DNA of 64,000 nucleotides from Nitrospinota bacterium (lineage in GTDB: Bacteria; UBA8248): assembly GCA_036231405.1 (NCBI GenBank), contig JAZAHK010000028.1, positions 575 to 64,574 on the forward strand, given 5' to 3'. Positions 1 through 64,000 of the stretch are shown piece after piece. The translations under genes and the position numbers were made by a program. The notes beneath the pieces were generated by a model. The model worked only from the letters and a program-made list of their open reading frames with translations, was not told the DNA's origin and searched no databases. Positions within the stretch are counted from its first letter, which is position 1. The number at the start of each line of letters is the position of its first letter.

Positions 1-512
1 ATCTTCAGCCCGGCGCCGTTTTCTCCTATGTGGTGAATTGATTCCCCGATAACTTCAAGAACATCTTTGTGCTTTTCCATTTCCTCCCTATCTCCTCCTA
101 CCATAATTGCGAGTGTTCCTTCGATTGCGTGGGGTGCACTCCCACTCACTGGAGTATCAAGAAAGACAACACCATATTTTTTTGCTTCTTCTGCAATTTT
201 TACACTGCCTTCAGGTGTAATGGTTGATAGGTCAAAACAAACCGTTCCCTTAGATGCGCTTATTAATGCCCCTTTTTCTCCTAAATAAGCTTCGGTAACA
301 TCATTTGTTTCAGGGACAGAACTTAATATTACATCGACTTCCTTACATGCTTCGGCAGGTGATGAAAAAGTTTCTATACCGTTTTGTTGAGCTTTCTGAC
401 ACGCTTCGTCAAAGGGGTCATAGCCGTTTACCTCAAACCCTGCTTTTGAAAGATTATTTGCCATCGCACCGCCCATGGTTCCTAATCCGAGGAATGCTAT
501 TTTTTTACTCAT
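1..512 (-). CDS. NAD(P)-binding 3-hydroxyisobutyrate/6-phosphogluconate dehydrogenase-family oxidoreductase, N-terminal ~170 aa (C-terminus beyond window start)
   Basis: Manual minus-strand translation from ATG at 512..510: MSKKIAFLGLGTMGGAMANNLSKAGFEV...VLEVIGESIHHIGENGAGLK. It has a Rossmann GxGxxG motif and is open to position 1. A GGAGG RBS lies 8 nt upstream. It is absent from the ORF track because it runs off the window. Confidence 0.8.
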   Translation of the reverse strand, partial: MSKKIAFLGLGTMGGAMANNLSKAGFEVNGYDPFDEACQKAQQNGIETFSSPAEACKEVDVILSSVPETNDVTEAYLGEKGALISASKGTVCFDLSTITPEGSVKIAEEAKKYGVVFLDTPVSGSAPHAIEGTLAIMVGGDREEMEKHKDVLEVIGESIHHIGENGAGLK

Positions 513-577
513 TATATATCCCCTCCAAGGTAAAACTCTTTATATAGGTTTAAAAATGTCTTGTAAGTTTTGTTGAA

Positions 578-874
578 TTATAGACTGCTTTCTCCTCCGT
601 AAACTTTATGTCTAGGCCTGTCTTTTAATACTTCTGCTTTTCCCCAATCTGTGACGTTTTTAAAAGCGTCGCTTCTAATAAAAGTAGTAAAATCTTCTTT
701 TGTTTCCCATTCTGAAATTATCGTATAAGAATTTGGTTTTTTGACTTGATGATATAATAAACTTTGAACGTGGCCTGGAAGATCTTGAAGTACATTAGAC
801 ACTGCCTCAAATTTTTCTTCAAAAACGTGTTCTTTCCCTTCTATAATTTCATAGTACATGCCTACAGTTATCAC
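578..874 (-). CDS. antibiotic-biosynthesis-monooxygenase (ABM/Dabb) domain protein
   Basis: 98-aa ORF. The MYYEIIEGKEHVFEEKF ... ISEWETKEDFTTFIRSDAF pattern is typical of the ABM ferredoxin-like fold. Confidence 0.6.
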   Translation of the reverse strand: MITVGMYYEIIEGKEHVFEEKFEAVSNVLQDLPGHVQSLLYHQVKKPNSYTIISEWETKEDFTTFIRSDAFKNVTDWGKAEVLKDRPRHKVYGGESSL

Positions 875-901
875 GATTTCTCCTTCTATTTCAAAAATTG
901 T

Positions 902-1768
902 TTAAAGATATTTTTCTGTTAATTTGTCGAAACTTTCTTTCCCTAATAACTCATTATATTCGCTGAATGTTGACATCAGGTGGCTCTTCGATTTTACAGA
1001 ATTCTCTTCTCTTAAGGTATCAAGTATTTCAGAAATTGATTTTAAATATGTACATCTAATGATTCCAGGAAAGATAATTAATTTAAACCCCATCTTTCCT
1101 AGTTCTTCGACTGAAAAAGCAGGCTCTTTTCTAGATTCATCTATTGTGGTTGCATATTTTCCAGGTACATTGCGGCTGATGTTCTCAAAATCTTCTGCAT
1201 CACCTTCTATTTCAATGAAAGTTAGATCTGCACCGACTTCCTCAAATAGAATAGCCCTTTTAATTGCCTCTTCAATCCCGTGATCTGCAGCTGCATCTGT
1301 TCGGGCAATGATTAAAAGATTTTCATCTCTTCTGGTGTCAAGAGCGGCTTTCAGCTTTCCTAGTTGTTCATCGATAGATACGACAGGTTTTGACCCAGGG
1401 AAGTGACCGCAACGTTTGGGCGTGACCTGGTCTTCTAATTGTATACACGAGACCCCTACAGTTTCTAGTTCCTGCACGGTTCTTATAACATTTAACGCAT
1501 TGCCATAACCTGTATCTGCGTCTGCAATAAGTGGGATTTTTGTAGCTTTGACAATATTTCCACAAATTGTTGTCATTTGACTCATCGTCATGAGTCCTAT
1601 ATCAGGTTGCCCTAGAATAGAAGCGGATGCTCCGTTACCTGAAAGGTAGTTAGCATGGAATCCCGATTTTTCAACCATTTTTGCGCTAAATGCATCTATA
1701 CATCCAGGCACGATAATAGGTTTTTCATTTTCTATTAGATTTCGTAGATTTTTATTTTTCTCTTCCAT
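902..1768 (-). CDS. isocitrate lyase/PEP mutase family enzyme (methylisocitrate lyase or carboxyvinyl-carboxyphosphonate phosphorylmutase-like)
   Basis: 288-aa ORF containing GCIDAFSAKMVEKSGFHANYLSG...IPLIADADTGYGNALNVIRTVQELETVGVSCIQLEDQ...KRCGH, the PEP-mutase/ICL signature. Confidence 0.8.
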   Translation of the reverse strand: MEEKNKNLRNLIENEKPIIVPGCIDAFSAKMVEKSGFHANYLSGNGASASILGQPDIGLMTMSQMTTICGNIVKATKIPLIADADTGYGNALNVIRTVQELETVGVSCIQLEDQVTPKRCGHFPGSKPVVSIDEQLGKLKAALDTRRDENLLIIARTDAAADHGIEEAIKRAILFEEVGADLTFIEIEGDAEDFENISRNVPGKYATTIDESRKEPAFSVEELGKMGFKLIIFPGIIRCTYLKSISEILDTLREENSVKSKSHLMSTFSEYNELLGKESFDKLTEKYL

Positions 1769-1965
1769 GCGACCTTCATATTATAAAAATGAGAGACTTA
1801 TCAGACGTTCTCTTATACTCTATTTTATGTCAAGTATTAGTAATGAAAGTATAATTTATAAATTAGTTAAAGTATGATTTATTTGTTTTTATGATTTCTT
1901 CTATCCGAGGTAAACTTAGCCCAGAGAATTTTAAGTGAACTTTTGATTTCGGAGAATGGTTTTAT

Positions 1966-3399
1966 ATGTCCCTTATACATCATGCCGCATCAAATTCTTT
2001 ATGGGTTTTTTTAGGCAGAGTATCCGAGAGAATTGTCAGAATTGTGGTTGTAATTTTTCTGGCTAGAATCATCGGCCCAAATAAATTTGGGATATATTCT
2101 TACGCATTTGCAATCGCTGAAATTTTTGCGGTAATCGCTGAAGCAGGCATGCAAAGAATTGTTGTCAGGGAGATCGCTTCAGATTCAGAAAACTCCTCGG
2201 ACATTTTTGGGGCTGGATTGATCCTCAGAATGGTTTTTTCTTTTATTAGTTGGCTTGCAATTTGTGTAGTCGCGATTTTGTTTGTTTCTTCCCCTCTTCA
2301 GCGATGGTCTATTTTGTCTGCCTCGTTAATTGTATTTGTTTCTTTTAGGGTTGCTTCTTTGAGACAAGTTTTTGATGCTCCATTTGAAGCAAAATTAGAA
2401 ATGGGATTACCCTCTTGTGTTTTTGTTCTCAGCGAATTGGTTGCAGGCTTGGCCCTTGTTCTCTTTGCTAGTATGAATTTCTCTATACCATCAATAATTT
2501 TCATTGAACTTTTTTTTCTTGGAATTGGTTCTTTGGTTTTGTTCTTCTTTTCGATAAGAAAATTAAAACCAAATTGGAATTTTAATTTTCCGATGTGGAA
2601 ACGGTTGTTGAGTTTTTCATTCCCTATCGCAGTTGCTAATTTTTTTCTGATTGCATACACACGCGGCGATCTTTTAATGCTCGAATGGATTAAGGGTTCA
2701 GACTCTGTGGGCATATATTCGTCTGCTATAAGACTTACTGGTTCACTCCAAATTCTTCCGATGGCTCTCACAACCACTCTGTTACCCATTATAAGTTATA
2801 AGTTTGTCTCTTCTGAGACAGAAAATATAAGAGAGATATATAGGGGAGTCTTCTCTATTTTACTCGTATTTGGAGTGTTTGTAGGTTTTTCTTTATACTT
2901 CATGTCTTCAAAAGTTATACAGTTAATGTATGGTTCCGATTATATTGCTGCAGTGGTTCCTTTGCAGATTTCAGGTTGGACGCAGATTTTTAGTTTCTTA
3001 TTATACCTTCTGACAACTATGATAATTGGCATCGGATATGAAAAATACTTCATGATTTATGGAGCGTTTCTTTTTTTATTGAAAATAATTTTAAATCTCA
3101 TCCTAATCCCTGATTACGATTATGTGGGTGCAAGTTTGTCTTCTTTCATTACTGAATTTTTATTAATGATAGCTGTGATTGTTTTTCTTGGAAAAAGAGT
3201 TTCATATCCTTCAATTAGGGCATCTGGAGTAGTAGTTTTAAGTACTATTTTTGCTTGGTCGATATCTAATTATGTTCCAGTGATACCATTAATTCAGTTT
3301 TTGTTAGCAGTGCTAGTTTATTTTGTGTCTGTTTTTTCTTTAGGTGGAATTACTGGAGAAGGTCTTAATGCTATTCGACGTCTTTTATATAAGAGTTAA
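1966..3399 (+). CDS. polysaccharide/O-antigen flippase (Wzx-like, MOP superfamily) membrane protein
   Basis: 477 aa, highly hydrophobic with about 12-14 predicted TM segments. It heads a glycosyltransferase cluster. Confidence 0.7.
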   Translation: MSLIHHAASNSLWVFLGRVSERIVRIVVVIFLARIIGPNKFGIYSYAFAIAEIFAVIAEAGMQRIVVREIASDSENSSDIFGAGLILRMVFSFISWLAICVVAILFVSSPLQRWSILSASLIVFVSFRVASLRQVFDAPFEAKLEMGLPSCVFVLSELVAGLALVLFASMNFSIPSIIFIELFFLGIGSLVLFFFSIRKLKPNWNFNFPMWKRLLSFSFPIAVANFFLIAYTRGDLLMLEWIKGSDSVGIYSSAIRLTGSLQILPMALTTTLLPIISYKFVSSETENIREIYRGVFSILLVFGVFVGFSLYFMSSKVIQLMYGSDYIAAVVPLQISGWTQIFSFLLYLLTTMIIGIGYEKYFMIYGAFLFLLKIILNLILIPDYDYVGASLSSFITEFLLMIAVIVFLGKRVSYPSIRASGVVVLSTIFAWSISNYVPVIPLIQFLLAVLVYFVSVFSLGGITGEGLNAIRRLLYKS

Positions 3400-3438
3400 T
3401 TAATTTAGTAAAAATAGAATTTTATGTAGAGGAAAACT

Positions 3439-4608
3439 TTGGTTAGAACAAATCTTAGAAAATACAGTTACAAGAAGGTTTTTCCTAGATTTTGTTTTGG
3501 CATACTCGATTTTATAGGATTTTTATTTTTTTCAAGAAAAAGAGACATCCCCAAAAATATTTCTAATATATTAGTTTTTCGTCCTGACCATTTAGGCGAT
3601 GTAGTTTTTTCCATCCCATCATTAGAAATTTTAAAAGAGAAATTTCCTGATGCGCAAATTGATATTTTAATAGGGCCTTGGTCTTCATCTCTGATAAAAA
3701 ACACTACTCAATTTGATAGTAATAATTTTCATATTTTAGAGTACGCATGTCCCTGGCTCAATCGCCCGAAGATTGTGAAATTTGGTTTTTTATCCATTTT
3801 TCAGATAGTTAAATTACTCAAGGATAGAATGCTTGAAATAGGGAGAACTTACGATATTGCGATAGATTTAAGAGGTGATTTTCAACTGATCATGGCCGCA
3901 CGTATCGCTCGAATTCCATTTTTGGCGGGACGAGGATCGACAGGTTTAGGTTTCCTACTTGATACAGATGTCCGAATTTTTGAAGACAGACACCTTGTAG
4001 AAAGTAATCTATTTCTTCTAGAAAAATCTGGTCTCGGTGAATTTCCGTTTAAGGAACCAGAGATAAAAATTTCTTCAGAAAATAAAGACAGAGGGAGTTC
4101 TATACTTCGCGAAAATGGAGCTAATTTTTTAAAGCCTCTAATTGGGATTCACCCCGGCGCAGGCCTTGGAGATAAAAGATGGCCATCTGAAAAAATGGCT
4201 GCACTGGTGGAGAGGTTTTTGCTCAAGAAAAGATATCAAGTTGTTTTATTGGGTGGACCTGACGACAAACAACTTATCCAAAAACTTTTAGAATTTCTTC
4301 CTCCACTTTTGAAAGAAGAGGTGATTGATTTGTCTGGCAAAGTTAATTCCCTTAGAACCTTTATGGGAGTTATTAAAAATATCAATCTATACATTGGGAA
4401 TGATTCTGGTCCTACACACATTGCTTCTGCTATAAATGTACCTGTAGTTTGTATTTTTCAGGGAACGAATGATCCTTCTATATGTCGTCCGCTTGGGAAT
4501 TCCGCATTTACAGTTTCTGCAGAGCCTAAAAATCGAAAAAGGATTCAGAAGGAGTATCCCCCTCCTTCTTTTGAAGAGGTTTGTAAGGTGGTTGATCGAT
4601 GCGTATAG
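3439..4608 (+). CDS. glycosyltransferase family 9 (ADP-heptose:LPS heptosyltransferase-like)
   Basis: Motifs LVFRPDHLGDVVFSIPSL, GIHPGAGLGDKRWP and YIGNDSGPTHIASAINVPVVCIF are typical of RfaF/RfaC-type GT9. The TTG start is taken from the ORF track, so the N-terminus is uncertain. Confidence 0.75.
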   Translation: MVRTNLRKYSYKKVFPRFCFGILDFIGFLFFSRKRDIPKNISNILVFRPDHLGDVVFSIPSLEILKEKFPDAQIDILIGPWSSSLIKNTTQFDSNNFHILEYACPWLNRPKIVKFGFLSIFQIVKLLKDRMLEIGRTYDIAIDLRGDFQLIMAARIARIPFLAGRGSTGLGFLLDTDVRIFEDRHLVESNLFLLEKSGLGEFPFKEPEIKISSENKDRGSSILRENGANFLKPLIGIHPGAGLGDKRWPSEKMAALVERFLLKKRYQVVLLGGPDDKQLIQKLLEFLPPLLKEEVIDLSGKVNSLRTFMGVIKNINLYIGNDSGPTHIASAINVPVVCIFQGTNDPSICRPLGNSAFTVSAEPKNRKRIQKEYPPPSFEEVCKVVDRCV

Positions 4609-5702
4609 GAATTGATACTCGAATGTTTTCCATGAGCGGTATCGGAACTTATTTGAGAAATTTGATCGAAGGGCTCGGAGAATTAGACAGAAATAACGAG
4701 TATATACTGATTATGCATCCATCAGACATTATAAACTTTACATTACCCGGTTCAAATTTCACTATAATACCATCTAGTGCTCGCCCTTATTCGCTTTCTG
4801 AGCAAATTGTCTTGCCAAGGGTAGTTCACAAGTTAGGGCTTGACCTTATTCATTATCCCCATTATTTTCAGCCTGTTTTTGGAAGAACTCCGGTTGTTGT
4901 TACGATTCACGATATGATTCATCAATTATTTCCAGAATTCTGTCCCTCATATCTACATTGGAAGATCTCTTGGCTGATGATAAAGAGAGTAGTGAGGAGG
5001 TCTCGCATTGTTTTAACTGTTTCTAAAAATTCTGCTAATGACCTCACTGAGAGGCTTGAAGTCAGTAAAGAAAAAGTGAGAGTAATCTATAATTCATTAC
5101 CAAAAAATTGGGGAAGTAGTAGTGACAAGACAATTCCTTTGAGTTTAAAGGATTTTCTCGCAGAACGACCATATTTCTTGTACGTAGGTAATCATAAATT
5201 ACATAAGAATATTCCCTTTTTGCTCAAAGCTTTTTCGAACTTAAAGATGAAAAATGAACATATAACTCTAGTGTTAACTGGTGATTCTAAAAGTTTTCAG
5301 CCTTTGATTTCTAGTCTTTCTCTCAGTTCGCACGTTTTTTTTCTTGGAAATATTAATTTAGAAAGTCTCCAGAGTATTTATTCTAATGCGCATGCTCTTG
5401 TTTTACCTTCTTTTTACGAGGGTTTTGGATTGCCTGCTCTTGAGGCAATGAGTTTGGGGATTCCTCCCATTGTATCTGATGCAGGTTCCTTACCCGAAGT
5501 AGTTGCAGATGCTGGTATTGTTTTTCCTGTTTCTGATATGCCTGCTCTCGAGAGGGCAATGTTTGAAATCATCGAAGATGCTAAACTGAGAAATGATTTG
5601 TCAAAGAAATGTTTAGAAAGAGCAGCATCTTTTTCTTTGTCTGAGTCAGCAAGACAGACTTTATCTTCTTATAGAGATGCTGTAGAAAATTACAAAGGAT
5701 AA
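4599..5702 (+). CDS. glycosyltransferase family 4 (GT-B fold)
   Basis: C-terminal EGFGLPALEAMSLGIPPIVSDAGSLPEVV motif (the E-x7-E region of GT4). Overlaps the upstream gene by 10 nt. Confidence 0.8.
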   Translation: MRIGIDTRMFSMSGIGTYLRNLIEGLGELDRNNEYILIMHPSDIINFTLPGSNFTIIPSSARPYSLSEQIVLPRVVHKLGLDLIHYPHYFQPVFGRTPVVVTIHDMIHQLFPEFCPSYLHWKISWLMIKRVVRRSRIVLTVSKNSANDLTERLEVSKEKVRVIYNSLPKNWGSSSDKTIPLSLKDFLAERPYFLYVGNHKLHKNIPFLLKAFSNLKMKNEHITLVLTGDSKSFQPLISSLSLSSHVFFLGNINLESLQSIYSNAHALVLPSFYEGFGLPALEAMSLGIPPIVSDAGSLPEVVADAGIVFPVSDMPALERAMFEIIEDAKLRNDLSKKCLERAASFSLSESARQTLSSYRDAVENYKG

Positions 5703-5706
5703 TATC

Positions 5707-6885
5707 TTGCGAGTTGCAATCATACATGACTGGCTTACAGGGATGAGAGGTGGGGAAAATTGCCTAGAAGTTTTTTGTGAAATCTTTCCGGATGCAGATC
5801 TTTTCACATTAATTCACATCCCTGGTTCAGTATCTCCTACTATTGAGAAATTAAACATACAAACAAGTTTTCTTCAGCATTTGCCAATGTCTTATTCCCA
5901 CTACAGAGAGATGCTTCCGTTGATGCCAAATGCAATTCGAATGTTTGAACTAAGAGACTACGACTTTATTCTTTCCAGTAGCCACTGTGTTGCAAAAGGA
6001 GTGTTGGGAGGGCCAAATACATACCATCTATGTTACTGTTACACTCCAATGAGATACGCTTGGAGCGCGTATGAAGAATATTTTGGAGATGGTAGGGTCA
6101 AATGGCCTATGACACTTTTTATCCCTAAAATAATGAAATATTTGAGACGATGGGATTTTGAGTCCAACTCTGGTGTAAATGATTTTGTGGCAATAAGCCA
6201 TGCAGTTTCTGAAAGGATACAGAAATATTATGAAAGAAGTTCTAAAATTTTATATTGTCCAGTAAATACAGATCTTTTTCGACCTACGAGTGAAAGTCGA
6301 GATGATTATTATCTAGTTGTTTCTGCATTTGCCCCTTATAAGAGAATTGATCTTGCAGTTAAGGCATTTAACTTCTTAGGGTTACCCCTTAAAGTGGTGG
6401 GGGGCGGACAGGACTTTGAAGCTGTTCGAAAAATTGCGAATTCAAATATAGAATTTCTAGGGTGGAAGACAGGCAAGCCGCTCGTGGATCTCTATTCGAA
6501 GTGTCGTGCTTTCATTTTCCCTGGAGAAGAAGATTTTGGTATTACTCCATTGGAGGCACAGGCCTGTGGAAGGCCCGTTATTGCCCTAGGTGCTGGTGGG
6601 GCTCTTGAGACTGTGATAGGTGTAAATAGGGAAGATTTTTCAATACCGATTGGAGAGAATACGTCTCATCAATCTGAAAGTAGTCCTACAGGTCTTTTTT
6701 TTAAAAGCCCTGAAGTAGAAGATTTAGTAGAAGCTATTAAGTATTTCGAGAAGCATGAATTTCTTTTTAGCTTTGAGGGTGCTCGTGCTCAAGCTGAACA
6801 TTTTAGCCGTCATAAATTTAAGAAAGATGCAACGGAAATGTTTATGAGTTCATTTGAAACTCATAAGATAAAAAACAAAGTTTAA
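5707..6885 (+). CDS. glycosyltransferase (GT4-like)
   Basis: N-terminal MRVAIIHDWLTGMRGGE and C-terminal FIFPGEEDFGITPLEAQACGRPVIA motifs. TTG start from ORF track. Confidence 0.7.
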   Translation: MRVAIIHDWLTGMRGGENCLEVFCEIFPDADLFTLIHIPGSVSPTIEKLNIQTSFLQHLPMSYSHYREMLPLMPNAIRMFELRDYDFILSSSHCVAKGVLGGPNTYHLCYCYTPMRYAWSAYEEYFGDGRVKWPMTLFIPKIMKYLRRWDFESNSGVNDFVAISHAVSERIQKYYERSSKILYCPVNTDLFRPTSESRDDYYLVVSAFAPYKRIDLAVKAFNFLGLPLKVVGGGQDFEAVRKIANSNIEFLGWKTGKPLVDLYSKCRAFIFPGEEDFGITPLEAQACGRPVIALGAGGALETVIGVNREDFSIPIGENTSHQSESSPTGLFFKSPEVEDLVEAIKYFEKHEFLFSFEGARAQAEHFSRHKFKKDATEMFMSSFETHKIKNKV

Positions 6886-6902
6886 TTTCAAGGGGATTCG
6901 TT

Positions 6903-8306
6903 TTGATTTTAAAACGTTATGGGCAATTGAATGTTTTTTTGCTCTGTGTTTCTGACATCATAGCGCTAATTCTAACTTGGTTTTTTTCATTTTACCTCCG
7001 CTTTACGGTGGAGATAATTCCTGTCCGACTGGGACATCCTTATTTTTTTGATTATTTAATTTTATTGCCCTATGTTTTATTTTTATGGTTCATATCTGCA
7101 AGGATTACACATCTCTACGAATTTAGAATCGGTTTAAAAAGCACTCAAGAGATACTTCGTTTATCGGCAACAATTTTTTTAACTGTTCTTTTAATGATCG
7201 CAATAACATTTTTTTATAGGGAAACAAGTTATAGCCGGGTAATGTTTTTACTCTTTCTCATCATAAGTCCGGGTTTCTTATTTTTAATACGTCGTTTGTT
7301 TTGGTCGTTAATTCGCCGATTCCGAAGGCTTGAGATTGATTTCAAGAAAATCTTGATTGTGGGGACCTCTTCCCTTGCAACTAAGGTCGCAGAGCAACTT
7401 GAAGAGTTCCGTTATTTGGGCTTTCAGGTTGTTGGTTATATATCTGAGATTGAACCACCCCCTAATGCCATAGGTGGTTTTCCTGTTCTTGGTTCTTTAT
7501 CAGATGTTAAAGAGATAGTTGAATCTAATAAAATTGCAGAGGTTTACGTTGCGCTGACTTCTGGTTTCAATTCGGAACGGGAGAAATTGTTAAAGTCTCT
7601 CAATGATTCAAGTGTTGACCTCAGACTAGTTCCAGATTTAGTTGAGCATATGAGATTAAATGCAGGGATAGAACAACTTGGCGGACTCCCTGTGATTTTA
7701 TTGTCTCAATCTCCTCTTTTCGGTTGGAATACGTTTGTAAAACGTTTTATGGATATCATCATTTCATTTCTACTTGTGATCATTTTGTCTCCAATCTTAC
7801 TTTTGACTGCTCTTCTAGTTAAATTGGGCAGTTCTGGTCCGATTTTTTATGTGCAAGAGAGAATGGGATTAGACGGCATTTCTTTTCAGATGTATAAGTT
7901 TCGTTCTATGAGAATTGGTGCTGAATCAGAGACTGGACCTGTTTGGGCAAAATCTGATGATAATAGACGTACTTTTTTTGGATCTTTTCTTAGGAAATTA
8001 AATCTTGACGAACTTCCTCAATTGTTCAATGTTTTAAGAGGAGAGATGAGTTTAGTCGGTCCGAGGCCGGAAAGACCTTTTTTTGTTGAACAATTTAGAA
8101 GTACCGTTCCTGGATATATGCTACGACATAAGATGAAAAGCGGGATCACAGGTTGGGCGCAGGTAAATGGTTGGAGAGGAGATACTTCTCTTGAAAAAAG
8201 GATCGAGTTCGATTTATTTTATATAGAGAATTGGTCTGTTGGATTTGATTTGAAAATTTTATGGCTTACTCTATGGAAGAGTTTTTTGGATAAGAATGCG
8301 TACTAA
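6903..8306 (+). CDS. undecaprenyl-phosphate sugar phosphotransferase (WbaP/exopolysaccharide polyprenyl glycosylphosphotransferase family)
   Basis: TM N-terminus plus the conserved C-terminal block KFRSMRIGAE...DELPQLFNVLRGEMSLVGPRPERPFFV of bacterial sugar transferases. Confidence 0.85.
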   Translation: MILKRYGQLNVFLLCVSDIIALILTWFFSFYLRFTVEIIPVRLGHPYFFDYLILLPYVLFLWFISARITHLYEFRIGLKSTQEILRLSATIFLTVLLMIAITFFYRETSYSRVMFLLFLIISPGFLFLIRRLFWSLIRRFRRLEIDFKKILIVGTSSLATKVAEQLEEFRYLGFQVVGYISEIEPPPNAIGGFPVLGSLSDVKEIVESNKIAEVYVALTSGFNSEREKLLKSLNDSSVDLRLVPDLVEHMRLNAGIEQLGGLPVILLSQSPLFGWNTFVKRFMDIIISFLLVIILSPILLLTALLVKLGSSGPIFYVQERMGLDGISFQMYKFRSMRIGAESETGPVWAKSDDNRRTFFGSFLRKLNLDELPQLFNVLRGEMSLVGPRPERPFFVEQFRSTVPGYMLRHKMKSGITGWAQVNGWRGDTSLEKRIEFDLFYIENWSVGFDLKILWLTLWKSFLDKNAY

Positions 8307-8339
8307 AAATTATTTCACAAAAACAATCTTGGTTTTGGT

Positions 8340-10756
<2,417 letters not shown>

Positions 10757-10804
10757 TTTTCGTTAATCTTTTTATAGTTAATATTTTAAAAAGAGGGGGA
10801 TAAT

Positions 10805-11635
10805 TTGAGTTTGTCTCGACAAATTAAAATTGGAGATTCTGTAATTGGAGGAGATGCTTTTCCTTTCTTAATTGCAGGTCCCTGTGTTATAGAAAGTAAA
10901 GAAATTACGTTAGAGTGCGCTGAAGTACTAAAGCAGATTTCTTTAGACTTAAAAATAAATATAATTTTCAAATCATCTTTCGATAAGGCAAATAGGAGTT
11001 CTTCCTCTTCCTATCGAGGTCCTGGATTGAAGAAGGGAATGCAAATTCTTTCAGAAGTTAAACAAAAAACAGGGTTGCCAATTTTATCTGATGTACATTC
11101 TGTTTCTGATGTTGCTCATTCGAGTGAGGTTCTTGATGTTTTACAAATACCCGCTTTCTTATCTAGACAGACTGACTTAATTAAATCGGCCGCAGAATGT
11201 GGAAAAATCATTAACGTAAAAAAAGGCCAATTTCTATCTCCTTCAGATATAAAAAACGTAGTTTTAAAATTTGAAACATATGGCTGCCATGATGTTTTAA
11301 TCACAGAGAGAGGAACTACCTTCGGGTATAATGATTTGGTTTCCGATATGCGAGCTATTGTGAAAATGAGAGAAACTGGATGTCCAATTATTTTTGATGC
11401 ATCTCACAGTGTTCAAAGTCCTGGCTCTATGGGTAATAAAAGTGGTGGTGATAGGGATATGATTTTTCCATTAGCAAGAGCTGCGGCCGCTGTTGGTGTA
11501 GATGGATTTTTTATTGAATGTCATCCATCTCCGGAAAATGCACTGTCTGATGGACCTAGTATGTTGCGCTTAGAAGATTTGTACGAAGTGACAAAGACAC
11601 TTCTTGCGATAGATAATATAAGTCGAAATTTGTAG
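10805..11635 (+). CDS. kdsA: 3-deoxy-8-phosphooctulonate (KDO8P) synthase
   Basis: FLIAGPCVIES, QIPAFLSRQTDL and IFDASHSVQ motifs of the DAHP/KDO8P synthase family. Confidence 0.9.
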   Translation: MSLSRQIKIGDSVIGGDAFPFLIAGPCVIESKEITLECAEVLKQISLDLKINIIFKSSFDKANRSSSSSYRGPGLKKGMQILSEVKQKTGLPILSDVHSVSDVAHSSEVLDVLQIPAFLSRQTDLIKSAAECGKIINVKKGQFLSPSDIKNVVLKFETYGCHDVLITERGTTFGYNDLVSDMRAIVKMRETGCPIIFDASHSVQSPGSMGNKSGGDRDMIFPLARAAAAVGVDGFFIECHPSPENALSDGPSMLRLEDLYEVTKTLLAIDNISRNL

Positions 11636-11711
11636 ATTGTAGGGAAGTGAGTTTTAGCAGAAATTTAAAAACTGTTTGGTATACATTTTATAAATTAATA
11701 AAAGTGATTTC

Positions 11712-13043
11712 ATGCGATTTTATAGGAAGTCAATCTTTACAATCGTTTTTCTAACTTTTTGTATTTATTCTCCTTTCTCTTTTGATATCAGTTCGTTTTG
11801 TTTCTTTGAAAATGAAAATTGTTCTTTGTTCCACTTTAATATCCTCGAGTGTAGAACTAATCGTGAAAATAAAATTATAAACGATGAAATCAAGGTATTA
11901 GAAAAAAAAATCCAATTCCTACTAAATAAAGGAAAAAGAAAAGAAGCCATACAGGTTTTGAAAAAAGCATCGTCACTTGTAAGTGATAGGCAATCGATCT
12001 TGAAGCTTAAACTTGCAAATCTCTATTTTTTGCAATCTAAATTCTCTAAAGCCCTTGTCTCTCTGCGTGAGTTGTTATTTACAGAGCCCAAGAATGTTGA
12101 GGCGTGGATTCTCGCTGGAGATATTTACTTCAAGAGAAAAGATTTTCGAAAAGCTTTGGAAAACTACAAGAGTGCCTTGAATTACGATCAGAAAGATACA
12201 GTTGTTCGCGGGAGAATCAATTTAATCAAATCGATCATTTTAAAACAAAATTTTCCAAAACAAAAAGCTTCAAATGGGTCACATCCTATTGTTATTTCAA
12301 TAGAAGTTGAAAGATTATTTTTCTTAAAAAACTATGAAAAGGCAAAGCTGTTAATCGAAAAAAATTTAAAGTTTAATCCTAAGAGTCCTAAGCTTTTACT
12401 CTTAAAGGCAAAGACATATGAAAAACTGGGCTTTAGGAGTAAAGCAATTAAAGGATATAAAAACGTATTGAAAATTAATCCCGATTGGTTAGATGTCTAT
12501 GATAGTCTAGCTGGACTTTACCTTCGTGCCGGAATGTTTCGAAAAGCAATTAATGTTTATAAGGTCGCCGGTGCAATCCATAAAACAAATGTTGATATGT
12601 ATTTAAAAGCGGCCAAACTTTACCAAAAGAAAGGTCTATTCAAAGGTTCTCGGCAATTTCTTGAAAAAATTTTGAAAAAACATCCAGATTCGAAATTGCT
12701 GTTATCAGAATTGGGAGAACTGTTTTGGAAGGCAAAACAGATAGATAAATCAAAGAAGTACTATGAAAAGCTTCTTTTAAATTTTCCTGATTCTCATCGT
12801 GCTATGAATCGACTCGCCTGGTTTTGTTCTTTGAAAATGAATTGTTTAGATGAGGGGATTAAGATGTCTAGAAAATCTTTAGAACTGTCTCCGGACAATC
12901 CATCTTACTTTGATACTCTGGCAGAATTACACTACAAAAAGGGGGAACTTAAAAAGTCATATCAGTACATTAAGAAGGCAATTTTAATTGAGCCCAAGAA
13001 TATGTATTACAGATTACAACTTAGAAAGTTCAAAAAAAAATAA
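11712..13043 (+). CDS. TPR-repeat protein
   Basis: 443 aa of repeated 34-aa tetratricopeptide-like units, e.g. AWILAGDIYFKRKDFRKALENYKSALNYD. Confidence 0.7.
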   Translation: MRFYRKSIFTIVFLTFCIYSPFSFDISSFCFFENENCSLFHFNILECRTNRENKIINDEIKVLEKKIQFLLNKGKRKEAIQVLKKASSLVSDRQSILKLKLANLYFLQSKFSKALVSLRELLFTEPKNVEAWILAGDIYFKRKDFRKALENYKSALNYDQKDTVVRGRINLIKSIILKQNFPKQKASNGSHPIVISIEVERLFFLKNYEKAKLLIEKNLKFNPKSPKLLLLKAKTYEKLGFRSKAIKGYKNVLKINPDWLDVYDSLAGLYLRAGMFRKAINVYKVAGAIHKTNVDMYLKAAKLYQKKGLFKGSRQFLEKILKKHPDSKLLLSELGELFWKAKQIDKSKKYYEKLLLNFPDSHRAMNRLAWFCSLKMNCLDEGIKMSRKSLELSPDNPSYFDTLAELHYKKGELKKSYQYIKKAILIEPKNMYYRLQLRKFKKK

Positions 13044-13103
13044 TGACATTTTGATTTTTTTTTAATAAAATTCAATCATATTCTTAATTATGGGGGAATC
13101 AAA

Positions 13104-13937
13104 ATGGGTATTCTCGCTGTTTCTAGGCAGTTGGGAAGTGGTGGCGACATCATTGCTAAGTTGGTTGCTCAAGAACTTGGATGGAATCTTTTAGACAACG
13201 AGGCATTCTCTAAATCAGCTGAAGAGTTTGGTTACGTTCGTGATGAACTTGAACATATTGATGAAAGAAAACCAGGACTGATTGAACGTTTCTTTAGAGA
13301 TAGTCAATTAGTTTATCACGATGTAGTTCGATCTATAATGTACGAGTACGCTATCAAAGGAAATTGCGTTTTGCTTGGCAGGGGAGGTAACATAATCATG
13401 TCAGATATCCCCGGGGTGTTGAAAGTTAGAGTAATAGCTCCCGTAAGTGTAAGGTCAAAACGTTTGGTGGAAAATGAAGAAATAACAAAAAGTATGGCCG
13501 AAAAATTTATTGAGCACAATGATCAAGAGCGAACCTCTTACACCAGACATTTCTTTAATGCCGAATGGGGTGAAGCAGTAAATTTTGATTTAGTGATTAA
13601 TACAGAAAATGTATCTTTTGAGGATGCAAGGGACACCATTCTCGAACTTTTAAAAGAAAATAGAAAATTCCATATTGATTCTTCTGCCTTAAACCATTTA
13701 AAAGACCTTTCCTATTCTCAGAAAATCAAGGCTAAATTAATGGCAGATGATCGGATTGATGCGACAGGTGTTACTGTTTTTCTTAAGGGAGAAAGCAAAC
13801 TCTTAGTTTCGGGTAGAGTAAACAGTGAAGAAGAGAAAGAAATAGTCAACGAAATATGTAGCGGATTACATCTTGATGGAGAACTTGAAAATGAAATTCT
13901 CATCATCCCACCAATAGAGGGATGGTATCCTGTGTAA
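13104..13937 (+). CDS. cytidylate-kinase-like family protein with C-terminal BON-like domain
   Basis: MGILAVSRQLGSGGDIIAKLVAQELGWNLLDNE N-terminus typical of the cytidylate kinase-like family. Confidence 0.6.
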   Translation: MGILAVSRQLGSGGDIIAKLVAQELGWNLLDNEAFSKSAEEFGYVRDELEHIDERKPGLIERFFRDSQLVYHDVVRSIMYEYAIKGNCVLLGRGGNIIMSDIPGVLKVRVIAPVSVRSKRLVENEEITKSMAEKFIEHNDQERTSYTRHFFNAEWGEAVNFDLVINTENVSFEDARDTILELLKENRKFHIDSSALNHLKDLSYSQKIKAKLMADDRIDATGVTVFLKGESKLLVSGRVNSEEEKEIVNEICSGLHLDGELENEILIIPPIEGWYPV

Positions 13938-13955
13938 TAGTAATTTATTTATGTT

Positions 13956-15116
13956 TCAACAATTTTTTAAAGAATCATTGATATCATCTCTAAGGATTTC
14001 GAAATCATCTAGCCCTACAGAAAAACGGACTAATCCTTGTGGGATACCTCTTAAGAGTGAACTTTTCTCATCAAGATCGGAGTATGCCATTTTAACATGG
14101 TGTTCTGCTTGACTCTCTACTCCACCAAACCCTGCAGCAAGAATTGCCACTTTAAGATTATCAATAAATCTATCAGTCATTGAACGATCTTCTAGTTCGA
14201 AACTTATGAGACCTCCAAAGGATTCTTTTAGGTATTTTAAAGCGTTTTTATGGTTGGGATGGCTTTTTAATCCAGGGTAGAAAACGGTTTTTATTTTTTT
14301 GTGTTCCTCTAGGAATTCTGCCAATTTAAATGCAGTTTCAGAAATTTTAGACATACGAATTGAAAGTGTTTTCATTCCTCTATGTAACAAGAATGATTCG
14401 TTTATCCCTAAGGTAGAACCTAATAGGATTCTTTGTTCTTTCAAAGCATCTATAAGATGTTCCTCCCCGGAAATCGAACCGGCAACAATGTCATTATGTC
14501 CTGATAAGTACTTAGTTGCGCTATGTATGACTAGGTTTGCGCCGTATTCTAAGGGATTGAGAATTGCAGGAGAGGCTATGGTTGAATCAACAATAAAATG
14601 AATTTCATTTTTATGCGTCCAATTTGCTAATTCTTCTATATCAGGTATCGATAGGAATGGATTTGATGGAATTTCAGCGAAGAGCACTCTTACGTTCTCT
14701 GCCGGAATTTTTTCTAAAGTATTTAAATTGAAATCTGGCACAGTAAATATTTCAACTCCATAACGAGAGAGAATGGTATCAGCAAGATCTCTTGTATGAC
14801 GATATGAAGATATAGGCAAAATCAATTTTTTCCCTGGCGCAAGTAAAGAAATCAAAGAGCAAGTTATTGCTGCCATTCCACTTGAGAATAAAAGTGAAGA
14901 TTCAGATTTTTCAAGGGAAGACAAGTATGATTCTGTTGCAAGTGTAGTAGGATTTTCAAATCGAGTGTATAGAAATTTATTTTTTCCTTTGCCTTCGTGA
15001 AACTTTGCAAGTTCTTCAGTATTTTCAAAGGGAAATGTTGCGGTTTGAAAAATTGGCGGCACAAGAGGATTATTAGAAGAGTGGTTTTTTGAACTGTTTG
15101 ATTTTTTTTTGGCCAT
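13956..15116 (-). CDS. Cys/Met-metabolism PLP-dependent enzyme (cystathionine gamma-synthase/beta-lyase/O-acylhomoserine sulfhydrylase family)
   Basis: SATKYLSGHNDIVAGS PLP-lysine motif. Lies downstream of thrC on the same strand. Confidence 0.8.
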   Translation of the reverse strand: MAKKKSNSSKNHSSNNPLVPPIFQTATFPFENTEELAKFHEGKGKNKFLYTRFENPTTLATESYLSSLEKSESSLLFSSGMAAITCSLISLLAPGKKLILPISSYRHTRDLADTILSRYGVEIFTVPDFNLNTLEKIPAENVRVLFAEIPSNPFLSIPDIEELANWTHKNEIHFIVDSTIASPAILNPLEYGANLVIHSATKYLSGHNDIVAGSISGEEHLIDALKEQRILLGSTLGINESFLLHRGMKTLSIRMSKISETAFKLAEFLEEHKKIKTVFYPGLKSHPNHKNALKYLKESFGGLISFELEDRSMTDRFIDNLKVAILAAGFGGVESQAEHHVKMAYSDLDEKSSLLRGIPQGLVRFSVGLDDFEILRDDINDSLKNC

Positions 15117-15127
15117 AGTAGTTTTCT

Positions 15128-16477
15128 CTAGGTGAAAAAATCATTTTTTTCTTTGAAATATTTATCTAGTGTTTTTAAAATTTTGTCTAGATCATTTGGT
15201 AAATTGACAGGTTTATTAGAGTAAACATTTGAAATTCCTTCAATTTCATCTTGGTGATATCTAATTTTCGCTTCTGTGAATTTGAGACCATGCGCAGTTG
15301 ATATCACAACAATTTTTTCCTTTTTGTCAATCTTTCCTTTTTTAATTAATTTTTCGAGTACTGCGAGTGCTACTCCAGTCTGAGGACAGTTATACATTCC
15401 TGTTTTGTCAGCTCTTGCCATAGCATTAGCTAATTCTTCTTCAGTTGCTTCTTCTACAATTCCATCAAAGGATTTAAGAATTTTAATTGCACGTTTAAAA
15501 CTTACTGGATTGCCAATTTGTATAGCAGTAGCGAGTGTGGGTTCTGCTTTTATGGATTCAAAAGTATCGAAACTATTTAAATAAGAACGATACAGAGGAT
15601 TAGCATTTTTTGCCTGTGCACATATAAGGCGTGGCAGTTTGTCAATAAGTCCTAGCTGTTGCATTTGAAGAAATCCTTTTCCTAATGCACTGATATTTCC
15701 AAGATTACCCCCAGGAATTATTATTACATCAGGTACTTCCCAATTGAATTGCTGTGTAAGTTCTATGCTTACAGTTTTCTGCCCTTCTAATCGGATTGAA
15801 TTTATACTGTTCGCAAGATACACAGGGTGTTTCTCACAGACTTTTTGAACAATTTCCATGCAGCCGTCAAAATCGGTATCAATAGACAAAACAAGAGCGC
15901 CGTTTGTAATTGGTTGTATTAATTGTGCGATAGAAACTTTATCTTTAGGAAGGAAAATTAAAGATGGAATATCAGCCGCAGCCGCGTAAGCTGCAAGTGC
16001 GGCTGAAGTGTCTCCTGTTGAGGCACAGGCAAGAGCCTTTATTTCTTTCCCATCATTAATCATCTGTTTTGCAGCGGAAACTAAGACAGTCATTCCCAAA
16101 TCTTTGAATGAGCCGGTATGACTGTTCCCACACTGTTTTATCCAAAGTTCTGATAGTCCAAGTTCTTTTTCAAGACGATCTGCCCAAAATAAGTTTGTTC
16201 CACCTTCATAAAAAGAAATGATATTTTCATTCTCAACATTTGGAAAAATCCATTCCTTTTTTCCCCAAACTCCACTGCCGTGTGGCCAACTATTTCTCTT
16301 GTAACGATCATCAAACAAGTGTCTCCATTCGGAAGCACTTTTTGATTGAAGTTCCTGTAAATCGTGTTCTACTTCGAGCAGTTCTCCACATTGGCGACAT
16401 CTGTAAATATTCTCGAAGACAGAATAAGAAGTCTCGCAACTTTCATTTGTACACTTTAACCAGCAATTATAATTCAT
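15128..16477 (-). CDS. thrC: threonine synthase (long form with N-terminal zinc-ribbon)
   Basis: HTGSFKDLGMTV PLP fold-II motif. N-terminal CxxC...CxxC (CTNESCETSY...CRQCGE). Confidence 0.85.
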   Translation of the reverse strand: MNYNCWLKCTNESCETSYSVFENIYRCRQCGELLEVEHDLQELQSKSASEWRHLFDDRYKRNSWPHGSGVWGKKEWIFPNVENENIISFYEGGTNLFWADRLEKELGLSELWIKQCGNSHTGSFKDLGMTVLVSAAKQMINDGKEIKALACASTGDTSAALAAYAAAADIPSLIFLPKDKVSIAQLIQPITNGALVLSIDTDFDGCMEIVQKVCEKHPVYLANSINSIRLEGQKTVSIELTQQFNWEVPDVIIIPGGNLGNISALGKGFLQMQQLGLIDKLPRLICAQAKNANPLYRSYLNSFDTFESIKAEPTLATAIQIGNPVSFKRAIKILKSFDGIVEEATEEELANAMARADKTGMYNCPQTGVALAVLEKLIKKGKIDKKEKIVVISTAHGLKFTEAKIRYHQDEIEGISNVYSNKPVNLPNDLDKILKTLDKYFKEKNDFFT

Positions 16478-16601
16478 ATGACACCAATCTTAATGTCAAA
16501 AGATTTTTGAAAACCAAACTGTTTCTTAGACAATATTCAGGAACTTTAATGTTATACACGATATTTGTAAACAACGTTGAGAGGAATGGCTACTTGTTTT
16601 T

Positions 16602-17843
16602 TTATGTGGTTGCCTGTTGTCTCATTTGTAGAACTTCTTTTTCGTTTATGAAACAAACAATTACGGCAGCTTGAATACATAAGTATGCGGCTAACATGAA
16701 AGCAATGTTGTAACTTCCAGTGACATCATAAATATAGCCGCACAACCATGCACTTAATCCTGCTCCTAATTGATGGCTCAACATTATTAACCCAAGAAGT
16801 ATCGCGACGTTTTTACTTCCAAAAAAATCCACTGTGAGCGCAGAAGTTAAGGGAACTGTAGCTATCCATGTTAACCCAATTATTAACGGTGTTGCCCATA
16901 GTGTGTATTCATTTTTGTACAGGATGAATAAAATAAAGCCTAAGCTTCGTATGGCATATACCAAACTTAGAGGGATTTTGCGTCCCAGTTTGTCTGATAG
17001 TGGACCAACAATTAAAGTCCCAATTGTGTTTAGTCCTCCCCCTACAGCAAAAGCCAATGCGGCTGTAGTAGCAGCGAAATTTAAGTCAGTCGCAAAAGGA
17101 ATCCAGTGGACAGTGATAACCGTAATTGTAAACCCACACGTGAAAAAGCTTGACGTTAAAAGTATAAAAGGTTTTTTGTGAAGGCATTCAACCCAAGGAA
17201 TATCGTATGGAAAAGGAATTTTTTGAATCTTGTTCACTTTTTTGTCATTAGGATCTTTCGAGTTATTCGAAGGGTTATCTTTTATTATGAAAAAAGAAAT
17301 TGGAAGGATCGTCAATGCAAAAAGTATTCCTATGTAAAGTAACGCAGTTCTCCATGTGACCATTTCAACTAAAAAAGCGAAAACAGGAATTAAGAATAAT
17401 TGTCCTAGGCTTGAACCTGCACTCATTATAGAGAGAGCCATCCCTTTTCGACTTTCAAACCAGTTTGATAAGACAGGAGTCAGGGCAACGAAACTATTGC
17501 CCGTTCCCCCTAATCCCAAAAGAAAACCGTAAAAAAAATAGATGCCCCAAATTGAACTAACTTGAGACATCCCTAAAACACCTATCGTTGTTATTATCGA
17601 ACCAAAAGCAATTACTTTCTTTGCTCCAAAACGATTGATCATCAAGCCGCCTATGGGTTGGGAGATACCAAATAAAATTAAAGATAATGAGGCAGGGAGG
17701 GAAAGAGCGGCCCTACTCAATTGGAATTCTTCCATCATAGGTTTGAAAAAAATTCCGAAAGATTGCCGCGCACTCATTCCCATAAAAACAAGTATGAATG
17801 CACCTGCTAATACAAACCAACCATAATAAATTTTCTTAGCCAT
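16602..17843 (-). CDS. MFS transporter (OFA-like)
   Basis: 413 aa with 12 TM-like hydrophobic segments. MAKKIYYGWFVLAGAFILVFMGMSARQSFGIFF N-terminus. Confidence 0.8.
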   Translation of the reverse strand: MAKKIYYGWFVLAGAFILVFMGMSARQSFGIFFKPMMEEFQLSRAALSLPASLSLILFGISQPIGGLMINRFGAKKVIAFGSIITTIGVLGMSQVSSIWGIYFFYGFLLGLGGTGNSFVALTPVLSNWFESRKGMALSIMSAGSSLGQLFLIPVFAFLVEMVTWRTALLYIGILFALTILPISFFIIKDNPSNNSKDPNDKKVNKIQKIPFPYDIPWVECLHKKPFILLTSSFFTCGFTITVITVHWIPFATDLNFAATTAALAFAVGGGLNTIGTLIVGPLSDKLGRKIPLSLVYAIRSLGFILFILYKNEYTLWATPLIIGLTWIATVPLTSALTVDFFGSKNVAILLGLIMLSHQLGAGLSAWLCGYIYDVTGSYNIAFMLAAYLCIQAAVIVCFINEKEVLQMRQQATT

Positions 17844-18015
17844 TTTTGTACTCTAGAGTGAGAGACTGTTGTGATACAATTTTTTGAACTTGTTTACTAA
17901 GTTATATATTTAGTCTCCAATTGACAAGCAAACTATGTTTTGAAGTTGTTTTTAGTAATTTGATATATCCTCTCTTATTTTTGCATAATGTTGTCTATTC
18001 TTAGAGGAGTTAAAG

Positions 18016-19356
18016 ATGTCAGTTCCTAATTTTATTCATAATCATCCGGGTCCAAAAACTCTGGATGCAATTTCTCGACTCAGAGATGTAGAAATGAAAG
18101 CTTCTCTAAGTTTTGGAATTAGTAAAGATGCTCTAGTGGTTAAGAAAGCATCTGGTTCTACAATTGAAGATGTAGATGGAAATCTTTTCTTAGATTTTGT
18201 TGCAGGTTACGGATCCCTAAATGCCGGGCATTGTCATCCTGAGATTGTAGATGCTGTTTGCAAACAATCTGCTCAAGTACACCAGGCTATGTCTATGGGA
18301 TCAGAAGTTAGGATACAAATGCAAGAAAAATTGCTTTCACTATTCGAGGGTCCTAAAAGAAATGTAATTTTAGGAACTGGGGGAAGTGAAGCTGCTGAGA
18401 TTGCGTTAAAAATTGCACGAAGAGAGACAGGCAAATCGGAGATAATCGCTTTTACGGGCGCATTTCATGGAAGGACTCTTGGTTCACTTGCACTGATAGG
18501 AAGAAAAAACCAAAGAGAAGGTATTGGTTCTCTGATTCCAGGCATACATCATATTCCTTATCCGTATATGTATAGGAGTATTTTTGGAGATGATGAGAAG
18601 TTATGCATAGAAGGTACTATTTCATTAATTGATGAATTCTTATCTAATCCGAGTAGTGGATGGGGAGAAATTGCTGCAGTAATAATTGAGCCAGTTCAAG
18701 GAAATGGAGGGATGATTCCAGCGCCGATTGGTTTTTTAAAGAGGCTAAGAGACTTATGTAGCAAATACGGAATTGTATTAATTTTTGATGAGGTCATGAG
18801 TGGATTCTGTAGGACTGGACAGATTTTTGCTTATCAACATGAAGCAAATATTGAGCCTGATATAGTCATTTTGGGGAAATCAATTTCAGGAGGATTTCCT
18901 CTTTCAGCTTGTGTAGTAAATAATGAAATTGTTTCATCTAATCCTGGCACTGAGGGTAGTACTTACGGAGGAAACTTAGTTTCTTGCGCTGCGTCTCTAG
19001 CTGCAATGAAAATTTATGAGGAAGAATCTTATGTGGAACGCGCTAAAAATATGGGGGAGTACTTTTTAGAAAGATTAAACACTCTTAAGGACAAGCATGA
19101 AATTGTCGGCGATATTCGTGGGAGAGGTTTGATGGTGGGTATTGAGATGGTAAAAGATAGGAATACAAAAATTCCACTCACTGAAGCAAAAAAAGGTAGT
19201 CAAAAAGCGCTGCAGAAAGGCCTACTTCTATATCCTGGAGGTCATAACTCTAACGTTCTTGCTTTTTTACCCCCGATTGTTATTGGCAAAGAAGAAGTCG
19301 ATGTTGCAGTCTCTATTATAGATGATGTTTTATATGAAATTTCAAAAGATACGTAG
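18016..19356 (+). CDS. class-III (omega) aminotransferase, PLP-dependent
   Basis: LIFDEVMSGFCRTGQIFA ... ILGKSISGGFPL motifs of acetylornithine/GABA aminotransferase family. Confidence 0.85.
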   Translation: MSVPNFIHNHPGPKTLDAISRLRDVEMKASLSFGISKDALVVKKASGSTIEDVDGNLFLDFVAGYGSLNAGHCHPEIVDAVCKQSAQVHQAMSMGSEVRIQMQEKLLSLFEGPKRNVILGTGGSEAAEIALKIARRETGKSEIIAFTGAFHGRTLGSLALIGRKNQREGIGSLIPGIHHIPYPYMYRSIFGDDEKLCIEGTISLIDEFLSNPSSGWGEIAAVIIEPVQGNGGMIPAPIGFLKRLRDLCSKYGIVLIFDEVMSGFCRTGQIFAYQHEANIEPDIVILGKSISGGFPLSACVVNNEIVSSNPGTEGSTYGGNLVSCAASLAAMKIYEEESYVERAKNMGEYFLERLNTLKDKHEIVGDIRGRGLMVGIEMVKDRNTKIPLTEAKKGSQKALQKGLLLYPGGHNSNVLAFLPPIVIGKEEVDVAVSIIDDVLYEISKDT

Positions 19357-19376
19357 ATCTGCATTTATATTTTTTC

Positions 19377-19880
19377 CTAAAAGTTCTTCCAGATTCCTTT
19401 AGAATGCTTCTTCGCTATTTTTTCAGCGTTTTCAAGTTTTTTCTGATATCGGATATTTGGATATTTAATTACTGCCCTTGTGAATCCTCTGAGAATGAGC
19501 AATAAATTCACGAATGTCCCATCCTCTAGAAAGACATAGTACTGTACCTGTCCATAACGGTCTATTAATTTTTTGTCGATTTCCAATTTTACTATTTGTC
19601 CTTCCATTAAATTTTTGAGGAATTTAAAACAGTTATTTGTAATTGGATTTTTTCTTTGGCTTTTTGAAATCCCAATGAGTGTTGATCTTTGTCCTCCTCC
19701 AATTAGGAAAGTAGAGCAGTCTAAAACTTTTCTTATTTTTGTCGTCAGTCTAGGATATTGATTTTCTATAAATCTTGATTGAGCAAAAGATTTTTCCAAT
19801 GGGAAGAATGATGGTAACATGCAAAAGGAGATAGAAAGGGTAATGATGCAGATCCAAACAGGCTTTAACTTATGCCGCAT
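19377..19880 (-). CDS. secreted thermonuclease (SNase-like) family protein
   Basis: Signal-peptide-like N-terminus followed by an SNase-like core (IDRYGQVQYYVFLEDGTFVNLLLILRGFTRA). Confidence 0.55.
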   Translation of the reverse strand: MRHKLKPVWICIITLSISFCMLPSFFPLEKSFAQSRFIENQYPRLTTKIRKVLDCSTFLIGGGQRSTLIGISKSQRKNPITNNCFKFLKNLMEGQIVKLEIDKKLIDRYGQVQYYVFLEDGTFVNLLLILRGFTRAVIKYPNIRYQKKLENAEKIAKKHSKGIWKNF

Positions 19881-20004
19881 TATCTATTCTCTCTGTGAGT
19901 CACTAATAACAAATCACTTGAGAAGGTTATCTCTTTGTACCCCTTTTAGCAATTTATAGTTTTAATGGGTTTTTGTAGTTATAAAGTATTTTTTCTTAAT
20001 TACG

Positions 20005-20976
20005 ATGGGAAAAATTATGACTCAAATTAGGGATTTGGAAGATGGAAAGGAGGGATTTGGTTTTTATTATTTGCGTGAAAAACTAAATAAAGTGACACGA
20101 CAAGGAAAAGATTACTTTGATCTTGTATTAGAAGATGAGACAGGGACGATCCTCGCGAGAGTTTGGGAAATCGATAAACAGGTCAAAGGTGATCTAACTT
20201 CAGATACTTATGTCAAAGCTGAATATCTAGCTGACACATACAACGAGCAATTACAGTTAAAAATCCTGATGATCCGTGAAATTCAAGACAGTGACTATGA
20301 CGAAGGATTTGATGAGAGTTCTTGTCACAGATCTAGCCCTTTCCCCATAGATAAAATGTGGGAAGAAATTAGAAAAATCTCTTCTGAGTGTTCTTCGAAA
20401 GTGTCAGAACTTCTGTTTTCTGTTCTTGATGAATATTCTGATAGCTTGCGAGCATGGCCTGCAGCTTCTAAAATGCACCACGCGTACTTTGGAGGCCTTC
20501 TGGAACACACGCTTTCAGTAACAAAAACTTGTATCTATTTTGCTAAAAAGTATCGTGTTTCAAGAGACCTAATTGTTAGTGGAGCGATTCTGCACGATAT
20601 TGGAAAGTTAGAAGAACTTTCTAGGGCTAGTGGAGGCGAATATACAAAGAAGGGTCGACTTGTAGGACATATAGTCTTGGGAAGAGATATTGTAAGGAAA
20701 TTCGCTTCTAAAATACCTGATTTTCCCGAAGATTTTCTGCTTGAGTTAGAACACTTAATTTTATCTCATCAAGGTCAACCTGAATGGGGTACCGTAAAGG
20801 TTCCAATGAGTAAAGAAGCATTACTACTTCATTATGCAGACGATACTGATGCTAAATTTAATTTGGTTTCCAATTATATCGCTGATGACAAGAGTGAGGG
20901 TTCATTTACAAACTATTATCCCAATATGAACAGAGTTTTTCTAAAGGGAACCAAAAGTGCTGAAGATCAGGATTAA
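20005..20976 (+). CDS. OB-fold + HD-domain phosphohydrolase (YhaM-like 3'-5' exonuclease family)
   Basis: HAYFGGLLEHTLSV ... ILHDIGKLEE HD motif. N-terminal OB-like region. Confidence 0.7.
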   Translation: MGKIMTQIRDLEDGKEGFGFYYLREKLNKVTRQGKDYFDLVLEDETGTILARVWEIDKQVKGDLTSDTYVKAEYLADTYNEQLQLKILMIREIQDSDYDEGFDESSCHRSSPFPIDKMWEEIRKISSECSSKVSELLFSVLDEYSDSLRAWPAASKMHHAYFGGLLEHTLSVTKTCIYFAKKYRVSRDLIVSGAILHDIGKLEELSRASGGEYTKKGRLVGHIVLGRDIVRKFASKIPDFPEDFLLELEHLILSHQGQPEWGTVKVPMSKEALLLHYADDTDAKFNLVSNYIADDKSEGSFTNYYPNMNRVFLKGTKSAEDQD

Positions 20977-20993
20977 ATTTTTTTTAGAACTGA

Positions 20994-21878
20994 ATGGTAG
21001 GAGTTTTTGAGAATATGACAAATTTATTAAAAGATAATGGAAAAATGGTTATGCTAGCTCTAGATCATGGTTATTTTCAGGGCCCAACTTCTGGGTTGGA
21101 GGATCCAAAAGAAACATTAGAGAAGCTTATTCCTTTCTGCGATGCAGTAAGTCCGACCAAGGGTATTTTCTTGCATTGTATGCCAAAAGAAGTAAATGTG
21201 CCGGTTATCTTACGTGCTTCTGGAGGTAATAGTATTGTGTATGCAGACCCACTTGAACTTGAGAGAGAGGTTTCACTGCGTTCTTTAGGAAATGTGGAGA
21301 TGAATCGAGATGAGATTCGAAAGGAGATAGATGGGCAGATCGTTGATAGAGAGCTATCAAATGAGGGAATTACAGTTTCTTGTGAGGAGGCAAAAAGTTT
21401 GGGTGTTGAGGGTGTGTCAATCTCTATTTATGTAGGAACTAGATATCAGAAGGAAAGTATTCTGAATTTGTCAAAAATGTCTGAAGGAACTAGAAATAAT
21501 GGTCTTGAACTACTTGGTATTACCGCAGTTGGAAAAGAAATGAAGAGGGATGCTCGTTACTTAGGTCTCGCTTCACGCATCGCTGCGGAACATGGCGCAG
21601 ATATTGTAAAGACTTACTATTGTGATGATTTCCAAAAGGTAGTGAATGGTTGTTTTGTTCCAATTGTGATTGCCGGTGGGAAGAAGATCCCTGAAGAGGA
21701 TGCTTTAGATTTATGTTACAGGGCAATTAGTGATGGTGCAGTTGGTGTTGATATGGGTAGAAATATCTTTCAGAGTCGTTTCCCAGTTGCAATGATGAAA
21801 GCAGTAGGTGCGGTTGTACATAAGGGTGTAAAACCAGATGTTGCCCTCGAACTTTTTAAAGATGAAAGCTCTAGCTAA
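20994..21878 (+). CDS. DhnA-type class I aldolase family protein (FbaB/LsrF-like)
   Basis: MVMLALDHGYFQGP ... ADIVKTYYCDDF motifs of the DeoC/DhnA aldolase family. The true start may be the ATG at 21015. Confidence 0.65.
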   Translation: MVGVFENMTNLLKDNGKMVMLALDHGYFQGPTSGLEDPKETLEKLIPFCDAVSPTKGIFLHCMPKEVNVPVILRASGGNSIVYADPLELEREVSLRSLGNVEMNRDEIRKEIDGQIVDRELSNEGITVSCEEAKSLGVEGVSISIYVGTRYQKESILNLSKMSEGTRNNGLELLGITAVGKEMKRDARYLGLASRIAAEHGADIVKTYYCDDFQKVVNGCFVPIVIAGGKKIPEEDALDLCYRAISDGAVGVDMGRNIFQSRFPVAMMKAVGAVVHKGVKPDVALELFKDESSS

Positions 21879-21916
21879 TTATAAATTTGCGATTCTTTTT
21901 TGAGAATTAAAACATT

Positions 21917-22933
21917 ATGAAAGCTGCATTTTATTATAACAATCAAGATATTAGATTGGAAGATATTCCAAAACCCCCTTTGGAGAAAGGCGATCTCTTA
22001 ATAAAAACGGTTTCAAGTGGAATTTGTGGTAGTGATGTAATGGAATGGTATCGTGTTCCTAAAGCCCCGGTAGTTCTTGGCCATGAAGTTGCTGGTGATG
22101 TTGTTCAGGTTGACAGTGAAGTTAGTAATTTCCAAGAAGGAGACCGCGTAGTTGTATCTCATCATGTCCCATGCAATGAATGTGAATATTGTAGAAAGAA
22201 CTTACATACGGCTTGTGACACCTTGAGGAAAACAAATTTTGATCCAGGGGGATTTTGTGAATTCATCAGAGTTCCTTCTGCTAATGTATTAACGGGGACC
22301 TTTCATCTTCCTGATGAGATCTCTTATGACGAGGGAGTCTTCGTAGAACCTTTAGGATGTGTTTTAAGATCCCAGAGGGTTGCAAACTTAGGGTCTGAAG
22401 ATAAAGTTTTGGTCATAGGTGCAGGGATTAGTGGTTTATTACATATAAAACTTGCCTTAGCTAAAGGTTGTAAAAGAGTTTTTGCCTCAGATATTAACGA
22501 ATATCGTTTACAAAAAGCCAAAGATTTTGGCGCAGAAATCGTCGATTCTGGAACAGAAATTCCAAATTTTCTAAGGGAAAATTTGGAAGGAAAATTAGCA
22601 GATCAGGTTATCTTGTGTACTGGTTCCCCTAGCGCACTAGGATCTGCCATTCAGTGTCTAGATCGAGGTGGAGTATTACAGTTGTTTGCTCCTCCTCCTC
22701 CTGGTTTTATTCCCGAGATTGATTTAAATCTTGTTTGGAAGGATCAAATTTCTTTGTCTACTTCCTATGGTGCTGCCCCTTACGACCTAGAAGAGGCAAT
22801 AAATCTAATAGAAGGAAGAAACCTCGTTGTGGAAGATATGATCACACACAAATTGCCTTTAGTGGAAATAAAGGAGGGATTTCAACTTGTTTCAGCCGCA
22901 GGAGATTCACTTAAAGTTGTCATTAGACCTTGA
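21917..22933 (+). CDS. zinc-dependent medium-chain alcohol/threonine/sorbitol dehydrogenase family
   Basis: GICGSDVMEWY, VLGHEVAGDV and the GxGxxG Rossmann motif (VLVIGAGISG). Confidence 0.85.
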   Translation: MKAAFYYNNQDIRLEDIPKPPLEKGDLLIKTVSSGICGSDVMEWYRVPKAPVVLGHEVAGDVVQVDSEVSNFQEGDRVVVSHHVPCNECEYCRKNLHTACDTLRKTNFDPGGFCEFIRVPSANVLTGTFHLPDEISYDEGVFVEPLGCVLRSQRVANLGSEDKVLVIGAGISGLLHIKLALAKGCKRVFASDINEYRLQKAKDFGAEIVDSGTEIPNFLRENLEGKLADQVILCTGSPSALGSAIQCLDRGGVLQLFAPPPPGFIPEIDLNLVWKDQISLSTSYGAAPYDLEEAINLIEGRNLVVEDMITHKLPLVEIKEGFQLVSAAGDSLKVVIRP

Positions 22934-22935
22934 TT

Positions 22936-25392
22936 CTAACTCTCTAGTGGATGGTAAGTTAATTCGTTGCCATCAGAAAAATCGTTTTTACTAGCTAACT
23001 TCCTATCTGTATTAATCTTTAGTCTTTTTGACAAAAGACTGTATCTTTGTTTCACGTCTCCATTTCGAACTGCGATCGACATAGCTTTTTTTGTTCCCAC
23101 AAAAACTACGAGTTTCTTTGCTCTGGTCAATGCCGTATAGACCAAGTTTCGTTGTAGCATTGGATAATGTTGCGTGTGTAAAGGAATAATTACTGCAGGG
23201 TATTCGCTTCCTTGACTTTTGTGAACGGTAATCGCAAAAGCATGAGTTAATTCATCAAGTTCGTTGAATGAGTATTCAATTAAATTTGAATCGTATGCAA
23301 TTTTGATATTTGTGTTAGATATGTCGCAACTTTGAATGACGCCTATGTCTCCATTGAAAACATTTTTTTCATAGTTATTTCTGCCCTGTATTAATTTATC
23401 TCCGATTCGAAAAGAACGCTCTCCAATATTGAAACTCTCACTTCCCGTCGAAGGATTCAGAACGTCTTGAAGCAGTATATTTAAATTTTTCACTCCAAGA
23501 GTTCCACGTTGCATTGGGGAGATAACTTGAATTTCATGGATAGGATTAAGGTTGTATTGAATTGGGATACGATTCTTACATAGTTCCATTATTTTGTTGG
23601 CGCAATTTTCAGGGTCTGATTCTTCTATGAAAAGATAATTAGGCATGGCATTATTTTTGAAATCCGTTATTCCTTCAATAGGCGGATTTCCTTCGTTGAT
23701 TCGATGCGCGTTTTGAACGAGTAAACTTTTTTCATTTTGTCTGTAAATTTGCGTAAGTCGAACGACTGTCAAACTGCCGGATTTAATAATATCACTGAGT
23801 ACGTTCCCCGGCCCCACAGAAGGCAACTGATCCACATCTCCAACCATGATCAAAGTACAATTGTCTGGGATTGCTTTAAGCAAACTTGAGGTTAAATAGA
23901 TATCCAACATGGAGGATTCATCTATTATTACACAATCAGCAGTAAGTGGATTAGATGAATCCTTAAGGAAGCCACCAGACCCCCAATCATATTCTAGCAT
24001 CCTATGTATGGTGGTTGCCTTATGGTTCGCAACTTCCGAAAGTCTTTTTGAAGCCCTTCCAGTTGGGGCTCCTAATAAAATTTCTAAACCTAATTCGGTG
24101 TAGAGATTTGTAACCGCCTTGATTACAGTTGTCTTTCCTGTTCCTGGTCCACCGGTTATAACAAGTACCTTGTCCAAAAGGGATTTTTCTATCGCTATAC
24201 TTTGTTCTTTATTTGCTAGTCCTTTTTCTAAAGCTTGTTTCGCATAATTTAATAGTTTCTGATCAGTCGAATTCCCAGACAAACCTCTTTTTTGGATAGC
24301 TAGGTTGATCCTTATAGTGTCTTTTCTATTTTCAAAAAGTATCCGTACACGTTTTGCCACTTCATCTTCAGCAACGTGCAGAGGATGTAAATAGATAGAA
24401 GGATTGTCTTTGTTCTTGTCTAAAGAGATTTGTTTTTCTGTAAAAATCAATTCTCTTTTTTCAAGTTCTTGAATAACGTTGCTAATTTGAAAAATTTCTA
24501 CTCCAAGTAAAGAAGAAGCCTTTGATTCAAGTTCTCTCTGTGGAAGGAGGACATGACCTTCTCTCTCGGAATTTTCTTTCAGTACGAACATTGCCCCTGC
24601 AGCACAACGGGAAGGGTCGTCAAATTTTGTCCCCATACTTAATGCTATTTTATCTGCTGTTTGAAATCCTACGCCAAAGATATCTGAAACAAGGCGATAC
24701 GGATTTTCTTTAAGAATCCGAATAGTATCTGGTCCGTATGTTTGAAAAATTCTCCCTGAAAGATTGATTGGAACATCGTATTTTCTAAGGAAAATCATAA
24801 CTTCTTTCATTTCGCTTTGGGTCTCCCAAGAATCCTTTATTTCTTCGAGTTTTTTTTCTCCTATTCCTGGAATCTTTAGTAATTGTTTTGGATTTTTTTC
24901 CATAACATCTAAAGTTTTTTCCCCAAAAACTTTGATAATTCTTTTGGCTAGAGCAGGTCCTATATTTTTGATGATTCCTGATGAAAGATATTTTTCTATT
25001 TCTTCGGATGTAGTTGGTTTGATTTCTGTATACGAATTTGCCTGTAACTGTTTTCCAAAACGAGGGTGATCCTTCCAATATCCCTGAAATCTGACGCGCT
25101 CGCCAACTTTTATACTGTTTAAACTTCCTACAACTGTAATTGGATCTCTCGTGTCATTGTCAAGTTGGACTATTAAAACAGCAAAACCAGAATCATCAGA
25201 TTGGAAACGGATCCTTTGTACTATTCCGGTTAGGATATTATCTTCATTTTCAAAAAGCTTGTTTTGTGTGTTTTTATCTCTGATTGATGTTTTCTTTTTA
25301 TGGAAATTTTTCAATTCGAGACCTTTAAGAAAGTAGAAATTAGGGCATGAGTGTTTATATTTTATTTTTTGACTCATCCCAAAGGTTCTCAA
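22936..25392 (-). CDS. RecD2-like ATP-dependent DNA helicase (RecD/TraA family, SF1B)
   Basis: Walker A ITGGPGTGKTT. HhH N-terminal region (IPGIGEKKLEEI). 818 aa. Confidence 0.85.
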   Translation of the reverse strand: MRTFGMSQKIKYKHSCPNFYFLKGLELKNFHKKKTSIRDKNTQNKLFENEDNILTGIVQRIRFQSDDSGFAVLIVQLDNDTRDPITVVGSLNSIKVGERVRFQGYWKDHPRFGKQLQANSYTEIKPTTSEEIEKYLSSGIIKNIGPALAKRIIKVFGEKTLDVMEKNPKQLLKIPGIGEKKLEEIKDSWETQSEMKEVMIFLRKYDVPINLSGRIFQTYGPDTIRILKENPYRLVSDIFGVGFQTADKIALSMGTKFDDPSRCAAGAMFVLKENSEREGHVLLPQRELESKASSLLGVEIFQISNVIQELEKRELIFTEKQISLDKNKDNPSIYLHPLHVAEDEVAKRVRILFENRKDTIRINLAIQKRGLSGNSTDQKLLNYAKQALEKGLANKEQSIAIEKSLLDKVLVITGGPGTGKTTVIKAVTNLYTELGLEILLGAPTGRASKRLSEVANHKATTIHRMLEYDWGSGGFLKDSSNPLTADCVIIDESSMLDIYLTSSLLKAIPDNCTLIMVGDVDQLPSVGPGNVLSDIIKSGSLTVVRLTQIYRQNEKSLLVQNAHRINEGNPPIEGITDFKNNAMPNYLFIEESDPENCANKIMELCKNRIPIQYNLNPIHEIQVISPMQRGTLGVKNLNILLQDVLNPSTGSESFNIGERSFRIGDKLIQGRNNYEKNVFNGDIGVIQSCDISNTNIKIAYDSNLIEYSFNELDELTHAFAITVHKSQGSEYPAVIIPLHTQHYPMLQRNLVYTALTRAKKLVVFVGTKKAMSIAVRNGDVKQRYSLLSKRLKINTDRKLASKNDFSDGNELTYHPLES

Positions 25393-26143
25393 GTTTTTCT
25401 ATTGAAACTTTTTCTGGAGAGAGTCCCTCTTCGTCAAGTTTTTCTTCAATATAATGGAAACGTTTAGTGAATTTGATTGAACTTTTTTTTATTGATTCTT
25501 CAGCATTCAATCCTAATTTTCTTGCTAAATTTACAACCGAGAAAAGAAGATCTCCTAATTCATTTTCTATTGTTCTTCTGTCTTGTAATCCAATTGCTTT
25601 TTTAAGTTCCACAAGTTCCTCTTTAATTTTATTTTCAGGTCCCTCTGAATCCTTCCAGTCGAAGCCTACCCGTGATGCTTTATCTTGAAGCCTTTCTGCC
25701 TGTTGTAGGCCAGGCATTGATTTTGGAACGCCGTCTAAAATAGAATTTTTTTCTTTTTTCGAGTTTCTTTCGTTACGTTTTTTTACTTCCCAATTTTGTA
25801 AGATAGTATTTGCGTTATTTTCTTTTAGTTCTTTAAACACATGCGGATGTCTATCTATCAATTTTTTTGAGAGAAAATCTACAACATCAAACATATCGAA
25901 TTTTCCTTTTTCAGAAGCAATTTGCGAATGAAAAACTACTTGCAAAAAAAGATCTCCCAATTCTTCCTTTAAAAGTTCTGGGTCTGATGAATCTATAGCT
26001 TCTATCACTTCGTATACCTCTTCGATTAGATAGGGTTTTAAACTCTCATGGTCCTGTTTCATATCCCAAGGACAACCATCATCGGAACGAAGTTTTGACA
26101 TTACCTGGATTACTCTTTTCAATGGATCAGTTTCTTTTTTCAA
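25355..26143 (-). CDS. mazG: nucleoside triphosphate pyrophosphohydrolase
   Basis: Tandem MazG EExxE motifs (LIEEVYEVIEAID ... EELGDLLF). Confidence 0.85.
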   Translation of the reverse strand: MKKETDPLKRVIQVMSKLRSDDGCPWDMKQDHESLKPYLIEEVYEVIEAIDSSDPELLKEELGDLFLQVVFHSQIASEKGKFDMFDVVDFLSKKLIDRHPHVFKELKENNANTILQNWEVKKRNERNSKKEKNSILDGVPKSMPGLQQAERLQDKASRVGFDWKDSEGPENKIKEELVELKKAIGLQDRRTIENELGDLLFSVVNLARKLGLNAEESIKKSSIKFTKRFHYIEEKLDEEGLSPEKVSIEKLENLWDESKNKI

Positions 26144-26320
26144 TTTTCCTCCATGTTTATGTCTCAGTAATTCACTTATAACATACTATCGCTTTTCTTT
26201 GCTATTTTGAAAATTTTTCTATGTATAAATATCCCTACATATACAAAATGTAGTGGTATGTGATTGACAATGGCACAATATTCAGTGATTATAGCTTTTA
26301 GTTAATTTAAAGGAAAATCT

Positions 26321-28177
26321 ATGGGAACTCGTAGCATTATTCGCATTTTGCCAGAAAATGTTTCCAACCAAATTGCAGCTGGTGAAGTTGTACAGAGACC
26401 AGCATCGATAGTAAAAGAATTGGTTGAAAATAGTCTGGATGCAGGTGCAAAAAGAATTTCAATATTTCTGAAGTCAGGAGGCAGGAGAGGTATTTCTGTT
26501 GTTGATGATGGAATTGGAATGTCGAGAGATGACGCACTTCTTTCTTTAGAACGTCACGCAACTAGCAAAATAAGTACTGAAATTGATTTGCATAATATCG
26601 CAACGATGGGTTTTCGTGGTGAAGCGCTTCCAAGTATTTCTTCTGTGTCTAAAGTAACCTTGAAAACAAAGCGGGAAGTTGAAGAGGACGGTACTGAAAT
26701 TCGAATTGAGGGAGGACGTATTCTCAAAGTTAGTGAAGTCGGTATTCCTTTAGGTACTGAGATAGAAGTATCTTCCCTTTTCTATAATTTGCCAGCCCGT
26801 AGAAAATTTTTAAAGAGAAGAGAAACTGAATTTGCTCGTTGTTCGGAAATTGTAAATAGATTGTCTCTTTCGAGACCAGATGTTGGATTTCGATTTTTTC
26901 ATGATGATAGAAAAATTTTAGATTTAGGTAAAGATATGGATCGTTTTGAGAGACTTTCTTCACTTTTAGGGAAAGAGACACTTCCATTCTTAATAGAGTT
27001 GCCGGATTCTGGAAAAGGGGAAGATCTTTCTTTCTCTGGTTGGACGAGTGCTCCTGTGATTAATCGTTCAAACAGAAATTCTCAGTATTTATTTGTTAAC
27101 GGTAGAGCGGTTCGTGATCGTCTTCTTTCTCACGCTGTTTTTGAAGCCTACCGTAGTTTTCTTCCATTGAAGCGTTTCCCACTGTATTGTTTTTTTATAG
27201 ACTTGCCCTGTGGAGATGTAGATGTAAACGTGCACCCTGCAAAAGAGGAGGTGCGTTTTAGAAATCCTTCCGAGATTTATGAAACATTACGTAACTTGAT
27301 TGTTTCTTCACTAGAGGCAAAAGCTTCTCCAAGAAAACAATTCAGGCAATTTGCGTCCGTTAGTATGCGAGAGGATACCAGCTATGACCATGGCACAGCT
27401 GTAGTCGAACCCAAACATGAACCCTTGCTTACAAGGGGAGGATACTTCAAAACAGAAAATTCTCTTCCTAATACGGATTTTGTGCCTGAGCAAAGTCAGC
27501 AAAGTACCTCTGATGTTTTGAAAGAACCTTCCGAAGAAAGCAATGAATTCAGTTATGAATCATTTCTTGAGCCACCTCATCCTAAAGACCCAGTGATTCT
27601 TAGTCAGTCCAGGTATCTTGGCCAATGGAGAGGTTGTTTTTTAATGTTTGCTGCAAAACAGGGTCTTGTTTTTGTAGATCAGCATGCTGCCCATGAACGA
27701 GTTCTATATAATAAATTTAGACATCAGTTTCGTGATAGTAACGTTGAGAGTCAAGGATTACTTGTTCCACATGAGATGTCATTTAATCCAGAGGAATCCG
27801 CCTGTATTGAAGTCCATAAAGAGACTTTATTACGTTCTGGTTTTTCAATTGAAATGGTAGGTCCCGGTGAGTTTTTTATTCATTCGATGCCTGCCTTATT
27901 GAAGAATCAAGATCCCTCAGAAGTGATTCGCACAGTTGTCGAAAATCTCAGTCGTTCAGAGGGACCCATCAGTTTCCCAGATATGATAGATGGAATCATT
28001 GCACGTATGAGTTGTCGTAGATCGGTCAAAGCTGAAAAAATAATGCACGCAGAAGAAGTTTCTTCCTTGATCGACTCTTTAGAAAAGACCCCTGCACAGT
28101 GGACATGTCCACACGGAAGGCCTCTAATGTTGGTATTGAGTGAATCCCTCGTGAGAAAAAAATTTTTACGTACATAG
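26321..28177 (+). CDS. mutL: DNA mismatch repair protein MutL
   Basis: IRILPENVSNQIAAGEVVQRPASIVKELVENSLDAGA GHKL ATPase N-terminus. Confidence 0.95.
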   Translation: MGTRSIIRILPENVSNQIAAGEVVQRPASIVKELVENSLDAGAKRISIFLKSGGRRGISVVDDGIGMSRDDALLSLERHATSKISTEIDLHNIATMGFRGEALPSISSVSKVTLKTKREVEEDGTEIRIEGGRILKVSEVGIPLGTEIEVSSLFYNLPARRKFLKRRETEFARCSEIVNRLSLSRPDVGFRFFHDDRKILDLGKDMDRFERLSSLLGKETLPFLIELPDSGKGEDLSFSGWTSAPVINRSNRNSQYLFVNGRAVRDRLLSHAVFEAYRSFLPLKRFPLYCFFIDLPCGDVDVNVHPAKEEVRFRNPSEIYETLRNLIVSSLEAKASPRKQFRQFASVSMREDTSYDHGTAVVEPKHEPLLTRGGYFKTENSLPNTDFVPEQSQQSTSDVLKEPSEESNEFSYESFLEPPHPKDPVILSQSRYLGQWRGCFLMFAAKQGLVFVDQHAAHERVLYNKFRHQFRDSNVESQGLLVPHEMSFNPEESACIEVHKETLLRSGFSIEMVGPGEFFIHSMPALLKNQDPSEVIRTVVENLSRSEGPISFPDMIDGIIARMSCRRSVKAEKIMHAEEVSSLIDSLEKTPAQWTCPHGRPLMLVLSESLVRKKFLRT

Positions 28178-28206
28178 TTTCTTGACACTTTCGTTTTACC
28201 GCATAA

Positions 28207-29754
<1,548 letters not shown>

Positions 29755-29784
29755 GGCAAAATTGGTTATGGGAGTGTTTCTACA

Positions 29785-31320
29785 TTGCGAGAACACATAC
29801 TTATAGTAGATTTTGGTTCCCAGTATACACAGCTCATCGCTCGACGTGTCCGTGAGATGAATGTCTATTCACAGATACAACCTTGTACGGCCAATCTTTT
29901 TCATCTCATTGAGGTAAGTACAAAAGGGATTATTCTTTCAGGAGGTCCATCGAGTGTTTATGAAGAAGACGCTCCGCTTGTAGATAAGAAATTATTTGAG
30001 AAAGAGATACCGATTCTCGGTGTTTGTTACGGTATGCAACTTATGACTCATTTGCTTGGAGGAAGTGTACTACCTGTAGAAAACCGTGAGTACGGAAGAG
30101 CTAAACTTGCGATTGATAAAATGGAAGGTATCTTCACGGATATCCCAACCGATGAAACGGTTTGGATGAGTCACGGGGATGCCATTGAGATCCCTCCTGA
30201 GGGATTTGAATCTATAGCACACTCACAAAATTCCAAAGTGGCCGCGATTGCCTCAAAATCTGGGAAACAATTTGGGATTCAATTTCATCCTGAAGTAGTT
30301 CACACAACATTCGGAAAACAAATCTTGAAAAACTTTGTATCTGGTGTATGTAGTTGCCAACCTACATGGACGCCCCGTTCTTTCGTCGAAGATGCTATCG
30401 AGGAAATTCAGAAAAAAGTAGGGGATGGAAATGTAATATGCGGCCTTTCTGGGGGAGTGGATTCTTCAGTTACTGCAATGTTGGTACACCGCGCGATTGG
30501 TGATCGTTTGACCTGCGTATTTGTAGACAATGGATGCTTGAGAAAAGGTGAGGCAAAAGAGGTTGTTGACTTGTTCGGAAAAGAATTAGGAGTAAACCTT
30601 CAATTTGCCGATGAAAAGGATCTTTTTTATGAAAAACTTTCGGGAGTAACCGATCCTGAAGAAAAAAGAAAAATGATAGGAGAAACTTTTATTCGTGTTT
30701 TTGAAAGAGAAGCGAAAGAAATAGGGGAAGTGAAGTATTTAGCACAAGGAACGCTGTATCCAGATGTGATAGAGAGTGTTTCTTTTAAAGGTCCCTCTGT
30801 CACCATTAAAAGTCATCACAATGTGGGTGGACTCCCAGAACATATGGATCTTGATGTGCTGGAACCACTGCGTGAGTTGTTTAAAGATGAAGTGCGTTCT
30901 GTGGGAAAAGAACTGGGATTATCAGAAAAGCTTTTATGGAGGCATCCTTTCCCTGGCCCAGGGCTTGCTGTCAGAATTTTAGGTGAAATTACAAAAGAGA
31001 GAGTGGTTGTTTTACAGGAAGCAGATTACATTTTTATTGAAGAACTACGAAATTCCAATTTATACGAAAAAGTTTGGCAGGCCTTTGCTGTTCTTCTTCC
31101 TGTAAATACAGTAGGGGTGATGGGAGATTCTAGAACGTATGAAAATGCGCTCGTTCTTAGAGCGGTTACAAGCCAAGACGGGATGACGGCCGATTGGGCG
31201 CACCTTCCGCATGAATTTCTTGCAGATGTTTCTAATCGTATCATCAATGAAGTTCCTGGAATTAATCGTGTAGCGTACGATGTTTCGTCAAAGCCTCCTG
31301 CTACGATAGAGTGGGAATAG
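29785..31320 (+). CDS. guaA: GMP synthase (glutamine-hydrolysing)
   Basis: ILGVCYGMQ GATase motif and the [10 protein letters not shown]-loop. Confidence 0.95.
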
Positions 31321-31557
31321 TAGCAGCAAAGAAAATCTCAACAAAAACAATCACTTACAGACATTAATGGTTTGCATACTACTTACATACTGTCTAATGA
31401 TTTCAATAGTTTAAGTTTTTTACTTACATACTATTGATACTATTGTAAAGAGTAGTCGCAGTTGAGAGGAAAACTCTCCAGAACACAGTTTTTACGAAAT
31501 CTGATAGTTACATACAAAGATTTTATTTCTTATCCAACGACTACGAACTAATCTTCA

Positions 31558-31680
31558 AATAACTACCTTAAGATAGAGATATCCAATAAGTGCCAAAACA
31601 ACAATACGTTCATAATACAGTTTCTTTTTAGATGTTTCAGATTCTTCTTCTAACTTCTTCACTCTTTCTTCTAACTCCAT
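31558..31680 (-). CDS. small ORF (41 aa): charged helical N-terminus plus C-terminal TM segment. Hypothetical.
   Basis: Manual minus-strand translation MELEERVKKLEEESETSKKKLYYERIVVLALIGYLYLKVVI*. A strong GGAGGG RBS lies 4-5 nt upstream of the ATG. It is absent from the ORF track because it is shorter than 60 aa. Confidence 0.4.
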
Positions 31681-31880
31681 AGTTCCCTCCAGAAAGTGAT
31701 TAGATAGAACTACGATACCACAATCCCTTTTCAGTTTCCTTTTAGAATGATTTATTACCTGCAGAACTTACAAAAGAAATGAAGTTCTCAGACTGAGACA
31801 TTTCATGCTGTGTAGGTTAATTTAAATTTTTTTCATTTCTGCTACAATATAGAAAAATAATTTTATAAAGGATTCCCACC

Positions 31881-32303
31881 ATGCACTCTTTGAGACCGTG
31901 TTTGACTGTGTTCGCCATTGTGTTCGCACTGTGCATCGGTGCAACACAGAGTGCGGAAGGGTATGACATAAACATTAAAAAAGGTTTGGAGAGACTAAAG
32001 ACAACAAAAAATTGTCCTAAATGTGATCTGCGTCAGGCAGACCTAGAAGATGCAGACCTGCGTGGTGCAAACCTGACTGGTGCGGACCTGAGTGGTACAG
32101 ACCTGAGTTATACAAACCTGAAAGATGCAAACCTGCGTGGTGCAAACCTGTCTGGTGTGAAAGTTACTAATACAAATTGGACTGGTGCAAAGGGAGTCGA
32201 GGAAATAGGGAGAGAGCAGGAGAGACTGGCAAGAGAAGCAAGAGAAACAAAAGAGAGACTGGCAAGAGAAGAAAAAGAGAGAAAAGAGAATATTGCAGAA
32301 TGA
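31881..32303 (+). CDS. secreted pentapeptide-repeat protein with K/E/R-rich repeated C-terminal tail
   Basis: Signal peptide [25 protein letters not shown], then tandem A(D/N)LxG pentapeptides ([40 protein letters not shown]), then a duplicated ERLAREA/ERLAREE tail. Confidence 0.75.
32020..32165. repeat. tandem 15-bp coding repeats (pentapeptide-repeat codons, gcagacctg/gcaaacctg units)
   Basis: Visible direct repetition of (g)c(a/g)(a/g)acctg(a/c)(g/c)t ggt units. This explains the many low-complexity antisense ORFs at 32043..32520. Confidence 0.8.
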
Positions 32304-32464
32304 ATAAAGCGAGTGAGCGGAAAATAGAAATTCTCGAAATTCTTTCGGAAGGGTGCCGAAAACATCCCGCATATCGTGCGCGTCGACCTGCTACAGGACG
32401 GTGCGAAGAGTGCGTTGTAGTATGGAATGCTCGATTTGAGTTGAAGGAAATGTCTGACAGATAG
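32300..32464 (+). CDS. small Cys-containing protein (54 aa), ATGA-coupled to the pentapeptide-repeat gene. Hypothetical.
   Basis: The ATG at 32300 overlaps the TGA stop (32301..32303) of the upstream gene. Translation is [56 protein letters not shown] content is about 60%. The ORF track shows a longer alternate-frame extension. Confidence 0.4.
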
Positions 32465-32555
32465 TGATTCATCATCTGTGTTGGTGTTGAGTAATGTGCC
32501 CAGGAACTATTGATTTGCATAGTCCCCGTAGATTCAAACTAAGGATACTAATGCT

Positions 32556-34739
32556 ATGACGCCATCAGAAAAAATTATTGATAAAGCCATTAAACAAGGA
32601 CGAAATACCCTCACTGAAGTTGAGGGGAAAGCACTTTTATCTAAATTTGGTATCACTGTTCCTCGTTCTGGAGTTATCAGGCTTGGTGAGGATATAGAAT
32701 CATCCTTACAGGAATTAAAACCGCCACTAGCAGTAAAAGTACTTTCTTCTGAAATAATGCATAAGAGTGAAACTGGCGGTGTTAGGTTAAGCCTGATGTC
32801 AGCGACTGAGGTAGCTAAATCAATAGAAGAAATGTCAGTATTGCCAGATATAAAAAATAAGGCGCTCGACGGATTTCTAGTTGAAGAGATGGTGGCAAAT
32901 CCAGGAAAGGAGCTTGTAATTGGAGGCCTCCACGATAAGCAATTTGGCACAATGATAATGGTCGGTCTTGGTGGGATTTTTGTAGAGATACTCAAGGACA
33001 TATCTTTTCGGCTCTGCCCCATTAATCGAGACGACGCACACTCGATGTTAGAAGAATTAAAAGGTAAACCGATCCTAGAAGGTGTTAGAGGCGAAAGCAG
33101 TGTTTCGATTAAATCGATCGTTGATTTGTTACTAAAGTTCGGTGGGAAAGATGGACTTTTAATGCAAAACAGTGGTGCTATTTCCGAATTCGATCTCAAT
33201 CCCGTAATTGTCAGTTCTGATAAAGCAGTAGCTGTCGATGCAACTGCTGTATTGTTTAGAGAAAACAAATTACAAACCGATATACCTAGAGATAAAAACA
33301 CTAGTGCTGTTGATATATTTGGTCCTCTGTTCAAACCTAAAACAATAGCAGTTGTCGGCGCCTCGACAACCACAATTATCATAGCCAATACTTTTATACG
33401 GCGCATGAAAGCTTTCGGATATCCCGGAGAAATTTATCCAATCCACCCAAAGGCATCGGAAGTAGAAGGTCTGCCAGCTTATAAAAGTTTGGGAGAAACA
33501 CCAAAAAAAATTGATTATGCCTATATTGCAACCCGAGCTGATCGTATCCCAGAGTTAATTGGTGCTGCAAAAGGGAATGTGAAATTTGCTCAAGTCATCT
33601 CAAGCGGTTTTCGAGAAGTACATGAAGGGATTGCCCTTGAAGCCAACCTTGTTACCAAAGCCAAAGAAGCTGGGTGTCGGCTAATTGGACCAAATTGTCT
33701 GGGAATATATTCGCCACGCGGTGGTGTGACTTTTCCTGTAGATGCACCAAAAGAACTAGGATCCGTTGGTGTTGTAACACAGAGCGGTGGACTAGGCACT
33801 GATATTATAAAACGTGGCCAATCACGCGGGCTGCGTTTCAGTGGTTTTGTTACCGTCGGTAATTGCGCGGACATAGGTCCTGCAGACCTACTTGAGTTTT
33901 ATCTTGAAGACAAAGTAACTTCTGTAATTGGGTTTTATCTTGAAGATATAGGTGATGGTCGACGCTTTTTTGAATTGCTGCACAATAGCAAAACCGCAAA
34001 ACCGGTCATCATTATGAAAGGTGGCAGGTCAGAACTGGGCCGTATAGCTGCCGCATCTCACACCGGTGCACTCGCTGATAATATGGCAGCTTGGAGAGCG
34101 CTTGCACTGCAAACACCTTGTGCTTTAGTCGAAACTGTAGATCAATTTATAAATTCATTACTCGCTTTGCAGCAACTTAAACCTAGGCCTAAAAGACCAA
34201 CGAAAAGAGTTGTTTTATTTGGTAATGGAGGCGGCACTAGTGTATTAGCTACAGATTTTTTCGCCGAACAAGATCTCGAAGTAATGCCATTTGAGCTAGA
34301 CACAAAAGAAAAACTAGAGGCTTTACAATTGCCACCGGGCACTAGTGTTGCAAATCCAATCGACACACCTGTCAGAACTTTGCAACTGGAAGAGGGCCGT
34401 GTCGCGGATCGGATATTAAACATTGTTTATCAAAGTGCTAAACCAGATGCTGTGGTAATGCACTTGAATCTTACCGCATTTATAGGACGAGGAGATATAG
34501 ATCCCATAGAAAATTTATTTCAAGTTGCAGTCAATATTAATACAAAATTCCCCAATCAAACACACTTTGTCCTTGCTCTTCGTTCGGATGGATCGGCTGA
34601 AGTGGATGATCGCAAACGTCTCTATTGGGATCGTGCTCTGGAAAATGGAATGCCAGTATTTGATGAATTGCCAGATGCCGCTTACGCACTTTCTACTCTA
34701 AGCCACATTGAACAGAATTTGTTTAAAGCTGGAAATTAA
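32556..34739 (+). CDS. NDP-forming acyl-CoA synthetase family protein, fused ATP-grasp (N-terminal) and CoA-binding (C-terminal) domains
   Basis: N-terminal LTEVEGKALLSKFGITVP ATP-grasp region. C-terminal KPKTIAVVGAS...GYPGEIYPIHPK CoA-binding region and NCLGIYSP ligase-CoA region. Confidence 0.75.
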   Translation: MTPSEKIIDKAIKQGRNTLTEVEGKALLSKFGITVPRSGVIRLGEDIESSLQELKPPLAVKVLSSEIMHKSETGGVRLSLMSATEVAKSIEEMSVLPDIKNKALDGFLVEEMVANPGKELVIGGLHDKQFGTMIMVGLGGIFVEILKDISFRLCPINRDDAHSMLEELKGKPILEGVRGESSVSIKSIVDLLLKFGGKDGLLMQNSGAISEFDLNPVIVSSDKAVAVDATAVLFRENKLQTDIPRDKNTSAVDIFGPLFKPKTIAVVGASTTTIIIANTFIRRMKAFGYPGEIYPIHPKASEVEGLPAYKSLGETPKKIDYAYIATRADRIPELIGAAKGNVKFAQVISSGFREVHEGIALEANLVTKAKEAGCRLIGPNCLGIYSPRGGVTFPVDAPKELGSVGVVTQSGGLGTDIIKRGQSRGLRFSGFVTVGNCADIGPADLLEFYLEDKVTSVIGFYLEDIGDGRRFFELLHNSKTAKPVIIMKGGRSELGRIAAASHTGALADNMAAWRALALQTPCALVETVDQFINSLLALQQLKPRPKRPTKRVVLFGNGGGTSVLATDFFAEQDLEVMPFELDTKEKLEALQLPPGTSVANPIDTPVRTLQLEEGRVADRILNIVYQSAKPDAVVMHLNLTAFIGRGDIDPIENLFQVAVNINTKFPNQTHFVLALRSDGSAEVDDRKRLYWDRALENGMPVFDELPDAAYALSTLSHIEQNLFKAGN

Positions 34740-34936
34740 AAACCTGCCCGTATCTCTTCATTCGTGACAGTCGGTCCCTTCCCAACTAGTGTTGTACGGA
34801 GCACTGCAACGGTCAATCCTCTGGCTAAAACCGAGATAGATAATCGCAGGCTATTTCCGCTGTCGCTGATCGGTGATAGACTGGGGGTAGAAATTGAACA
34901 TCGGCAACGCGCGTCGAAATAGGGAGGAAGCGGGGT

Positions 34937-35905
34937 ATGACGAATAACCGGGGTCAGCAAATAATCGCGCTCGAAGAACATAACAGCGACCAAGGGCTCT
35001 TGGAACTTCCCGCCGAACAGGGTGGTCGAAGCCATAGTGGTCCGACCCTAGATCGCCTCATGGATATTGGTGAGCAGCGGATAAAAAAAATGGACGAATC
35101 CGGAATTGATATCCAGGTGTTGTCTCAGGCCTCGCCTTCGACACAGCGGCTCAACCCGACAGATGCTGCTGAGATTACCCGAGGCGTCAACGACCGTCTA
35201 TTTGAGAGCATGAAGGCGAACCCTGATCGGTTTGAGGCCTTCGCGGCGCTGCCGACGATCGTACCCGATGCCGCCGCCGACGAGATTGATCGATGTGTCA
35301 GTGAGTTAGGTTTCAAAGGCGCGATGATCCATGGCCTGACCAACGGCGCCTTTATTGATGAGCAGCGGTTTTGGCCGATCTTTGAGCGCGCGGAAAAACT
35401 CAACGTACCGATCTATCTGCACCCCGCGGCCCCTCATCCTGACGTGGTGAAGGCCTACTATTCAGACTATGCGGAGAAATTTCCCACAATCCTTGGGCCA
35501 GCTTGGGGCTATACCGTCGAGACGGCAACCCAGGGGTTGCGACTCATCCTTTCCGGGCTTTTCGACAAGGTGCCGGACGTAAAAATAATCATCGGCCATC
35601 TGGGCGAAAGTCTGCCTTTCATGGTGTGGCGTATCGATCAATCGATCAACCGCCCCGGCAGTGCGGGCGTCGCCTTCCGAGATATCTTTTGCAAAAATTT
35701 TTATACCACCACCAGCGGATTTTTCTCTGACCCCGCTATGCTGTGCTGCCTCCAAGAGATGGGCGTGGAGCATGTACTGTTTTCTGTCGACTGGCCCTTT
35801 GTCGAGAACAAGCCGGGGACGGACTGGATGGAATCTATTTCGCTTTCGACGTCGGATAAGGAACTCATCCTGAACGGCAATGCGAAGCGTATCCTGAACC
35901 TCTGA
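34937..35905 (+). CDS. amidohydrolase_2 (ACMSD/LigJ/TIM-barrel metal-dependent hydrolase) family protein. GC-rich, probably horizontally acquired.
   Basis: 322-aa ORF with GC about 58%, versus about 37% in flanking core genes. Motifs IALEEH...IHGL...IIIGHLGE...FSVDWP resemble PF04909. Confidence 0.65.
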   Translation: MTNNRGQQIIALEEHNSDQGLLELPAEQGGRSHSGPTLDRLMDIGEQRIKKMDESGIDIQVLSQASPSTQRLNPTDAAEITRGVNDRLFESMKANPDRFEAFAALPTIVPDAAADEIDRCVSELGFKGAMIHGLTNGAFIDEQRFWPIFERAEKLNVPIYLHPAAPHPDVVKAYYSDYAEKFPTILGPAWGYTVETATQGLRLILSGLFDKVPDVKIIIGHLGESLPFMVWRIDQSINRPGSAGVAFRDIFCKNFYTTTSGFFSDPAMLCCLQEMGVEHVLFSVDWPFVENKPGTDWMESISLSTSDKELILNGNAKRILNL

Positions 35906-36065
35906 GGGTGATGATAAGCTTGTTTTATCCTGGGCATTTCGGGCCAAATGAATACGTAGCTGATGATTGCCAGTAACCCAACCGATGACATTATTAAGAC
36001 GGCAATATCGGCTCGATTCCGATGCACATGAAATTAGTACCGTGCTGCCCGTGTATCTGTATGAG

Positions 36066-36114
36066 ATACAAAGGGTGTTGAATAAAGTGCACAAGAACTA
36101 CTGATTTGCTATAA
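36066..36114. repeat. 49-bp imperfect direct repeat (copy 1) containing internal inverted repeat AACTACT...AGTAGTT
   Basis: atacaaagggtgttgaataaagtgcacaagaactactgatttgctataa matches 36691..36739 at 40 of 49 positions. Confidence 0.7.
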
Positions 36115-36266
36115 AAATGCTGAATTGTAAAGTAGTTGTAAACTAAAAAATAGTTCAATATGATCAATGACTTACAGGATATTTTTTATTGAACAGGAGT
36201 GATTCTTTTCCCGTAAGTTTTCGATATCAAGTGATTTTCATTTACAAAGCAAAGGAAATTTAAAGT

Positions 36267-36659
36267 ATGCTAACTTCAATAGATCACATCGTTCTAATAG
36301 CAAATGATATGGACAAAACAATTTCCTTTTACTGCGACGTTTTAGGGATGACTTTAGAAGACTTCACTCCCTCTGGTGGAGGGGAAGCAAGAAAGTCTTT
36401 GAAGTTTGGTGACCAGAAAATAAATCTACACCACGCAAAGCTACCCTATAAGCCACACGCACATAACCCTGTCTCTGGGGCAGTTGATATTTGTTTCTTG
36501 AGTTTTACAACAATCAAAGAGTGGGAGAATATTTTCTCCAAAAATAATGTTGTGATTGAAGGTGGACCCATTCAAAAGACAGGAGCAACTGGTCCCATTA
36601 TATCTCTTTATGTGAGAGACCCAGATCAGAATTTGATAGAGATTTCTAACAAAATATAA
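36267..36659 (+). CDS. VOC/glyoxalase-bleomycin resistance-dioxygenase family protein
   Basis: 130 aa. IDHIVLIANDMDKTISFYCDVLGM ... ISLYVRDPDQNLIEI pattern of the glyoxalase I fold. Low GC (about 35%). Confidence 0.75.
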   Translation: MLTSIDHIVLIANDMDKTISFYCDVLGMTLEDFTPSGGGEARKSLKFGDQKINLHHAKLPYKPHAHNPVSGAVDICFLSFTTIKEWENIFSKNNVVIEGGPIQKTGATGPIISLYVRDPDQNLIEISNKI

Positions 36660-36690
36660 ATCAGCTTGCCAATGAATGTGCTCGTAAGCA

Positions 36691-36739
36691 ATACAAAAGG
36701 TGTTCAATAATGTACTCGAGAACTACTAATTTATTATAA
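36691..36739. repeat. 49-bp imperfect direct repeat (copy 2)
   Basis: atacaaaaggtgttcaataatgtactcgagaactactaatttattataa. See copy 1. Confidence 0.7.
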
Positions 36740-36853
36740 TATTGATGAGTAGAAAATAAAAATGAGTTCATATGTTTCAATTATTTACAGAAATGACATC
36801 ATTGAGTGGTAGTGAACCTTAAAGCTAATAACACTGGACAAAAGGAGAAAATA

Positions 36854-37594
36854 ATGGATCGTGGCATCTGGGCAGTTTGGTACGACCTACCGAAAGAGGG
36901 CGAGGATGAATACCTTTCCTGGCTACATGAAGAGTACATCCCTCAAACTCTCAAACGTCCTGGATTCCTTTGGGCTGCACATTACAGATCCATTAGGAGC
37001 GAATACCATAATTCAAGCCCTGTACAGATGGCCAAAAGGTTCATGGATGAACCCGAACTGGGACGGGGAGGAGAATACTTCCTATTATTCGGGGCAGACA
37101 GCGCCCATTCATTTCTCGACCCTGCTCCCGAAGACCTACTGAACAGTTATGACGATCGTTCTCGCGAAATGATTGCCCGTCGACAAGGAGACCGAAGCGC
37201 CTATTTCACTGAGGTAGGTCGTGTAGATGGTCCAGAGATCGCGCGGCGCGGCCCTGGTCTTACTCCTGCTCCCATGGTCCAAATGGGCGCCTATCGGTCC
37301 GACGACGAAAATTACAACATCGATGTGGAAAGCTGGTACGTCCACCATCGCCTCGCCTCTTTGCCAGAGATGGAAGGATGCGTCGGGGCACGCAAACTCA
37401 TTTCCTTGGGAGGCTGGGCCCGACATGCTATCCTCTACGAATTCATTTCACCCGAAGCGCGGGAACACTACTATCAAATCCAAGAAGCTCCCGGTGGCGA
37501 CGCAAACCATCCTACCGGTGGTGTTGTCCGAAAACTCATCCATTCACCGGACTCACCGTCTTTAGGCGTGCGCATATGGCCAGAAGTGAAGTAG
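36854..37594 (+). CDS. hypothetical protein, GC-rich, apparent internal tandem duplication of an approximately 110-aa domain
   Basis: Start chosen at the ATG at 36854 behind an AGGAG RBS. The track ORF begins earlier, at 36806. The two halves share SW(L/Y)HEE/HH..P..pGf/eGc..A. GC reaches about 60% in the 3' half. Confidence 0.5.
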   Translation: MDRGIWAVWYDLPKEGEDEYLSWLHEEYIPQTLKRPGFLWAAHYRSIRSEYHNSSPVQMAKRFMDEPELGRGGEYFLLFGADSAHSFLDPAPEDLLNSYDDRSREMIARRQGDRSAYFTEVGRVDGPEIARRGPGLTPAPMVQMGAYRSDDENYNIDVESWYVHHRLASLPEMEGCVGARKLISLGGWARHAILYEFISPEAREHYYQIQEAPGGDANHPTGGVVRKLIHSPDSPSLGVRIWPEVK

Positions 37595-37643
37595 AGGGAA
37601 GATGGCTCAAAATCAGAACAGAGACGATAAATAACAGGTTGAG

Positions 37644-38439
37644 AATGAATAAAAAAAATAAAGAACTTACTACAGCAGATATTCTTAGGAATAAATTCTA
37701 TTCTGAATCTTCAGTTTTTCAACCTGCAAATCTTTTGAGGGAGTCTAGAAGACAGAATCGAATACCTCTTGGAGATGTCCCTCCTGTTTGTATTCTGGAT
37801 CCTGATGGTAATTTGGTGGACTATCTGAAGAATAAAAATCAGACCGTAAAAAATAAATATTGGGCTTGTTACCACTCAAACTTGTACACATTTGAAGTTA
37901 ATGGATTAACAGTAGGTATAATTCCGCGCGCCGTAGGATCTTCATACGCTGTATTAATAGCTGAACAGCTGTTTGTATCAGGCTGTGAACTTTTAATTAG
38001 TATCACTTCTGCCGGTGTCATCAAGGAATTAAATTTTGACAAACAATTTGCATTGATTACTCAAGCAATCAGAGATGAAGGAACGAGTTATCACTATTTA
38101 CCAAAAAATGAACCGTCAGTGCTTTGCCAAAAGTTACTCAGTAAATTAAGAAAAAATGGGAGTCTCTGGGTAGAAGTAAATAGCTGGACGACGGATGCTC
38201 CTTACAGAGAAACACAATTCGCAATAAATGCAATGAAGAAAGAAAATGTAACCTGTGTAGAAATGGAGGCTTCTGCATTGTATGCATTCGCAAAAGCAAA
38301 AGATAAAAAAGTCATTTGTTTTGCGCACCTAACAAACACAATGGCACAAGAAGAAGGTGATTTTGAGAAGGGAGATGATTTCGGGAGCTTGGAAATGATC
38401 AAGTTAATTGAAGAGATTCTTGAAAAATTGGGACAGTGA
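37644..38439 (+). CDS. nucleoside phosphorylase (PNP/UDP/MTA phosphorylase superfamily)
   Basis: VGIIPRAVGSSYAVLIAEQL and VEMEASALYAFAKA motifs. Start reassigned to the ATG at 37644 (MNKKNKELTT). The track ORF at 37378 overlaps the upstream gene in another frame. Low GC. Confidence 0.7.
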
Positions 38440-38442
38440 AAG

Positions 38443-38600
38443 ATGCAGATTTGTAAATTCGCCATAGATCTTACTTTGACAATATTTGTTGCAAGTTGTT
38501 CTTATCCAGCGAGAATACTAGGCAAACTTTGACATCATACTTCCAAAGGATTTCATAACCCAAAAGGTAGCCTAAAGAAAAATTTCTGGTTCAGGTGTGT
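38443..38600 (+). pseudogene. 5' fragment of an MBL-fold lipoprotein gene (decayed paralog of the 41697..42752 gene), interrupted by TGA where the intact copy has TGG
   Basis: About 75% nucleotide identity over about 155 bp to 41697..41855. Compare atgcagatttgtaaattc...gcaagttgttct...cacttccaaaggatttc with atgcagaattgtaaattc...gcaagttgctct...cacttccaaaggatttc. The frame reads MQICKFAIDLTLTIFVASCSYPARILGKL*. Confidence 0.7.
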
Positions 38601-38765
38601 TCCTTAGTTTTTAAGCAGACCTTTAAAATTAATTTTTTTCAATGCCTAGAAAGTGCCGTCTAATCATGTAACGCCAAAGACAGATGCATGAGTGTGGAAC
38701 GCCATAGTTGTTATTTGAAATTGTTTCTAGTAGTCTACCGGCACACAATCAAATGAGGAGAAAAA

Positions 38766-39761
38766 ATGAAAAGATTTATGTATTCCCTATTGGCAATAGT
38801 TTTTCTATTTTTTGCGACGTCTAATGTAGATGCTAGGAAATTGAAAGATATTAAGATAACGCAGGCAGTGGCCTCCTTTGCGTTTCTGCCTATTAGTTAT
38901 GCCAAGGCTGCAGGTTTCTATGCAGCTGAGGGACTAAACGTTACGCAGATAAAGACTCGTGGTGGTGGACCAGATCTCGTTGCTTTGATGTCTGGAAATG
39001 TACAATTCAACGCTAATGCAGGGACCTACCAAATAGGGGCTCTTAAGAAGAAACGTAAATTATTAAATGTCTATAATTTCTATAAACGGAATCTAATCAG
39101 TGTTGTGATTAGCGCGAAGAAACAGAAGGAGCTTGGTGTTTCACCGTCAGCGCCTTTAGTTAAACGTGCGGCGGTTTTGAAGGGCCTACGTATGGGTATG
39201 ACACGTCCTGGTTCTCTTACTCATAAGCAGTTAAAACATTTAGCACGTGTTGGTGGACTGGGAGAAAAGGATGTTAGGATCATAGCAATTGGTGGACCTC
39301 CTTCTCTTTTGGCAGCACTAAAGAGAGATCAGATCGATGGATTTGCTATATCTCCTCCGGCTGATCGTATTGCAATTTCTCGTGGTTTGGCTGTTATGTG
39401 GGTTGATAATGCAGCAGGAGCTGATCCATCCATTGATCCATTTATGATGGAAAGTATTGTGACCACGCAGGAGTATGCTGACGCGAACCCAGATGTAGTT
39501 CGTGCTATGATAAGGGCTACTCGGAAGGCTGTTTCTGAAATCAGTAAGAAGAGTGCCAAAGAGGTTTTTGATGTTATTAAGGGGGAGTTCAAAAAAGTTA
39601 AACCTGACGTTGGAGAACTTGCTATAAAGGCAGTGAAACCTGCACTGAATCTTAAGGGAAACGTCACAAAAAAAATGGCTGAGAACACCATGCGCTTAGA
39701 TGGGCGTAAAGAAGTCAGTGCGGATGAACTCTTCTCCACATATACAGCGAAGTTTCAATAA
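38766..39761 (+). CDS. ABC transporter periplasmic substrate-binding protein (NMT1/SsuA/TauA-like; sulfonate/nitrate/bicarbonate family)
   Basis: Signal peptide MKRFMYSLLAIVFLFFATSNVDA. NMT1-like core. GC about 47-50%. Confidence 0.75.
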   Translation: MKRFMYSLLAIVFLFFATSNVDARKLKDIKITQAVASFAFLPISYAKAAGFYAAEGLNVTQIKTRGGGPDLVALMSGNVQFNANAGTYQIGALKKKRKLLNVYNFYKRNLISVVISAKKQKELGVSPSAPLVKRAAVLKGLRMGMTRPGSLTHKQLKHLARVGGLGEKDVRIIAIGGPPSLLAALKRDQIDGFAISPPADRIAISRGLAVMWVDNAAGADPSIDPFMMESIVTTQEYADANPDVVRAMIRATRKAVSEISKKSAKEVFDVIKGEFKKVKPDVGELAIKAVKPALNLKGNVTKKMAENTMRLDGRKEVSADELFSTYTAKFQ

Positions 39762-39793
39762 TCACCGATTCTTTTGTTTGAAAGTTATTTTGT

Positions 39794-40588
39794 ATGAGTA
39801 AAAACGATCCAGCAATATCCCTGCAGGGAGTGTCTCGTATCTTTCACGCACAGCGTGGTGATGTGGTGGCTCTTGCGGATGTTGAACTTGACATTCAGGA
39901 TGGTGAGTTTATCACTATGGTAGGCCCGTCTGGTTGTGGCAAGTCAACAGCTCTCAATCTTGTAGCGGGTCTTTTGGAACCGTCTGGCGGCAATGTTTTA
40001 TTCAGAGGTTCCCCAACTAGTGGCATTAATCGAGAAATTGGCTACGTTACACAGTCTGATAACCTGTTCCCATGGCGAACAGTGATTGAAAATGTGATGT
40101 TTGGTATGGAAATGCGTGGTATTGGCACCAAGGAGGAGCGTCGAGATAAGGCTTTGGCGCTCCTTGATAGAGTCAACCTGACGGGTTTTCAAGATCACTA
40201 TAGACATGAGTTGTCTGGTGGTATGCGCCAAAGGGTAAATATTGTTCGCACTCTTGCTTATGATCCTAAAGTTCTTTTGTTGGATGAGCCGTTCGGGCCA
40301 CTTGATGCGCAAACTCGATTACAATTACAAGATTTGTTACTTAAACTCTGGCATGAAAGAGAAGGGATTACCGTAATTTTTATAACACATGAATTGAATG
40401 AAGCCATAGCTTTGGCTGATAGGGTGGTTGTAATGTCTGCGCGTCCTGGCCGAGTTCGTGAAGTGGTACCTGTAGATATCCCACGCCCGCGTGATATTTA
40501 TAGTATTCATTCTGATCCAAGTTTCCGTGATATATATGATCAAATTTGGAAGCATCTTGGAGAGGAAATGAAAGAGAGTTCACTGTGA
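39794..40588 (+). CDS. ABC transporter ATP-binding protein (SsuB/TauB/NrtD-like)
   Basis: Walker A GPSGCGKST, ABC signature LSGGMRQRV, Walker B LLLDEPF. Confidence 0.9.
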   Translation: MSKNDPAISLQGVSRIFHAQRGDVVALADVELDIQDGEFITMVGPSGCGKSTALNLVAGLLEPSGGNVLFRGSPTSGINREIGYVTQSDNLFPWRTVIENVMFGMEMRGIGTKEERRDKALALLDRVNLTGFQDHYRHELSGGMRQRVNIVRTLAYDPKVLLLDEPFGPLDAQTRLQLQDLLLKLWHEREGITVIFITHELNEAIALADRVVVMSARPGRVREVVPVDIPRPRDIYSIHSDPSFRDIYDQIWKHLGEEMKESSL

Positions 40589-41346
40589 ATGTGTTCCAAC
40601 TAACTGGTTGGCGAATTCTGGTTGCATTTGTTCTCCTTGCTTCGTGGCAACTGTTTGGCGGTGATTTGTTGTCAAATCCATACGAAATTGCTGAGTATTT
40701 ATGGGAATATATTGTGACCGGAGGCGATTTCTGGCTTGATATTACCTCTACTTTTAAAGCTACAGTGATCGGTTATTTTATAGGTGCAATTGCAGGTTTG
40801 CTCTTTGGACTTTTGCTGTCGCAGAGCGAGAAAGCCTCACTAATTTTCAAACCATATGTTCTTGCAGTCTATGGAATCCCACGAATTGCGCTGGCCCCAG
40901 TTTTCATTGCTTGGTTTGGTATTGCACTCCTATCAAAAGTAATGATGGCGGGGATGGTTACTTTCATGTTGGTGTTTTTTAATACCTATGAAGGAATTCG
41001 TTCGGTTGATTTAGATCTGCACAATACTGCCCGTGTCCTTGGTGCCGATCGCTGGCAACTGTTTTTTTACGTAACATTACCTAACGCAAGTCCATGGATA
41101 ACAGCAGGTCTCAGGATCGCGATCCCTCAAGCGTTGGTGGGCGCAGTAGTTGCGGAATTTATTGCTTCGGAGCACGGTCTGGGTTTTCGTATGATGGAAA
41201 ATACCGGACAGCTTGCAATGGAAGGAGTTATGGCCGGTGTTCTTATCTTAATGTTGATTGTTGTTCTTCTAAATTCTATTCTTGATAGAGTGGAGGATTA
41301 TATCTTGCGCTGGCGCCCAAAGATAACCGATACAGAGATCGTGTAA
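40546..41346 (+). CDS. ABC transporter permease (SsuC/TauC-like, BPD_transp_1)
   Basis: Six hydrophobic segments with an EAA-like loop. The true start may be the in-frame GTG at 40585, which overlaps the ATPase stop as GTGA. Confidence 0.8.
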   Translation: MEASWRGNEREFTVNVFQLTGWRILVAFVLLASWQLFGGDLLSNPYEIAEYLWEYIVTGGDFWLDITSTFKATVIGYFIGAIAGLLFGLLLSQSEKASLIFKPYVLAVYGIPRIALAPVFIAWFGIALLSKVMMAGMVTFMLVFFNTYEGIRSVDLDLHNTARVLGADRWQLFFYVTLPNASPWITAGLRIAIPQALVGAVVAEFIASEHGLGFRMMENTGQLAMEGVMAGVLILMLIVVLLNSILDRVEDYILRWRPKITDTEIV

Positions 41347-41696
41347 AGGTTATGTTGAAAGTTAAAATAGAAAGCGTGAGGCAGAGTTTAAATTTATTGA
41401 AAGAAAAATTTGAAAATGAAAACGATTGATTGCCCTCTTGTGATTTTCGCTTCAAACATGCAAATCCTGATTGTTGTACTGCTTGTAATCAACCTCATTA
41501 TAGAAACTGCTTGAAAGCTTTTCGAGACAAAATGGAAGAGAGTCCAGAAGCACGTTTTATAGCTTTGTGTCCATCGTGTATAGATTCTATTTCGTGGCGA
41601 ATAGATGCTCAAGAGGTCGTATCTTCAAGTTGGAATGAGTGGGAGTTAGAAACATAGGAGTAATGAGAGAAGTGACGGAGAGGGCTTTAATCTAAA

Positions 41697-42752
41697 ATGC
41701 AGAATTGTAAATTCTTTATATTTTTTTTGTTGTCAATATTTATAGCAAGTTGCTCTGATGCAGCGAAAATTCCTGATAAGCCTTGGCATCACACTTCCAA
41801 AGGATTTCGCAATCCCGAAGGTAGTCCTAAAAAAAAATCCTGGATTAATCGTTTTCCTTGGATTGTGAGTAGACCCTTTAAATTGATGTTTTTTGGCATT
41901 CCAAAACTACCTCCTGAACATGTAATGAAAAAGAAAGAAGTAGTGCATGGATTAAAGGCAACTGCAGGAAAAGATACAGTAACTTGGTTGGGCCATATGA
42001 CGGCCTTACTTCGTATTGACGGCAAGTCTATTTTAACTGATCCCTGGCTTACCAGTCATGCTTCTCCGGTTCGTCCGCTCGGTCCAAAACGTTATGTCAA
42101 ACCAGCTTTGACAACTTCAGAACTCCCTCCAATAAATTTTATTGTTATTTCCCACAGTCATTTTGATCATCTTGATCTTCCCACAATCGAGGCGATTCCG
42201 AACCGAGAAAAAATCACTGCAATCGTGCCTCTCGGAATTGGCAAATATTTCAAAGAATATGGATATAAAAAAATTATTGAATTGGATTGGGAGAAATCTG
42301 TTACTGAAGACGGAATAAGTTTCACTGCGCTTCCAGTTATACACTGGTCTAAAAGATCGGTTTTTTCTACAAATGATACACTTTGGACCGGTTGGGCGAT
42401 AAAGGGTGCTGGTGGGACTCGTGTTTTTTTTGCTGGAGATGCAGAATACAGTTCCGTTTACCAAGATATTGCTAAAAGACATGGTGGTTTTGATCTTTCT
42501 TTGCTTTCTATAGGTGCTTTTTTACCAAGGGTCGTGATGCACGGTTCACATTGTGTCCCGGAAGATTGTATTAAAATAGGAAATGATATGGGAGCAAAAA
42601 ATCATCTTGGAATGCACTGGGGTACTGCTCCACTTGGAGATGATACCCCGTTAGAGGCTCTTCGACGTTTTCGAAATGGGGCTAAGACATTAGGGATACC
42701 TGCAGGACGGGTATGGATTATGAAAATCGGTGAGACGCGTATTATTGAATGA
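41697..42752 (+). CDS. MBL-fold metallo-hydrolase lipoprotein
   Basis: Lipobox LSIFIASC. VISHSHFDHLD metallo-beta-lactamase motif. Confidence 0.8.
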   Translation: MQNCKFFIFFLLSIFIASCSDAAKIPDKPWHHTSKGFRNPEGSPKKKSWINRFPWIVSRPFKLMFFGIPKLPPEHVMKKKEVVHGLKATAGKDTVTWLGHMTALLRIDGKSILTDPWLTSHASPVRPLGPKRYVKPALTTSELPPINFIVISHSHFDHLDLPTIEAIPNREKITAIVPLGIGKYFKEYGYKKIIELDWEKSVTEDGISFTALPVIHWSKRSVFSTNDTLWTGWAIKGAGGTRVFFAGDAEYSSVYQDIAKRHGGFDLSLLSIGAFLPRVVMHGSHCVPEDCIKIGNDMGAKNHLGMHWGTAPLGDDTPLEALRRFRNGAKTLGIPAGRVWIMKIGETRIIE

Positions 42753-42806
42753 GTTATACTCAAACGATCGTGTGAAAGCTAGAGTTTAATGTATAGGAGG
42801 TTGTGT

Positions 42807-43673
42807 ATGTCCGAATATGATTTGAAAGGAAGAACGATAATTGTGACTGGTGCAGGTCGTGGTCTTGGTCGAGCTATGACCGAGGCACTTACAGAAGCAG
42901 GTGCGAATGTAGTTGCAGCAGCTCATATAACAGAAGATTTTCCAGAACTTCAAGAAGCATGTTCGAGTCATCCTGGTGACCTATATTGTATAATGGGAGA
43001 TATTCGAAAATCAGACGATTGCGACAGAATTATTTCCGCGACTTTAGAGGTATTTGGTGATGTCCATGGCCTTGTTAATAATGCAGGACTAACTTTTACC
43101 TATATTACTCCGGATGCGTACAGACGAGATGCTTTTAAACAGAGAAAAGAATATCCAAAATTTTATGAAGCAAGTGATGAGGTTATACAAAACGTGATCG
43201 ATACTAATTTCGTAGGTGCAGATAAGCTATGCCGACGAGTAGTTCCTCTAATGATTGATCAGGGTTGGGGTCGTATCGTCAACGTCACAACCATGTATCG
43301 AACAATGACACGTCAGGGAGCGTCGCCATACGGTCCTTCCAAGGCCGCACTTGAATGTGCAACTGAAATTTGGGCAAAAGATTTAGCAGAGACCGGAGTA
43401 ACTGTAAATGTTTTAAATCCTGGTTCTGGTGCCGCTACTCCAGGAATGGCAGAGGAAATGAAGGAATATAGTAAGAGTTTAGAGAATCCTATCCTTATCG
43501 AGGCTGAATTAATGAAAGCTCCGATTGTCTGGCTTATTTCGGACGCAACCAATGAAATTACAGGAATGCGTTATGATGCAAAGCCTTGGGACCCAAATAA
43601 ATCTGCAGCCGAAGAAGCAGAACGAATTGGGGCTAAGGCAGGCGTTCTCCTCTACTCCATGCCAGACTACTAA
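42807..43673 (+). CDS. SDR-family oxidoreductase
   Basis: TGAGRGLGRAM glycine-rich NAD(P) motif. Start set at the ATG at 42807 behind a TAGGAGG RBS. The track ORF starts at 42789. Confidence 0.85.
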   Translation: MSEYDLKGRTIIVTGAGRGLGRAMTEALTEAGANVVAAAHITEDFPELQEACSSHPGDLYCIMGDIRKSDDCDRIISATLEVFGDVHGLVNNAGLTFTYITPDAYRRDAFKQRKEYPKFYEASDEVIQNVIDTNFVGADKLCRRVVPLMIDQGWGRIVNVTTMYRTMTRQGASPYGPSKAALECATEIWAKDLAETGVTVNVLNPGSGAATPGMAEEMKEYSKSLENPILIEAELMKAPIVWLISDATNEITGMRYDAKPWDPNKSAAEEAERIGAKAGVLLYSMPDY

Positions 43674-43684
43674 GTGGGTTATCT
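43466..43684. repeat. 219-bp direct repeat, copy 1 (native 3' end of the SDR gene)
   Basis: About 93% identical to 44982..45200. Runs from atatagtaagagtttagagaatcctatc through ctaagtgggttatct. Confidence 0.9.
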
Positions 43685-43783
43685 TCATTTCTTACCCACT
43701 TTATGTTACGATCACTGAATGAGCCGACTGCTGCCGTTATTTTGGTACGCATGTGTCGCTGCATTTATGCTAAAGGTATTTTT

Positions 43784-44959
43784 ATGTTTACAGCAACTAA
43801 AGATCGATCACTGCTTACTACCACTACGGGTGCCTTGCCACGTCCTACCTGGTATACTGAAAACCTTCGGGGGCAGCCATTATCCATAGGATTTTCACAG
43901 AAAGGTTATCGCGAACAACATTTTGATTGTCTCTCTTGTCATATTAGTGCGCAGAAGAGAGCAGGGATTGATATCTTTGTTGATGGTGATACAAGGCTCG
44001 ATGATGACGTCGCTGGTCGGAGCTGGGTGAGTTATGCCTATGAGCGGATAAAAGGTTTTGGTGTACCGGATATTTCTGTACAGCCCTATGCTGCAATGGC
44101 TGACAGTGGTCCTGGTGACTTCATATGGGAAGTTATAGAGACACGACTAACTCCTCATGTAGAGGATAAGATTGGTGAGACTTCGCTCCAACTCGATCGG
44201 GCATGGAAGGCGATTGCACCCATGACCAGTCGGCCCGTTAAGATTGGCTCAATCTCCGCCCAGGTTATTGCCCATATGTGCGTTAACGATCACTACACTA
44301 GCCGCTTTGACCTGCTAATGGCTTTATCGGAGGCATTGAATCATGAGTATCACGCTCTCGCCGATGCTGGAGCGCCAATTGTTCAAATAGAAGAACCCGC
44401 AATTCATCAATCGATGTACGCTCTCAACCCTGAAATTACTGCTGAACAGTATGTAGAAGCTTTTAACGTGGAAGTTGCTGGTTTGCGCGAAAAATGTGAA
44501 GTCTGGTGCCATGCTTGTTGGGGTAGCCCTGGTGCACAAAAAATGTTTCCTTCGGGAGCTTCCTACAAGGAGGCTCTACCATATTTTGATAAGCTCGACA
44601 TCGATGTCTTGACAGTCGAAGGTGCTACAAACGGCGGTATTGATGTCCCTCTATACGGTTCTATGATCTCCAAGGACAAAAAGATAGCGGTTGGAGTTAT
44701 CAGTCACCGCACAATGCAGATAGAAAGACCTGAAGAGGTTGCCAGTTTAATTCGTCTATGTCTCCAACATATTGAACCTGAGCGCTTGGTCCTCTCGAGT
44801 GATTGTGGATTTGGTCGTCAGTCAATGAGCCGTATGCATGCCTTCTATAAAATGGTGTCCCTGGTCCGGGGTGCAAATATTGTGCGTCGTGAGCTCGGAC
44901 TTGAGGAAGTTGCCGTTCCGGCAGCAGATCCCAACTTTTCTATGGTACCCATTCGTTAG
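43784..44959 (+). CDS. cobalamin-independent methionine synthase (MetE) C-terminal-domain-like / UroD-fold methyltransferase family protein
   Basis: Zn-ligand-like motifs VWCHACWG and LSSDCGFG as in Meth_synt_2. GC about 50%. Start set at the ATG at 43784. The track ORF starts at 43703. Confidence 0.65.
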   Translation: MFTATKDRSLLTTTTGALPRPTWYTENLRGQPLSIGFSQKGYREQHFDCLSCHISAQKRAGIDIFVDGDTRLDDDVAGRSWVSYAYERIKGFGVPDISVQPYAAMADSGPGDFIWEVIETRLTPHVEDKIGETSLQLDRAWKAIAPMTSRPVKIGSISAQVIAHMCVNDHYTSRFDLLMALSEALNHEYHALADAGAPIVQIEEPAIHQSMYALNPEITAEQYVEAFNVEVAGLREKCEVWCHACWGSPGAQKMFPSGASYKEALPYFDKLDIDVLTVEGATNGGIDVPLYGSMISKDKKIAVGVISHRTMQIERPEEVASLIRLCLQHIEPERLVLSSDCGFGRQSMSRMHAFYKMVSLVRGANIVRRELGLEEVAVPAADPNFSMVPIR

Positions 44960-44981
44960 TAATTGGTGTAAGAAAAAAATA

Positions 44982-45189
44982 ATATAGTAAGAGTTTAGAG
45001 AATCCTATCTTTCCCGAGCCAGAACTAATGAAGGCCCCAATTGTCTGGCTGATTTCCGATGCAACCAATGAAATTACAGGAATGCGTTATGATGCAAAGC
45101 CTTGGGACCCAAATAAACCTGCAGCCGAAGAAGCAGAACGAATTGGGGCTAAGGCAGGCGTTCTGCTCTACTCCATGCCAGACTACTAA
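44982..45189 (+). pseudogene. orphan 3' fragment of SDR gene (duplicate copy; last ~68 codons, ...KSLENPIFPEPELMKAPIVWLISDATNEITGMRYDAKPWDPNKPAAEEAERIGAKAGVLLYSMPDY*)
   Basis: Direct-repeat copy 2 (44982..45200) of the SDR 3' end. It has no 5' part or start codon. Confidence 0.85.
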
Positions 45190-45241
45190 GTGGGTTATCT
45201 GAAACATAGCTAACTACAAAATATGGTTGAATGATATGAAT

Positions 45242-46432
45242 TTACGGCAATCCACTTTGCTTAGAAAAAGTTTGCGTTAGTTCTAAAATATTTTCATCCA
45301 TTCCAGTGGATCCTAGAAATGATACTCCTACAGGGCAATCTTTAACTGTCAAAGCTGGCATAGATACTTGTGGAAATCCACCGAGACCAGCGATGCATGT
45401 TAATGCCATGGTTTTGGCTCTGAAGAGTTCAAGAGTTTTGCTGTCAGCTTGTTTTAGAGGAGCGATACAGGGTGCGGTTGGAAAAACAAGCACTGTTCCA
45501 GGTGGAATAATTTTGTCAATATGCTCCTTGATTTCGTTCCTTTTCTTCAGTGCTTCGTTAAATTCTGAATCAGTAATTGCTTCTGCAGTTTGAAATCGTT
45601 TATCTATACCCGGACCAAGGGAAGGATTATGTTCTCTGACCCATGGTAGATTGGTTATTTTAACTTCACCTGCTTGTATTATTCTGAACGTTTCCCACCA
45701 CTTATCGAGTCCTTCAGAAGAGACGGTAATTTGCTGGATATCTTTACCTAAAATCTCTTCAGTGAAATTTGTAAAAGCCAATTGGATTCCTGGGTCAGAG
45801 TTGTCGACGGCATCTTTGGCGACGATAATCCTGTTTATTGGTGTGTTTTCGCGTTTTCCTTTTAGTAATGAATGCCCAATTATAGGCATAAGGTTTGTTT
45901 TTGAGGAAAACCAACCTACTGTATCAAAGCTTGGTGCCATGGCACGTGCGCCATCAAGGCTTACACGTCCTATAGTAGGCCGAATCCCCCAAATTCCACA
46001 AAACGATGAAGGAATACGAACGGATCCCCCTGTGTCCGATCCTATTGAAAAATCTACAATCCCTGCTGCAACAGCTGCCGCTGAACCAGAAGATGAGCCA
46101 CCAGGTAATCGTTCGGGAGCTTTGCAATTAATCGGGGTGCCGTAATGTTTATTCGCACCTGTTAAGCTATAAAAAAACTCGTCGCAAATGTTCATTCCTA
46201 CTAAGGTTGCCCCGGAGTTTAATAGTTGAGTGATCGCTTTTGCGTTAACAGTAGAAGCCAGAGCGTGTTTATGAAATTCAGGGCTGCCATTTGAAGTTTT
46301 ATGTCCAATTACGTCGAATAGATCTTTCGCCATAAAATTAAGCCCAGCAAGGGGGCCAGTTTTTGAACCGGAAATAGGTTCTTTAAGGTTGTCTGGTACA
46401 AGACAGTTAACTGGATCTTCTAGAGGGAACAT
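45242..46432 (-). CDS. amidase-signature family amidase
   Basis: GGSSSGSAAAVAAGIVDFSIGSDTGGSVRIPSSFCGIWGIRPT, the AS signature with the Ser-cisSer-Lys triad. Confidence 0.85.
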   Translation of the reverse strand: MFPLEDPVNCLVPDNLKEPISGSKTGPLAGLNFMAKDLFDVIGHKTSNGSPEFHKHALASTVNAKAITQLLNSGATLVGMNICDEFFYSLTGANKHYGTPINCKAPERLPGGSSSGSAAAVAAGIVDFSIGSDTGGSVRIPSSFCGIWGIRPTIGRVSLDGARAMAPSFDTVGWFSSKTNLMPIIGHSLLKGKRENTPINRIIVAKDAVDNSDPGIQLAFTNFTEEILGKDIQQITVSSEGLDKWWETFRIIQAGEVKITNLPWVREHNPSLGPGIDKRFQTAEAITDSEFNEALKKRNEIKEHIDKIIPPGTVLVFPTAPCIAPLKQADSKTLELFRAKTMALTCIAGLGGFPQVSMPALTVKDCPVGVSFLGSTGMDENILELTQTFSKQSGLP

Positions 46433-47322
46433 TAAATTTTTGGTACCGGAATTTGGCCTGAAAACCAGTCAAGAATTTCTACGCCATCCCAGCATACTAC
46501 CCCAGGCTTAGAGAGGATTTTTTCAAAGGCCTCCCTAACATAAGGAATCCTATGTGGAGACCCAGAAAGGTATGTATGCATTGCTAAAGCCATAACTCTA
46601 GGTTGTCCATCTTCAGTTTCAGCATATATTGTGTCAAAATAGTCCAAGGCCCTATCTCGGTAGATGTGAGAGACGTTGTTTTGTATGTTCATCATTACAA
46701 TGTCATGAAGTTCATAATTATATGGAAGAGCTGCGACTGGTTTATGTTTAGTTCGTGCCCAGATGGGTTGGTCGTCTAAGACCCAGTCCCCTATATATTC
46801 GATCCCAGCTTCTGAAAGATGGTCTAAGGTGTCAAATGTTTGTGTTAGCCCAGGACCAAACCAACCCCGAGGCTGTGTGCCGGTAAAGTTTTTGATAACA
46901 TGCAATGAATGATCAATTACACTTCGTTCGTCTTCGAGTTTGTGCATTGGTAACTGCTCGTACGAATGTGCATTGAATTCCCATCCAGATTCAAGGCATG
47001 CCCCGGCAACTGCAGGATATTCTTCGCAAACTCGTGCATTTAGGGTTACCGTAGGTCTAATTCCCAAGTCATCCATCATTCTCTTTAAGCGCCAGAACCC
47101 CACGCGCATGCCGTATTCGTGCCAGGACCAATTTGGATGGTCAGGTGTCATTGGCAGACCTTGTGGTGGAGAAATTACCATTCGTGCCATAGCACGATCA
47201 ATATTCCAGACTTCAAGAGCAAGTATTGGCCAAATAATTACACGTCCATTGTCTGGCAAAGATAGTTGCTGCCTGCTCTCTATTGTTGAATAATCGATCC
47301 TTTCACTTGGCTTCATTTCCAC
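46432..47322 (-). CDS. polysaccharide deacetylase family protein (PuuE/allantoinase-like)
   Basis: 296-aa ORF. Its start overlaps the amidase stop by 1 nt. Deacetylase-like NodB pattern (TLDHLSEAGIEYIGDW...). Confidence 0.6.
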   Translation of the reverse strand: MEMKPSERIDYSTIESRQQLSLPDNGRVIIWPILALEVWNIDRAMARMVISPPQGLPMTPDHPNWSWHEYGMRVGFWRLKRMMDDLGIRPTVTLNARVCEEYPAVAGACLESGWEFNAHSYEQLPMHKLEDERSVIDHSLHVIKNFTGTQPRGWFGPGLTQTFDTLDHLSEAGIEYIGDWVLDDQPIWARTKHKPVAALPYNYELHDIVMMNIQNNVSHIYRDRALDYFDTIYAETEDGQPRVMALAMHTYLSGSPHRIPYVREAFEKILSKPGVVCWDGVEILDWFSGQIPVPKI

Positions 47323-47528
47323 AGGCTCCTTTATCCGATTTGAAATTCAAAGGGGTGTTCATGGCCCACATTTTGTATCTAGCGTCTATGAATTCGGTAT
47401 ACATGATGCAAGGCAAATTTACAATCACTTATAGTTTTTTTTGATGTGGTGATGTACATGTTATGGCAATAGTTGCTGTAATTCATTGAATAGGATGAAT
47501 AGTAAATTAAATGGGATAATTTTTTTAT

Positions 47529-48074
47529 ATGAAAAACGGGTTAGTGGTTGGGGTTTTCAGAAAAAAAGATCATAGCTTTTCGAAAGATGCTCAAAAAGAG
47601 TTGTCCTTAGTGGAAGGAAAGGGTGTTGAAGGAGATGCTCATTTTGGTGAAACCGTAAAGCATAGGTCGCGCGTTGCAGAAAATCCGAACCAACCAAATC
47701 TTCGACAAGTCCATTTGCTACCTATGGAGTTGTTAGAGGAATTGGAACGTGAAGGTTATAGCGTCAACCCTGGAGAATTAGGAGAGAATATTACTACGAA
47801 AGGGGTCGATCTTATAGAATTGCCGCTCGGTACACTTCTAAAGATTGGAGAAAGTGTTTCTTTGGAAGTTACTGGTTTGCGAGATCCATGTTACCAAATT
47901 GACAATTTCAAGAAGGGTTTGTTAAGTAAAGTTGTTTGCTGTGATGATGATGGAAACTTGGTTTTAAAAACAGGTGTTATGACTGTAGTGTTAAAGGGTG
48001 GACAGATAAAACCAAACGACAAAATTATCGTTAAATTACCTGAAAAACCCTTTGAAAAATTAGAGATAGTTTGA
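47529..48074 (+). CDS. MOSC-domain protein (YiiM-like)
   Basis: GVEGDAHFG ... GELGENITTKGVDL ... GLRDPCYQID, a MOSC beta-barrel with conserved Cys. Confidence 0.75.
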   Translation: MKNGLVVGVFRKKDHSFSKDAQKELSLVEGKGVEGDAHFGETVKHRSRVAENPNQPNLRQVHLLPMELLEELEREGYSVNPGELGENITTKGVDLIELPLGTLLKIGESVSLEVTGLRDPCYQIDNFKKGLLSKVVCCDDDGNLVLKTGVMTVVLKGGQIKPNDKIIVKLPEKPFEKLEIV

Positions 48075-48093
48075 CTGAATTGGATGTTTTTAA

Positions 48094-49284
48094 ATGTCAG
48101 ATAAAGAAACCCCCATTTTGAGTGTAGGTCAACTTGTCACCTTAGATATAGGTCCCGTTGCACATGGAGGTCATTTTATTGCTCGACATAATGGGAGGGT
48201 AATCTTTGTCAGGCATGCAATTTCGGGAGAAAAAACCGTTGTTCGAATTACTTCCGTTACTTCTAAACTAGCTCATGGTGATGCTGTAGAAATACTTGTA
48301 CCTTCTAAAGATCGTGTTTCTGCTCCTTGTGTATATGCAGTTCCCGGTGGTTGCGGCGGCTGTGATTTTCAACATGTCTCGATAGAAGCACAAAGGGATC
48401 TGAAAAAATTTATTATACAAGATCAATTCAAGCGAATTGCGAAAATGGATGTAAATCCAGAGTTTATTCATGTTGAGCCTGAAACGGGATTACACTGGCG
48501 AACTCGTTTTGATTTGTCTGTTTCACGAAATGGGAAAGCTGGTTTATTTTCTCATAGAACAAAAGAAGTGCAAGAAATAGACAAATGCTTGATAGCTGTT
48601 GATACAATTAATGCATCGGATTTGTTTTCTCGTAATTGGAAGGGCGACGAAAGATTACGTGTGTCGGTATCCAGTTTGAATCAAATAAATATAAATCGAG
48701 CAGGTAGAAGTATTTCTGGTCCCACCCAACTGCATGAAGTTGTCGAGGATTATCGTTACACCATTTCCCCTGAAAGTTTTTGGCAAAGTCATAAGAATGC
48801 TCCGCGCATATTGCTTGAATTAGCAATGAAATTTATGGATTTAAAATCAGGAGATCGAGTTTGCGATTTGTATGGTGGAGCTGGTTTTTTCACTTTACCC
48901 ATATCAAAAAATATTGGTGATGCTGGAGAAGTCCACTTAATCGAAAGTGATAAAAGATGTATTCAAGATGCAAAAAAAATGTTTAAAAAAAATAAAAATA
49001 TAATAATTCATGCAGGAAAAGTTGAGGAAAAATTATCAAATATTAATGATATAGATCTTATTCTATTGGATCCTCCTAGAAACGGTGCTGGGAACAAAAT
49101 CATAAGTGAAATTATAGAGAAAAAACCAAGATCTATTCTTTATATTTCATGTGATCCTGCTTCATTAGCAAGAGATGCAAAGCTTTTGATCGATGACTCA
49201 TATTCTTTAGAGCAAATTACTGGGATCGATTTATTCCCCATGACTCATCATATTGAGTGTGTATCTTGTTTTAGTCGAAAGTAA
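48094..49284 (+). CDS. TRAM-domain class-I SAM-dependent RNA (uracil-5) methyltransferase (RlmD/RumA-like)
   Basis: N-terminal TRAM OB-fold. Cys cluster PCVYAVPGGCGGCDFQH. C-terminal DLYGGAGFFTL...LDPPRNGAG motifs. Confidence 0.8.
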   Translation: MSDKETPILSVGQLVTLDIGPVAHGGHFIARHNGRVIFVRHAISGEKTVVRITSVTSKLAHGDAVEILVPSKDRVSAPCVYAVPGGCGGCDFQHVSIEAQRDLKKFIIQDQFKRIAKMDVNPEFIHVEPETGLHWRTRFDLSVSRNGKAGLFSHRTKEVQEIDKCLIAVDTINASDLFSRNWKGDERLRVSVSSLNQININRAGRSISGPTQLHEVVEDYRYTISPESFWQSHKNAPRILLELAMKFMDLKSGDRVCDLYGGAGFFTLPISKNIGDAGEVHLIESDKRCIQDAKKMFKKNKNIIIHAGKVEEKLSNINDIDLILLDPPRNGAGNKIISEIIEKKPRSILYISCDPASLARDAKLLIDDSYSLEQITGIDLFPMTHHIECVSCFSRK

Positions 49285-49291
49285 TTCCTCT

Positions 49292-49918
49292 TCAAATGAG
49301 ACTTGCCATTTTTTGAACATACGCCTGTAAGTCTTCTGGTTTCGCGCTTGCTCTTCCCCCTCGAGCTTGTACTTCTTCTCCTTCAAGTTCGATTTGTAAA
49401 GAATCCATGAAACGATTCATTAAACCACGGAAACAAGCCACCATGGTGATTTCTACAATTTCTGCCGAATTAAAGTGTTTGGAAAGTTTTTCATAGGTTT
49501 CGTCGTCATATCTTGCGGTGTTCCAAGTGACTAGTTCTGCCCATTTGATGACAGATTTCTCACGGTCATCAAAGAGAGGACTTTCTAGATAATTGTCCCC
49601 ACTTAAAGTGTCAAGTTGTTCTTCCGTCCAGCCCGCAGTTCGCCCAACTAGGCGATTGTGTTTTGTTCAATACTGACACTCGTTAAGGGTAGATACTTTG
49701 ATCATAGCTAATGCTCGTATTTTGCCATCGAGTTTGCATCCTAGGTCATCTTTTTGAAGCACAGTTTGTAATGGAAGAAGAAATTTTAAAATTGCGGGGG
49801 AATGGGCAAATGTGCGCATCGAATTGGCAACCCTTCCATTAATATTATCTGCAGTTTCGAATGCGTTTCGTATATCAGGGTTATCTGCGTTATCTTGGAT
49901 AAAAGGTAATCTTGCCAT
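49292..49918 (-). CDS. AhpD/carboxymuconolactone-decarboxylase-family protein with in-frame TGA at the catalytic Cys position. Candidate selenoprotein (CxxU).
   Basis: The track ORF 49667..49918 ends ...LNECQY at a TGA (49667..49669). Manual translation continues in frame for 124 more codons, TKHNRLVGRTAGWTEEQLDTL...DREKSVIKWAELVTWNTA...VQKMASLI*, to the stop at 49292..49294. Conservation continues after the TGA and matches the paralog at 52206..52862. Confidence 0.7.
49640..49655 (-). promoter_or_regulatory. hairpin 11 nt downstream of the in-frame UGA. Candidate bacterial SECIS element.
   Basis: The mRNA reads UGA-ACAAAACACAA-UCGCC UAGUUG GGCGA. It has a 5-bp GC-rich stem, a 6-nt loop containing GU, and the canonical 11-nt spacing. 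Confidence 0.4.
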
Positions 49919-50044
49919 AAATATTCTCCTCTTTGATTTGTGAGAAATTAGGGTAGCTTTGATATACTAATTCATCAAGAGAAACTATTGTGAAATATTA
50001 AAAAGATAAGGATGTAGAATAATTATAGAAAAAGGTTTTTTGAA

Positions 50045-50449
50045 ATGGGATATGTAGATAAGACTTTGGCTGAAAACGAAAAAATAGTTTTCCGTTTGAA
50101 ATATCATTGGTCCTATACTCTCACGGCATTCTTATGGCTTCTTTTTTTTGGTTTGTTAATAATAGGAGTCATTCAATTTCTAAGAATGATGATTAATAAA
50201 TGGACAACAGAAAGGGTTCTTACTGCATTCAGGCTTATTAAAAAGACGGGTTGGATAAGCAGGAAAATCGAAAAAATTCGTGTAGCTAGAATGGAAGAAA
50301 TTAATCTTAGTCAATCATTCTGGGGGCGTATTTTTGGAGTGGAAAAAGTGAAAGTTACTGGAGCAGGTCGTGGTACTGTTGATTTGGTTTGGTTATCCGA
50401 TCCTATTGGATTTCAAAAAACTCTAAACAACGCTAAATTCAAAAGCTAA
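50045..50449 (+). CDS. bacterial PH-domain (bPH_2/YdbS-like) membrane protein
   Basis: 134 aa. Two TM segments followed by a PH-like region. Confidence 0.5.
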   Translation: MGYVDKTLAENEKIVFRLKYHWSYTLTAFLWLLFFGLLIIGVIQFLRMMINKWTTERVLTAFRLIKKTGWISRKIEKIRVARMEEINLSQSFWGRIFGVEKVKVTGAGRGTVDLVWLSDPIGFQKTLNNAKFKS

Positions 50450-50482
50450 AAAAACAAAACCTTTATTTTCAAAGGAGATTTA

Positions 50483-51271
50483 ATGGATTGTCGAATGGAT
50501 GGTCGTAATGCTCTAATAACGGGAAGCAGCCGGGGCCTAGGGCGTGCGATGGCTTTGAACTTTGCTTCTTCTGGTGCGAATGTTGTGATTTGTGGAAGGC
50601 GAAGTGATGTTCTCAATAAAACACGAAAAGAAATTGAAAACATTTCTAATAACAAGGTCGTTGCTATTACTGCCGATGTTAGTACGGCAGATGGTGTGAA
50701 TTCTTTAATTAAAAGTGCTCAAGAAAAATTGGGTGATATAGATATTTTGGTTAATAACGCGGGCATTTCAAAACACGGGCCTTTCATAGAAATTACAGAT
50801 GAAGAGTGGACACAGGATTTTGAACTTAAGGTTTTTGGTGCGATTCGAAGTTGTCGATTACTTTTCCCAGGAATGGTAGAGAGGAAATGGGGAAGGATCA
50901 TCAACGTACTCAACCTTGGTGCAAAGGCTCCTCCTGCACTAGGTGCTCCAACAGCTGTTTCGCGTGCAGCAGGTATGGCGATTACAAAGGTGTTATCCAA
51001 GGAAGGTGCTCCGTATAATGTTCTTGTGAATGCATTGTTGGTTGGTCGTATTGAAAGCGATCAGTGGCTTAATCGATGGGAAAAGTCGGATCAATCGATT
51101 TCATATGATGAATATTTAGAGGACATGGCGAATCAACTGAATTTACCTATGGGAAGAGTGGGTACTGCAGAAGAATTTGGAAATTTAGCGAGTTTTTTAT
51201 GTTCGGAAGCAGGTTCCTACATTAGTGGAGTAGCGATTAATGTCGATGGCGGTACAAGTTCAGTCGTTTAG
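50483..51271 (+). CDS. SDR-family oxidoreductase
   Basis: ITGSSRGLGRAMA glycine-rich motif. NNAG. Confidence 0.85.
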   Translation: MDCRMDGRNALITGSSRGLGRAMALNFASSGANVVICGRRSDVLNKTRKEIENISNNKVVAITADVSTADGVNSLIKSAQEKLGDIDILVNNAGISKHGPFIEITDEEWTQDFELKVFGAIRSCRLLFPGMVERKWGRIINVLNLGAKAPPALGAPTAVSRAAGMAITKVLSKEGAPYNVLVNALLVGRIESDQWLNRWEKSDQSISYDEYLEDMANQLNLPMGRVGTAEEFGNLASFLCSEAGSYISGVAINVDGGTSSVV

Positions 51272-51390
51272 TACTAATTTATAGTCTAATTGATAAGGTT
51301 TATAGATTTTCAATAAAAATACATTGAACTGAAACAAAGAAATAGAACAATAAATCCTCATGAAAAAAACGAAGTAAGAGGGAGAAAAAT

Positions 51391-52146
51391 ATGGGTGAAT
51401 TAGAAAGAAAGGTAGCTCTTGTAACTGGTGCATCTCGAGGAATCGGACGAGCGGTTTCCATTCGTTTAGCTTCTGAGGGTGCTTCGATATATTTGGCAGC
51501 TGATGGTACCGAAGAGGAATTGTCAGAAACGGAAAGAGAATGTCATAAGGCAGGCGCAGTTAATGTTGCTTGGGGCATTCACGACATATCGAGTTCTGGA
51601 GAAGCAGAACTCATGGTTTTAGATGCTCATAAACGTATGGGTCGAATTGATATTCTCGTTAATAATGCAGGGATCAGGGTTCGGAAAAGTTTTGGTGATT
51701 TTTCTCAAGATGAATTTGATCGAGTTGTAGCAGTGAATCTCCGCGCACCTTTCATGGCAAGTCAGGCAGTAGTTTCCATTATGAAATCTCAGGGCGGTGG
51801 ACATATTATTCATATGGCTAGTCAACTGGGTATTGTAGCTTCTCGTTATGGTTCAGTTTATAGCCTTACTAAGGCAGGTCTGATCCAACTTACTCGTTCG
51901 ATGGCTCTTGAATTAGGGAAGGAAGGTATATCGGTAAATGCTATTTGCCCTGGTCCTATTTCGACTGATGGATTTATGGCAAATCGAAATCCTGGGGAAC
52001 TTGAACAACGTGCGCGTGATGTCCCTATAGGACGTTTTGGTACGGTAGAAGAGGTTGCCGCTATGGTTTCTTTTCTCGTTTCTAAAGATGCGGCTTTCAT
52101 TTTAGGTCATGCTTTGGTTATGGATGGAGGATATGTTGTTCACTAG
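51391..52146 (+). CDS. SDR-family oxidoreductase
   Basis: VTGASRGIGRAV. NNAG. YSLTKAGL catalytic YxxxK. Confidence 0.85.
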   Translation: MGELERKVALVTGASRGIGRAVSIRLASEGASIYLAADGTEEELSETERECHKAGAVNVAWGIHDISSSGEAELMVLDAHKRMGRIDILVNNAGIRVRKSFGDFSQDEFDRVVAVNLRAPFMASQAVVSIMKSQGGGHIIHMASQLGIVASRYGSVYSLTKAGLIQLTRSMALELGKEGISVNAICPGPISTDGFMANRNPGELEQRARDVPIGRFGTVEEVAAMVSFLVSKDAAFILGHALVMDGGYVVH

Positions 52147-52205
52147 TAAATTATAAATAGGAGAAAAGGATGTTCTTGATATAGATTAATAAAAGGAGAT
52201 ATGGA

Positions 52206-52862
52206 ATGGCATTAATTGAACTCATTTTACCAGAGAACGCCCAAGGGGAACAGAAGAAAACTTATGAGATTTTAGAGCATATTCGTGCAAAACATGTATT
52301 TTCGCAGATGGCAAGTGTAAATTCTCCATTCTTGTCTCGGATTATTTCTGCATTAGTTTATTCCTTGCGTGAAGGTATGGGGACTATCCTTCCTTCTAAG
52401 ATCAAACAAATGGCGATAATTAAGACTAGTCAAATTAATACTTGTGACTATTGACTTAATCATAATACTGCTCTCGGAAGAGCAACTGGGATAACTGATG
52501 AAGAGGCAGAAGTTGTTTTTTCTGAAGAATATTTAGATTCCGAAATTCTTACTGATCGAGAGAAGGCAGCAGTTCTTTGGGCGGAACATGTCACCCGAAA
52601 CACAGCAAAACTTCGTCCAGAAATACAAGAAGAGGTAAAGAAACATTTTGCAGATCAGGAACTATTTGAACTTACTTTTATAATTAGTTACTTTAATTTT
52701 AGAAATCGCCTACATGATTCATTACTATTGCCTTTAGATGGAGAAGACACTTTGCAAGACAATGTTGGTTTCCTTAAATTTGACCCTGGTAGTATGAAGA
52801 ACTATCTTCAGGCTGTAGTTGATAATTGGCCAGATGAATTTCCAAAACCTAATGTGAACTGA
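52206..52862 (+). CDS. AhpD/carboxymuconolactone-decarboxylase-family protein with in-frame TGA at the catalytic Cys position. Candidate selenoprotein (CxxU). Paralog of 49292..49918.
   Basis: The track ORF 52206..52454 ends ...INTCDY at TGA 52452..52454. The frame continues LNHNTALGRATGITDEEAEVV...DREKAAVLWAEHVTRNTA...KPNVN* to the stop at 52860..52862. It aligns column for column with the other paralog across the TGA. Confidence 0.7.
52469..52484 (+). promoter_or_regulatory. hairpin 14 nt downstream of in-frame UGA. Candidate SECIS element.
   Basis: tgctct cgga agagca, a 6-bp stem with a 4-nt loop. Confidence 0.3.
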
Positions 52863-52870
52863 GGAATTTC

Positions 52871-53929
52871 ATGTTTGATAATATTGCCGTTTTTGGTACT
52901 GGAGCCATAGGGAGTAGTACAGCTGCGGATCTTACTGACGCGGGGTATAACGTGACGATCGTGGATCAGTGGCCCGCACATGTTGAGGCAATGAAAAAAG
53001 GTGGTCTGCACATCCAAATGCCAGATCTTGATTTAAAGGTTAAGGTTAAAGCATTGCACATTTGTGAGCTTGCTTCGGAAAAGCCAGAATTTGATCTTAT
53101 TATTCTGGCAGTTAAATCTTTTGATACCCGTTGGATGGCTGAACTAATGTTCCCCTATTTGAGTGAGAATGGAGTGCTAGTTGGTTTGCAAAATAGTATG
53201 AATGAAGTAGAGATAACCTGCGATATCATTGGAAGGGAAAGAATAGTCGGAGCCTGTATCGAACTTTCTGGTGAGTTATTTACTCCTGGTTTTGTTCAGA
53301 GAAATACGCCAAGAACGGGCACTTGGTTTGCGGTTGGGGAACTTAATGGGAGTATTACCCCCCGACTTCAAGAAATTCAAAAAATCCTTAGTCATGTTGC
53401 AAAAGTAGAAATATCTGAAAATATCCTTGGTACAAAATGGACGAAGCTAATAATCAACTCTATGAGTATGGGTCCTTGGGGTTTGATTGGTTTATTAAAT
53501 CGTGAGGTGATGCAGTTGCCTGGCATGTTTGATTTGGCAGTTGATCTCGGAATGGAAACAGTTGCAGTGGGGACTGCGCTGGGCCTAAATGTAGAACCGG
53601 TGTTTGGATTAAGGGAAGACGATTTTACTGGAGACGAGGATAAAATGTTACTGAATGCTTTGAAAACGATGACTGGTCATACAGGTCCAAGAGCTCGTAC
53701 TGCACCGATTCACGATCATTTAAAGGACCGAAAAAATGAAATAGAGTTTATTAATGGACTCGTTTCACGTAAGGGGAAAGAGCTCGGAGTTCCTACTCCA
53801 TTTAATGATGTGATAAGTGAGCTAGCAAGGGAAATTAATCAAGGCAATCTAATTATGGATCCTTCAAACTATAATCTCATTAAGAAAAAATTGTCAGATA
53901 ACGGACTGAATGTCGACTATATGAAATGA
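52871..53929 (+). CDS. 2-dehydropantoate 2-reductase (ApbA/PanE) family oxidoreductase
   Basis: IAVFGTGAIGSSTAADL N-terminal Rossmann. ApbA_C-like C-terminus. Confidence 0.75.
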   Translation: MFDNIAVFGTGAIGSSTAADLTDAGYNVTIVDQWPAHVEAMKKGGLHIQMPDLDLKVKVKALHICELASEKPEFDLIILAVKSFDTRWMAELMFPYLSENGVLVGLQNSMNEVEITCDIIGRERIVGACIELSGELFTPGFVQRNTPRTGTWFAVGELNGSITPRLQEIQKILSHVAKVEISENILGTKWTKLIINSMSMGPWGLIGLLNREVMQLPGMFDLAVDLGMETVAVGTALGLNVEPVFGLREDDFTGDEDKMLLNALKTMTGHTGPRARTAPIHDHLKDRKNEIEFINGLVSRKGKELGVPTPFNDVISELAREINQGNLIMDPSNYNLIKKKLSDNGLNVDYMK

Positions 53930-53966
53930 TACATTTCTTAATTTTGAGCGAGAGTGAAGTTACATT

Positions 53967-54845
53967 ATGAGTAGAATAGCAATACTCGGAGTTGGTGCTA
54001 TAGGGAGTATCTATGGAGCAAGATTATATGAACTTGGAAAGCACGAAGTCGTTCTATGTGTGAGAAAAACATTTAAAAAATTTAAGATTGAAACTCCTTC
54101 TCGAGTTATAGAGACTCCGGTGCATTGTGTAACACTCCCCGAAACAGTAAGTTCGGTTGATTGGATCATTCTTGCTGTAAAGTGTCATCAAGTAGAATCT
54201 GTAGAGCCTTGGTTTAAGAATCTTGTTGGACCGAAGACGATTGTTGCCGTGTTGCAAAATGGAGTAGAGCATCTTGAGAATACAGAGCCTTTTGTTTGCG
54301 GTGCGGAGATTCTACCTGTCATTGTCCAATGTCCTGCAGATAGGCTTTCTCCAGGTCATGTTGTGCAAAACGCAATGTCGAGATTGGTTGTGCCTGATAA
54401 TGAATCAGGCCAAGTACTCTCGTCGCTTTATGAAGGAAGTGATATTGATGTAGAACTTACTTCTGATTTCACAACTGCAATGTGGAAAAAACTGTGTGGA
54501 AATATTGCCAGAAATCCTGCTACTGCTTTAACCAATCGAGGAAGAGGAGTTGTAAAAGATTCTGAGGTGTCAAAAGTTTGTCAAACTCTGGTAGGTGAAT
54601 GTGCAGAGGTTGGAAGAGCAGAAGGAGCCATTCTTTCTGATGATTTTCTTGAAAATGTGGTTTCTAACCAATCAGGTATCGAAGAAAATGCAACTACTTC
54701 CATGCTTGTTGATGTTCGTGCGGGTTTACCTCTTGAGTCTGAAGGAATGACAGGTGCTGTCATAAGGGCTGGTGTTAAACATGGTATCCCAACACCAACA
54801 ACTTGTGTCATACATTCTTTGCTGTCTGCTATCAATAGAGAATAA
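53967..54845 (+). CDS. ketopantoate reductase (ApbA/PanE) family oxidoreductase, second paralog
   Basis: IAILGVGAIGSIYGARL. Tandem to the first KPR-like gene. Confidence 0.7.
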   Translation: MSRIAILGVGAIGSIYGARLYELGKHEVVLCVRKTFKKFKIETPSRVIETPVHCVTLPETVSSVDWIILAVKCHQVESVEPWFKNLVGPKTIVAVLQNGVEHLENTEPFVCGAEILPVIVQCPADRLSPGHVVQNAMSRLVVPDNESGQVLSSLYEGSDIDVELTSDFTTAMWKKLCGNIARNPATALTNRGRGVVKDSEVSKVCQTLVGECAEVGRAEGAILSDDFLENVVSNQSGIEENATTSMLVDVRAGLPLESEGMTGAVIRAGVKHGIPTPTTCVIHSLLSAINRE

Positions 54846-54937
54846 ATATTTTCAAACAAAATAGTAACTCACGTTAGTGTAATTTGCTGTTTTTGATTTT
54901 TTATATAAATTTTTTTCTTTAAAAAATAATAGGAGAT

Positions 54938-56119
54938 ATGAATATGAGCGTTCAAAAAGTGAAACCGTCAGAATCTAGGAACGTTCGAAGAATTGGGCAT
55001 AGTGAAATTGATGGTTGGGGTGATGCTTTTCAGGTCATCGTACGAGAGAATAAATGGTGTTACGTTGCTGCATCTGGTATGGAAGGGCACGAAGGGACAA
55101 GCGTATTAAACGTTGAAGATCCTGCAAATCCCGTAGTAGTGAATCAAATACAAGCCCCTGAGGGGACACATTCGCATAAAGTTTTATTTTTAGATGACGT
55201 TATGATAGTTAATGCTGAACAAATTCGTGGTTGGGAAGGAGAAGGTTTTGTTGGTGGGATACGTTTATTTGATGCTTCAGTTCCTGCAAATCCAAAATTT
55301 ATCAAAGATTTTCCAATGTATGGTAGAGGAACTCATAGACCTGTCCTTGATGAGGAAAACCGTCTTTTATATTGTTCTTGTGGTGCAGAAGGATACCGCG
55401 GAAATATTCTTTGGATTCTAGATATTGATGATCCTGCTAATCCTAAAGTCGTCAGCCAGTTTGCCTTAGAGGGTCAAAGGGAAGATATTCCATTACCTCC
55501 GGGAGTGCATACCCTCCAAGTACATCAGGCTAATCGACGAGGAGATTTTCTATATCTTGGTTGTGCTGATTGGGGAATCGTTGTTCTTGATGTGAAGGAT
55601 ACTTCTAACCCAAAGCAGATTGCTCATTTCAATCCAACACCACCGTATCCAGGGCATTGTCATACGGTTTTTCCTGTTCCGGAGACTGATTATCTTGTAG
55701 TTACTCATGAATCTACATCGTTTGATGTATCTGAAGCTCCAGGATTTATTTTTATCTATGATGCACAATTACCGAGTAATCCAGTGCCTATTTCTACTTG
55801 GATGCCTTATCCAGTTGATCATAGACTGTATCCTAAGGAAGGAGATTGGACGACGCGTGGAGGTCGTTATGGAGCGCACAATATTTGGGAATTTATGGGT
55901 CCCAAAGATTTCGTGTATACGACATGGTTTAACGGTGGTCTTCGTATTGTGGATATCTCCGATCCTTTCAGACCAGAGGAAGTAGGATATTATATTCCAG
56001 AAGGTCGTAATGGAAAACCTACACCACAAAGTAATGATGTTTTTGTTGATGGTCGAAATCTAATATATGTTACCGATCGATGGGGTTGCGGTTTGGATAT
56101 TCTCGAATATACAGGTTAG
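54938..56119 (+). CDS. LVIVD-repeat beta-propeller protein
   Basis: Repeated hydrophobic-rich motifs (YVAASG, IMIVNAE, GIVVLDVKD, LRIVDISDP, LIYVTDRWGCGLDILEY) are characteristic of LVIVD repeats. Confidence 0.6.
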   Translation: MNMSVQKVKPSESRNVRRIGHSEIDGWGDAFQVIVRENKWCYVAASGMEGHEGTSVLNVEDPANPVVVNQIQAPEGTHSHKVLFLDDVMIVNAEQIRGWEGEGFVGGIRLFDASVPANPKFIKDFPMYGRGTHRPVLDEENRLLYCSCGAEGYRGNILWILDIDDPANPKVVSQFALEGQREDIPLPPGVHTLQVHQANRRGDFLYLGCADWGIVVLDVKDTSNPKQIAHFNPTPPYPGHCHTVFPVPETDYLVVTHESTSFDVSEAPGFIFIYDAQLPSNPVPISTWMPYPVDHRLYPKEGDWTTRGGRYGAHNIWEFMGPKDFVYTTWFNGGLRIVDISDPFRPEEVGYYIPEGRNGKPTPQSNDVFVDGRNLIYVTDRWGCGLDILEYTG

Positions 56120-56254
56120 TGCTAACTGAACTCAAAACTTAAGGTACTCCAGAGTGTTCATAATTTGAGGTTTTCACATAATTAGATAAACCGGGATGTC
56201 CTAAGACTAATTTTTTTAAATTCTAAATCAGACGATTTTAGGGGAGGGTATATA

Positions 56255-56782
56255 ATGTCACTCGAAGTAGAAAGTAATCAGGTTGACTACTATAAAGCAG
56301 GAGATGGTCGAATTATTGCAATTCATATTAAGGGAGACTTTAACGATCACTCAAAGTTCCCTCCTTATCTTGACTCTGAAGAAGCTAAAGAACACATCCG
56401 AACTGCTTATGCTGGTCAAAATATCGAAGAAGAACGTAATACCAAGGCACATATGACAGAAGATGAACTTCCTCTTCAGATCATTCTACTCGATAGACCT
56501 AAAGGAGCAATAACAAAGGCCCATTACCATATTGTTGAAGAACGTCCTACTATAAATACGACACGTCATCAAATACTTCTTTGTCAACGTGGTAAAGTTC
56601 GTGTAGGTATTTTCACGAAAGAAGGTGATGAAGTTGGAGAGGTTATATTACAACGTGATGATCTCATACTGATGTATGAGGGACATGAAGTTGAATTTTT
56701 AGAAGATAATACGAAAGTTATAGAAATCAAAGAGGGACCGTTCCCCGAGACAGATGAGCGTGACAAGGTCGATCTTAAATAA
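56255..56782 (+). CDS. hypothetical protein (possible cupin-like fold)
   Basis: 175 aa. The family is not recognised with confidence. Contains AHYHIVEERP...GHEVEFLEDN. Confidence 0.4.
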   Translation: MSLEVESNQVDYYKAGDGRIIAIHIKGDFNDHSKFPPYLDSEEAKEHIRTAYAGQNIEEERNTKAHMTEDELPLQIILLDRPKGAITKAHYHIVEERPTINTTRHQILLCQRGKVRVGIFTKEGDEVGEVILQRDDLILMYEGHEVEFLEDNTKVIEIKEGPFPETDERDKVDLK

Positions 56783-56808
56783 TTTCTGTAAATTAAAATG
56801 AGGGCAGA

Positions 56809-57816
56809 ATGAAACTGATTACATTTGAAGTGAAAACCCCCGTGGGACCTTTTAAACGTCTTGGCGCAGTTTTAAACAATGAAACTTTTTTGGATCTAAA
56901 CTTTGCAATGGCTGCAAAGTTGGCTGATGAAAATTCATCTCGCCCGCGTGAAATGGCAGATGCAATTATTCCTTCAGAGATGACCGATTTCGCTGCTGGA
57001 GGTGTGAATTCGATTGAAACTGCTGAGGAAGTACTGGAATTTATAAGTAAAAAACCTGAAATTGAGGGCCCTAACGAAGAAAAACTTATTTATCATCCTA
57101 ATGAGATAAAACTCCTTGCCCCAATAGAGAGACCTCCGATTATTCGAGGATTTGCTGGTTTTGAACGTCACCTAAAGGCAACATTTGAGAAAATGGGTCT
57201 CCAAATTCCGGATACTTGGTATGAAAGGCCACTTTGTTTTAAATCAAGTTGTGCACATATGGCTAGTGTAGGTGACACTATACCTTGGCCAAGTTATACG
57301 GAGAAAATGGATTTTGAACTTGAGTTTTGCGCTGTAGTAGGAAAACCTGGAAGGGATATTTCTGAAGATAAGGCGAGTGAGCATATATTAGGTTACGCAA
57401 TTTTAAATGATTGGAGTGCACGTGATGCGCAAACTGGTGAAATGGCGATGGGAACAGGTCCTTATAAGGGGAAGGATTGGTGCTGGAGTTTTGGCCCATG
57501 GATCGTAACTCCAGATGAACTAGGAAATCCTTCGAAAATTCCTATGGCTGCTCGGGTAAATGGAGAAACTTGGATCGAAGCGACCCCAGGGGAAATGTAC
57601 TGGACGTTTGAACAGATGCTTTCTTATACCTCGCGGGATGAAAATATGTTGACTGGAGATCTTCTTGGATCAGGTACAGTTCCAGGCGGTTGCGGGATGG
57701 AGATTGAACGATGGATTCAACCGGGCGATTTTGTTGAAATCGACATGGGTCCACTTGGGGTGTTATCGAACAAAATCGGAGAGAAAGGGGAAAGGAAACC
57801 TTTTACGTATAAATAA
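56809..57816 (+). CDS. fumarylacetoacetate hydrolase (FAH) family protein
   Basis: FELEFCAVVGKPGRDI ... ILNDWSARDAQ ... GDLLGSGT pattern of the FAH/HpcE fold. Confidence 0.75.
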   Translation: MKLITFEVKTPVGPFKRLGAVLNNETFLDLNFAMAAKLADENSSRPREMADAIIPSEMTDFAAGGVNSIETAEEVLEFISKKPEIEGPNEEKLIYHPNEIKLLAPIERPPIIRGFAGFERHLKATFEKMGLQIPDTWYERPLCFKSSCAHMASVGDTIPWPSYTEKMDFELEFCAVVGKPGRDISEDKASEHILGYAILNDWSARDAQTGEMAMGTGPYKGKDWCWSFGPWIVTPDELGNPSKIPMAARVNGETWIEATPGEMYWTFEQMLSYTSRDENMLTGDLLGSGTVPGGCGMEIERWIQPGDFVEIDMGPLGVLSNKIGEKGERKPFTYK

Positions 57817-57880
57817 ATTTATTTTTTTTGAGGAGAAATAAAAGATAGATCCTTTAACGCAGGGGGTAATAGGTGCGGCA

Positions 57881-58846
57881 TTGCCGCAATCCTTTTCCAA
57901 GAAAAAATTTGTGAGTGTTGCTGGTCTTTTCGGATTTTTTTCTGGTATCGTCGCAGATCTTGATATGTTTATTAGATCAACTGACGATCCTCTCCTGTAT
58001 CTAGAATTTCATCGGCAATTTACCCATTCGTTAATATTTATTCCTATCGGGGGGGTAATTTGTTCAGTTTTTTTCTTCTTGATTTTAGGAAAACGTTGGG
58101 AAATCTCTTTTAAACAGAGTGTTCTTTTTTGTACCTTAGGTTATGCAACCCATCCCTTATTAGATGCTTGTACTAGTTATGGCACCATGTTGTTATGGCC
58201 ATTTAGTTACGAAAGAATATCATGGGACAATATATCAATTATTGATCCCCTGTTTACAATTCCAATTCTAATTTTGATTTTAATTGCTGGATTTAAGAAG
58301 AAACAAATATTTGCGCGTATTGCTTTAACATGGGTAATTCTTTATTTGACGTTAGGTATCGTCTTCAGGAATTCTGTAATCGAAATAGGAAAAGAAATTG
58401 CCGTTAGTCGTGGACATACTCCTTTACGCTTAAAAGCAGAGCCTAGTTTTGGGAATATTTTCCTTTGGAAAATTATTTACGAGAATTCTGGAATGTACTA
58501 TGTTGATGCTGTGCGGACAGTACCTTCTTTCAAAATACTTTCAGGGGAATCAATTCAAAAATTAAATATTGCATCAAGTTTTCCTTGGTTAGATATGGAT
58601 TCTCAGCAGGCTAAAGACATAGAGCGTTTCAGATGGTTTAGCAATGATTATTTAGCACAGGACAAAGTTCACAAGAATAGAATAATTGATATTCGTTTTT
58701 CGAAGATTCCTAACAGGATTACTCCACTATGGTCAATTGAATTGTTTGAAAATGCAAGTTTTGACAAACATGTAATTTACAACAGGCATCGAAATCTATC
58801 AGATAATAGGTTCAGTTTGCTCTGGGAGATGTTGTGGAGCAAGTGA
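57881..58846 (+). CDS. membrane-bound metal-dependent hydrolase (YdjM/DUF457-like)
   Basis: Hydrophobic. His-rich motifs (FHRQFTHS, HPLLD). The annotated start is TTG. The conserved-looking N-terminal sequence DPLTQGVIGAA is encoded upstream with no canonical start codon. Confidence 0.55.
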   Translation: MPQSFSKKKFVSVAGLFGFFSGIVADLDMFIRSTDDPLLYLEFHRQFTHSLIFIPIGGVICSVFFFLILGKRWEISFKQSVLFCTLGYATHPLLDACTSYGTMLLWPFSYERISWDNISIIDPLFTIPILILILIAGFKKKQIFARIALTWVILYLTLGIVFRNSVIEIGKEIAVSRGHTPLRLKAEPSFGNIFLWKIIYENSGMYYVDAVRTVPSFKILSGESIQKLNIASSFPWLDMDSQQAKDIERFRWFSNDYLAQDKVHKNRIIDIRFSKIPNRITPLWSIELFENASFDKHVIYNRHRNLSDNRFSLLWEMLWSK

Positions 58847-58903
58847 AAATCTTTAGCCAAGAACTCTAGATGTAGAGTAACTCATCTCTTTGAAAGGAGA
58901 TTA

Positions 58904-60133
58904 TTGATGGAATGTCCAAATTATTTTTGGCCATGGTTTTCAGATGAAGAATATAAGAGGCGATACGCTCTCGTTCGGCGTGGGATGGAAGAGGAAGGTA
59001 TAGATTGTCTTCTAGTTTATGGAGTGAGTAGGGGAATGGGGATGGAGCCCGGTCAGACGAATCTGGTTTACTTAACTAGCGTTGCTTCCTGGAGCCAGAC
59101 ATACCTTGTTTTTCCGTTACACGGAGAACCTACTATGTTTATTATGAGTGCGAATCAAGTCAAGAACATCCGAGATAATTCAGTGATAAAAGATGTTCGT
59201 CCTGGAGGAACATTTACTCGGACTGGTGGAATGGGCGGTTCTGCGGGACCGGTAGCCGAACGTCTTAAGGAACTTGGGCTCAAAAATAAATGTATAGGAA
59301 TTGTTGGAGATTCAGGGTGGTTGAATATTAATTTGCCACATGAGGCTCATGTTTTGATAACAAGTGCGCTTCCTACTACGGAGTTTGAAGTTGTTACGAA
59401 GTGGTACGAAAATCTTCGCCTTCAGAAAAGTGAGGAAGAAATTGAACGTATGCGCCAATCTGCAGCCGTTACTGACGCAGTTTACGAAGTAATGGTAGAG
59501 GCTACAAAACCTGGAGTTCGTCCTTGCGATCTGTACAAGTTAATGGGAATTACAGCAATGCAAATGGACGCTAGGCTGACTCTCGGACATGTAGGTCGAA
59601 CGCCAATGAGTTCTCCTGATATGGATTACCCTCATTATTATCCTCTCACTACACCAATTGAGAAGGATGATGTGGTGATGACGGAAGTTTCGGCTGGCAT
59701 AGGAGGGTACTATGGAAAAATATGGGGTACATTTTTTATGGGAGAACCAACTCCTGAATATGAAACACTTTTTAATTTAGCAGTTAAGACGAGTCACGAT
59801 CTTCACGCAGCCATAAGGCCTGGTGTTCGGGTCGGTGATCTTACATCGATTTGTTTAGATGATACTCAGAATGCCGGATACAAGGCGAAGACCAGTATCA
59901 CTGGTTGGTCTACTTGGAATGAACCTCCTGATGTTCGAGGTGCAGGAGATAGCGTAACCGATTCGGATTTTATCTTTCGTAAAAATACGTGTCTTAGCGT
60001 TACCGGTTGGCCCTCAAACAAAGATGAGTCGATGGGTGTTTGGTTAGGGGATGTTTGCCTTGTGACTGAAAACGGTGCTGAGAACCTTCAAAAATATCCA
60101 ATACGTGAATTACACATAGTAAAACGTGTTTGA
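58904..60133 (+). CDS. M24-family metallopeptidase (creatinase/Xaa-Pro aminopeptidase-like)
   Basis: Creatinase_N-like N-terminus plus a pita-bread fold C-terminus (VVMTEVSAGIGGYYGKIWGTFFMGEP). Confidence 0.7.
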   Translation: MMECPNYFWPWFSDEEYKRRYALVRRGMEEEGIDCLLVYGVSRGMGMEPGQTNLVYLTSVASWSQTYLVFPLHGEPTMFIMSANQVKNIRDNSVIKDVRPGGTFTRTGGMGGSAGPVAERLKELGLKNKCIGIVGDSGWLNINLPHEAHVLITSALPTTEFEVVTKWYENLRLQKSEEEIERMRQSAAVTDAVYEVMVEATKPGVRPCDLYKLMGITAMQMDARLTLGHVGRTPMSSPDMDYPHYYPLTTPIEKDDVVMTEVSAGIGGYYGKIWGTFFMGEPTPEYETLFNLAVKTSHDLHAAIRPGVRVGDLTSICLDDTQNAGYKAKTSITGWSTWNEPPDVRGAGDSVTDSDFIFRKNTCLSVTGWPSNKDESMGVWLGDVCLVTENGAENLQKYPIRELHIVKRV

Positions 60134-60286
60134 ATGTGCTTCATTTTTTGTTTCAGTGAAGAATCTCAGAGTTTTTTATGTGTCTATGATGATAAATATC
60201 ATAGACCTTGATGCCATTTTTGAGATGATATTGACTTTTTGTTTTGTACAATTTAGGTGATTTTTAAATTTATGAAGGAGGGGATT

Positions 60287-61090
60287 ATGCGTCTTGAGGG
60301 AAAGACTGCGATTATTACGGGTGGAGGTGGTGATATTGGAAAAGGAATTGCAAGATGTTTTGCAAAAGAAGGAGCCCGTTTATTACTCGTGGATCTGAAA
60401 GAAGAGGCCGCGCAAAAGGCGGCAGAGGAAACTTCCTCGCTAGGAATAGAAGCGATCGCTATGGCGGCGGATTTAACGAAAGAAAATGAGGTGGAAAAGG
60501 TGTTTAGTGAGGCCGTTGGGAGACTAAAAAGTGTGGATGTTCTTGTCAACGCTCATGGAAGGGCTTCGCGAATGTTTGCCAATCCTCTTGAGCGTCTCAC
60601 TCTCGAAGAGTGGAACGACATGATGGCGGTTAACCTCACTAGTGTGTTTCTCATGACGCGTGCTGTCGTTGGACACATGCGGGAGCGCAAGAGCGGAAAG
60701 ATTATTAATCTGGCTTCTTTAGCCGGACGTCGCGCGAATGAAAATTTACCTCACTATAGCGCCTCAAAAGCAGCCCTTATTTCTTTTACTCAATCTATCG
60801 CCAAGGAGATGGCCCCCCATAACGTGAACGTGAACGCTATCAATCCTGGGTTTCTTTTTTCGCCAATATGGGAGTTTGGGCATGGCGTGCTTATGTCGAC
60901 TCAAAAAGAGGAATGGAAAGATCTTTCATCGAGAGAGATATACGACCAAATCGTTAAGTCGCTTGCCCCGTTAGGTCACGACCAGACTCCTGAAGAAATT
61001 GGTATGCTTGCTGTGTATCTCGGGTGTGATGAGTCCAAGAGTATGACTGGCCAATCGATAAGTCTCGACGGTGGTGTTTGGATGCTCTAA
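60287..61090 (+). CDS. SDR-family oxidoreductase
   Basis: ITGGGGDIGKGIA motif. YSASKAAL catalytic YxxxK. Start set at the ATG at 60287 behind an AGGAGGGG RBS. The track ORF begins at 60257. Confidence 0.85.
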   Translation: MRLEGKTAIITGGGGDIGKGIARCFAKEGARLLLVDLKEEAAQKAAEETSSLGIEAIAMAADLTKENEVEKVFSEAVGRLKSVDVLVNAHGRASRMFANPLERLTLEEWNDMMAVNLTSVFLMTRAVVGHMRERKSGKIINLASLAGRRANENLPHYSASKAALISFTQSIAKEMAPHNVNVNAINPGFLFSPIWEFGHGVLMSTQKEEWKDLSSREIYDQIVKSLAPLGHDQTPEEIGMLAVYLGCDESKSMTGQSISLDGGVWML

Positions 61091-61265
61091 CAATTCATGA
61101 ATTGATTGATTTTAACTCTGTGTTCCTTTGTGATCTTGCCACTATTGTTATGGTATGTGATGTAGGGTTTCAATTAAAATCGGTTTCCGATTTAGATCGA
61201 CATGAATTTCCTGCTTTATACTCATGAAAAAGTCATCGAGGAAAACTAAGTTGTTAATCGTATTT

Positions 61266-61652
61266 TCAGTCAATTGCGGCGATAGCTTCGACCTCTACTA
61301 GATATTCTTGACGAGCCAGCCGGCTAACTATAAGCAGAGTACTTGCAGGAACTACTCCATCCAAAATTTGCTTTTGTATTGTCCGATGTGCTTCGATATA
61401 ATCAGGGCTAGTCAAGAAAACAGCTATCTTTGCGAGATTTTCAAAGTTCATCCCACATTCTTTCAAAATTGTTTTGATGTTTTGATAGACTAATGTTACC
61501 TGCTCTTCAATTCCTTCTCCGATGGTACCATCAGGAGCTGTTCCGGTTTGCCCAGCCAAGTGAAACAATCGTGCATTAGATCCAATCTCTCCAATATGGC
61601 TGTAACGACCACCTGGAGAATGCACATTTTGAACATCATATCTCTTTACCAT
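61266..61652 (-). CDS. RidA/YjgF/TdcF family reactive-intermediate deaminase
   Basis: 128 aa. ...AGQTG...PDYIEA... the chorismate-mutase-like fold signature of the RidA family. Confidence 0.8.
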   Translation of the reverse strand: MVKRYDVQNVHSPGGRYSHIGEIGSNARLFHLAGQTGTAPDGTIGEGIEEQVTLVYQNIKTILKECGMNFENLAKIAVFLTSPDYIEAHRTIQKQILDGVVPASTLLIVSRLARQEYLVEVEAIAAID

Positions 61653-61860
61653 TTCGAATCACCTCCCTGTTAAAAGGAAAAATTTGATATTGCGCTACTA
61701 TTTTACACTACAAATACTTTCCCAACACTCGCAACAAAAATGTCACAATCAAAAAGCTTTTCATAGCATCTTAATTTTGATTATTTGGTGAAATGGATTA
61801 TCATATAACAAACACACACTTCTTTCTTTTATAAACCTTATAAACTTAGAAAGGTAAAAG

Positions 61861-63600
61861 ATGAGCGAATTCAAAAGCGAAGTAAAGGACGGCATGCGCA
61901 TTGATTGGAATGTTCCTCTCGAGATGAATGACGGAGTTATTTTACGATGTGATATTTATCGTCCGGATGATAACGGTAGGTATCCCTCGATACTTACATA
62001 TGGCATTTATGCTAAAGGCGTACCTTATCAGGAAGGGTATCCGTTCCATTGGAATAAAATGGTGGAGGATTACCCAGAAATTTTAGAAATGTCGACAAAT
62101 AAGTATCAAAACTGGGAAGTTACTGATCCAGAGTGCTGGGTACCTCACGGATACGCATGTGTTCGTTTTGATTCAAGGGGTGCTGGATGTTCTGAAGGAT
62201 TTATGGACCCTAATTGTCCAAGAGAAATCGAAGATTTGTATGATTGTATAGAGTGGGCAGGGACAAGGGAATGGAGTAACGGAAAAGTAGGAATGCTTGG
62301 AATCTCCTACTATTCTAGGAATCAATGGAGAATAGCGGAAAAGCATCCTCCTCATTTGACTGCTATCATCCCTTGGGAGGGTGGAAACGACCCATATAGA
62401 GATTCCGGGTATCATGGAGGAATTTTAAGTGAATTTCAAAAGCGTTGGGCAAAACATCAAATTGTAAATATTCAGCATGGACGTGGAGAAAATGGTGCAA
62501 AAAACCCAAACACAGGAGAATATGCGACGGGTCCTGTTACTTTATCAGAGGAAGAACTAGCTAAAAATCGTGTCGACGCTTTTGAAGAATCAAAAAAACG
62601 TCCCTTAGATGGGGAGTGGTGGGCTTCTCGAAGGGCAGACTTCTCAAAAATTACAATTCCTCTTCTTTCTTGTGCAAACTGGGGTGGCCAGGGTATTCAT
62701 CCTAGAGGAAATTTTAATGGATTTATCGAGTCAGCTTCGGAAGAAAAATGGCTCGAAGCTCACGGAGATTCGCACTGGTCTTTATTTTCAAGTGCCTATG
62801 GATTGGATCTTCAGAAACGATTCTTCGATCACTATTTGAAAGATATTGATAACGGATGGGAAAAAACTCCAAGAGTCATGCTTAACGTTCGTCATCCTGG
62901 TGAAAAATTTGAACGTCGTGATGAAAATGAATGGCCTCTCGAAAGAACACAATGGACGAAGTTTTATCTTGACGCAGAAAATAAGTCTCTCAATCCAGAT
63001 CCTGTATCGAATGAGAACTCAGTGGAATATGAAGCTCTCGGCGATGGAGTTACGTTTTGGATGCCTAAACTCGAATCTCCTATGGAGATTACCGGACCAA
63101 TGGCGGCAAAGATATTTGTTTCCTCCGCGACCGAAGATGCAGATTTATTCTTGGTATTGAGATTATTCGATCCAGATGGGAATGAAGAGACTTTCATGGG
63201 ATCAACTGACCCGAATACGGCTATTGCGAATGGTTGGCTTCGTGTTTCTCATAGAGCACTTTGTCCGGAGAAGAGTTCGTTCTACCGTCCTTATCATCCT
63301 CATGATAAAGCAGAAATGCTTACGCCAGACGAAGTATATGAGTGTGATATTGAAATAGTTTCATCTTGTATTGTAGTTCCCGCGGGATGGCAACTAGCTC
63401 TTTCGGTAAGAGGACAGGATTATATTTACCCTGGGGATTTAAGTGAATTTGCGAAACAGTTCTGGTATGGAACTCGTGGGACAGGTGGAATGACCCATAC
63501 TGATCCCGATAGCAGGCCAATGTCCATTTTTGGGGGGAAAGTTTCACTGTATACTGGTGGAGAGAGAGAGGCATATGTTTTATTACCGGTAATTCCGTAG
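61861..63600 (+). CDS. CocE/NonD-family alpha/beta hydrolase (X-Pro dipeptidyl-peptidase S15-like)
   Basis: 579 aa. N-terminal GVILRCDIYRPDDNGRYPSILTYGIYAKG and VRFDSRGAGCSEG nucleophile elbow. C-terminal beta-sandwich region. Confidence 0.8.
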   Translation: MSEFKSEVKDGMRIDWNVPLEMNDGVILRCDIYRPDDNGRYPSILTYGIYAKGVPYQEGYPFHWNKMVEDYPEILEMSTNKYQNWEVTDPECWVPHGYACVRFDSRGAGCSEGFMDPNCPREIEDLYDCIEWAGTREWSNGKVGMLGISYYSRNQWRIAEKHPPHLTAIIPWEGGNDPYRDSGYHGGILSEFQKRWAKHQIVNIQHGRGENGAKNPNTGEYATGPVTLSEEELAKNRVDAFEESKKRPLDGEWWASRRADFSKITIPLLSCANWGGQGIHPRGNFNGFIESASEEKWLEAHGDSHWSLFSSAYGLDLQKRFFDHYLKDIDNGWEKTPRVMLNVRHPGEKFERRDENEWPLERTQWTKFYLDAENKSLNPDPVSNENSVEYEALGDGVTFWMPKLESPMEITGPMAAKIFVSSATEDADLFLVLRLFDPDGNEETFMGSTDPNTAIANGWLRVSHRALCPEKSSFYRPYHPHDKAEMLTPDEVYECDIEIVSSCIVVPAGWQLALSVRGQDYIYPGDLSEFAKQFWYGTRGTGGMTHTDPDSRPMSIFGGKVSLYTGGEREAYVLLPVIP

Positions 63601-63610
63601 GAGGCAAAAG

Positions 63611-64000
63611 TTGAAAAAGAAGGCTCATATAAATGTTTTTATTGCGAGTCGTGGACATCATGAAGCTTCTTGGAGACATCCTGAGTCTTTTCCAAATGCC
63701 CTGACTGATATTGAATATTATCAAAACACTACGAAAAAAGCTGAGGAAGGTCTGCTGGATTCGATCTTTCTTGGAGATCATCTGTCTGTTCGCAGTGAAG
63801 TACGTCGTACAGCTCGTACTTGGCTAGAACCAATCACTGTACTATCTGCCCTTGCAGTGAATACGAGTAAGATTGGTTTGATTGCGACTGCCTCAACTAC
63901 TTATACAGAACCATTTAACTTGGCACGTCAATTTGCCTCTCTTGATCATATTAGCAATGGTCGTATCGGTTGGAATATTGTTACTTCTTGGTTGGTGGAG
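63611..64000 (+). CDS. LLM-class (luciferase-like) flavin-dependent monooxygenase, N-terminal 130 aa (continues beyond window)
   Basis: TTG at 63611 behind a TAGGAGG RBS. Sequence NVFIASRGHHEASWRHPES...IGLIATASTTYTEPFNLARQFASLDHISNGRIGWNIVTS is typical of the NtaA/SsuD/DszA family. Confidence 0.7.
   Translation, partial: MKKKAHINVFIASRGHHEASWRHPESFPNALTDIEYYQNTTKKAEEGLLDSIFLGDHLSVRSEVRRTARTWLEPITVLSALAVNTSKIGLIATASTTYTEPFNLARQFASLDHISNGRIGWNIVTSWLVE

Follow-up and report, generated by a model that had tools for sequence, protein, structure and literature searches.

A previously undescribed repeat family may well mark the joints at which recombination has shuffled an accessory island, in which a small detoxification-type gene of the VOC/glyoxalase family moves as a unit together with its repeat modules and the core of the repeat resembles a promoter; as a joint account, we give this explanation about an even chance of being correct. 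The whole stretch of DNA analysed here, 64,000 nt in length, is referred to as the window. Comparison of contigs indicates that the VOC gene with one module on each side, about 460 nt in all, has been gained, lost and relocated whole, and the alignments place the elements at joints between gene blocks of a hypervariable island in a low-GC marine Nitrospinota genome. The window copies of the element are designated c0, c1 and c2, and the loci with which they were compared (L001, L002 and so on) lie on contigs from short metagenome assemblies.

Table 1. Repeat elements, the VOC unit and neighbouring genes, in window coordinates.
Feature	Position	Strand	Remarks
Small CxxC ORF, 54 aa	32300..32464	+	No Pfam family; travels with the variable array
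c0, truncated element	32483..32542	+	Last ~10 nt of module, 46-nt core, short tail
c0 core	32483-32530	+	Upstream of ACS-like gene
Left flank gene, Amidohydro_2, 54% GC	34937..35905	+	Adjoins DUF4286-like gene in L012
c1+VOC+c2 block, ~0.9 kb	35915..36815	+	Without counterpart in syntenic L012
c1 terminal module, ~36 nt	36047..36086	+	nhmmer E 7e-9; pattern searches
c1, upstream repeat element	36059..36207	+	Module, core, AT-rich tail
c1 core	36074-36120	+	TGCTATAAA at 36108-36116
VOC travelling unit, ~460 nt	36250..36709	+	Leader, ORF, spacer, downstream module
VOC/glyoxalase-family gene, 130 aa, 38% GC	36267..36659	+	Pfam PF00903, E 1.4e-15
c2 terminal module	36673..36711	+	nhmmer E 1.2e-8
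c2, downstream repeat element	36684..36820	+	Core 36699-36746, TATAAT 36736-36741, tail
Right flank gene, DUF4286-like, 53% GC	36854..37594	+	Homologues in GC-rich Nitrospinaceae, in another context

The repeats around the VOC gene were first noticed as a pair of 49-mers (36066-36114 and 36691-36739) identical at 40 of 49 positions. This match is real: among 200 shuffled versions of both intergenic regions, the best 49-mer match averaged 26.4 identities (s.d. 1.15) and never exceeded 30. The similarity is also longer than the 49 bp originally reported. Ungapped alignment of c1 with c2 gives 75% identity over 73 nt, and gapped alignment of 36059-36207 with 36684-36820 gives 67% over approximately 150 nt (E values of 4e-13 and 8e-11 in two comparisons). 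The initial annotation placed the first copy 110 bp upstream of the VOC gene, a distance that has to be corrected, as this copy ends 152 nt before the ATG; the second copy, placed 30 bp downstream, begins 31 nt past the stop codon and so lies very nearly where it was described.

Alignment divides the element into three parts: a terminal module of ~36 nt (family consensus GTGAATGTGTCCGTAAGAAATACAAAGGGTGTTGART), a conserved core of 46 nt (consensus GGTGTTsAaTAAwGTGCnCnrGAACTAyTGATTTGCTATAAt) and an AT-rich tail that terminates in a TTGAGTGGGAGTGA-like motif. Searched with an nhmmer profile of the core, the window yields exactly three copies (E 1e-12, 2e-12 for c0 and 8e-10), all of them inside one 4.3-kb segment of the 64 kb; the next match has an E value of 0.87. 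Such a low number does not support the REP-like option suggested earlier, for which a high-copy palindromic element would be required; REP/BIME sequences were ruled out on the lack of a hairpin and the two to three window copies, and a general promoter type of this genome was ruled out since nhmmer finds no further copy in the window. Outside the window, a pattern scan of JGI metagenomes recovered one further locus on two contigs (L005/L006); there the element is co-oriented with an unrelated GDSL-lipase-type gene that lies ~140 nt downstream. When 185,579 species-representative genomes, a collection without the source MAG, were scanned with two patterns, no match was returned, and viral contigs returned none beyond one chance match within a coding region. 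The family consists of previously undescribed non-coding intergenic repeats of ~150 nt, known from few loci.

The copies differ considerably in how closely they are related. The copy c1 matches L005 at 37 of 40 positions (92% over 49 nt, between contigs) and c2 at 32 of 40; because c1 is nearer to L005 than to its own partner, the bracketing copies are not a fresh local duplication, and c1 and c2 are instead old, diverged members of the family. The truncated c0 is 86% identical to c1 over 36 nt and 85% identical to L005 over 61 nt, and L018 carries its orthologous copy at 4424-4469. Across four to five independent contexts the core is conserved well above its flanks. The distance from the element's end to the next gene is 14 nt for c0 (ATG of the ACS-like gene at 32556) and 33 nt for c2 (DUF4286-like gene).

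Small reading frames overlap the elements. In all copies an ATG or GTG lies 7-9 nt past an SD-like GGTG and opens a mini-ORF of 5-21 codons; at c0 the upstream ORF (32494-32559; 21 codons, MCPGTIDLHSPRRFKLRILML) begins at TAATG inside the core and ends in a TGA that shares bases with the ACS-like start codon (ATGA). A relic coding sequence was rejected as the origin of the repeats: although every copy has the stop of one frame in common, the frames stay open for just 13-45 codons. For the 45-aa ORF across c1, a search of 1.8 billion representative proteins returned no homologue.

Several lines of analysis bear on whether the repeats act through a folded structure. Inverted-repeat cores had been noted in both copies, but only copy 1 has the full palindrome AACTACT...AGTAGTT, copy 2 having just AGTAG, and neither core is significant on folding (-3.1 kcal/mol, z -0.19 for copy 1; -1.1 kcal/mol, z +0.24 for copy 2). 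Folding of both DNA strands of c0, c1, c2 and L005 gave z scores from +0.4 to +1.2, and none did better than its shuffles. Elements that are short, conserved and intergenic and that display short inverted repeats to the eye would suit a REP-like palindrome, or a cis-regulatory RNA such as a riboswitch or leader common to the downstream genes. Against this stand the folds, which are no better than those of shuffled sequences, the low copy number, an Rfam search without a match at the gathering score or even at E 5, and RNAalifold, which predicts 0 pairs on the four copies; we consider a structured element extremely improbable.

The same data speak to the integron gene cassette, in which the repeats would be attC sites recombined by IntI at GTTRRRY. 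One short ORF between repeats within an array of co-oriented genes has the appearance of a cassette, and a single GTTGAAT (36077) and a single ACCCAAC (35976) are present. However, no strand of any copy folds beyond shuffles, and the interval between these heptamers (35970-36090) folds into nothing beyond local stems (z -1.2 to -1.4), and its ends do not pair with each other. The heptamer pointed out in the initial annotation exists in copy 1 but is not shared by copy 2: at the homologous place c1 has GTTGAAT, c2 GTTCAAT and L005 GTTAAAT, and c0 has no GTTRRRY. The repeat is not palindromic, and a Pfam scan of all ORFs of at least 100 aa identified no integrase, recombinase or transposase in the 64-kb window. 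An integron or attC origin, as hinted at earlier, is therefore not borne out, and we rate it highly improbable.

Recombinases and transposases were likewise missing from every comparison contig that was fetched. ARAGORN detected no tRNA gene in the window or in nine loci, which rules out a tRNA-derived att site, and inspection of the aligned copies together with folding revealed no dyad symmetry in module or core, as would be expected of a Xer/dif-type site of ~28 nt, in which a spacer of 6-8 nt separates two inverted 11-nt arms. By eye, motifs of the sigma-54, ECF, CRP/FNR, LexA and NtcA types do not fit the core in spacing or symmetry.

The mobility of the VOC gene emerges from its relatives. 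The VOC protein and the neighbouring ACS-like protein are both 100% identical to proteins of a Nitrospinota MAG, encoded on a 139-kb contig, and in ocean metagenomes the VOC gene together with its repeat ends occurs at many different genomic addresses. The sole available empty site is found in L012, a low-GC relative ~82% identical over the shared genes, where an interval of 77 nt lies between Amidohydro_2 and the DUF4286-like gene downstream; what is absent is the entire c1-VOC-c2 block rather than one element, and no repeat copy is left. Because both c1 and c2 are absent from L012, they were not created by the insertion. The L012 arrangement could reflect a deletion rather than an ancestral empty site.

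Relocation is seen in L018, which is 96.6% identical to the window over 32289-33159 (CxxC ORF, c0 and the start of the ACS-like gene) and carries a VOC gene, 85% identical to that of the window, 1.1 kb upstream of this segment and beside a restriction-modification pair. This pair, directly upstream of the VOC unit (L018 142-2248), comprises a C-5 cytosine DNA methyltransferase gene and a convergent gene of 367 aa, probably a restriction enzyme, with just a weak HSDR_N_2 match.

The limits of homology around the VOC gene are nearly invariant: 36251-36709 in L017, 36252-36708 in L018 and 36250-36709 in L019-L023, with homology running from 36253 to the contig end in L001 and L002. The end points are thus shared across about eight contexts, in which the unit's neighbours are DUF6198, MFS, SlyX/MORN, restriction-modification, EamA, MORN and CxxC genes. 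Direct module copies flank the gene in these contexts, L001 and L002 included. The upstream copy abuts the start codon (...GGAAATACAAAGT followed directly by ATG), and a full downstream copy lies 12-24 nt past the stop; in the window, the unit opens with a 17-nt leader that includes the RBS. In L018 the two direct modules measure 37 nt, are 84% identical and are spaced 433 nt apart. The earlier suggestion of the VOC gene as a delimited, movable unit with repeats at its boundaries is upheld by the empty site in L012, the relocation in L018 and these shared end points. A further boundary of this kind occurs in L020/L021, where homology begins at most 2 nt from the outer end of the module upstream of the CxxC ORF.

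In addition to direct copies, the module occurs in inverted arrangement. A 302-nt unit in L018 (3119-3420) has 36-nt inverted module arms that are 86% complementary, with a fold z of -4.9; in this arrangement the module would act like a MITE end. No clear target-site duplication was found at this unit. The MITE-like option raised in the initial annotation thus has partial support, from L018; in the window, no inverted module exists anywhere and c0, c1 and c2 have no inverted partner.

Two other comparison loci merit description. In L019 (540-590), compared with L022, a MORN-repeat gene breaks off 15 codons into its signal-peptide start. Next comes an EamA transporter gene, and the sequence ahead of it, CCGTACTGTAGGAAATA, is similar to the outer half of the module; the site is a further joint between blocks at module-like sequence. 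L003 (2640-2700; also L004, 890-930) contains a fragment like the 3' end of a tRNA or tmRNA (…GGTTCAATCCCAGTACGCTCCACCA), located ~250 nt downstream of VOC and followed by a terminator-like hairpin, with no gene called by ARAGORN; the fragment may be what is left of an integrative island's att site.

The window contains two other direct repeats. The first (38440-38684 versus 41694-41938; 248 nt, 72% identical) brackets an NMT1-type ABC transporter operon absent from L012, and its copy at 38440-38684 is a dead 5' fragment of a metallo-beta-lactamase-fold gene with three in-frame stops. The second (43427-43684 versus 44943-45200; 259 nt, 88% identical) brackets a MetE-like gene, likewise absent from L012, and its copy at 44943-45200 is a start-less 3' fragment (~69 codons) of an adh_short gene. 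Being the only other repeats in 64 kb, these pairs have the layout of recombination scars, flanking genes missing from L012 with one copy in each being a dead gene fragment, and they lend some weight to the idea that c1 and c2 are such scars. Donor and recipient versions of a flank would then stand side by side after additive integration, which could proceed by Campbell-type or homology-facilitated illegitimate recombination, and the copies themselves would serve no function. Neither c1 nor c2, however, is present at the L012 site, and c1 has a nearer copy at an unrelated locus than c2. Conservation of the core above its flanks, and the direct modules that flank VOC in all contexts and not in this window alone, also argue against mere scars, and we regard this explanation as unlikely.

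The core itself ends in a TGnTATAAT-like box, which reads TGCTATAAA in c1, TGCTATAAT in L005 and TATAAT in c2; c0 has CATAGT only. All copies are co-oriented with the downstream gene and lie 33-150 nt upstream of its start. No -35 hexamer was found, and a sigma-70 consensus scan of the window did not list the cores. On the position and wording of the box, the core is plausibly a portable promoter for the gene downstream. It is conceivable that the repeats are nothing else, that is, reused promoters or leaders forming paralogous regulatory regions that are maintained for expression or shared regulation, with the position of VOC set by ordinary island recombination unrelated to them. This explanation draws on the placement of every copy in the same orientation upstream of unrelated genes, on a core whose conservation exceeds that of its flanks and whose end is a -10-like box, and on documented precedent for promoter reuse (PMC3575422). 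VOC is preceded by a degenerate core in L020/L021 as well, and the linkage between element and VOC is therefore old. On the other hand, block boundaries coincide with the module and not with the core in several independent comparisons, the module occurs inverted too, neither a -35 element nor a dyad-symmetric operator accompanies the core, and none of the ~50 remaining upstream regions in the window contains the motif. Promoter reuse by itself retains a minor, though real, chance of being the answer.

The genomic setting is of mixed composition. The accessory island lies downstream of mutL, guaB and guaA, and the window background is 36-40% GC. With 38% GC and a GC3 of 0.36, VOC looks native against this background; the compositional outliers are its neighbours, Amidohydro_2 (GC3 0.64) and the DUF4286-like gene (GC3 0.51). 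The contrast first reported, of a low-GC gene amid GC-rich genes, therefore holds locally, but the low-GC segment is simply of host composition. Close homologues of the DUF4286-like gene reside in Nitrospinaceae loci of 50-58% GC with a different neighbourhood, and the L012 orthologues of both flank genes have 45% GC; these values suggest that the flank genes were imported from a GC-rich relative and then ameliorated. The NDP-forming acyl-CoA synthetase (ACS-like) gene at 32556-34739 has no close Nitrospinota homologue and, judging by its best match of 72% in marine Alphaproteobacteria MAGs, was probably acquired horizontally. As its closest homologues are so distant, no orthologous regions are available for footprinting of c0.

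The protein encoded by the CxxC ORF has two CxxC-like pairs and is conserved at 32300-32464 of the window, L018 4241-4405 and L021 895-1059. The ORF is repeatedly found near the VOC unit in varying order, adjoining VOC in L020/L021 and lying 1.1 kb away in L018. Just upstream in the window (32177-32300), the C-terminus of a pentapeptide-repeat protein is charged and imperfectly repeated, and its DNA carries repeated GAGAGACTGGCAAGAGAAG units.

We propose exchange of DNA by recombination at module copies as the most likely mechanism behind these arrangements. Looping-out between two direct modules would release a circle of ~433 nt comprising the gene and one module, for which any other module could serve as the point of re-entry. 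The enzyme involved might be the host homologous recombination machinery, or a recombinase or transposase acting in trans. The family would also form MITE-like units bounded by inverted modules, and its conserved core would supply a promoter to whichever gene lands downstream. The cassette idea of the initial annotation is partly supported, right in spirit and wrong in mechanism.

A more specific version takes the ~36-nt module to be the attachment site of a non-integron, site-specific system of single-gene cassettes. The 433-nt circle would integrate at a resident module, with crossover at the junction of ...ATACAAAG and the following G, and the incoming gene would take its RBS and start context from the resulting upstream hybrid site; the CxxC ORF and the EamA gene would be shuffled likewise by a recombinase encoded elsewhere. 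Taken as a single joint reading, this version is distinctly unlikely.

If the modules are exchange points, they would allow single accessory genes to move compactly between sites and lineages. Such exchange would take place in uncultured marine nitrite oxidisers and their neighbours without integron machinery, and each arriving gene might receive a ready-made promoter. Module and core together would then serve as a sequence tag for flexible-gene arrays in fragmented metagenomes. Should the repeats prove to be merely reused promoters or scars, the locus would still be a clean example of a low-GC streamlined genome building an island from blocks of mixed origin.

The layout of the elements fits neither integrons nor typical MITEs. 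Like integron gene cassettes, the VOC locus offers a single ORF of promoterless size in a unit of ~460 nt delimited by repeats, co-oriented genes in a variable array and the same gene in many contexts, and an integron-like circle of gene plus one site would explain the 433-nt repeat spacing. Unlike cassettes, it shows neither a palindrome nor a hairpin of the attC type, GTTRRRY and RYYYAAC do not form a conserved pair, and no integrase was seen in the window; the module is found 5' of VOC, overlapping the RBS and gene start, besides 3'; and the elements are ~150 nt of unstructured DNA, in contrast to attC.

Bacterial MITEs that carry promoters include the Correia elements of Neisseria (cited in PMC3575422). 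The present elements resemble them in being short (150-300 nt), non-coding and intergenic, in the inverted terminal modules of the 302-nt L018 unit and in an outward-facing -10-like box that could drive neighbouring genes. They differ in that the window copies have one terminal module, that neither target-site duplication nor transposase was found, and that the handful of known copies sit close together instead of being dispersed. The criterion for putative mobile promoters (Matus-Garcia, Nijveen and van Passel, 2012; PMC3575422) is an identity of 80% or more across 50 nt or more in front of non-homologous genes. Here too, homologous upstream regions precede non-homologous genes within and between genomes, with no Rfam match, and the values are borderline (82% over 49 nt, or 75% over 73, within the genome; 85% over 61 between contigs). 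Unlike putative mobile promoters, the elements described here coincide with the boundaries of genes that were gained, lost or moved.

CIME-type elements are non-autonomous integrative units flanked by att sites. The VOC cargo is comparable in lying between direct repeats of ~27-37 nt, as between attL and attR, and in having no recombinase inside the unit, so that any mobilisation would occur in trans. It differs in that the cargo is one 393-nt gene and that the site has no tRNA or canonical attB, and we know of no cognate integrase for the flanking repeats. Marine bacteria also possess additive flexible genomic islands, and the region shares with these a hot spot downstream of housekeeping genes (mutL-guaB-guaA) and mixed-GC gene blocks that are added side by side and leave partial duplicates. 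In contrast to additive islands, there is no tRNA or integrase anchor in the window, and the joints carry a dedicated repeat family.

Follow-up and report, generated by a model that had tools for sequence, protein, structure and literature searches.

A decayed MBL-fold gene fragment as a probable recombination scar in a variable locus of a marine Nitrospinaceae genome

The gene fragment that follows a nucleoside phosphorylase (PNP) gene in the window analysed here, a 64-kb stretch of DNA from a marine nitrite-oxidiser (Nitrospinaceae), is real and probably an ordinary recombination scar from gene shuffling. This stump marks the join between a transporter operon of alphaproteobacterial origin and a highly variable stretch; the region from the DUF4286-like gene D (36854) to the MOSC gene at 47529, its other boundary, is best explained as a flexible island in the genomes of marine Nitrospinaceae (Table 1).

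Table 1. Positions of the features in the window and the evidence for each
Feature	Position	Strand	Evidence
Intergenic element E, copy 1, upstream of glyoxalase cassette	36066..36177	+	72% over 113 nt to 36691-36790
Intergenic element E, copy 2, downstream of glyoxalase cassette, upstream of D	36691..36805	+	88% to L084 1006-1063
DUF4286-like gene (D), conserved left flank of variable region	36854..37594	+	weak Pfam DUF4286 match
Nucleoside phosphorylase gene (PNP), accessory module	37645..38439	+	Pfam PNP_UDP_1, 1e-21
Stump: MBL-fold lipoprotein pseudogene, 5' 81 codons	38443..38686	+	blastn E 6e-29 vs 41694-41893; in-register identity
ABC operon upstream leader	38677..38765	+	left end of L084-shared segment; overlaps final 10 nt of stump
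Periplasmic substrate-binding protein (SBP), NitT/TauT-family ABC importer	38766..39761	+	Pfam NMT1 / NMT1_2
ABC transporter ATPase	39794..40588	+	Pfam ABC_tran, 5.6e-33
ABC transporter permease	40585..41346	+	Pfam BPD_transp_1, 1.6e-32
Small Cys-rich (zinc-finger-like) ORF, Znf	41418..41657	+	tblastn 80% identity over 74 aa
Intact MBL-fold lipoprotein gene (MBL), NAPE-PLD/UlaG-like Lactamase_B_2	41697..42752	+	Pfam PF12706, 2.7e-32
SDR gene, conserved island gene	42807..43673	+	Pfam adh_short
MetE-like (cobalamin-independent synthase family) accessory gene	43703..44959	+	Pfam Meth_synt_2
SDR 3' copy, second scar of the same kind as the stump	44981..45200	+	blastn 93.6% over 220 nt, E 6e-92

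Comparison of the window against itself with blastn aligned 41694-41893 with 38440-38639 at 74.6% identity over 201 nt (E 5.9e-29), and a repeat search of the window returned a gapless direct repeat of 200 nt at 74%. The stump begins 3 nt after the PNP stop codon and has its ATG (38443) in common with the intact MBL gene (41697). The translations are MQICKFAIDLTLTIFVASCS for the stump and MQNCKFFIFFLLSIFIASCS for the intact gene, so that the signal peptide and the lipobox are kept in the stump, whose codon 30 is TGA (38530-38532) where the intact copy has TGG. The original prediction, which had reported the shared ATG, the lipobox, the TGA and a repeat of ~155 bp at about 75% identity, is borne out in all but the extent: the similarity is real but longer, continuing in register to ~38686 (identities at 19 of 26 positions in 38661-38686 and at 26 of 47 in 38640-38686, where 11.9 +/- 3.0 would be expected by chance) and dropping to chance past 38687 (5/24). 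The stump thus spans 81 codons (~244 nt), of which codons 30 (TGA), 55 (TAG) and 69 (TAG) are in-frame stops, and contains no indel, in agreement with its reading as a decayed MBL 5' end.

From its site patterns, the stump is a third MBL lineage, equidistant from the window MBL and the MBL clade of other Nitrospinaceae. In a three-way comparison, 24 sites are shared by the stump and the window MBL but not by the homolog in contig L001, 24 by the stump and L001 but not the window MBL, and 33 by the latter two but not the stump; on these counts, the stump did not arise by recent duplication of the MBL gene now present in the window. The 33 private changes are spread evenly over codon positions (10, 12 and 11), compared with 5, 6 and 13, and 8, 6 and 10, on the functional MBL branches, a contrast of limited statistical strength, given the weak constraint on the N-terminal region. 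The conceptual protein of the stump is nearest to Nitrospinaceae MBLs (53-56%), with alphaproteobacterial MBLs at 45%. The intact MBL is matched at 100% by a protein from a Nitrospinota MAG and has 83% nucleotide identity to the L001-type clade and a dN/dS of 0.17.

The three ABC genes that follow the stump are intact, under purifying selection and horizontally acquired. The predicted gene calls agree with the Pfam matches to NMT1/NMT1_2, ABC_tran and BPD_transp_1, as well as PNP_UDP_1 and Lactamase_B_2 for the flanking genes. The 3.2-kb interval, described in the original prediction as a self-contained operon, does carry the operon but also includes Znf, the native upstream neighbour of MBL in relatives; Znf is an intact ORF of 80 aa in L001 (1568-1810) and is frameshifted in the window by a 1-nt deletion near 41437 that leaves two broken ORFs. 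The permease likely starts at a GTG overlapping the ATPase stop (GTGA), which yields 253 aa, the length of the alphaproteobacterial homologs. The SBP-ATPase-permease layout, the NMT1/SsuA-like SBP, the BPD_transp_1 permease and the TauB/SsuB-like ATPase resemble those of NitT/TauT (sulfonate, nitrate, taurine or bicarbonate) importers, and the operon is best explained as a predicted functional importer of this type. The top NCBIfam matches of the ATPase are taurine, Sao and nitrate ATPases, all below cut-off, and the SBP scores 46 bits against the SsuA_fam cut-off of 163; because all NCBIfam matches fall far below the curated cut-offs, the importer is assigned only as NitT/TauT-type, not by substrate.

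The operon is alphaproteobacterial in ancestry, deriving from a conserved FAA-hydrolase/SBP/ATPase/permease/OsmC operon. The SBP shows 88% amino acid identity to the alphaproteobacterial proteins P0243/P0245 and is 82-89% identical to proteins always found in this five-gene context, on contigs with a GC content of 50-57%, one of them labelled Alphaproteobacteria. In Alphaproteobacteria, the genes that natively accompany the transporter encode an FAA-family hydrolase and OsmC instead of sulfonate monooxygenases. The operon is missing in nine related Nitrospinaceae contigs spanning the junction (L001, L085, L086, L090, L074 and the shorter L103, L104, L011 and L025), which, together with the alphaproteobacterial nearest relatives, upholds the predicted acquisition. 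In contrast, the predicted GC content of 47-52% did not hold: 38766-41346 has 43.2% (GC3 0.34-0.39), a modest excess over the core genes (38.3 +/- 3.3%; GC3 0.29 +/- 0.04) that makes for a far weaker argument from composition than predicted. Given the donor-type GC3 of 0.54-0.74, the base composition of the cassette is best explained as having since largely adjusted to the host.

Across 11 related contigs, the D-to-MOSC region displays at least four gene orders. D (GC 53%, GC3 51%), found in L001, L074 and L084-L090 at 81-94% nucleotide identity, is followed by Znf, MBL, a 344-aa ORF that the window lacks, SDR and MOSC in L001, L085, L086 and L090, an order with which L103, L104, L011 and L025 are consistent across the parts they cover; by PNP, SDR and the MetE-like gene in L074; by E and the ABC operon, with neither PNP nor stump, in L084; and by an amidase gene in L087-L089. 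PNP, present in L074 (94% nucleotide identity) and missing from the L001-type contigs and L084, occurs elsewhere in unrelated gene contexts, and the MetE-like gene is likewise present in L074 and missing from the L001-type contigs. Relative to L074, its closest relative, the window differs by an indel of 38431-42788 (stump, ABC, Znf and MBL), with 53 nt of unrelated sequence at the L074 junction; relative to the L001-type contigs, the indel is 37601-41415 (PNP, stump and ABC), and the D stop there abuts the Znf start (TAGATG). Synteny thus confirms the ABC operon as accessory, but the variable unit is not the 3.2-kb cassette alone. Of the two predicted scenarios, destruction of an MBL paralog by the cassette retains the decayed MBL and the acquired operon, but the stump is no recent duplicate and the differing unit is larger than the cassette; recombination within tandem MBL paralogs finds no comparative support, given that neither tandem MBLs nor PNP followed by intact MBL occur among the related contigs compared.

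The identities across the locus are mosaic. D is 87% and ABC 97% identical to L084 (dS 0.04-0.08), whereas L074 shares D and PNP at 94% (dS 0.22-0.24) and SDR and the MetE-like gene at 98%; SDR is 82% identical to that of L001. L084 1080-2653 matches 38676-40247 at 97%, with the ABC leader alone at 87.6%. This similarity starts at 38676/7, where the MBL similarity stops, leaving a 10-nt overlap with 8/10 matching (AAAGACAGAT vs AAAGAAAGAA in MBL).

Cassettes flanked by partial direct repeats recur twice within 10 kb, at the MetE-like gene (SDR 3' repeat) and at the glyoxalase gene (E copies). The SDR repeat, which brackets the MetE-like gene, consists of the final 209 nt of SDR and 11 nt downstream, and 12 of its 14 differences are clustered within 43494-43544. 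Further E-related copies lie at 32483-32518 and at 996-1063 of L084.

On balance, the stump is probably a scar left when divergent versions of the locus recombined, by homology at one end and illegitimately at the other, with the product PNP-M'(1-244)-ABC-Znf-MBL; mosaic recombination in a flexible island describes the event better than simple insertion into a paralog. We infer the order of events and the mechanism as follows. Within the island, single genes and small operons would be gained, lost and swapped between lineages, and the ABC operon, first derived from an alphaproteobacterial operon, would have been exchanged recently among Nitrospinaceae. A divergent MBL allele (M'), of which the stump would be the remnant, may have stood directly behind PNP in one island version, and a segment with ABC-Znf-MBL from another version would have recombined with it, with homology in MBL or downstream of it as the anchor of one end and an illegitimate join at codon 81 of M' as the other, for which AAAGA-AGA may have served as microhomology. 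The product would be no different if a circularised fragment had integrated via a single crossover, and the stump would have evolved neutrally afterwards. Speaking against this history, the postulated parent, PNP followed by an intact MBL, is in no sampled genome, the order ABC, Znf, MBL was seen in none outside the window (L084 stops inside the ATPase gene), the microhomology is short and could be due to chance, and L074 has SDR directly after PNP. Either L074 lost M', or stump, ABC, Znf and MBL entered as a unit with the junction made elsewhere.

If the ancestral order was instead PNP-MBL'-Znf-MBL, and ABC inserted into the upstream copy or replaced its 3' 800 nt, the geometry would fit, the equal distance of the stump from both MBL lineages would also be expected for a paralog predating the window/L001 split, and the three stops imply a long neutral period. 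We nevertheless consider such an old in situ paralog unlikely, because neither a second MBL nor a trace of one occurs in the nine related Nitrospinaceae contigs that include MBL or its flanks, D directly abuts Znf in the L001-type contigs, and the identity to L084 is higher for ABC than for the flanking D, so that, measured against the age of the stump, the ABC block moved recently. It is less probable still that the window-like order is ancestral and the L001-type, L074 and L084 orders are deletion derivatives, the stump being an old scar unrelated to the arrival of the cassette. Streamlined marine genomes readily lose DNA, and a single indel separates L074 from the window, but the unrelated 53 nt in L074 are no clean deletion, the 344-aa ORF is absent from the window, L084 has an E copy in place of PNP and stump, several independent imprecise losses would be required, and the ABC genes are of foreign ancestry.

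The window comes from a single MAG contig, from which alone the PNP-stump, stump-ABC and ABC-Znf junctions are known. The population is highly polymorphic at this locus, and such islands are difficult to assemble. An assembly chimera joining strain variants into an arrangement found in no single cell is very improbable all the same: collapse of repeats cannot generate the stump, which is unique sequence and 74% identical to MBL; the adjoining PNP gene has a C-terminus (LGQ) that resembles that of the distant L099 PNP (LRQ); and independent confirmation of D-PNP, SDR-MetE-like and the ABC leader comes from L074 and L084. The least credible source is a site-specific element (an integron cassette, or an integrase island restoring the target gene end) that moved cassettes and duplicated its target, an explanation suggested by three cassettes flanked by direct repeats of adjacent sequence and by the recurrence of E at cassette junctions. 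It is largely refuted within the window, where no integrase, transposase or recombinase domain was detected in any ORF of at least 90 aa, and no tRNA or Rfam match in the 64 kb; the junctions lack attC-like hairpins, E and the junctions fold no better than shuffles (z -0.8 to +1.3), the candidate motif TCATTGAR is not enriched, and the repeats, 113-244 nt long, consist of ordinary sequence from genes or intergenic regions and share no core site. In E. coli, e14 or phage 21 integrates into the end of the protein gene icd and supplies a replacement gene end. There, the insert lies between an intact gene and a displaced partial copy of one gene end, an arrangement like that of the SDR 3' repeat, but the window cassettes lack an integrase, phage genes and a conserved att core and consist of 1-5 ordinary metabolic genes.

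Recombination between island versions has known parallels. Products of this kind are documented to arise by homology-facilitated illegitimate recombination (HFIR) and by integration of circularised DNA through a single crossover, including in E. coli (PMC3240628), and both routes have been suggested to explain orphaned gene ends at the T6SS and Rhs loci of Vibrio (PMC5361080). The latter paper cites the first descriptions of HFIR, which came from naturally competent Acinetobacter, Streptococcus pneumoniae and Pseudomonas stutzeri. As in such scars, foreign cargo adjoins a partial copy of a resident gene, one junction is homologous and the other non-homologous with possible microhomology, no dedicated recombinase is present, and the architecture is repeated within one locus. 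The present case differs in that the mechanism is drawn from sequence anatomy and comparative synteny, the parents being postulated, and in that the retained piece is the 5' stump of a housekeeping-type hydrolase gene, not a toxin or immunity module.

A limited literature search found no description of such an island in Nitrospinaceae. Flexible genomic islands of streamlined marine bacteria are of additive or replacement type (PMC4033161, PMC10872708), and the present locus resembles them in its conserved flanks (D and MOSC) with differing content among related genomes, in its cargo of transporters and small-molecule enzymes, and in the implication of homologous recombination in the flanks. 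The Nitrospinaceae locus differs in having no tRNA or integron anchor and in the survival of gene-end fragments, so that its junctions can be mapped to the nucleotide.

The gene calls of the original prediction agree with Pfam (see the table), and the DNA closest to the window belongs to MAGs and metagenome contigs of uncultured marine Nitrospinaceae. Between the decayed 5' fragment (stump) of an MBL-fold lipoprotein gene and the intact MBL gene, an ABC transporter operon (the cassette) is present as predicted, but it is not alone there: a small Cys-rich ORF (Znf; pattern CPxC ... CxxC ... CPSC) occupies the same interval. All relatives keep Znf ahead of MBL (80 aa in the related contig L001), with an intact copy; in the window, a 1-nt deletion (TGCCC-TCTTGT vs TGTCCTTCTTGT) splits it into two ORFs, the mark of either a pseudogene or a homopolymer error in the assembly. 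Neither Pfam nor NCBIfam matches the intact Znf protein.

Features of the variable region and its left flank, in window coordinates
Feature	Position	Strand	Source
Pentapeptide-repeat gene	31881-32303		
E, copy of the recurring intergenic element	32483-32518		
ATP-grasp/CoA-ligase gene	32556-34739		
Amidohydro_2 gene	34937-35905		
E, copy left of glyoxalase	36066-36177		
Glyoxalase gene	36267-36659		
E, copy right of glyoxalase	36691-36805		
DUF4286-like (D)	36854-37594	+	Pfam
Nucleoside phosphorylase (PNP)	37645-38439	+	Pfam
MBL fragment (stump)	38443-38686		
NMT1-type binding protein (SBP)	38766-39761	+	Pfam
ABC ATPase	39794-40588	+	Pfam
Permease	40585-41346	+	Pfam
Znf	41418-41657		
Lactamase_B_2 MBL with lipoprotein leader	41697-42752	+	Pfam
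SDR	42807-43673	+	Pfam
MetE-like	43703-44959	+	Pfam
Partial SDR repeat	44981-45200		
Amidase	45242-46432	-	Pfam
Polysaccharide deacetylase	46432-47322	-	Pfam
MOSC	47529-48074	+	Pfam

Self-comparison with blastn confirmed that the fragment repeats the 5' end of MBL (41694-41893 vs 38440-38639, 74.6% over 201 nt, E = 5.9e-29). The decayed gene end is genuine and extends somewhat beyond the roughly 155 bp originally assigned to it. In-register similarity reaches about 38686, with 26/47 identities in 38640-38686 (11.9 ± 3.0 at random placements) and 19/26 in 38661-38686, and is at chance level from 38687 onward and upstream of 38440; the fragment therefore comprises 81 codons, in frame and free of indels. 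It shares the ATG of the intact gene, keeps the signal peptide and the lipobox (IFVASC vs IFIASC), and contains in-frame stops at codons 30 (TGA for TGG), 55 (TAG for TGG) and 69 (TAG). It is a homologue of the N-terminal lipoprotein leader of the family and lacks the catalytic domain, the similarity stopping before the MBL domain, which begins near residue 94. The first part of the stump, 38443-38532, remains open for 29 aa: the ATG lies 3 nt past the end of PNP, and a signal peptide and the lipobox (VASC) are included; in principle, this ORF could be translated as a tiny lipopeptide or couple translation into the downstream operon.

The intact gene encodes a Lactamase_B_2 protein (PF12706, 2.7e-32, Pfam; NAPE-PLD/UlaG-like) in whose translation the HxHxDH metal motif reads HSHFDH. 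At 100% identity, it matches 'MAG: MBL fold metallo-hydrolase [Nitrospinota bacterium]' from a 139-kb contig; exact-sequence look-ups of the window MBL and of the SBP, aimed at an independent copy of the contig, found neither on record. The nearest MBL relatives outside Nitrospinaceae (L002-L009, 64-71% aa) come from Alphaproteobacteria MAGs, marine Rhodospirillales among them. The ABC cassette has its relatives in that same broad group, and MBL and ABC are unlinked there.

Over its first 240 nt, the fragment was compared with two intact genes, the window MBL and that of L001, a representative of the tight clade that also includes L085, L090, L103 and L104. The fragment agrees with the window MBL against L001 at 24 sites and with L001 against the window MBL at another 24, and the two functional genes agree against the fragment at 33. 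These patterns form a star, in which the fragment is no nearer to its intact neighbour, 3 kb downstream, than to orthologues in genomes that are about 18% divergent. Changes private to the fragment are distributed over the codon positions as 10, 12 and 11, as expected without selection, compared with 5, 6, 13 and 8, 6, 10 on the functional MBL branches, a contrast that is suggestive rather than significant because the leader region is weakly constrained. In blastp searches, the conceptual protein of the fragment matched three Nitrospinaceae MBLs (P0001-P0003) at 53-56% (E = 3e-28) and alphaproteobacterial members of the family at 45% or lower. From the star-like sites and the closest match to Nitrospinaceae MBLs, we infer that the fragment represents a third, deep Nitrospinaceae MBL lineage, long dead, rather than a fresh duplicate.

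The periplasmic SBP of the cassette, of the NMT1/SsuA-like type (Pfam NMT1, 6.6e-17; NMT1_2, 3.6e-13) has the N-terminus MKRFMYSLLAIVFLFFATSNVDA, with a signal peptide, and shares its operon with an ATPase (ABC_tran, 5.6e-33) and a permease (BPD_transp_1, 1.6e-32) whose start overlaps the ATPase stop. All NCBIfam scores fall far under the curated cut-offs (SsuA_fam, 46 vs 163.5; TauB, 233 vs 357; SsuC, 94 vs 347) and give no equivalog assignment to taurine, aliphatic sulfonate or nitrate; the placement of the three genes in the SsuA/TauT/NitT group is only loose. All three are intact and under purifying selection (dN/dS about 0.15). The SBP shares 82-89% identity with proteins always encoded in the order FAA-family hydrolase, SBP, ATPase, permease, OsmC, in operons located on contigs of 50-57% GC, one of them labelled Alphaproteobacteria. 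The nucleotide identity between the cassette and these operons is just 71-72%, and their GC3 is 0.54-0.74 vs 0.34-0.39 in the cassette. The high amino acid identity, combined with the nucleotide identity and the GC3 gap, thus shows that the cassette derives from this alphaproteobacterial operon type and has since been ameliorated to a large extent; the cross-phylum transfer is old, and the movement among Nitrospinaceae recent. No recognisable remnants of the FAA hydrolase 3' end or the OsmC 5' end were found at the cassette ends. The cassette GC of about 47-52% in the original prediction proved too high: it is 43.2%, compared with 38.3 ± 3.3% (GC3 0.29 ± 0.04) for core genes outside 31-47 kb, and the compositional argument for a recent transfer is only modest.

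At least four gene orders from D to SDR/MOSC were identified (L001, L074, L084, L085-L090, L103, L104). L001, L085, L086 and L090 (81-84% nt identity to the window; MBL of L001, dS 0.63, 83% nt) share the order amidohydrolase, D, Znf, MBL, 344-aa ORF, SDR, MOSC, in which the Znf start abuts the D stop, and lack PNP, the ABC operon and the fragment; the shorter contigs L103, L104, L011 and L025 match this L001-type order across the parts covered. L074 (94-98% nt; D and PNP, dS 0.22-0.24, 94% nt; SDR, dS 0.10, 97% nt) has D, PNP, 53 unrelated nt, SDR and MetE-like, without the whole of 38431-42788 (fragment, ABC, Znf and MBL). In L084 (GCA_029935935.1, JAPOGP010048224; D, 87% nt; ABC, dS 0.04-0.08, 97% nt), D is followed by about 140 nt containing a copy of E and then by the ABC operon from window position 38676 on; PNP is absent, only the last 10 nt or so of the fragment are present, and the contig ends inside the ATPase gene, where its view of the ABC, Znf and MBL succession stops. 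In L087-L089, D (81% nt) precedes an amidase on the other strand. None of the related contigs carries two MBL genes, and the succession of PNP and an intact MBL is absent from the six closest accessible PNP clusters (L074, L075-L078, L099, L100) and from the alphaproteobacterial MBL loci L002-L009; PNP homologues elsewhere occupy unrelated contexts, and MBL never follows them. Hence, one chromosomal position between conserved genes differs in content among related genomes, and the D-to-MOSC stretch is a flexible island that is mosaic at the level of modules, in divergence as well as in gene order.

The fragment is a partial duplicate of a resident gene that directly abuts cargo missing in relatives, and a second such case was found at the 3' end of SDR. 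The last 209 nt of SDR and 11 nt downstream (43465-43684) are repeated beyond the MetE-like gene (93.6%, E = 6e-92), which the two copies bracket. Twelve of the 14 differences lie inside the 50 nt of 43494-43544, and the remainder is about 99% identical, suggesting recombination within the repeat. The glyoxalase gene is bracketed by copies of E (72%), and another copy lies at 996-1063 of L084, between D and the ABC operon. E is about 60-115 nt long and turns up repeatedly at cassette junctions, with each copy just upstream of a gene (glyoxalase, DUF4286-like and ATP-grasp synthetase; the ABC operon in L084), and may be a shared promoter/leader or a recombination handle. Partial direct repeats of neighbouring sequence border three of the five blocks that are extra in the window relative to L001-type contigs.

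Across the whole window, ORFs of 90 aa or more contain no domain of an integrase, transposase, recombinase or phage; the window also lacks tRNA and tmRNA genes, and no Rfam family matched in 30-50 kb. E and the cassette junctions lack attC-like or other hairpins (fold vs shuffles, z -0.8 to +1.3), and the inverted repeats detected do not exceed short matches at chance level. The motif TCATTGAR, noticed near several junctions, is not enriched (7 observed vs 10.4 expected), and the promoter/terminator scan was at or under shuffle expectation, with no plus-strand site in 38440-38765. The missing integrase domain and attC-like folding speak against an integron gene cassette, and the lack of a recombinase/transposase, a tRNA/att target and terminal inverted repeats speaks against an integrase-mediated island or transposon; with these defining features absent, the involvement of any site-specific element is scarcely credible. 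An assembly chimera is only slightly more plausible and still very improbable: three junctions are known from the window contig alone, but several others are corroborated, and the sequence of the fragment is unique. Similarly, an ancestral window-like order followed by deletions in other lineages seems quite improbable, since it requires several imprecise losses and ignores the blocks found in relatives but missing in the window.

The core observation of the original prediction is genuine; its interpretation, an ancestral MBL paralog destroyed by the incoming transporter or recombination within tandem paralogs, was right in part only. An old in-situ tandem MBL paralog disrupted by the cassette is compatible with the star-like divergence but finds no support in any related contig, and we consider it unlikely. 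We favour, at slightly better than even, the view that a divergent MBL allele left a recombination scar in the flexible island, the specific mechanism being less certain than this general interpretation. The geometry PNP, MBL'(1-244), ABC, Znf, MBL, with Znf at its native site before the intact copy, could arise if an ABC-Znf-MBL segment from one island version recombined with a version having an MBL allele directly behind PNP, the right end pairing by homology in or beyond MBL and the left end joining illegitimately inside the resident gene. Alternatively, a circularised ABC-Znf-MBL(5') fragment integrated by one crossover would give an identical product. The mirror-image arrangement SDR, MetE-like, SDR(3') would reflect the same process with the anchor on the left. 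Homology-facilitated illegitimate recombination and single-crossover integration of circularised DNA are both experimentally documented (PMC3240628), and both routes have been proposed for orphaned gene ends at T6SS and Rhs loci (PMC5361080). Homology to L084 begins at 38676/7 and MBL similarity ends at 38686; the common 10 nt, 38677-38686 (AAAGACAGAT vs AAAGAAAGAA), match at 8/10, an overlap that would fit a microhomology joint but is too short to be significant or to serve as proof. Because L074 has PNP next to SDR, the junction may have been created in another genome and then imported as a block; this arrangement and the lack of parents among the sampled contigs are the reasons why we rate the scar no higher.

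A more far-reaching proposal, which we regard as a long shot, is that island growth follows a regular route independent of recombinases, with cassettes carrying short copied ends of their neighbours (the 5' end of MBL, the 3' end of SDR, or E) and entering by single crossover of circularised DNA. Partial gene ends would then act as attachment sequences for cassette exchange in streamlined Nitrospinaceae, and the stump, which begins 3 nt behind PNP and retains an ATG, a signal peptide and a lipobox, might owe its persistence to a coupling of the ABC operon to PNP in transcription or translation.

Nitrite oxidation in the ocean is mainly the work of marine Nitrospinaceae, almost all of which are uncultured. 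The locus is an ordinary, well-preserved case of flexible-island evolution, of a known kind and involving no new kind of system. It appears to combine an ameliorated, horizontally acquired predicted importer of the NitT/TauT type, at whose left junction lies an old MBL stump, with at least two sister scars nearby. As such, it would provide a nucleotide-resolution record of accessory-gene change in these organisms by recombinase-free cassette shuffling, in which a transporter operon of alphaproteobacterial ancestry and several single-gene modules move between lineages with no visible mobile-element machinery, leaving datable gene-end scars. The locus can also aid the reading of MAG microdiversity, and it flags a predicted importer under purifying selection.

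Several further observations concern the island and its flanks. An ORF of 341-344 aa between MBL and SDR (L001 2865-3899; also in L085, L090, L103, L104, L011 and L025) is not present in the window; it has an N-terminal hydrophobic segment, shares about 40 nt with the 3' end of MBL, and has no match in Pfam or NCBIfam. In L086 (2216-2516, compared with window 31320-34924), guaA is joined almost directly to the amidohydrolase gene, and the pentapeptide-repeat and ATP-grasp/CoA-ligase genes therefore form a further variable island block. The Amidohydro_2 gene (GC 54%, GC3 0.64) and D (GC 53%, GC3 0.51) greatly exceed the 38%/0.29 of the core, and both are kept in every low-GC Nitrospinaceae relative despite their high GC; D is also found at 81% nt identity in the high-GC contigs L087/L088 (52-53%).

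Follow-up and report, generated by a model that had tools for sequence, protein, structure and literature searches.

How did a gene of the cobalamin-independent methionine synthase (MetE) family come to lie between two copies of the 3' end of an SDR-family oxidoreductase gene? The locus is found in a metagenome-assembled genome (MAG) of an uncultivated marine Nitrospinota bacterium, within a window of 64 kb (the whole stretch of DNA analyzed here) taken from a 139-kb contig. The initial annotation read the arrangement as the footprint of a Campbell-type integration, in which a circular molecule carrying a homolog of the SDR 3' end is inserted by a single crossover. The features of the locus are given in Table 1.

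Table 1. Features of the SDR–MetE–amidase locus, in window coordinates.
Feature	Coordinates	Strand	Description
SDR-family oxidoreductase gene	42807..43673	+	Intact, 288 aa; PF00106/PF13561
Repeat copy 1	43465..43684	+	Last 68 codons of SDR, stop codon and 11-nt trailer GTGGGTTATCT
Divergent patch, copy 1	43497..43544	+	Counterpart in copy 2 at 45013–45060
Filler, 46 nt	43685..43730	+	Between trailer and MetE cassette
MetE cassette	43731..44986	+	53 nt upstream, CDS and 27-nt tail; common to U-MetE-D
MetE C-terminal-domain family gene	43784..44959	+	Intact, 391 aa; PF01717
AATATA microhomology	44981..44986	+	Joint of MetE tail and SDR remnant; also at 43465–43470 in the SDR gene
Repeat copy 2	44981..45200	+	Orphan SDR 3' remnant and trailer, at the ancestral position beside the amidase
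Ancestral intergenic spacer, SDR to amidase	45201..45241		Homologous to the post-trailer sequence in L049 and L042
Amidase gene	45242..46432	-	PF01425; NCBIfam PRK08310, 436 bits against a cut-off of 391

The two copies form a single direct repeat of 220 nt, with 206 of 220 positions identical (94%) and a spacing of 1516 nt; the repeat is real, and the coordinates first given for it (43466–43684 and 44982–45200) were off by one. Copy 1 belongs to an SDR gene whose homologs are all 288 aa long and whose product is a 100% match to NCBI MED5579626.1. Copy 2 is indeed, as first described, an orphan in-frame SDR C-terminus with no 5' part: its reading frame (44983–45189, ...YSKSLENPIFPEPELMKAP...SMPDY*) is directly preceded by an in-frame TAA (44980–44982). 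It has no Pfam match of its own, is annotated by NCBI as a 53-aa hypothetical protein, and carries population polymorphisms that are all non-synonymous (3/3, with codon effects read by hand). Copy 2 is a pseudogene fragment, a dead scar rather than a gene. An apparent 22-nt deletion in the copy 2 of one contig, L045, was considered as further pseudogene decay and rejected, being a scaffold gap of N.

The interval between the copies carries the expected MetE C-terminal-domain gene, complete and with a PF01717 score of 74.6 bits against a gathering score of 21. Residues H243, C245, and C341 align with conserved histidine and cysteine residues of the MetE structures 3rpd and 1t7l, at positions that we take to be the MetE zinc ligands. 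None of the NCBIfam methionine-synthase cut-offs is reached (best PRK04326, 141.6 bits versus 406). Judged by this family match, from which no substrate can be assigned, the 391-aa protein is a member of the MetE family. The GC content of the gene, initially put at about 50%, is 47.4%, compared to 39% for the whole window, and its GC3 is 40%, compared to 23–37% in neighboring genes. Viral contigs contained no homologs of the cassette, and its matches in plasmids were all below 30% identity, with no close relative among them. No riboswitch or other Rfam RNA element was found upstream of MetE at this locus or at the second one described below. Alphaproteobacterial SDR loci (~75% amino acid identity) were considered as a source of the arrangement and rejected, as they have no MetE or amidase neighbors.

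If MetE had been inserted behind an intact SDR gene, related genomes might be expected to retain the empty site, with SDR followed by the sequence that now starts at 45201. Such a site is present in two relatives, L049 and L042, where SDR runs straight into the convergent amidase, its right-hand neighbor. L049 has the order PNP-SDR-amidase at 90–92% nucleotide identity, and its trailer, GCGGGTTATCT, continues directly into the amidase flank; L042 has the order MBL-329aa-PrpD-SDR-amidase-deacetylase-MOSC-RumA. Both have one SDR 3' end and trailer, with the repeat segment in single copy and the site otherwise colinear. MetE and copy 2 are both missing from these two lineages and from two others in which MOSC follows SDR. 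Scanning metagenome DNA with a 29-mer that is conserved in the repeat recovered only distant contigs of the L001/L025 type.

The occupied site, in turn, is reproduced outside the source MAG. Four contigs (L038–L041) contain the left junction, colinear and ungapped over 42789–44874, and five (L035 and L045–L048) contain the right junction, for a total of nine independent metagenome contigs from different samples and assemblers. Both copies occur on one contig in the source MAG only. However, L045 and L038–L040 have a 5-SNP haplotype of MetE in common, which links the left and right sides in one lineage. The insertion and its duplicated target are thus confirmed as genuine and not an assembly artefact.

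The cassette is also found in a second context, known from related marine contigs. In L050–L053 it forms the arrangement U-MetE-D, whose flanks U (L050:1–342) and D (genes at L050:1689–2966) are unrelated to the SDR locus, and these contigs match the window at 43731–44997 only, with 96.8% identity. The cargo, originally described as foreign, is therefore not freshly foreign, having a 97%-identical copy elsewhere in related genomes. At the joint between MetE and copy 2, the 6-nt AATATA lies within an imperfect similarity that extends to 44997 (14/17 across L050, the window, and SDR copy 1), and the SDR homology of L050–L053 is limited to this 17-nt match. L050 reads TAATATA/CTAATAGCTTAAC at the point where the window reads TAATATA/GTAAGAGTTTAGAG, which is SDR sequence. 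Thus, the left edge of copy 2 is a microhomology joint with the downstream flank that the cassette has at the second locus, and the other joint is occupied by the filler.

The 46-nt filler is unchanged in L038–L041, is absent from the empty sites of L049 and L042 and from the second MetE locus, and has no source in the window or in any locus compared. A 20-nt similarity between 43712–43731 and 44818–44837, tried as a clue to its origin, was rejected as being at chance level. We also noted, directly off the sequence, that a weak hairpin could form between ACCCAC in the filler (43695–43700) and GTGGGT in the trailer.

Two of the right-junction contigs, L035 and L046, represent a third haplotype. 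L035 begins with 42 nt of U-type sequence 5' of MetE, which matched L050–L053 and nothing in the window or the other loci, and has copy 2 on the 3' side. This combination suggests that the original insert may have been larger and then trimmed, or that the two MetE loci may recombine, and the history of the locus may have had multiple steps. In contigs with the MetE downstream junction, the gene is followed by copy 2 or by the D flank, which is unrelated; SDR-MetE without copy 2 was seen in none of them, a weak test given the limited sampling.

The initial annotation took the 7% divergence between the copies as a possible signal of a donor lineage. The differences are in fact concentrated in a mosaic patch, with 12 of the 14 in the window falling inside 43493–43547. 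The distal 137 nt contain only two, both private to copy 1 of the window genome. Between copy 1 of close relatives (L038/L041) and copy 2 of others (L047/L048), 209 of 220 positions are identical and all 11 differences lie within 48 nt, a span with a chance probability of ~1e-6; elsewhere these copies are identical. The 48-nt patch comprises eight synonymous and three non-synonymous changes, and the differences between copies are mostly synonymous (pN/pS 0.11–0.15, P<0.001). Individual states of the patch match one outgroup or another, some of them L049 and L001 and others L042. Because the changes are mostly synonymous and the states are distributed in this way, the patch looks like a short recombination tract and not like the divergence of a donor lineage. 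The patch of copy 2, rather than that of copy 1, is the more similar to L049, the nearest empty-site relative, though this evidence is weak. MetE itself contains an analogous short patch, the five SNPs at 44305–44347, indicating that short tracts are common in this population. Between the window and L038–L041, SDR differs by 13% in its first 200 nt and by 0.7% thereafter, and the upstream cassettes differ, which indicates that SDR also serves as an anchor for homologous exchange at this locus.

What kind of event could have produced this arrangement? We favor, with a probability of about one half, a recombinase-independent, microhomology-mediated insertion-duplication, in the form of a single step, either a template switch or the capture of an end, of the type known as microhomology-mediated break-induced replication (MMBIR). 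The order before insertion, which persists in relatives, was SDR-stop-GTGGGTTATCT-spacer-amidase(reverse)-deacetylase(reverse)-MOSC. The 1.25-kb MetE-family cassette would have been copied into this site without any recombinase, by a new strand that exited the target right after the 11-nt trailer, gained the 46-nt filler, read the cassette from 43731, and re-entered the target at AATATA, 220 nt upstream of its exit. Such a path would leave SDR whole, as copy 1, and place an orphan SDR 3' end, as copy 2, at the old position by the amidase. The copies would first have been identical; a tract of ~50 nt from a divergent SDR allele would later have created the patch, and copy 2 would now be decaying. 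RecA could still loop the cassette out via the 137-nt stretch, bringing back the empty site, and such a loop-out through the repeats would give SDR (with the copy 1 patch)-trailer-GAAACATAGC.

According to the MMBIR model, which was built for human copy-number variation and for amplification in E. coli, joints should show microhomology and templated insertions should come with a flanking duplication (PMC2621351). Events of the MMBIR/FoSTeS type (Hastings et al. 2009, PMC2621351) resemble this one, as we read it, in their microhomology joints, templated insertion from a distant locus, and filler, and in a short flanking duplication that results from re-entry upstream of the exit. Here, the second joint has microhomology and the first borders a filler that matches nothing searched; a second MetE locus exists in related contigs, and L035 joins U-type sequence to copy 2. 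The present case differs in being a gene insertion of 1.3 kb that is fixed in a wild bacterial population, something that we infer and do not demonstrate. To our knowledge, there is little documentation in bacteria of templated insertions of 1.3 kb made by template switching.

An alternative that we regard as unlikely is homology-facilitated illegitimate recombination (HFIR), a process of naturally transformable bacteria. A conspecific linear SDR-filler-MetE fragment would have been anchored in or upstream of SDR, with its far end joined at AATATA in the recipient SDR. On the same terms, and with as little confidence, copy 1 would be donor DNA and copy 2 the recipient remnant. The locus has the corresponding signature, in that a 6-nt microhomology marks one junction whereas the other falls in extended homology, and the differences between the window and L038–L041 show that exchange anchored in SDR does occur at this locus. 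The similarity of the copy 2 patch to L049 is also what a recipient remnant should show. HFIR joints span 3–10 bp as summarized in PMC6382021, and the events in that summary (de Vries & Wackernagel 2002; Prudhomme et al. 2002; Meier & Wackernagel 2003, in PMC6382021) likewise combine one homologous end with one microhomology end and add foreign DNA without mobile-element enzymes. However, HFIR, like Campbell integration, requires an SDR-MetE progenitor, and this donor arrangement was not found among the contigs. It presupposes uptake of linear DNA by a competent, RecA-proficient host, and here the host is an uncultivated Nitrospinota known as a MAG. In HFIR, the recipient loses DNA downstream of the anchor, and such events are not known to duplicate part of the anchor, whereas here part of the anchor is duplicated and recipient DNA is not deleted.

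The Campbell integration originally proposed is, in our judgment, rather improbable. A 1,516-bp circle of SDR 3' end, filler, and MetE would have entered the empty site by one homologous crossover, leaving AATATA as the scar of circle closure. Part of that proposal stands: the insertion, the duplicated target, the empty site, and the lack of a recombinase gene nearby. The topology is an exact fit, with cargo between direct repeats whose host counterpart occurs only once in genomes with an empty site; the 137-nt identical stretch suffices for RecA; no site-specific recombinase is required; the insertion is potentially reversible through the repeats; and AATATA could equally have driven excision of the circle. 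The circular donor and the homologous single crossover, however, find no such support. One of the repeats is bounded by a microhomology to the flank that the cargo has at its other locus, and the filler interrupts the other joint. A circle with SDR homology needs an earlier SDR-MetE genome without copy 2, of which there is none in any contig examined, including those with the MetE downstream junction, and this need raises the count to at least three rare events instead of one. The cargo has no viral and no close plasmid relatives, and the locus has no replicon, plasmid, or phage functions. Reciprocal hybrid copies of donor and recipient would be expected, but the copies are identical outside the 48-nt patch, such that no donor-versus-recipient divergence is visible, a pattern compatible with alleles of one species or with a conversion tract acquired later. 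A crossover in the identical stretch would moreover put the native patch in copy 1, and it is copy 2 that is nearer L049, albeit weakly. Campbell integration is therefore less parsimonious than a one-step event.

Two further explanations can be treated briefly. It is very improbable that the SDR 3' end was duplicated in tandem in place and decayed slowly, with MetE arriving separately, or that the arrangement is ancestral and was lost in relatives: the identity of the copies outside the patch would suit either version, but mostly synonymous differences confined to 48 nt are unlike the neutral decay of a dead copy, and a single gain is more likely than precise loss in the two empty-site and two SDR-MOSC lineages. 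That the MAG contig was joined wrongly, as a chimera or a duplication, is scarcely credible, even with two MetE contexts at 97% identity to invite such joins, a run of N inside the copy 2 of L045, and no independent contig across both copies, since the junctions recur on the left in four contigs and on the right in five, from different samples and assemblers, L038–L040 and L045 are linked by haplotype, and the outer flanks on the SDR and amidase sides adjoin in relatives, a synteny that a chimera of distant loci would not restore.

Nor does the insertion look like that of a transposon or insertion sequence. Transposon and IS target-site duplications similarly leave direct repeats of the target around inserted DNA, but those made by transposases are typically short, far below 220 bp. 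Here, the duplication is 220 bp and the repeat is a gene end. The ORFs scanned between 29.8 and 54.8 kb yielded no integrase, transposase, or recombinase domain, in agreement with the initial annotation, and the cassette ends have no inverted repeats.

Other known arrangements share parts of this picture. Orphan 3' cassettes lie downstream of polymorphic-toxin genes such as tpsA, cdiA, and rhs (PMC3848433), and here too an orphan in-frame 3' fragment is downstream of a full-length gene. In contrast to those cassettes, the fragment here is almost a duplicate of the 3' end of its resident gene and offers no alternative variable domain, and the gene encodes an SDR enzyme with no toxin/immunity logic. 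Marine flexible genomic islets similarly have conserved anchors, in this case PNP, SDR, and MOSC/RumA, around cassettes that differ between lineages; that label describes a neighborhood pattern and gives no mechanism for the 220-bp duplication. SDR is a conserved anchor with variable cassettes on either side. Depending on the lineage, MOSC starts directly after its stop codon, or the amidase spacer or filler-MetE exactly after its trailer, such that at least three different neighbors begin at or near the stop codon; upstream, one cassette replaces another between lineages, and the breakpoints fall within the 5' end of SDR. We consider it a long shot that SDR and its 11-nt trailer act as a recurrent recombinase-free docking point, with the MetE cassette mobile by microhomology alone and excisable via the 220-bp repeats, which, if true, would amount to a cassette-exchange system without a dedicated enzyme.

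As far as we know, mobile-element enzymes are involved in most of the documented cases of gene gain in bacteria, and it is uncommon, above all in marine lineages that have not been cultivated, to find a clean natural footprint of gain that is independent of a recombinase. The locus provides a worked example of a single metabolic gene added beside a conserved gene that was left undisrupted, and the accompanying footprint includes an empty site to match, a second home for the cargo, and a microhomology joint that can still be read. The event is of an ordinary kind and points to no new type of system. The added gene follows SDR in the same orientation after a gap of 110 nt, and a scan of this gap predicted no promoter-like or terminator-like site; on the basis of this spacing and the scan, MetE is probably co-transcribed with SDR.

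The window contains a single strong direct repeat, whose two copies are 220 nt long, 94% identical and spaced 1,516 nt apart. As the initial annotation had described, they carry the 3' end of an SDR gene and lie on either side of a MetE-like gene, and the downstream copy is an orphan SDR C-terminus lacking the 5' portion of the gene. The insertion leaves the SDR gene itself intact. An ORF in copy 2 (45028-45189; 53 aa), which NCBI lists as hypothetical protein MED5579628.1 and which is also called in JGI and ENA assemblies, is a mis-annotated pseudogene fragment, a remnant of SDR.

Features of the SDR-MetE region and of the second MetE locus (window positions).
Feature	Position	Description
NMT1-type substrate-binding protein, ABC ATPase, permease, MBL-fold hydrolase	38431-42788	between PNP_UDP_1 gene and SDR
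SDR gene	42807-43673	288 aa, intact; PF00106/PF13561; every homologue 288 aa
Copy 1	43465-43684	SDR gene end, stop codon and 11-nt trailer GTGGGTTATCT
Copy 2	44981-45200	in-frame TAA directly 5'; without SDR 5' part
Amidase and deacetylase region	45201-47478	amidase PRK08310-type; deacetylase weakly matches allantoinase PuuE
Upstream flank of second MetE locus (U)		342 nt, non-coding; 5' of MetE in L050-L053
Downstream flank of second MetE locus (D)		glyoxalase-like gene and Haem_oxygenas_2 gene; 3' of MetE in L050-L053

Relatives do have the empty site that the initial annotation had anticipated. L049 (GCA_029935935.1; a 2.8-kb contig, about 90-92% nucleotide identity) has the order PNP-SDR-amidase, with the amidase reversed, and its one SDR 3' end and trailer, GCGGGTTATCT, run directly into the sequence found 3' of copy 2 in the window. 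In L042 (19.6 kb; trailer GCGGATTACCT), the order is MBL-329aa-PrpD-SDR-amidase-deacetylase-MOSC-RumA. It follows that copy 2 lies where the SDR 3' end stood ancestrally and that the 1,516-nt unit was gained; the repeat-flanked MetE insertion at the SDR 3' end is confirmed.

The MAG contig is the only one to span both copies, yet an assembly artefact is very unlikely to explain the arrangement, because independent contigs cover each junction and a shared haplotype joins the two sides. Four contigs from other samples (L038-L041), ungapped and colinear with the window from 42789 and reaching up to 44874, cover the junction of copy 1, filler and MetE, and five more (L035, L045-L048) cover MetE, copy 2 and the amidase flank; a private 5-SNP MetE haplotype common to L045 and L038-L040 ties both sides into one lineage. 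MED5579626-29, from an NCBI 'Nitrospinota bacterium' MAG (139,163-bp contig), match the SDR, MetE, 53-aa remnant and amidase products exactly. Scaffold L045 has a gap within copy 2, which we rejected as a biological deletion given its run of N (1559-1573); evidently the repeat disrupts short-read assembly.

A 96.8%-identical MetE copy lies in another context in L050-L053, where homology to the window is confined to 43731-44997. At the downstream joint, AAAAAAATAATATA is followed by CTAATAGCTTAACAG in L050 and by GTAAGAGTTTAGAG in the window; in the SDR gene, GAAGGAATATA precedes GTAAGAGTTTAGAG. The cassette end and SDR have AATATA in common, set in a 14/17 imperfect match; the cassette gives way to the SDR remnant inside this motif, which makes the joint one of microhomology. 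At the other joint, a 46-nt filler (43685-43730) had no match in the empty sites, the upstream flank U or any other sequence fetched. A third haplotype (L035 and L046; window-equivalent 43731-45256), joined to copy 2 on its 3' side, mixes private SNPs with blocks of window-like and L050-like alleles; in L035, 42 nt of U-type sequence (L035:1-42) stand 5' of MetE. This haplotype may reflect either recombination between the two MetE loci or a larger original insert that was trimmed later.

The comparison shows a gain at an empty site that duplicated 220 nt of target, with a microhomology at one joint, filler at the other and no recombinase. In line with the initial annotation, the ORFs scanned (29.8-54.8 kb) contain no integrase or transposase domain; there is also no tRNA gene, nor any Rfam element close to the insert. 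We favor, with a probability of about one half, a one-step microhomology-mediated insertion-duplication via template switching or end capture, as modeled in PMC2621351. The recombinant strand would follow the target up to the end of the trailer, cross the filler, enter the cassette at 43731, leave it at AATATA and return to the target 220 nt upstream. This one-step version is favored because it needs no unseen intermediate, but our confidence is limited because the L035/L046 haplotype complicates the history.

Homology-facilitated illegitimate recombination, with joints of 3-10 bp (summarized in PMC6382021), also fits the topology, but requires an earlier genome with MetE beside SDR and no copy 2; no such progenitor was found among all contigs having the MetE downstream junction. 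Campbell integration, a single homologous crossover of circular DNA and the initial proposal, is partly supported, as its topology fits and the empty site exists, but it requires the same missing progenitor. Illegitimate or microhomology-mediated gene insertion is a known kind of event, of which this is a new instance; the comparative support is unusually complete, and the general interest modest. Through a 137-nt stretch, identical in close relatives and with two private differences here, RecA could loop out the 1,516-nt unit and so restore the empty site.

The copies themselves, compared in close relatives (L038/L041 for copy 1, L047/L048 for copy 2), agree at 209 of 220 positions, and all 11 differences fall inside 48 nt (43497-43544; chance of such clustering about 1e-6). 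Copy 1 of the window has two extra differences (43602 and 43649) private to this genome. Eight patch differences are synonymous and three non-synonymous (pN/pS 0.11; P = 5e-4). In-place decay of a dead copy was rejected, the changes being mostly synonymous: their origin lies in functional genes. In a comparison by site, copy 2 has states in common with L049 and L001, copy 1 has several in common with L042, and the LIEAEL and LIEPEL protein variants are each found in intact SDR alleles. Within MetE, five SNPs in 43 nt (44305-44347) separate the window, L035 and L050 from L038-L040 and L045; short dense recombination tracts thus characterize this population, and the 48-nt patch is best read as one. 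The 7% divergence, first taken as a possible donor-lineage signal, does not serve as one: it is this patch, with states split among outgroups. In copy 2, neither its unique changes (ATC to CCC) nor any of its three population polymorphisms is synonymous (codon effects read by hand), as expected of a dead remnant.

The MetE-like gene is intact (391 aa; MetE catalytic domain PF01717, 74.6 bits) and, aligned to 3rpd and 1t7l, keeps the conserved positions that we take to be the MetE zinc ligands. In NCBIfam, it stays far below all methionine-synthase cut-offs (141.6 vs 406), and therefore no substrate can be assigned. Its GC content of 47.4% does exceed that of the window (39%), though not reaching the roughly 50% first estimated, and its GC3 is 40%, vs 23-37% in neighboring genes. 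The closest proteins beyond the clade (80-85% identity) are mostly alphaproteobacterial, judged by few source-named matches. MetE lies 110 nt 3' of SDR on the same strand, with no promoter or terminator predicted between them, and transcription from SDR probably continues into it.

The region is plastic, with the SDR gene as its conserved anchor. The transporter/MBL cassette is missing from L038-L041 and L049, where PNP adjoins SDR. In 42789-42984 the window and L038-L040 differ by 13%, and by 0.7% from there on; this drop, about 200 nt into SDR, marks a homologous recombination breakpoint in the 5' end of the gene. Between MBL and SDR, L042 has an MmgE/PrpD gene and a 329-aa ORF (11311-14869), and L001 a ~1-kb uncharacterised gap (2901-3957). 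In L001 and L025, more distant Nitrospinaceae MAGs, MOSC-RumA follows SDR after 30 nt, and amidase and deacetylase are absent; the amidase-deacetylase pair is therefore itself an older variable cassette. The right edge of that insertion may lie at 47479-47488, where the sequence TAATTCATTG agrees with the L001 spacer. The whole gene set (42807-46432) may have been exchanged in the past between Nitrospinota and Alphaproteobacteria. SDR homologues with 70-77% protein identity occur in ~28 marine alphaproteobacterial MAGs (L002-L030), and amidase relatives beyond the clade (50-68% identity) are mostly alphaproteobacterial, by few source-named matches.

What the first reader, a model, noticed from the sequence alone, without database searches (positions are those of the whole stretch)
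49292..49918. AhpD-like gene with in-frame TGA exactly at the catalytic Cys position: candidate selenoprotein #1
The ORF track truncates this minus-strand gene at TGA (49667..49669) after ...STLNECQY. Reading through the TGA gives 124 more in-frame codons of protein-like sequence (TKHNRLVGRTAGWTEEQLDTL...DREKSVIKWAELVTWNTA...) before a real stop at 49292. In the AhpD/CMD family the redox motif is C-x-x-C-x-x(-x)-H. Here the second Cys column is occupied by TGA (C-Q-Y-U-T-K-H), which is the classic Cys-to-Sec substitution. A 5-bp/6-nt-loop hairpin begins 11 nt after the UGA, which is canonical bacterial SECIS spacing. AhpD-like proteins are a recognised bacterial selenoprotein family, but the ORF track treats this one as an 83-aa fragment.
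Basis: partly seen in the sequence, partly recalled or inferred. Interest (0 to 1): 0.85.

Follow-up and report, generated by a model that had tools for sequence, protein, structure and literature searches.

The report
Mis-split AhpD-like selenoprotein gene pair
The "83-aa fragment" is really the front half of a 208-residue AhpD-like redox enzyme whose in-frame TGA almost certainly encodes selenocysteine. This is a correct but ordinary finding, because the selenoprotein family was described in 2005 and is common in marine bacteria.

Summary
The minus-strand gene 49292..49918 has an in-frame TGA at 49667..49669 in the motif C-Q-Y-TGA-T-K-H, followed by 124 conserved codons. A 33%-identical paralog (52206..52862, +) has TGA in the same column, at 52452..52454.

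TGA is a normal stop elsewhere in the window (10 of 49 long ORFs). In 80 homologous genomic loci the column is TGA in 77 and TGC (Cys) in 3. In addition, 43 full-length protein homologs carry Cys there. Purifying selection is as strong downstream of the TGA as upstream (dN/dS about 0.1). The Pfam CMD domain and the predicted all-alpha fold both span the TGA.

A 6-bp, 4-nt-loop hairpin follows the TGA, 11 nt downstream in paralog 1 and 14 nt in paralog 2. Paralog 1 meets the published bacterial SECIS model; paralog 2 is borderline on energy. The hairpin coincides with the lowest synonymous-codon diversity in the gene in two independent clades. Base-pair covariation is weak.

The genes belong to the known "AhpD-like, CxxU" selenoprotein family (Sargasso Sea 2005, GOS 2008). 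SelA, SelB, SelD and tRNA-Sec could not be checked for this genome.

Verdict: real, new members of a known kind, low interest. Minor twist: in paralog 1's clade all 29 sequences use Sec and all have Ala in place of the proton-relay Glu.

The parts
49292..49918 (-). Paralog 1: full AhpD-like/CMD-family selenoprotein gene, 208 codons plus stop. ATG at 49916..49918, Sec codon 84, stop TGA at 49292..49294.
   Evidence: sequence and translation. (Pfam CMD PF02627, 26.9 bits against a cutoff of 23, residues 60-107, spanning the TGA). (NCBIfam YciW-related (seleno)protein and TIGR01926, both below cutoff). (orthologs at 84-90% in Nitrospinaceae-labelled MAGs, all with TGA). (dN/dS about 0.1 on both sides of the TGA).
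49667..49669 (-). In-frame TGA, the predicted Sec codon (U84) of paralog 1, in the motif C81-Q-Y-U84-T-K-H87-N88.
   Evidence: TGA is conserved in all 29 clade-1 sequences. It aligns with Cys51 of PA0269.
49640..49655 (-). Putative bacterial SECIS hairpin of paralog 1: UCGCCU-AGUU-GGGCGA. It starts 11 nt after the UGA, and the apical loop lies 17 nt from the UGA.
   Evidence: fold. (the same hairpin in all clade-1 loci, with loop GGUC, GGUU or AGUU, and CGUU in one locus). (codons CGC, GGG and CGA invariant 28/28; lowest synonymous diversity in the gene). (bSECIS constraints).
49922..49932 (-). Shine-Dalgarno region (AAAGAGGAGAA) upstream of the paralog 1 ATG.
   Evidence: read directly from the sequence. 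No comparable ribosome-binding site plus start codon follows the TGA; the first ATG-initiated ORF downstream in frame starts at 49444.
52206..52862 (+). Paralog 2: second AhpD-like selenoprotein gene, 218 codons plus stop, 33% identical to paralog 1.
   Evidence: Orthologs at 88-92%, with TGA, lie next to the paralog 1 orthologs in L005, L006 and L007.
52452..52454 (+). In-frame TGA, the predicted Sec codon of paralog 2, in the motif C-D-Y-U-L-N-H-N.
   Evidence: P0011 is a close ortholog in which a gene caller read this codon as W.
52469..52484 (+). Putative SECIS hairpin of paralog 2: UGCUCU-CGGA-AGAGCA. It starts 14 nt after the UGA, and the loop lies 20 nt from the UGA.
   Evidence: The position matches the clade-2 consensus hairpin GUCGCUU-GGUC-AAGCGGC. 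The hairpin alone is -7.2 kcal/mol, borderline against the -7.5 criterion.
50483..51271 (+). Short-chain dehydrogenase gene between the two paralogs. The paralog 1 / SDR / paralog 2 / ApbA arrangement is conserved in three related MAG contigs. This is context, not a proven functional partner.
   Evidence: Pfam adh_short. (synteny in L005-L007).

Best explanation
Both genes encode selenocysteine-containing members of the AhpD-like/CMD superfamily, the 'AhpD-like, CxxU' selenoprotein family.

Translation starts at the annotated ATG. When the ribosome reaches UGA at codon 84, a short mRNA hairpin 11 nt (paralog 1) or 14 nt (paralog 2) downstream is inferred to be bound by SelB.GTP.Sec-tRNASec, which inserts Sec instead of terminating. 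The result is a 208-aa (or 218-aa) single-domain all-alpha protein.

Sec84 sits in the first turn of a helix, in the position of the second Cys of the AhpD C-x-x-C. Together with Cys81 it is inferred to cycle between a selenol/thiol state and a selenenylsulfide state, assisted by the invariant His87/Asn88. In this way the protein would act as a thiol-dependent peroxidase or reductase, either reducing hydroperoxides directly or re-reducing a peroxiredoxin-type partner.

Shown here: the conserved TGA, the TGA/Cys pairing, selection on the downstream frame, the conserved hairpin, and family and fold membership. Inferred: actual Sec insertion, SelB binding, and the substrate.
For: 1. The in-frame TGA and read-through frame are confirmed.
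2. The code is standard. TGA ends 10 of 49 long ORFs, and only these two genes are split by TGA.
3. The column is TGA in 77 of 80 genomic loci from several phyla and TGC in 3. Among protein homologs, 43 full-length ones have Cys and 7 were called with W.
4. Three further independent metagenome contigs have the same TGA.
5. dN/dS is 0.07-0.14 upstream and 0.08-0.10 downstream of the TGA against L005 and L007.
6. The Pfam CMD hit spans the TGA. An AlphaFold model of a Cys-form homolog (pLDDT 90.8) is one continuous all-alpha domain with the CxxC at a helix N-terminus. Its best structural matches are AhpD-like peroxidases.
7. The hairpin is conserved in both clades, mostly with a GGUC/GGUU loop. 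The lowest synonymous-codon diversity in about 150 codons falls exactly on it in both clades (Mann-Whitney p = 0.005 and 0.003). The specific GGUC-loop hairpin is absent from the 3 Cys-form loci.
8. The paralog 1 hairpin satisfies all four published bSECIS constraints.
9. Literature: AhpD-like (COG2128/TIGR01926) CxxU is an established and abundant marine selenoprotein family.
10. L068's MAG carries a TGA-form homolog and is listed in BSepDB among the bacteria richest in selenoproteins. BSepDB includes only species with the Sec pathway.
Against: No tRNA-Sec, SelA, SelB or SelD was found in the 64-kb window or in the fetched loci flanks. tRNA-Sec was scanned in 60 of those loci. SelA, SelB and SelD were sought only with simple sequence motifs recalled from memory. 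The rest of this genome could not be retrieved, so the organism's Sec-decoding ability is only inferred.

Base-pair covariation for the hairpin is weak: 11 of 500 shuffles reach the observed score, and only one pair shows a clear compensatory change. The single-sequence fold energies are not unusual. The paralog 2 hairpin alone is -7.2 kcal/mol, just short of the -7.5 criterion, and its orthologs have an interrupted stem.

Neither paralog reaches the curated cutoff of any NCBIfam selenoprotein model. No biochemical data exist for this subfamily.
Confidence: 0.9

Rival explanations
1. The UGA is recoded, but to cysteine or another standard amino acid rather than selenocysteine, for example through a suppressor or tRNA-Sec-like tRNA charged with Cys. 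The full-length protein is still made.
For: Cys is the residue in homologs. No Sec machinery was seen in the sequence held here. Sequence data alone cannot distinguish this reading from Sec insertion.
Against: A conserved SECIS-like hairpin with the GGUC/GGUU loop sits at the canonical distance. The family is curated as a selenoprotein family. A MAG carrying a homolog has the Sec pathway according to BSepDB. If Cys were wanted, a one-base change from TGA to TGC/TGT would provide it, yet TGA is kept in 77 of 80 loci.
Confidence: 0.04
2. The TGA is a true stop. The locus is either a pseudogene or two separate small genes: an 83-aa N-terminal protein and an independently translated C-terminal piece.
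For: Gene callers treat it this way. Public databases hold many fragments that end at the TGA column or start after it, labelled 'hypothetical protein'.
Against: The 74 codons between the TGA and the next in-frame ATG are conserved, with dN/dS about 0.1. The CMD domain and the predicted fold are continuous across the TGA. Full-length Cys forms exist. TGA is retained in the same column in 77 loci across phyla and in two 33%-identical paralogs. There is no ribosome-binding site plus start codon just after the TGA.
Confidence: 0.03
3. The organism uses a genetic code in which TGA is a sense codon (Trp or Gly, tables 4 or 25), or the TGA is a sequencing or assembly error for TGC/TGT.
For: Seven database proteins show W in this column, so some pipelines translated these contigs with table 4.
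Against: TGA ends 10 of 49 long ORFs in the window and does not interrupt any other gene. W never occurs together with a TGG codon in the loci examined. The same TGA is found in independent assemblies from JGI, ENA, Logan and GTDB genomes, which rules out error.
Confidence: 0.01

Closest known systems
AhpD-like selenoprotein family ('AhpD-like 1', COG2128 / TIGR01926, motif CxxU; Zhang, Fomenko & Gladyshev 2005, PMC1088965; Zhang & Gladyshev 2008, PMC2398784; 2026 review PMC13188914)
   Same: It has the same superfamily domain (CMD/AhpD) and the same CxxU motif, with Sec in the second position. It has Cys-containing homologs and a hairpin just downstream of the UGA with G in the apical loop. 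It also comes from marine metagenomes. One database fragment of this family is itself labelled COG2128.
   Different: Both paralogs score below the curated cutoffs of TIGR01926 (46 and 41 bits against 81.8) and of the NCBIfam selenoprotein equivalogs NF053654 and NF041238. They therefore form subfamilies that no specific model covers, which explains why public annotation splits them. Paralog 1's clade is Sec in all 29 sequences seen and has Ala at the proton-relay Glu position.
PA0269 (P. aeruginosa AhpD-like protein; PDB 2ijc/2o4d; PMC3141380) and M. tuberculosis AhpD
   Same: It is the best PDB sequence match (E = 8e-10). The C-x-Y-C motif aligns with C81-x-Y83-U84. The fold is all-alpha with the motif at a helix N-terminus. 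PA0269 has measured weak H2O2-reducing activity and a proton relay of Glu36, Cys48, Tyr50, Cys51 and His55.
   Different: Sec replaces the second Cys. The invariant His is at +3 (H87) rather than +4, with Asn88 aligned to His55. The Glu36 position is Ala in paralog 1 and Gln in paralog 2. The proteins are about 60 residues longer than PA0269, closer to the 180-190-aa 'peroxidase-related' structures 6k40, 2oyo and 2prr.
E. coli fdhF-type bacterial SECIS (published bSECIS consensus model, PMC13188914 Fig. 2)
   Same: A hairpin lies inside the ORF immediately 3' of the UGA. The upper stem is 6-7 bp and the loop 4 nt, with G in the first two loop positions. The loop is 17-21 nt from the UGA. Most family members have a GGUC/GGUU loop, and paralog 1 has the 11-nt spacer. 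That these last two features match fdhF is my recollection, not something tested here.
   Different: No bulged U or extended lower helix is evident. The window's own loops are AGUU and CGGA rather than GGUC. SelB binding is untested.
Bmp8 debrominase (CMD family; PDB 6ohi/6ohj)
   Same: It matches by sequence (E = 3e-5) and by fold (TM about 0.7), and it comes from marine bacteria. That it uses a Cys-based redox mechanism is my recollection, not something tested here.
   Different: Identity is only about 20%. The window has no brominated-pyrrole biosynthetic genes nearby. Nothing here tests dehalogenase activity. It is a lead only.

Membership tests
Bacterial selenoprotein (general definition) | In-frame UGA at a position occupied by Cys in homologs | tested here: met
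   The column is TGA in 77 of 80 loci and TGC in 3. 43 full-length Cys-form proteins were found.
Bacterial selenoprotein (general definition) | Coding sequence conserved and under purifying selection on both sides of the UGA | tested here: met
   dN/dS is 0.14 upstream and 0.10 downstream against L005, and 0.07 and 0.08 against L007. Amino-acid identity is equal on both sides.
Bacterial selenoprotein (general definition) | bSECIS element: 3-9 nt loop, 4-16 bp stem, G in the first two loop positions, 16-37 nt from UGA to loop, MFE <= -7.5 kcal/mol (PMC13188914) | tested here: met
   Paralog 1: 4-nt loop AGUU, 6 bp, 17 nt, -8.6 kcal/mol for the hairpin alone. Paralog 2: loop CGGA, 6 bp, 20 nt, but -7.2 kcal/mol for the hairpin alone, so borderline. 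Conservation is supported by synonymous-site constraint. Covariation is weak.
Bacterial selenoprotein (general definition) | Genome encodes selA, selB, selD and tRNA-Sec (selC) | not testable with these tools
   None was found in the window or in the fetched loci flanks (tRNA-Sec in 60 loci; motif scan). The SelA/B/D check used simple motifs recalled from memory. The source contig is not retrievable. Indirect evidence: L068's MAG is in BSepDB, which lists only Sec-pathway species.
Bacterial selenoprotein (general definition) | Selenium actually incorporated (75Se labelling or mass spectrometry) | not testable with these tools
   Experimental only.
CMD / AhpD superfamily (Pfam PF02627) | Score above the Pfam gathering threshold | tested here: met
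   26.9 and 31.5 bits against a cutoff of 23. Paralog 2 also passes TIGR00778 ahpD_dom, 28.7 against 27.8.
CMD / AhpD superfamily (Pfam PF02627) | All-alpha AhpD-like fold with C-x-x-C at a helix N-terminus | tested here: met
   This was tested on a proxy. The AF2 model is of the Cys-form homolog P0012 (39% identical to paralog 1), pLDDT 90.8. Foldseek top hits are 6k40, 2oyo, 2prr and 2gmy, with target-normalised TM 0.76-0.87. The window protein itself could not be submitted.
AhpD-like peroxidase (PA0269 / MtAhpD type) | Proton-relay residues Glu, Cys, (Tyr/His), Cys and His at +4 | tested here: not met
   Cys81, Tyr83 and U84 align. However, the Glu position is Ala (paralog 1) or Gln (paralog 2), and His is at +3, not +4. 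The relay is therefore only partly conserved.
AhpD-like selenoprotein, TIGR01926 'peroxidase-related enzyme' subfamily | Score above the NCBIfam curated cutoff (81.8 bits) | tested here: not met
   46.4 and 40.9 bits. The genes are related to the model, but the curated model does not cover them.
AhpD-like selenoprotein, TIGR01926 'peroxidase-related enzyme' subfamily | CxxU redox motif | tested here: met
   C-Q-Y-U and C-D-Y-U. The motif is listed as CxxU.
NF053654 YciW-related (seleno)protein / NF041238 AhpD_rel_CFYUT | Score above the equivalog cutoff (310 / 175 bits) | tested here: not met
   68 and 50 bits for NF053654; 22 and 25 bits for NF041238.

The most novel reading that the evidence does not exclude
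Paralog 1's clade may be an obligately Sec-dependent AhpD-like subfamily. All 29 sequences use Sec, and all have Ala where AhpD-type enzymes have the proton-relay Glu. It may have dispensed with the general base because the selenol is already ionised. Together with paralog 2 and the conserved adjacent SDR/ApbA reductases, it could form a two-selenoprotein cassette acting on a non-peroxide substrate, for example a Bmp8/deiodinase-like reductive dehalogenation or another small-molecule reduction.
Probability: 0.07. Interest if true: 0.55.

Novelty: new member of a known kind. Interest (0 to 1): 0.25.

Why it matters
The main value is for annotation. Two genes in this window, and well over fifty database entries from Nitrospinota-labelled, betaproteobacterial, Acidimicrobiia, Rhodospirillales and SAR324 MAGs, are recorded as fragments that end at the TGA or begin after it, many of them labelled 'hypothetical protein'. 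They are in fact halves of a full-length AhpD-like selenoprotein. No curated NCBIfam model reaches its cutoff on these subfamilies, so automatic pipelines will keep splitting them. A new model would fix this and would raise selenoproteome counts for these lineages.

Biologically, the result adds two members and one conserved gene arrangement to a family whose substrate is still unknown. It does not change what is known about Sec decoding.

Tried and rejected
I modelled a Cys-form homolog instead.
2. Rfam found nothing, either at gathering thresholds over the whole window or at E <= 1 over 49000..53000. I could not determine whether Rfam models short in-ORF bacterial SECIS hairpins, so this says little either way.
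3. tRNA-Sec and SelD/SelB/SelA motif scans of the window and loci found nothing. Exact-protein look-ups for genes at the window edges also found nothing, so the window could not be extended.
4. The covariation test on the clade-2 hairpin was essentially uninformative because the stem is nearly invariant. I relied on synonymous-site constraint instead.
5. The search for a conserved partner gene across 80 loci was noisy, because high-GC loci produce spurious ORFs, and it showed no universal neighbour. The SDR adjacency occurs in only 10 neighbourhoods: five clade 1 loci, three clade 2 loci and the two window paralogs.
6. A scan for other TGA-split genes in the window found only these two.
7. BSepDB supplements are not held, so I could not confirm that these exact subfamilies are listed there.
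8. The terminator-like hits at 49640-49655 (+) and 52467-52486 (-) are the SECIS-like hairpins read on the wrong strand, inside coding sequence. I rejected them as terminators.

Full report
**1. The observation**

The minus-strand ORF 49667..49918 ends ...STLNECQY at TGA 49667..49669. Reading through gives 124 further codons up to the stop at 49292..49294. The product is 208 residues with the motif C81-Q-Y-[TGA]84-T-K-H87. A Shine-Dalgarno sequence (GAGGAG) precedes the ATG. Nothing comparable follows the TGA, and the first ATG-initiated ORF downstream in frame starts 74 codons later.

A second gene at 52206..52862 (+) has TGA at 52452..52454 in the motif C-D-Y-[TGA]-L-N-H. Its product is 33% identical to the first over 190 residues.

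**2. It is not a code change, an error or a pseudogene**

The window has 39% G+C. Its 49 long ORFs end in TAA (24), TAG (15) or TGA (10). A six-frame scan for TGA codons flanked by open frame finds only these two genes with protein-like sequence on both sides. The others are shadows of real genes or junctions between adjacent genes.

Three independent metagenome contigs (JGI, ENA, Logan) that encode 72-76% identical orthologs all have TGA at the same codon and a conserved frame through to the end. A scan of one genome per species returned 80 loci. The column is TGA in 77 and TGC in 3 (L057, L072, L082), always within C-x-Y-[U/C]-x-x-H-N.

A profile search of the protein database found 43 full-length homologs with Cys. 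It also found 7 with W, which I take to be TGA read under a TGA=Trp table. One of these, P0011, is the ortholog of paralog 2. The search further returned 3 N-terminal fragments ending exactly at the column, and more than 50 C-terminal fragments that sources label 'hypothetical protein' or 'carboxymuconolactone decarboxylase family protein'.

Nei-Gojobori estimates against the closest orthologs give dN/dS of 0.14 upstream and 0.10 downstream (L005), and 0.07 and 0.08 (L007). The 3' half is therefore translated.

**3. Family and fold**

Both products pass Pfam CMD (PF02627), and the match spans the TGA. The best NCBIfam matches are NF053654 'YciW-related (seleno)protein', TIGR01926 'peroxidase-related enzyme' and NF041238 'AhpD_rel_CFYUT'. 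All are below their curated cutoffs.

The best solved relatives by sequence are PA0269 (2ijc/2o4d, E = 8e-10), Atu0492, 2pfx, 2prr and the debrominase Bmp8. The window protein itself could not be submitted for modelling. A Cys-form homolog, P0012, modelled with pLDDT 90.8 as one continuous all-alpha domain, with the C-x-x-C at the N-terminus of helix 82-94. Foldseek places it among AhpD-like peroxidases (6k40, 2oyo, 2prr, 2gmy, 3c1l, PA0269) and Bmp8.

In PA0269 the tested active site is a relay of Glu36, Cys48, Tyr50, Cys51 and His55. In the alignment, C81, Y83 and U84 of paralog 1 match Cys48, Tyr50 and Cys51, so Sec replaces the second Cys. The invariant His is at +3 (H87), with Asn88 under His55.

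The residue at the Glu position differs by group:
- Clade 1 (paralog 1's clade): Ala in all 29 sequences, all of which are Sec forms.
- Paralog 2: Gln (read from alignment A1), as in the single W-form homolog with Q there.
- Clade 2 Sec forms: Glu in 47 of 51.
- Cys forms: Glu in all 46.

**4. The RNA element**

Paralog 1 has UCGCCU-AGUU-GGGCGA starting 11 nt after the UGA (window 49640..49655). Paralog 2 has UGCUCU-CGGA-AGAGCA starting 14 nt after the UGA (52469..52484). Alone, neither fold is unusual (z = -1.2 and -0.2).

Across homologs the picture changes. All clade-1 sequences keep UCGCCU-[GGUC/GGUU/AGUU, CGUU in one locus]-GGGCGA. Most clade-2 sequences keep GUCGCUU-GGUC-AAGCGGC at the position of paralog 2's hairpin.

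Among about 150 aligned codons, the 8-codon stretch with the lowest synonymous diversity is +2..+9 in clade 1 and +3..+10 in clade 2. In clade 1, CGC, GGG and CGA are each fixed 28/28. In clade 2 the counts are TCG 42/42, CTT 49/52, GGT 50/52 and CAA 48/49. The one-sided Mann-Whitney p-values are 0.005 and 0.003. The three Cys-form loci lack the GGUC loop and this stem.

Formal covariation is weak. Only pair 24-29 shows UA to CG, in 3 sequences, and 11 of 500 shuffles reach the observed score. The support is therefore conservation, not covariation.

I tested the hairpins against the published bSECIS model: loop 3-9 nt, stem 4-16 bp, G in the first two loop positions, 16-37 nt from UGA to loop, MFE <= -7.5 kcal/mol. 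Paralog 1 passes with 4 nt, 6 bp, AGUU, 17 nt and -8.6 kcal/mol. Paralog 2 passes the geometry, but its hairpin alone is -7.2 kcal/mol. Its orthologs have an interrupted stem with a GGAA loop.

**5. Organism and context**

The nearest relatives of paralog 1 (84-90%) are three Tara-type MAGs labelled 'uncultured Nitrospinaceae'. Betaproteobacteria/Burkholderiales MAGs follow at 70-74%. In the three MAG contigs, the paralog 2 ortholog (88-92%, with TGA) lies beside the paralog 1 ortholog. An SDR gene sits between them and an ApbA-type reductase follows.

The window's other neighbours are an amidase, a polysaccharide deacetylase, a MOSC protein, a TRAM/U5 RNA methyltransferase, a bPH_2 protein, a second SDR, two ApbA reductases, an FAA hydrolase and peptidases. 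No partner gene is conserved across the whole family.

**6. The Sec machinery**

The window has no tRNA at all and no Rfam hit. No tRNA-Sec was found in 60 of the fetched loci, and a simple motif scan of the window and all loci found no SelD, SelB or SelA signature. The source contig is not in the look-up collection. This test remains open.

Indirect evidence comes from BSepDB, which includes only species with SelA, SelB and SelD. [quoted passage not shown] Locus L068, a TGA-form homolog, comes from that MAG.

**7. Comparison with what is known**

'AhpD-like protein' (COG2128, CxxU) was reported as a new selenoprotein family in the Sargasso Sea, with 27 sequences. In GOS, 'AhpD-like 1' is the fourth most abundant family listed, with 299 Sec and 902 Cys sequences. 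The 2026 review lists it under TIGR01926 with motif CxxU.

The genes here are therefore new, unmodelled members of a known family. The mechanism proposed is the standard one: SelB-dependent Sec insertion, followed by Cys81/Sec84 redox cycling. Sec insertion itself and the substrate are inferred, not shown.

**8. Verdict**

The finding is ordinary for marine bacteria and matters mainly for annotation. The only mildly unusual points are the all-Sec clade 1 with Ala at the relay Glu position and the conserved paralog 1 / SDR / paralog 2 arrangement. Interest is 0.25.

Noticed in passing
window 49292..49918 (paralog 1) and loci L001-L003, L005-L030: All 29 clade-1 sequences use Sec, and all have Ala at the position of the AhpD proton-relay Glu (PA0269 Glu36). 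In contrast, 47 of 51 clade-2 Sec forms and all 46 Cys forms keep Glu, and paralog 2 has Gln. Loss of the general base may go together with obligate Sec use.
   Followed up: partly
window 49292..53929; L005, L006, L007: The arrangement paralog 1 (divergent) / SDR / paralog 2 / ApbA reductase is conserved in three related MAG contigs. Relative to L006, the window carries extra bPH_2 (50045..50449) and second SDR (51391..52146) genes. Relative to L007, it carries an extra MetE-like/amidase/deacetylase block (43703..47322).
   Followed up: partly
whole window; The gene content (amidase, several SDRs, FAA hydrolase, peptidases M24 and S15, ABC permease, metallo-beta-lactamase fold) looks heterotrophic. 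That is odd for a nitrite-oxidising Nitrospina. BSepDB places similarly named 'Nitrospinaceae/Nitrospinota' MAGs in GTDB phylum UBA8248, so the NCBI label of the nearest MAGs may be misleading.
   Followed up: no
P0001 (666-bp ENA contig) and P0003 (1057-bp ENA contig): P0001 is a 169-aa ortholog in which the whole active-site segment (about residues 65-105, including CxxU and the hairpin) is cleanly missing. P0003 joins an acyl-CoA dehydrogenase N-terminal domain in frame to the sequence just after the TGA. Each could be an assembly chimera or a real deletion or fusion variant.
   Followed up: no
L017 (7843 and 10250); L073, L075, L078 (10271 and 10954): Several genomes carry two TGA-containing family members in tandem or within 3 kb, as in the window. 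Paired AhpD-like selenoprotein genes therefore recur in Rhodospirillales-labelled MAGs and in one MAG labelled 'Chitinophaga pinensis' (L017).
   Followed up: no
L002 1771..2361 (-): In one betaproteobacterial-type contig, an AhpC-TSA/Redoxin (peroxiredoxin-like) gene lies about 400 bp downstream of the AhpD-like selenoprotein gene. This recalls the Prx-like/AhpD-like gene pairs reported from GOS.
   Followed up: no
window 49640..49655 (+) and 52467..52486 (-): The consensus terminator scan flags both SECIS-like hairpins as terminator-like sites on the strand opposite to the genes. They lie inside coding sequence and are almost certainly not terminators.
   Followed up: yes
window 36806..37594 / 37378..38439 and 39794..40588 / 40546..41346: Two pairs of long same-strand ORFs overlap, by 217 and 43 bases. 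The first overlap is large enough to suggest a mis-called start or a frameshift.
   Followed up: no
clade-1 loci L008-L030 compared with the window: Paralog 1 orthologs in high-GC Betaproteobacteria/Burkholderiales MAGs from soil, groundwater and fresh water are 70-74% identical to the 39%-GC marine gene. They keep the hairpin nucleotides almost unchanged, including the Arg codon CGA. This suggests either horizontal transfer between phyla or very strong RNA-level constraint.
   Followed up: partly
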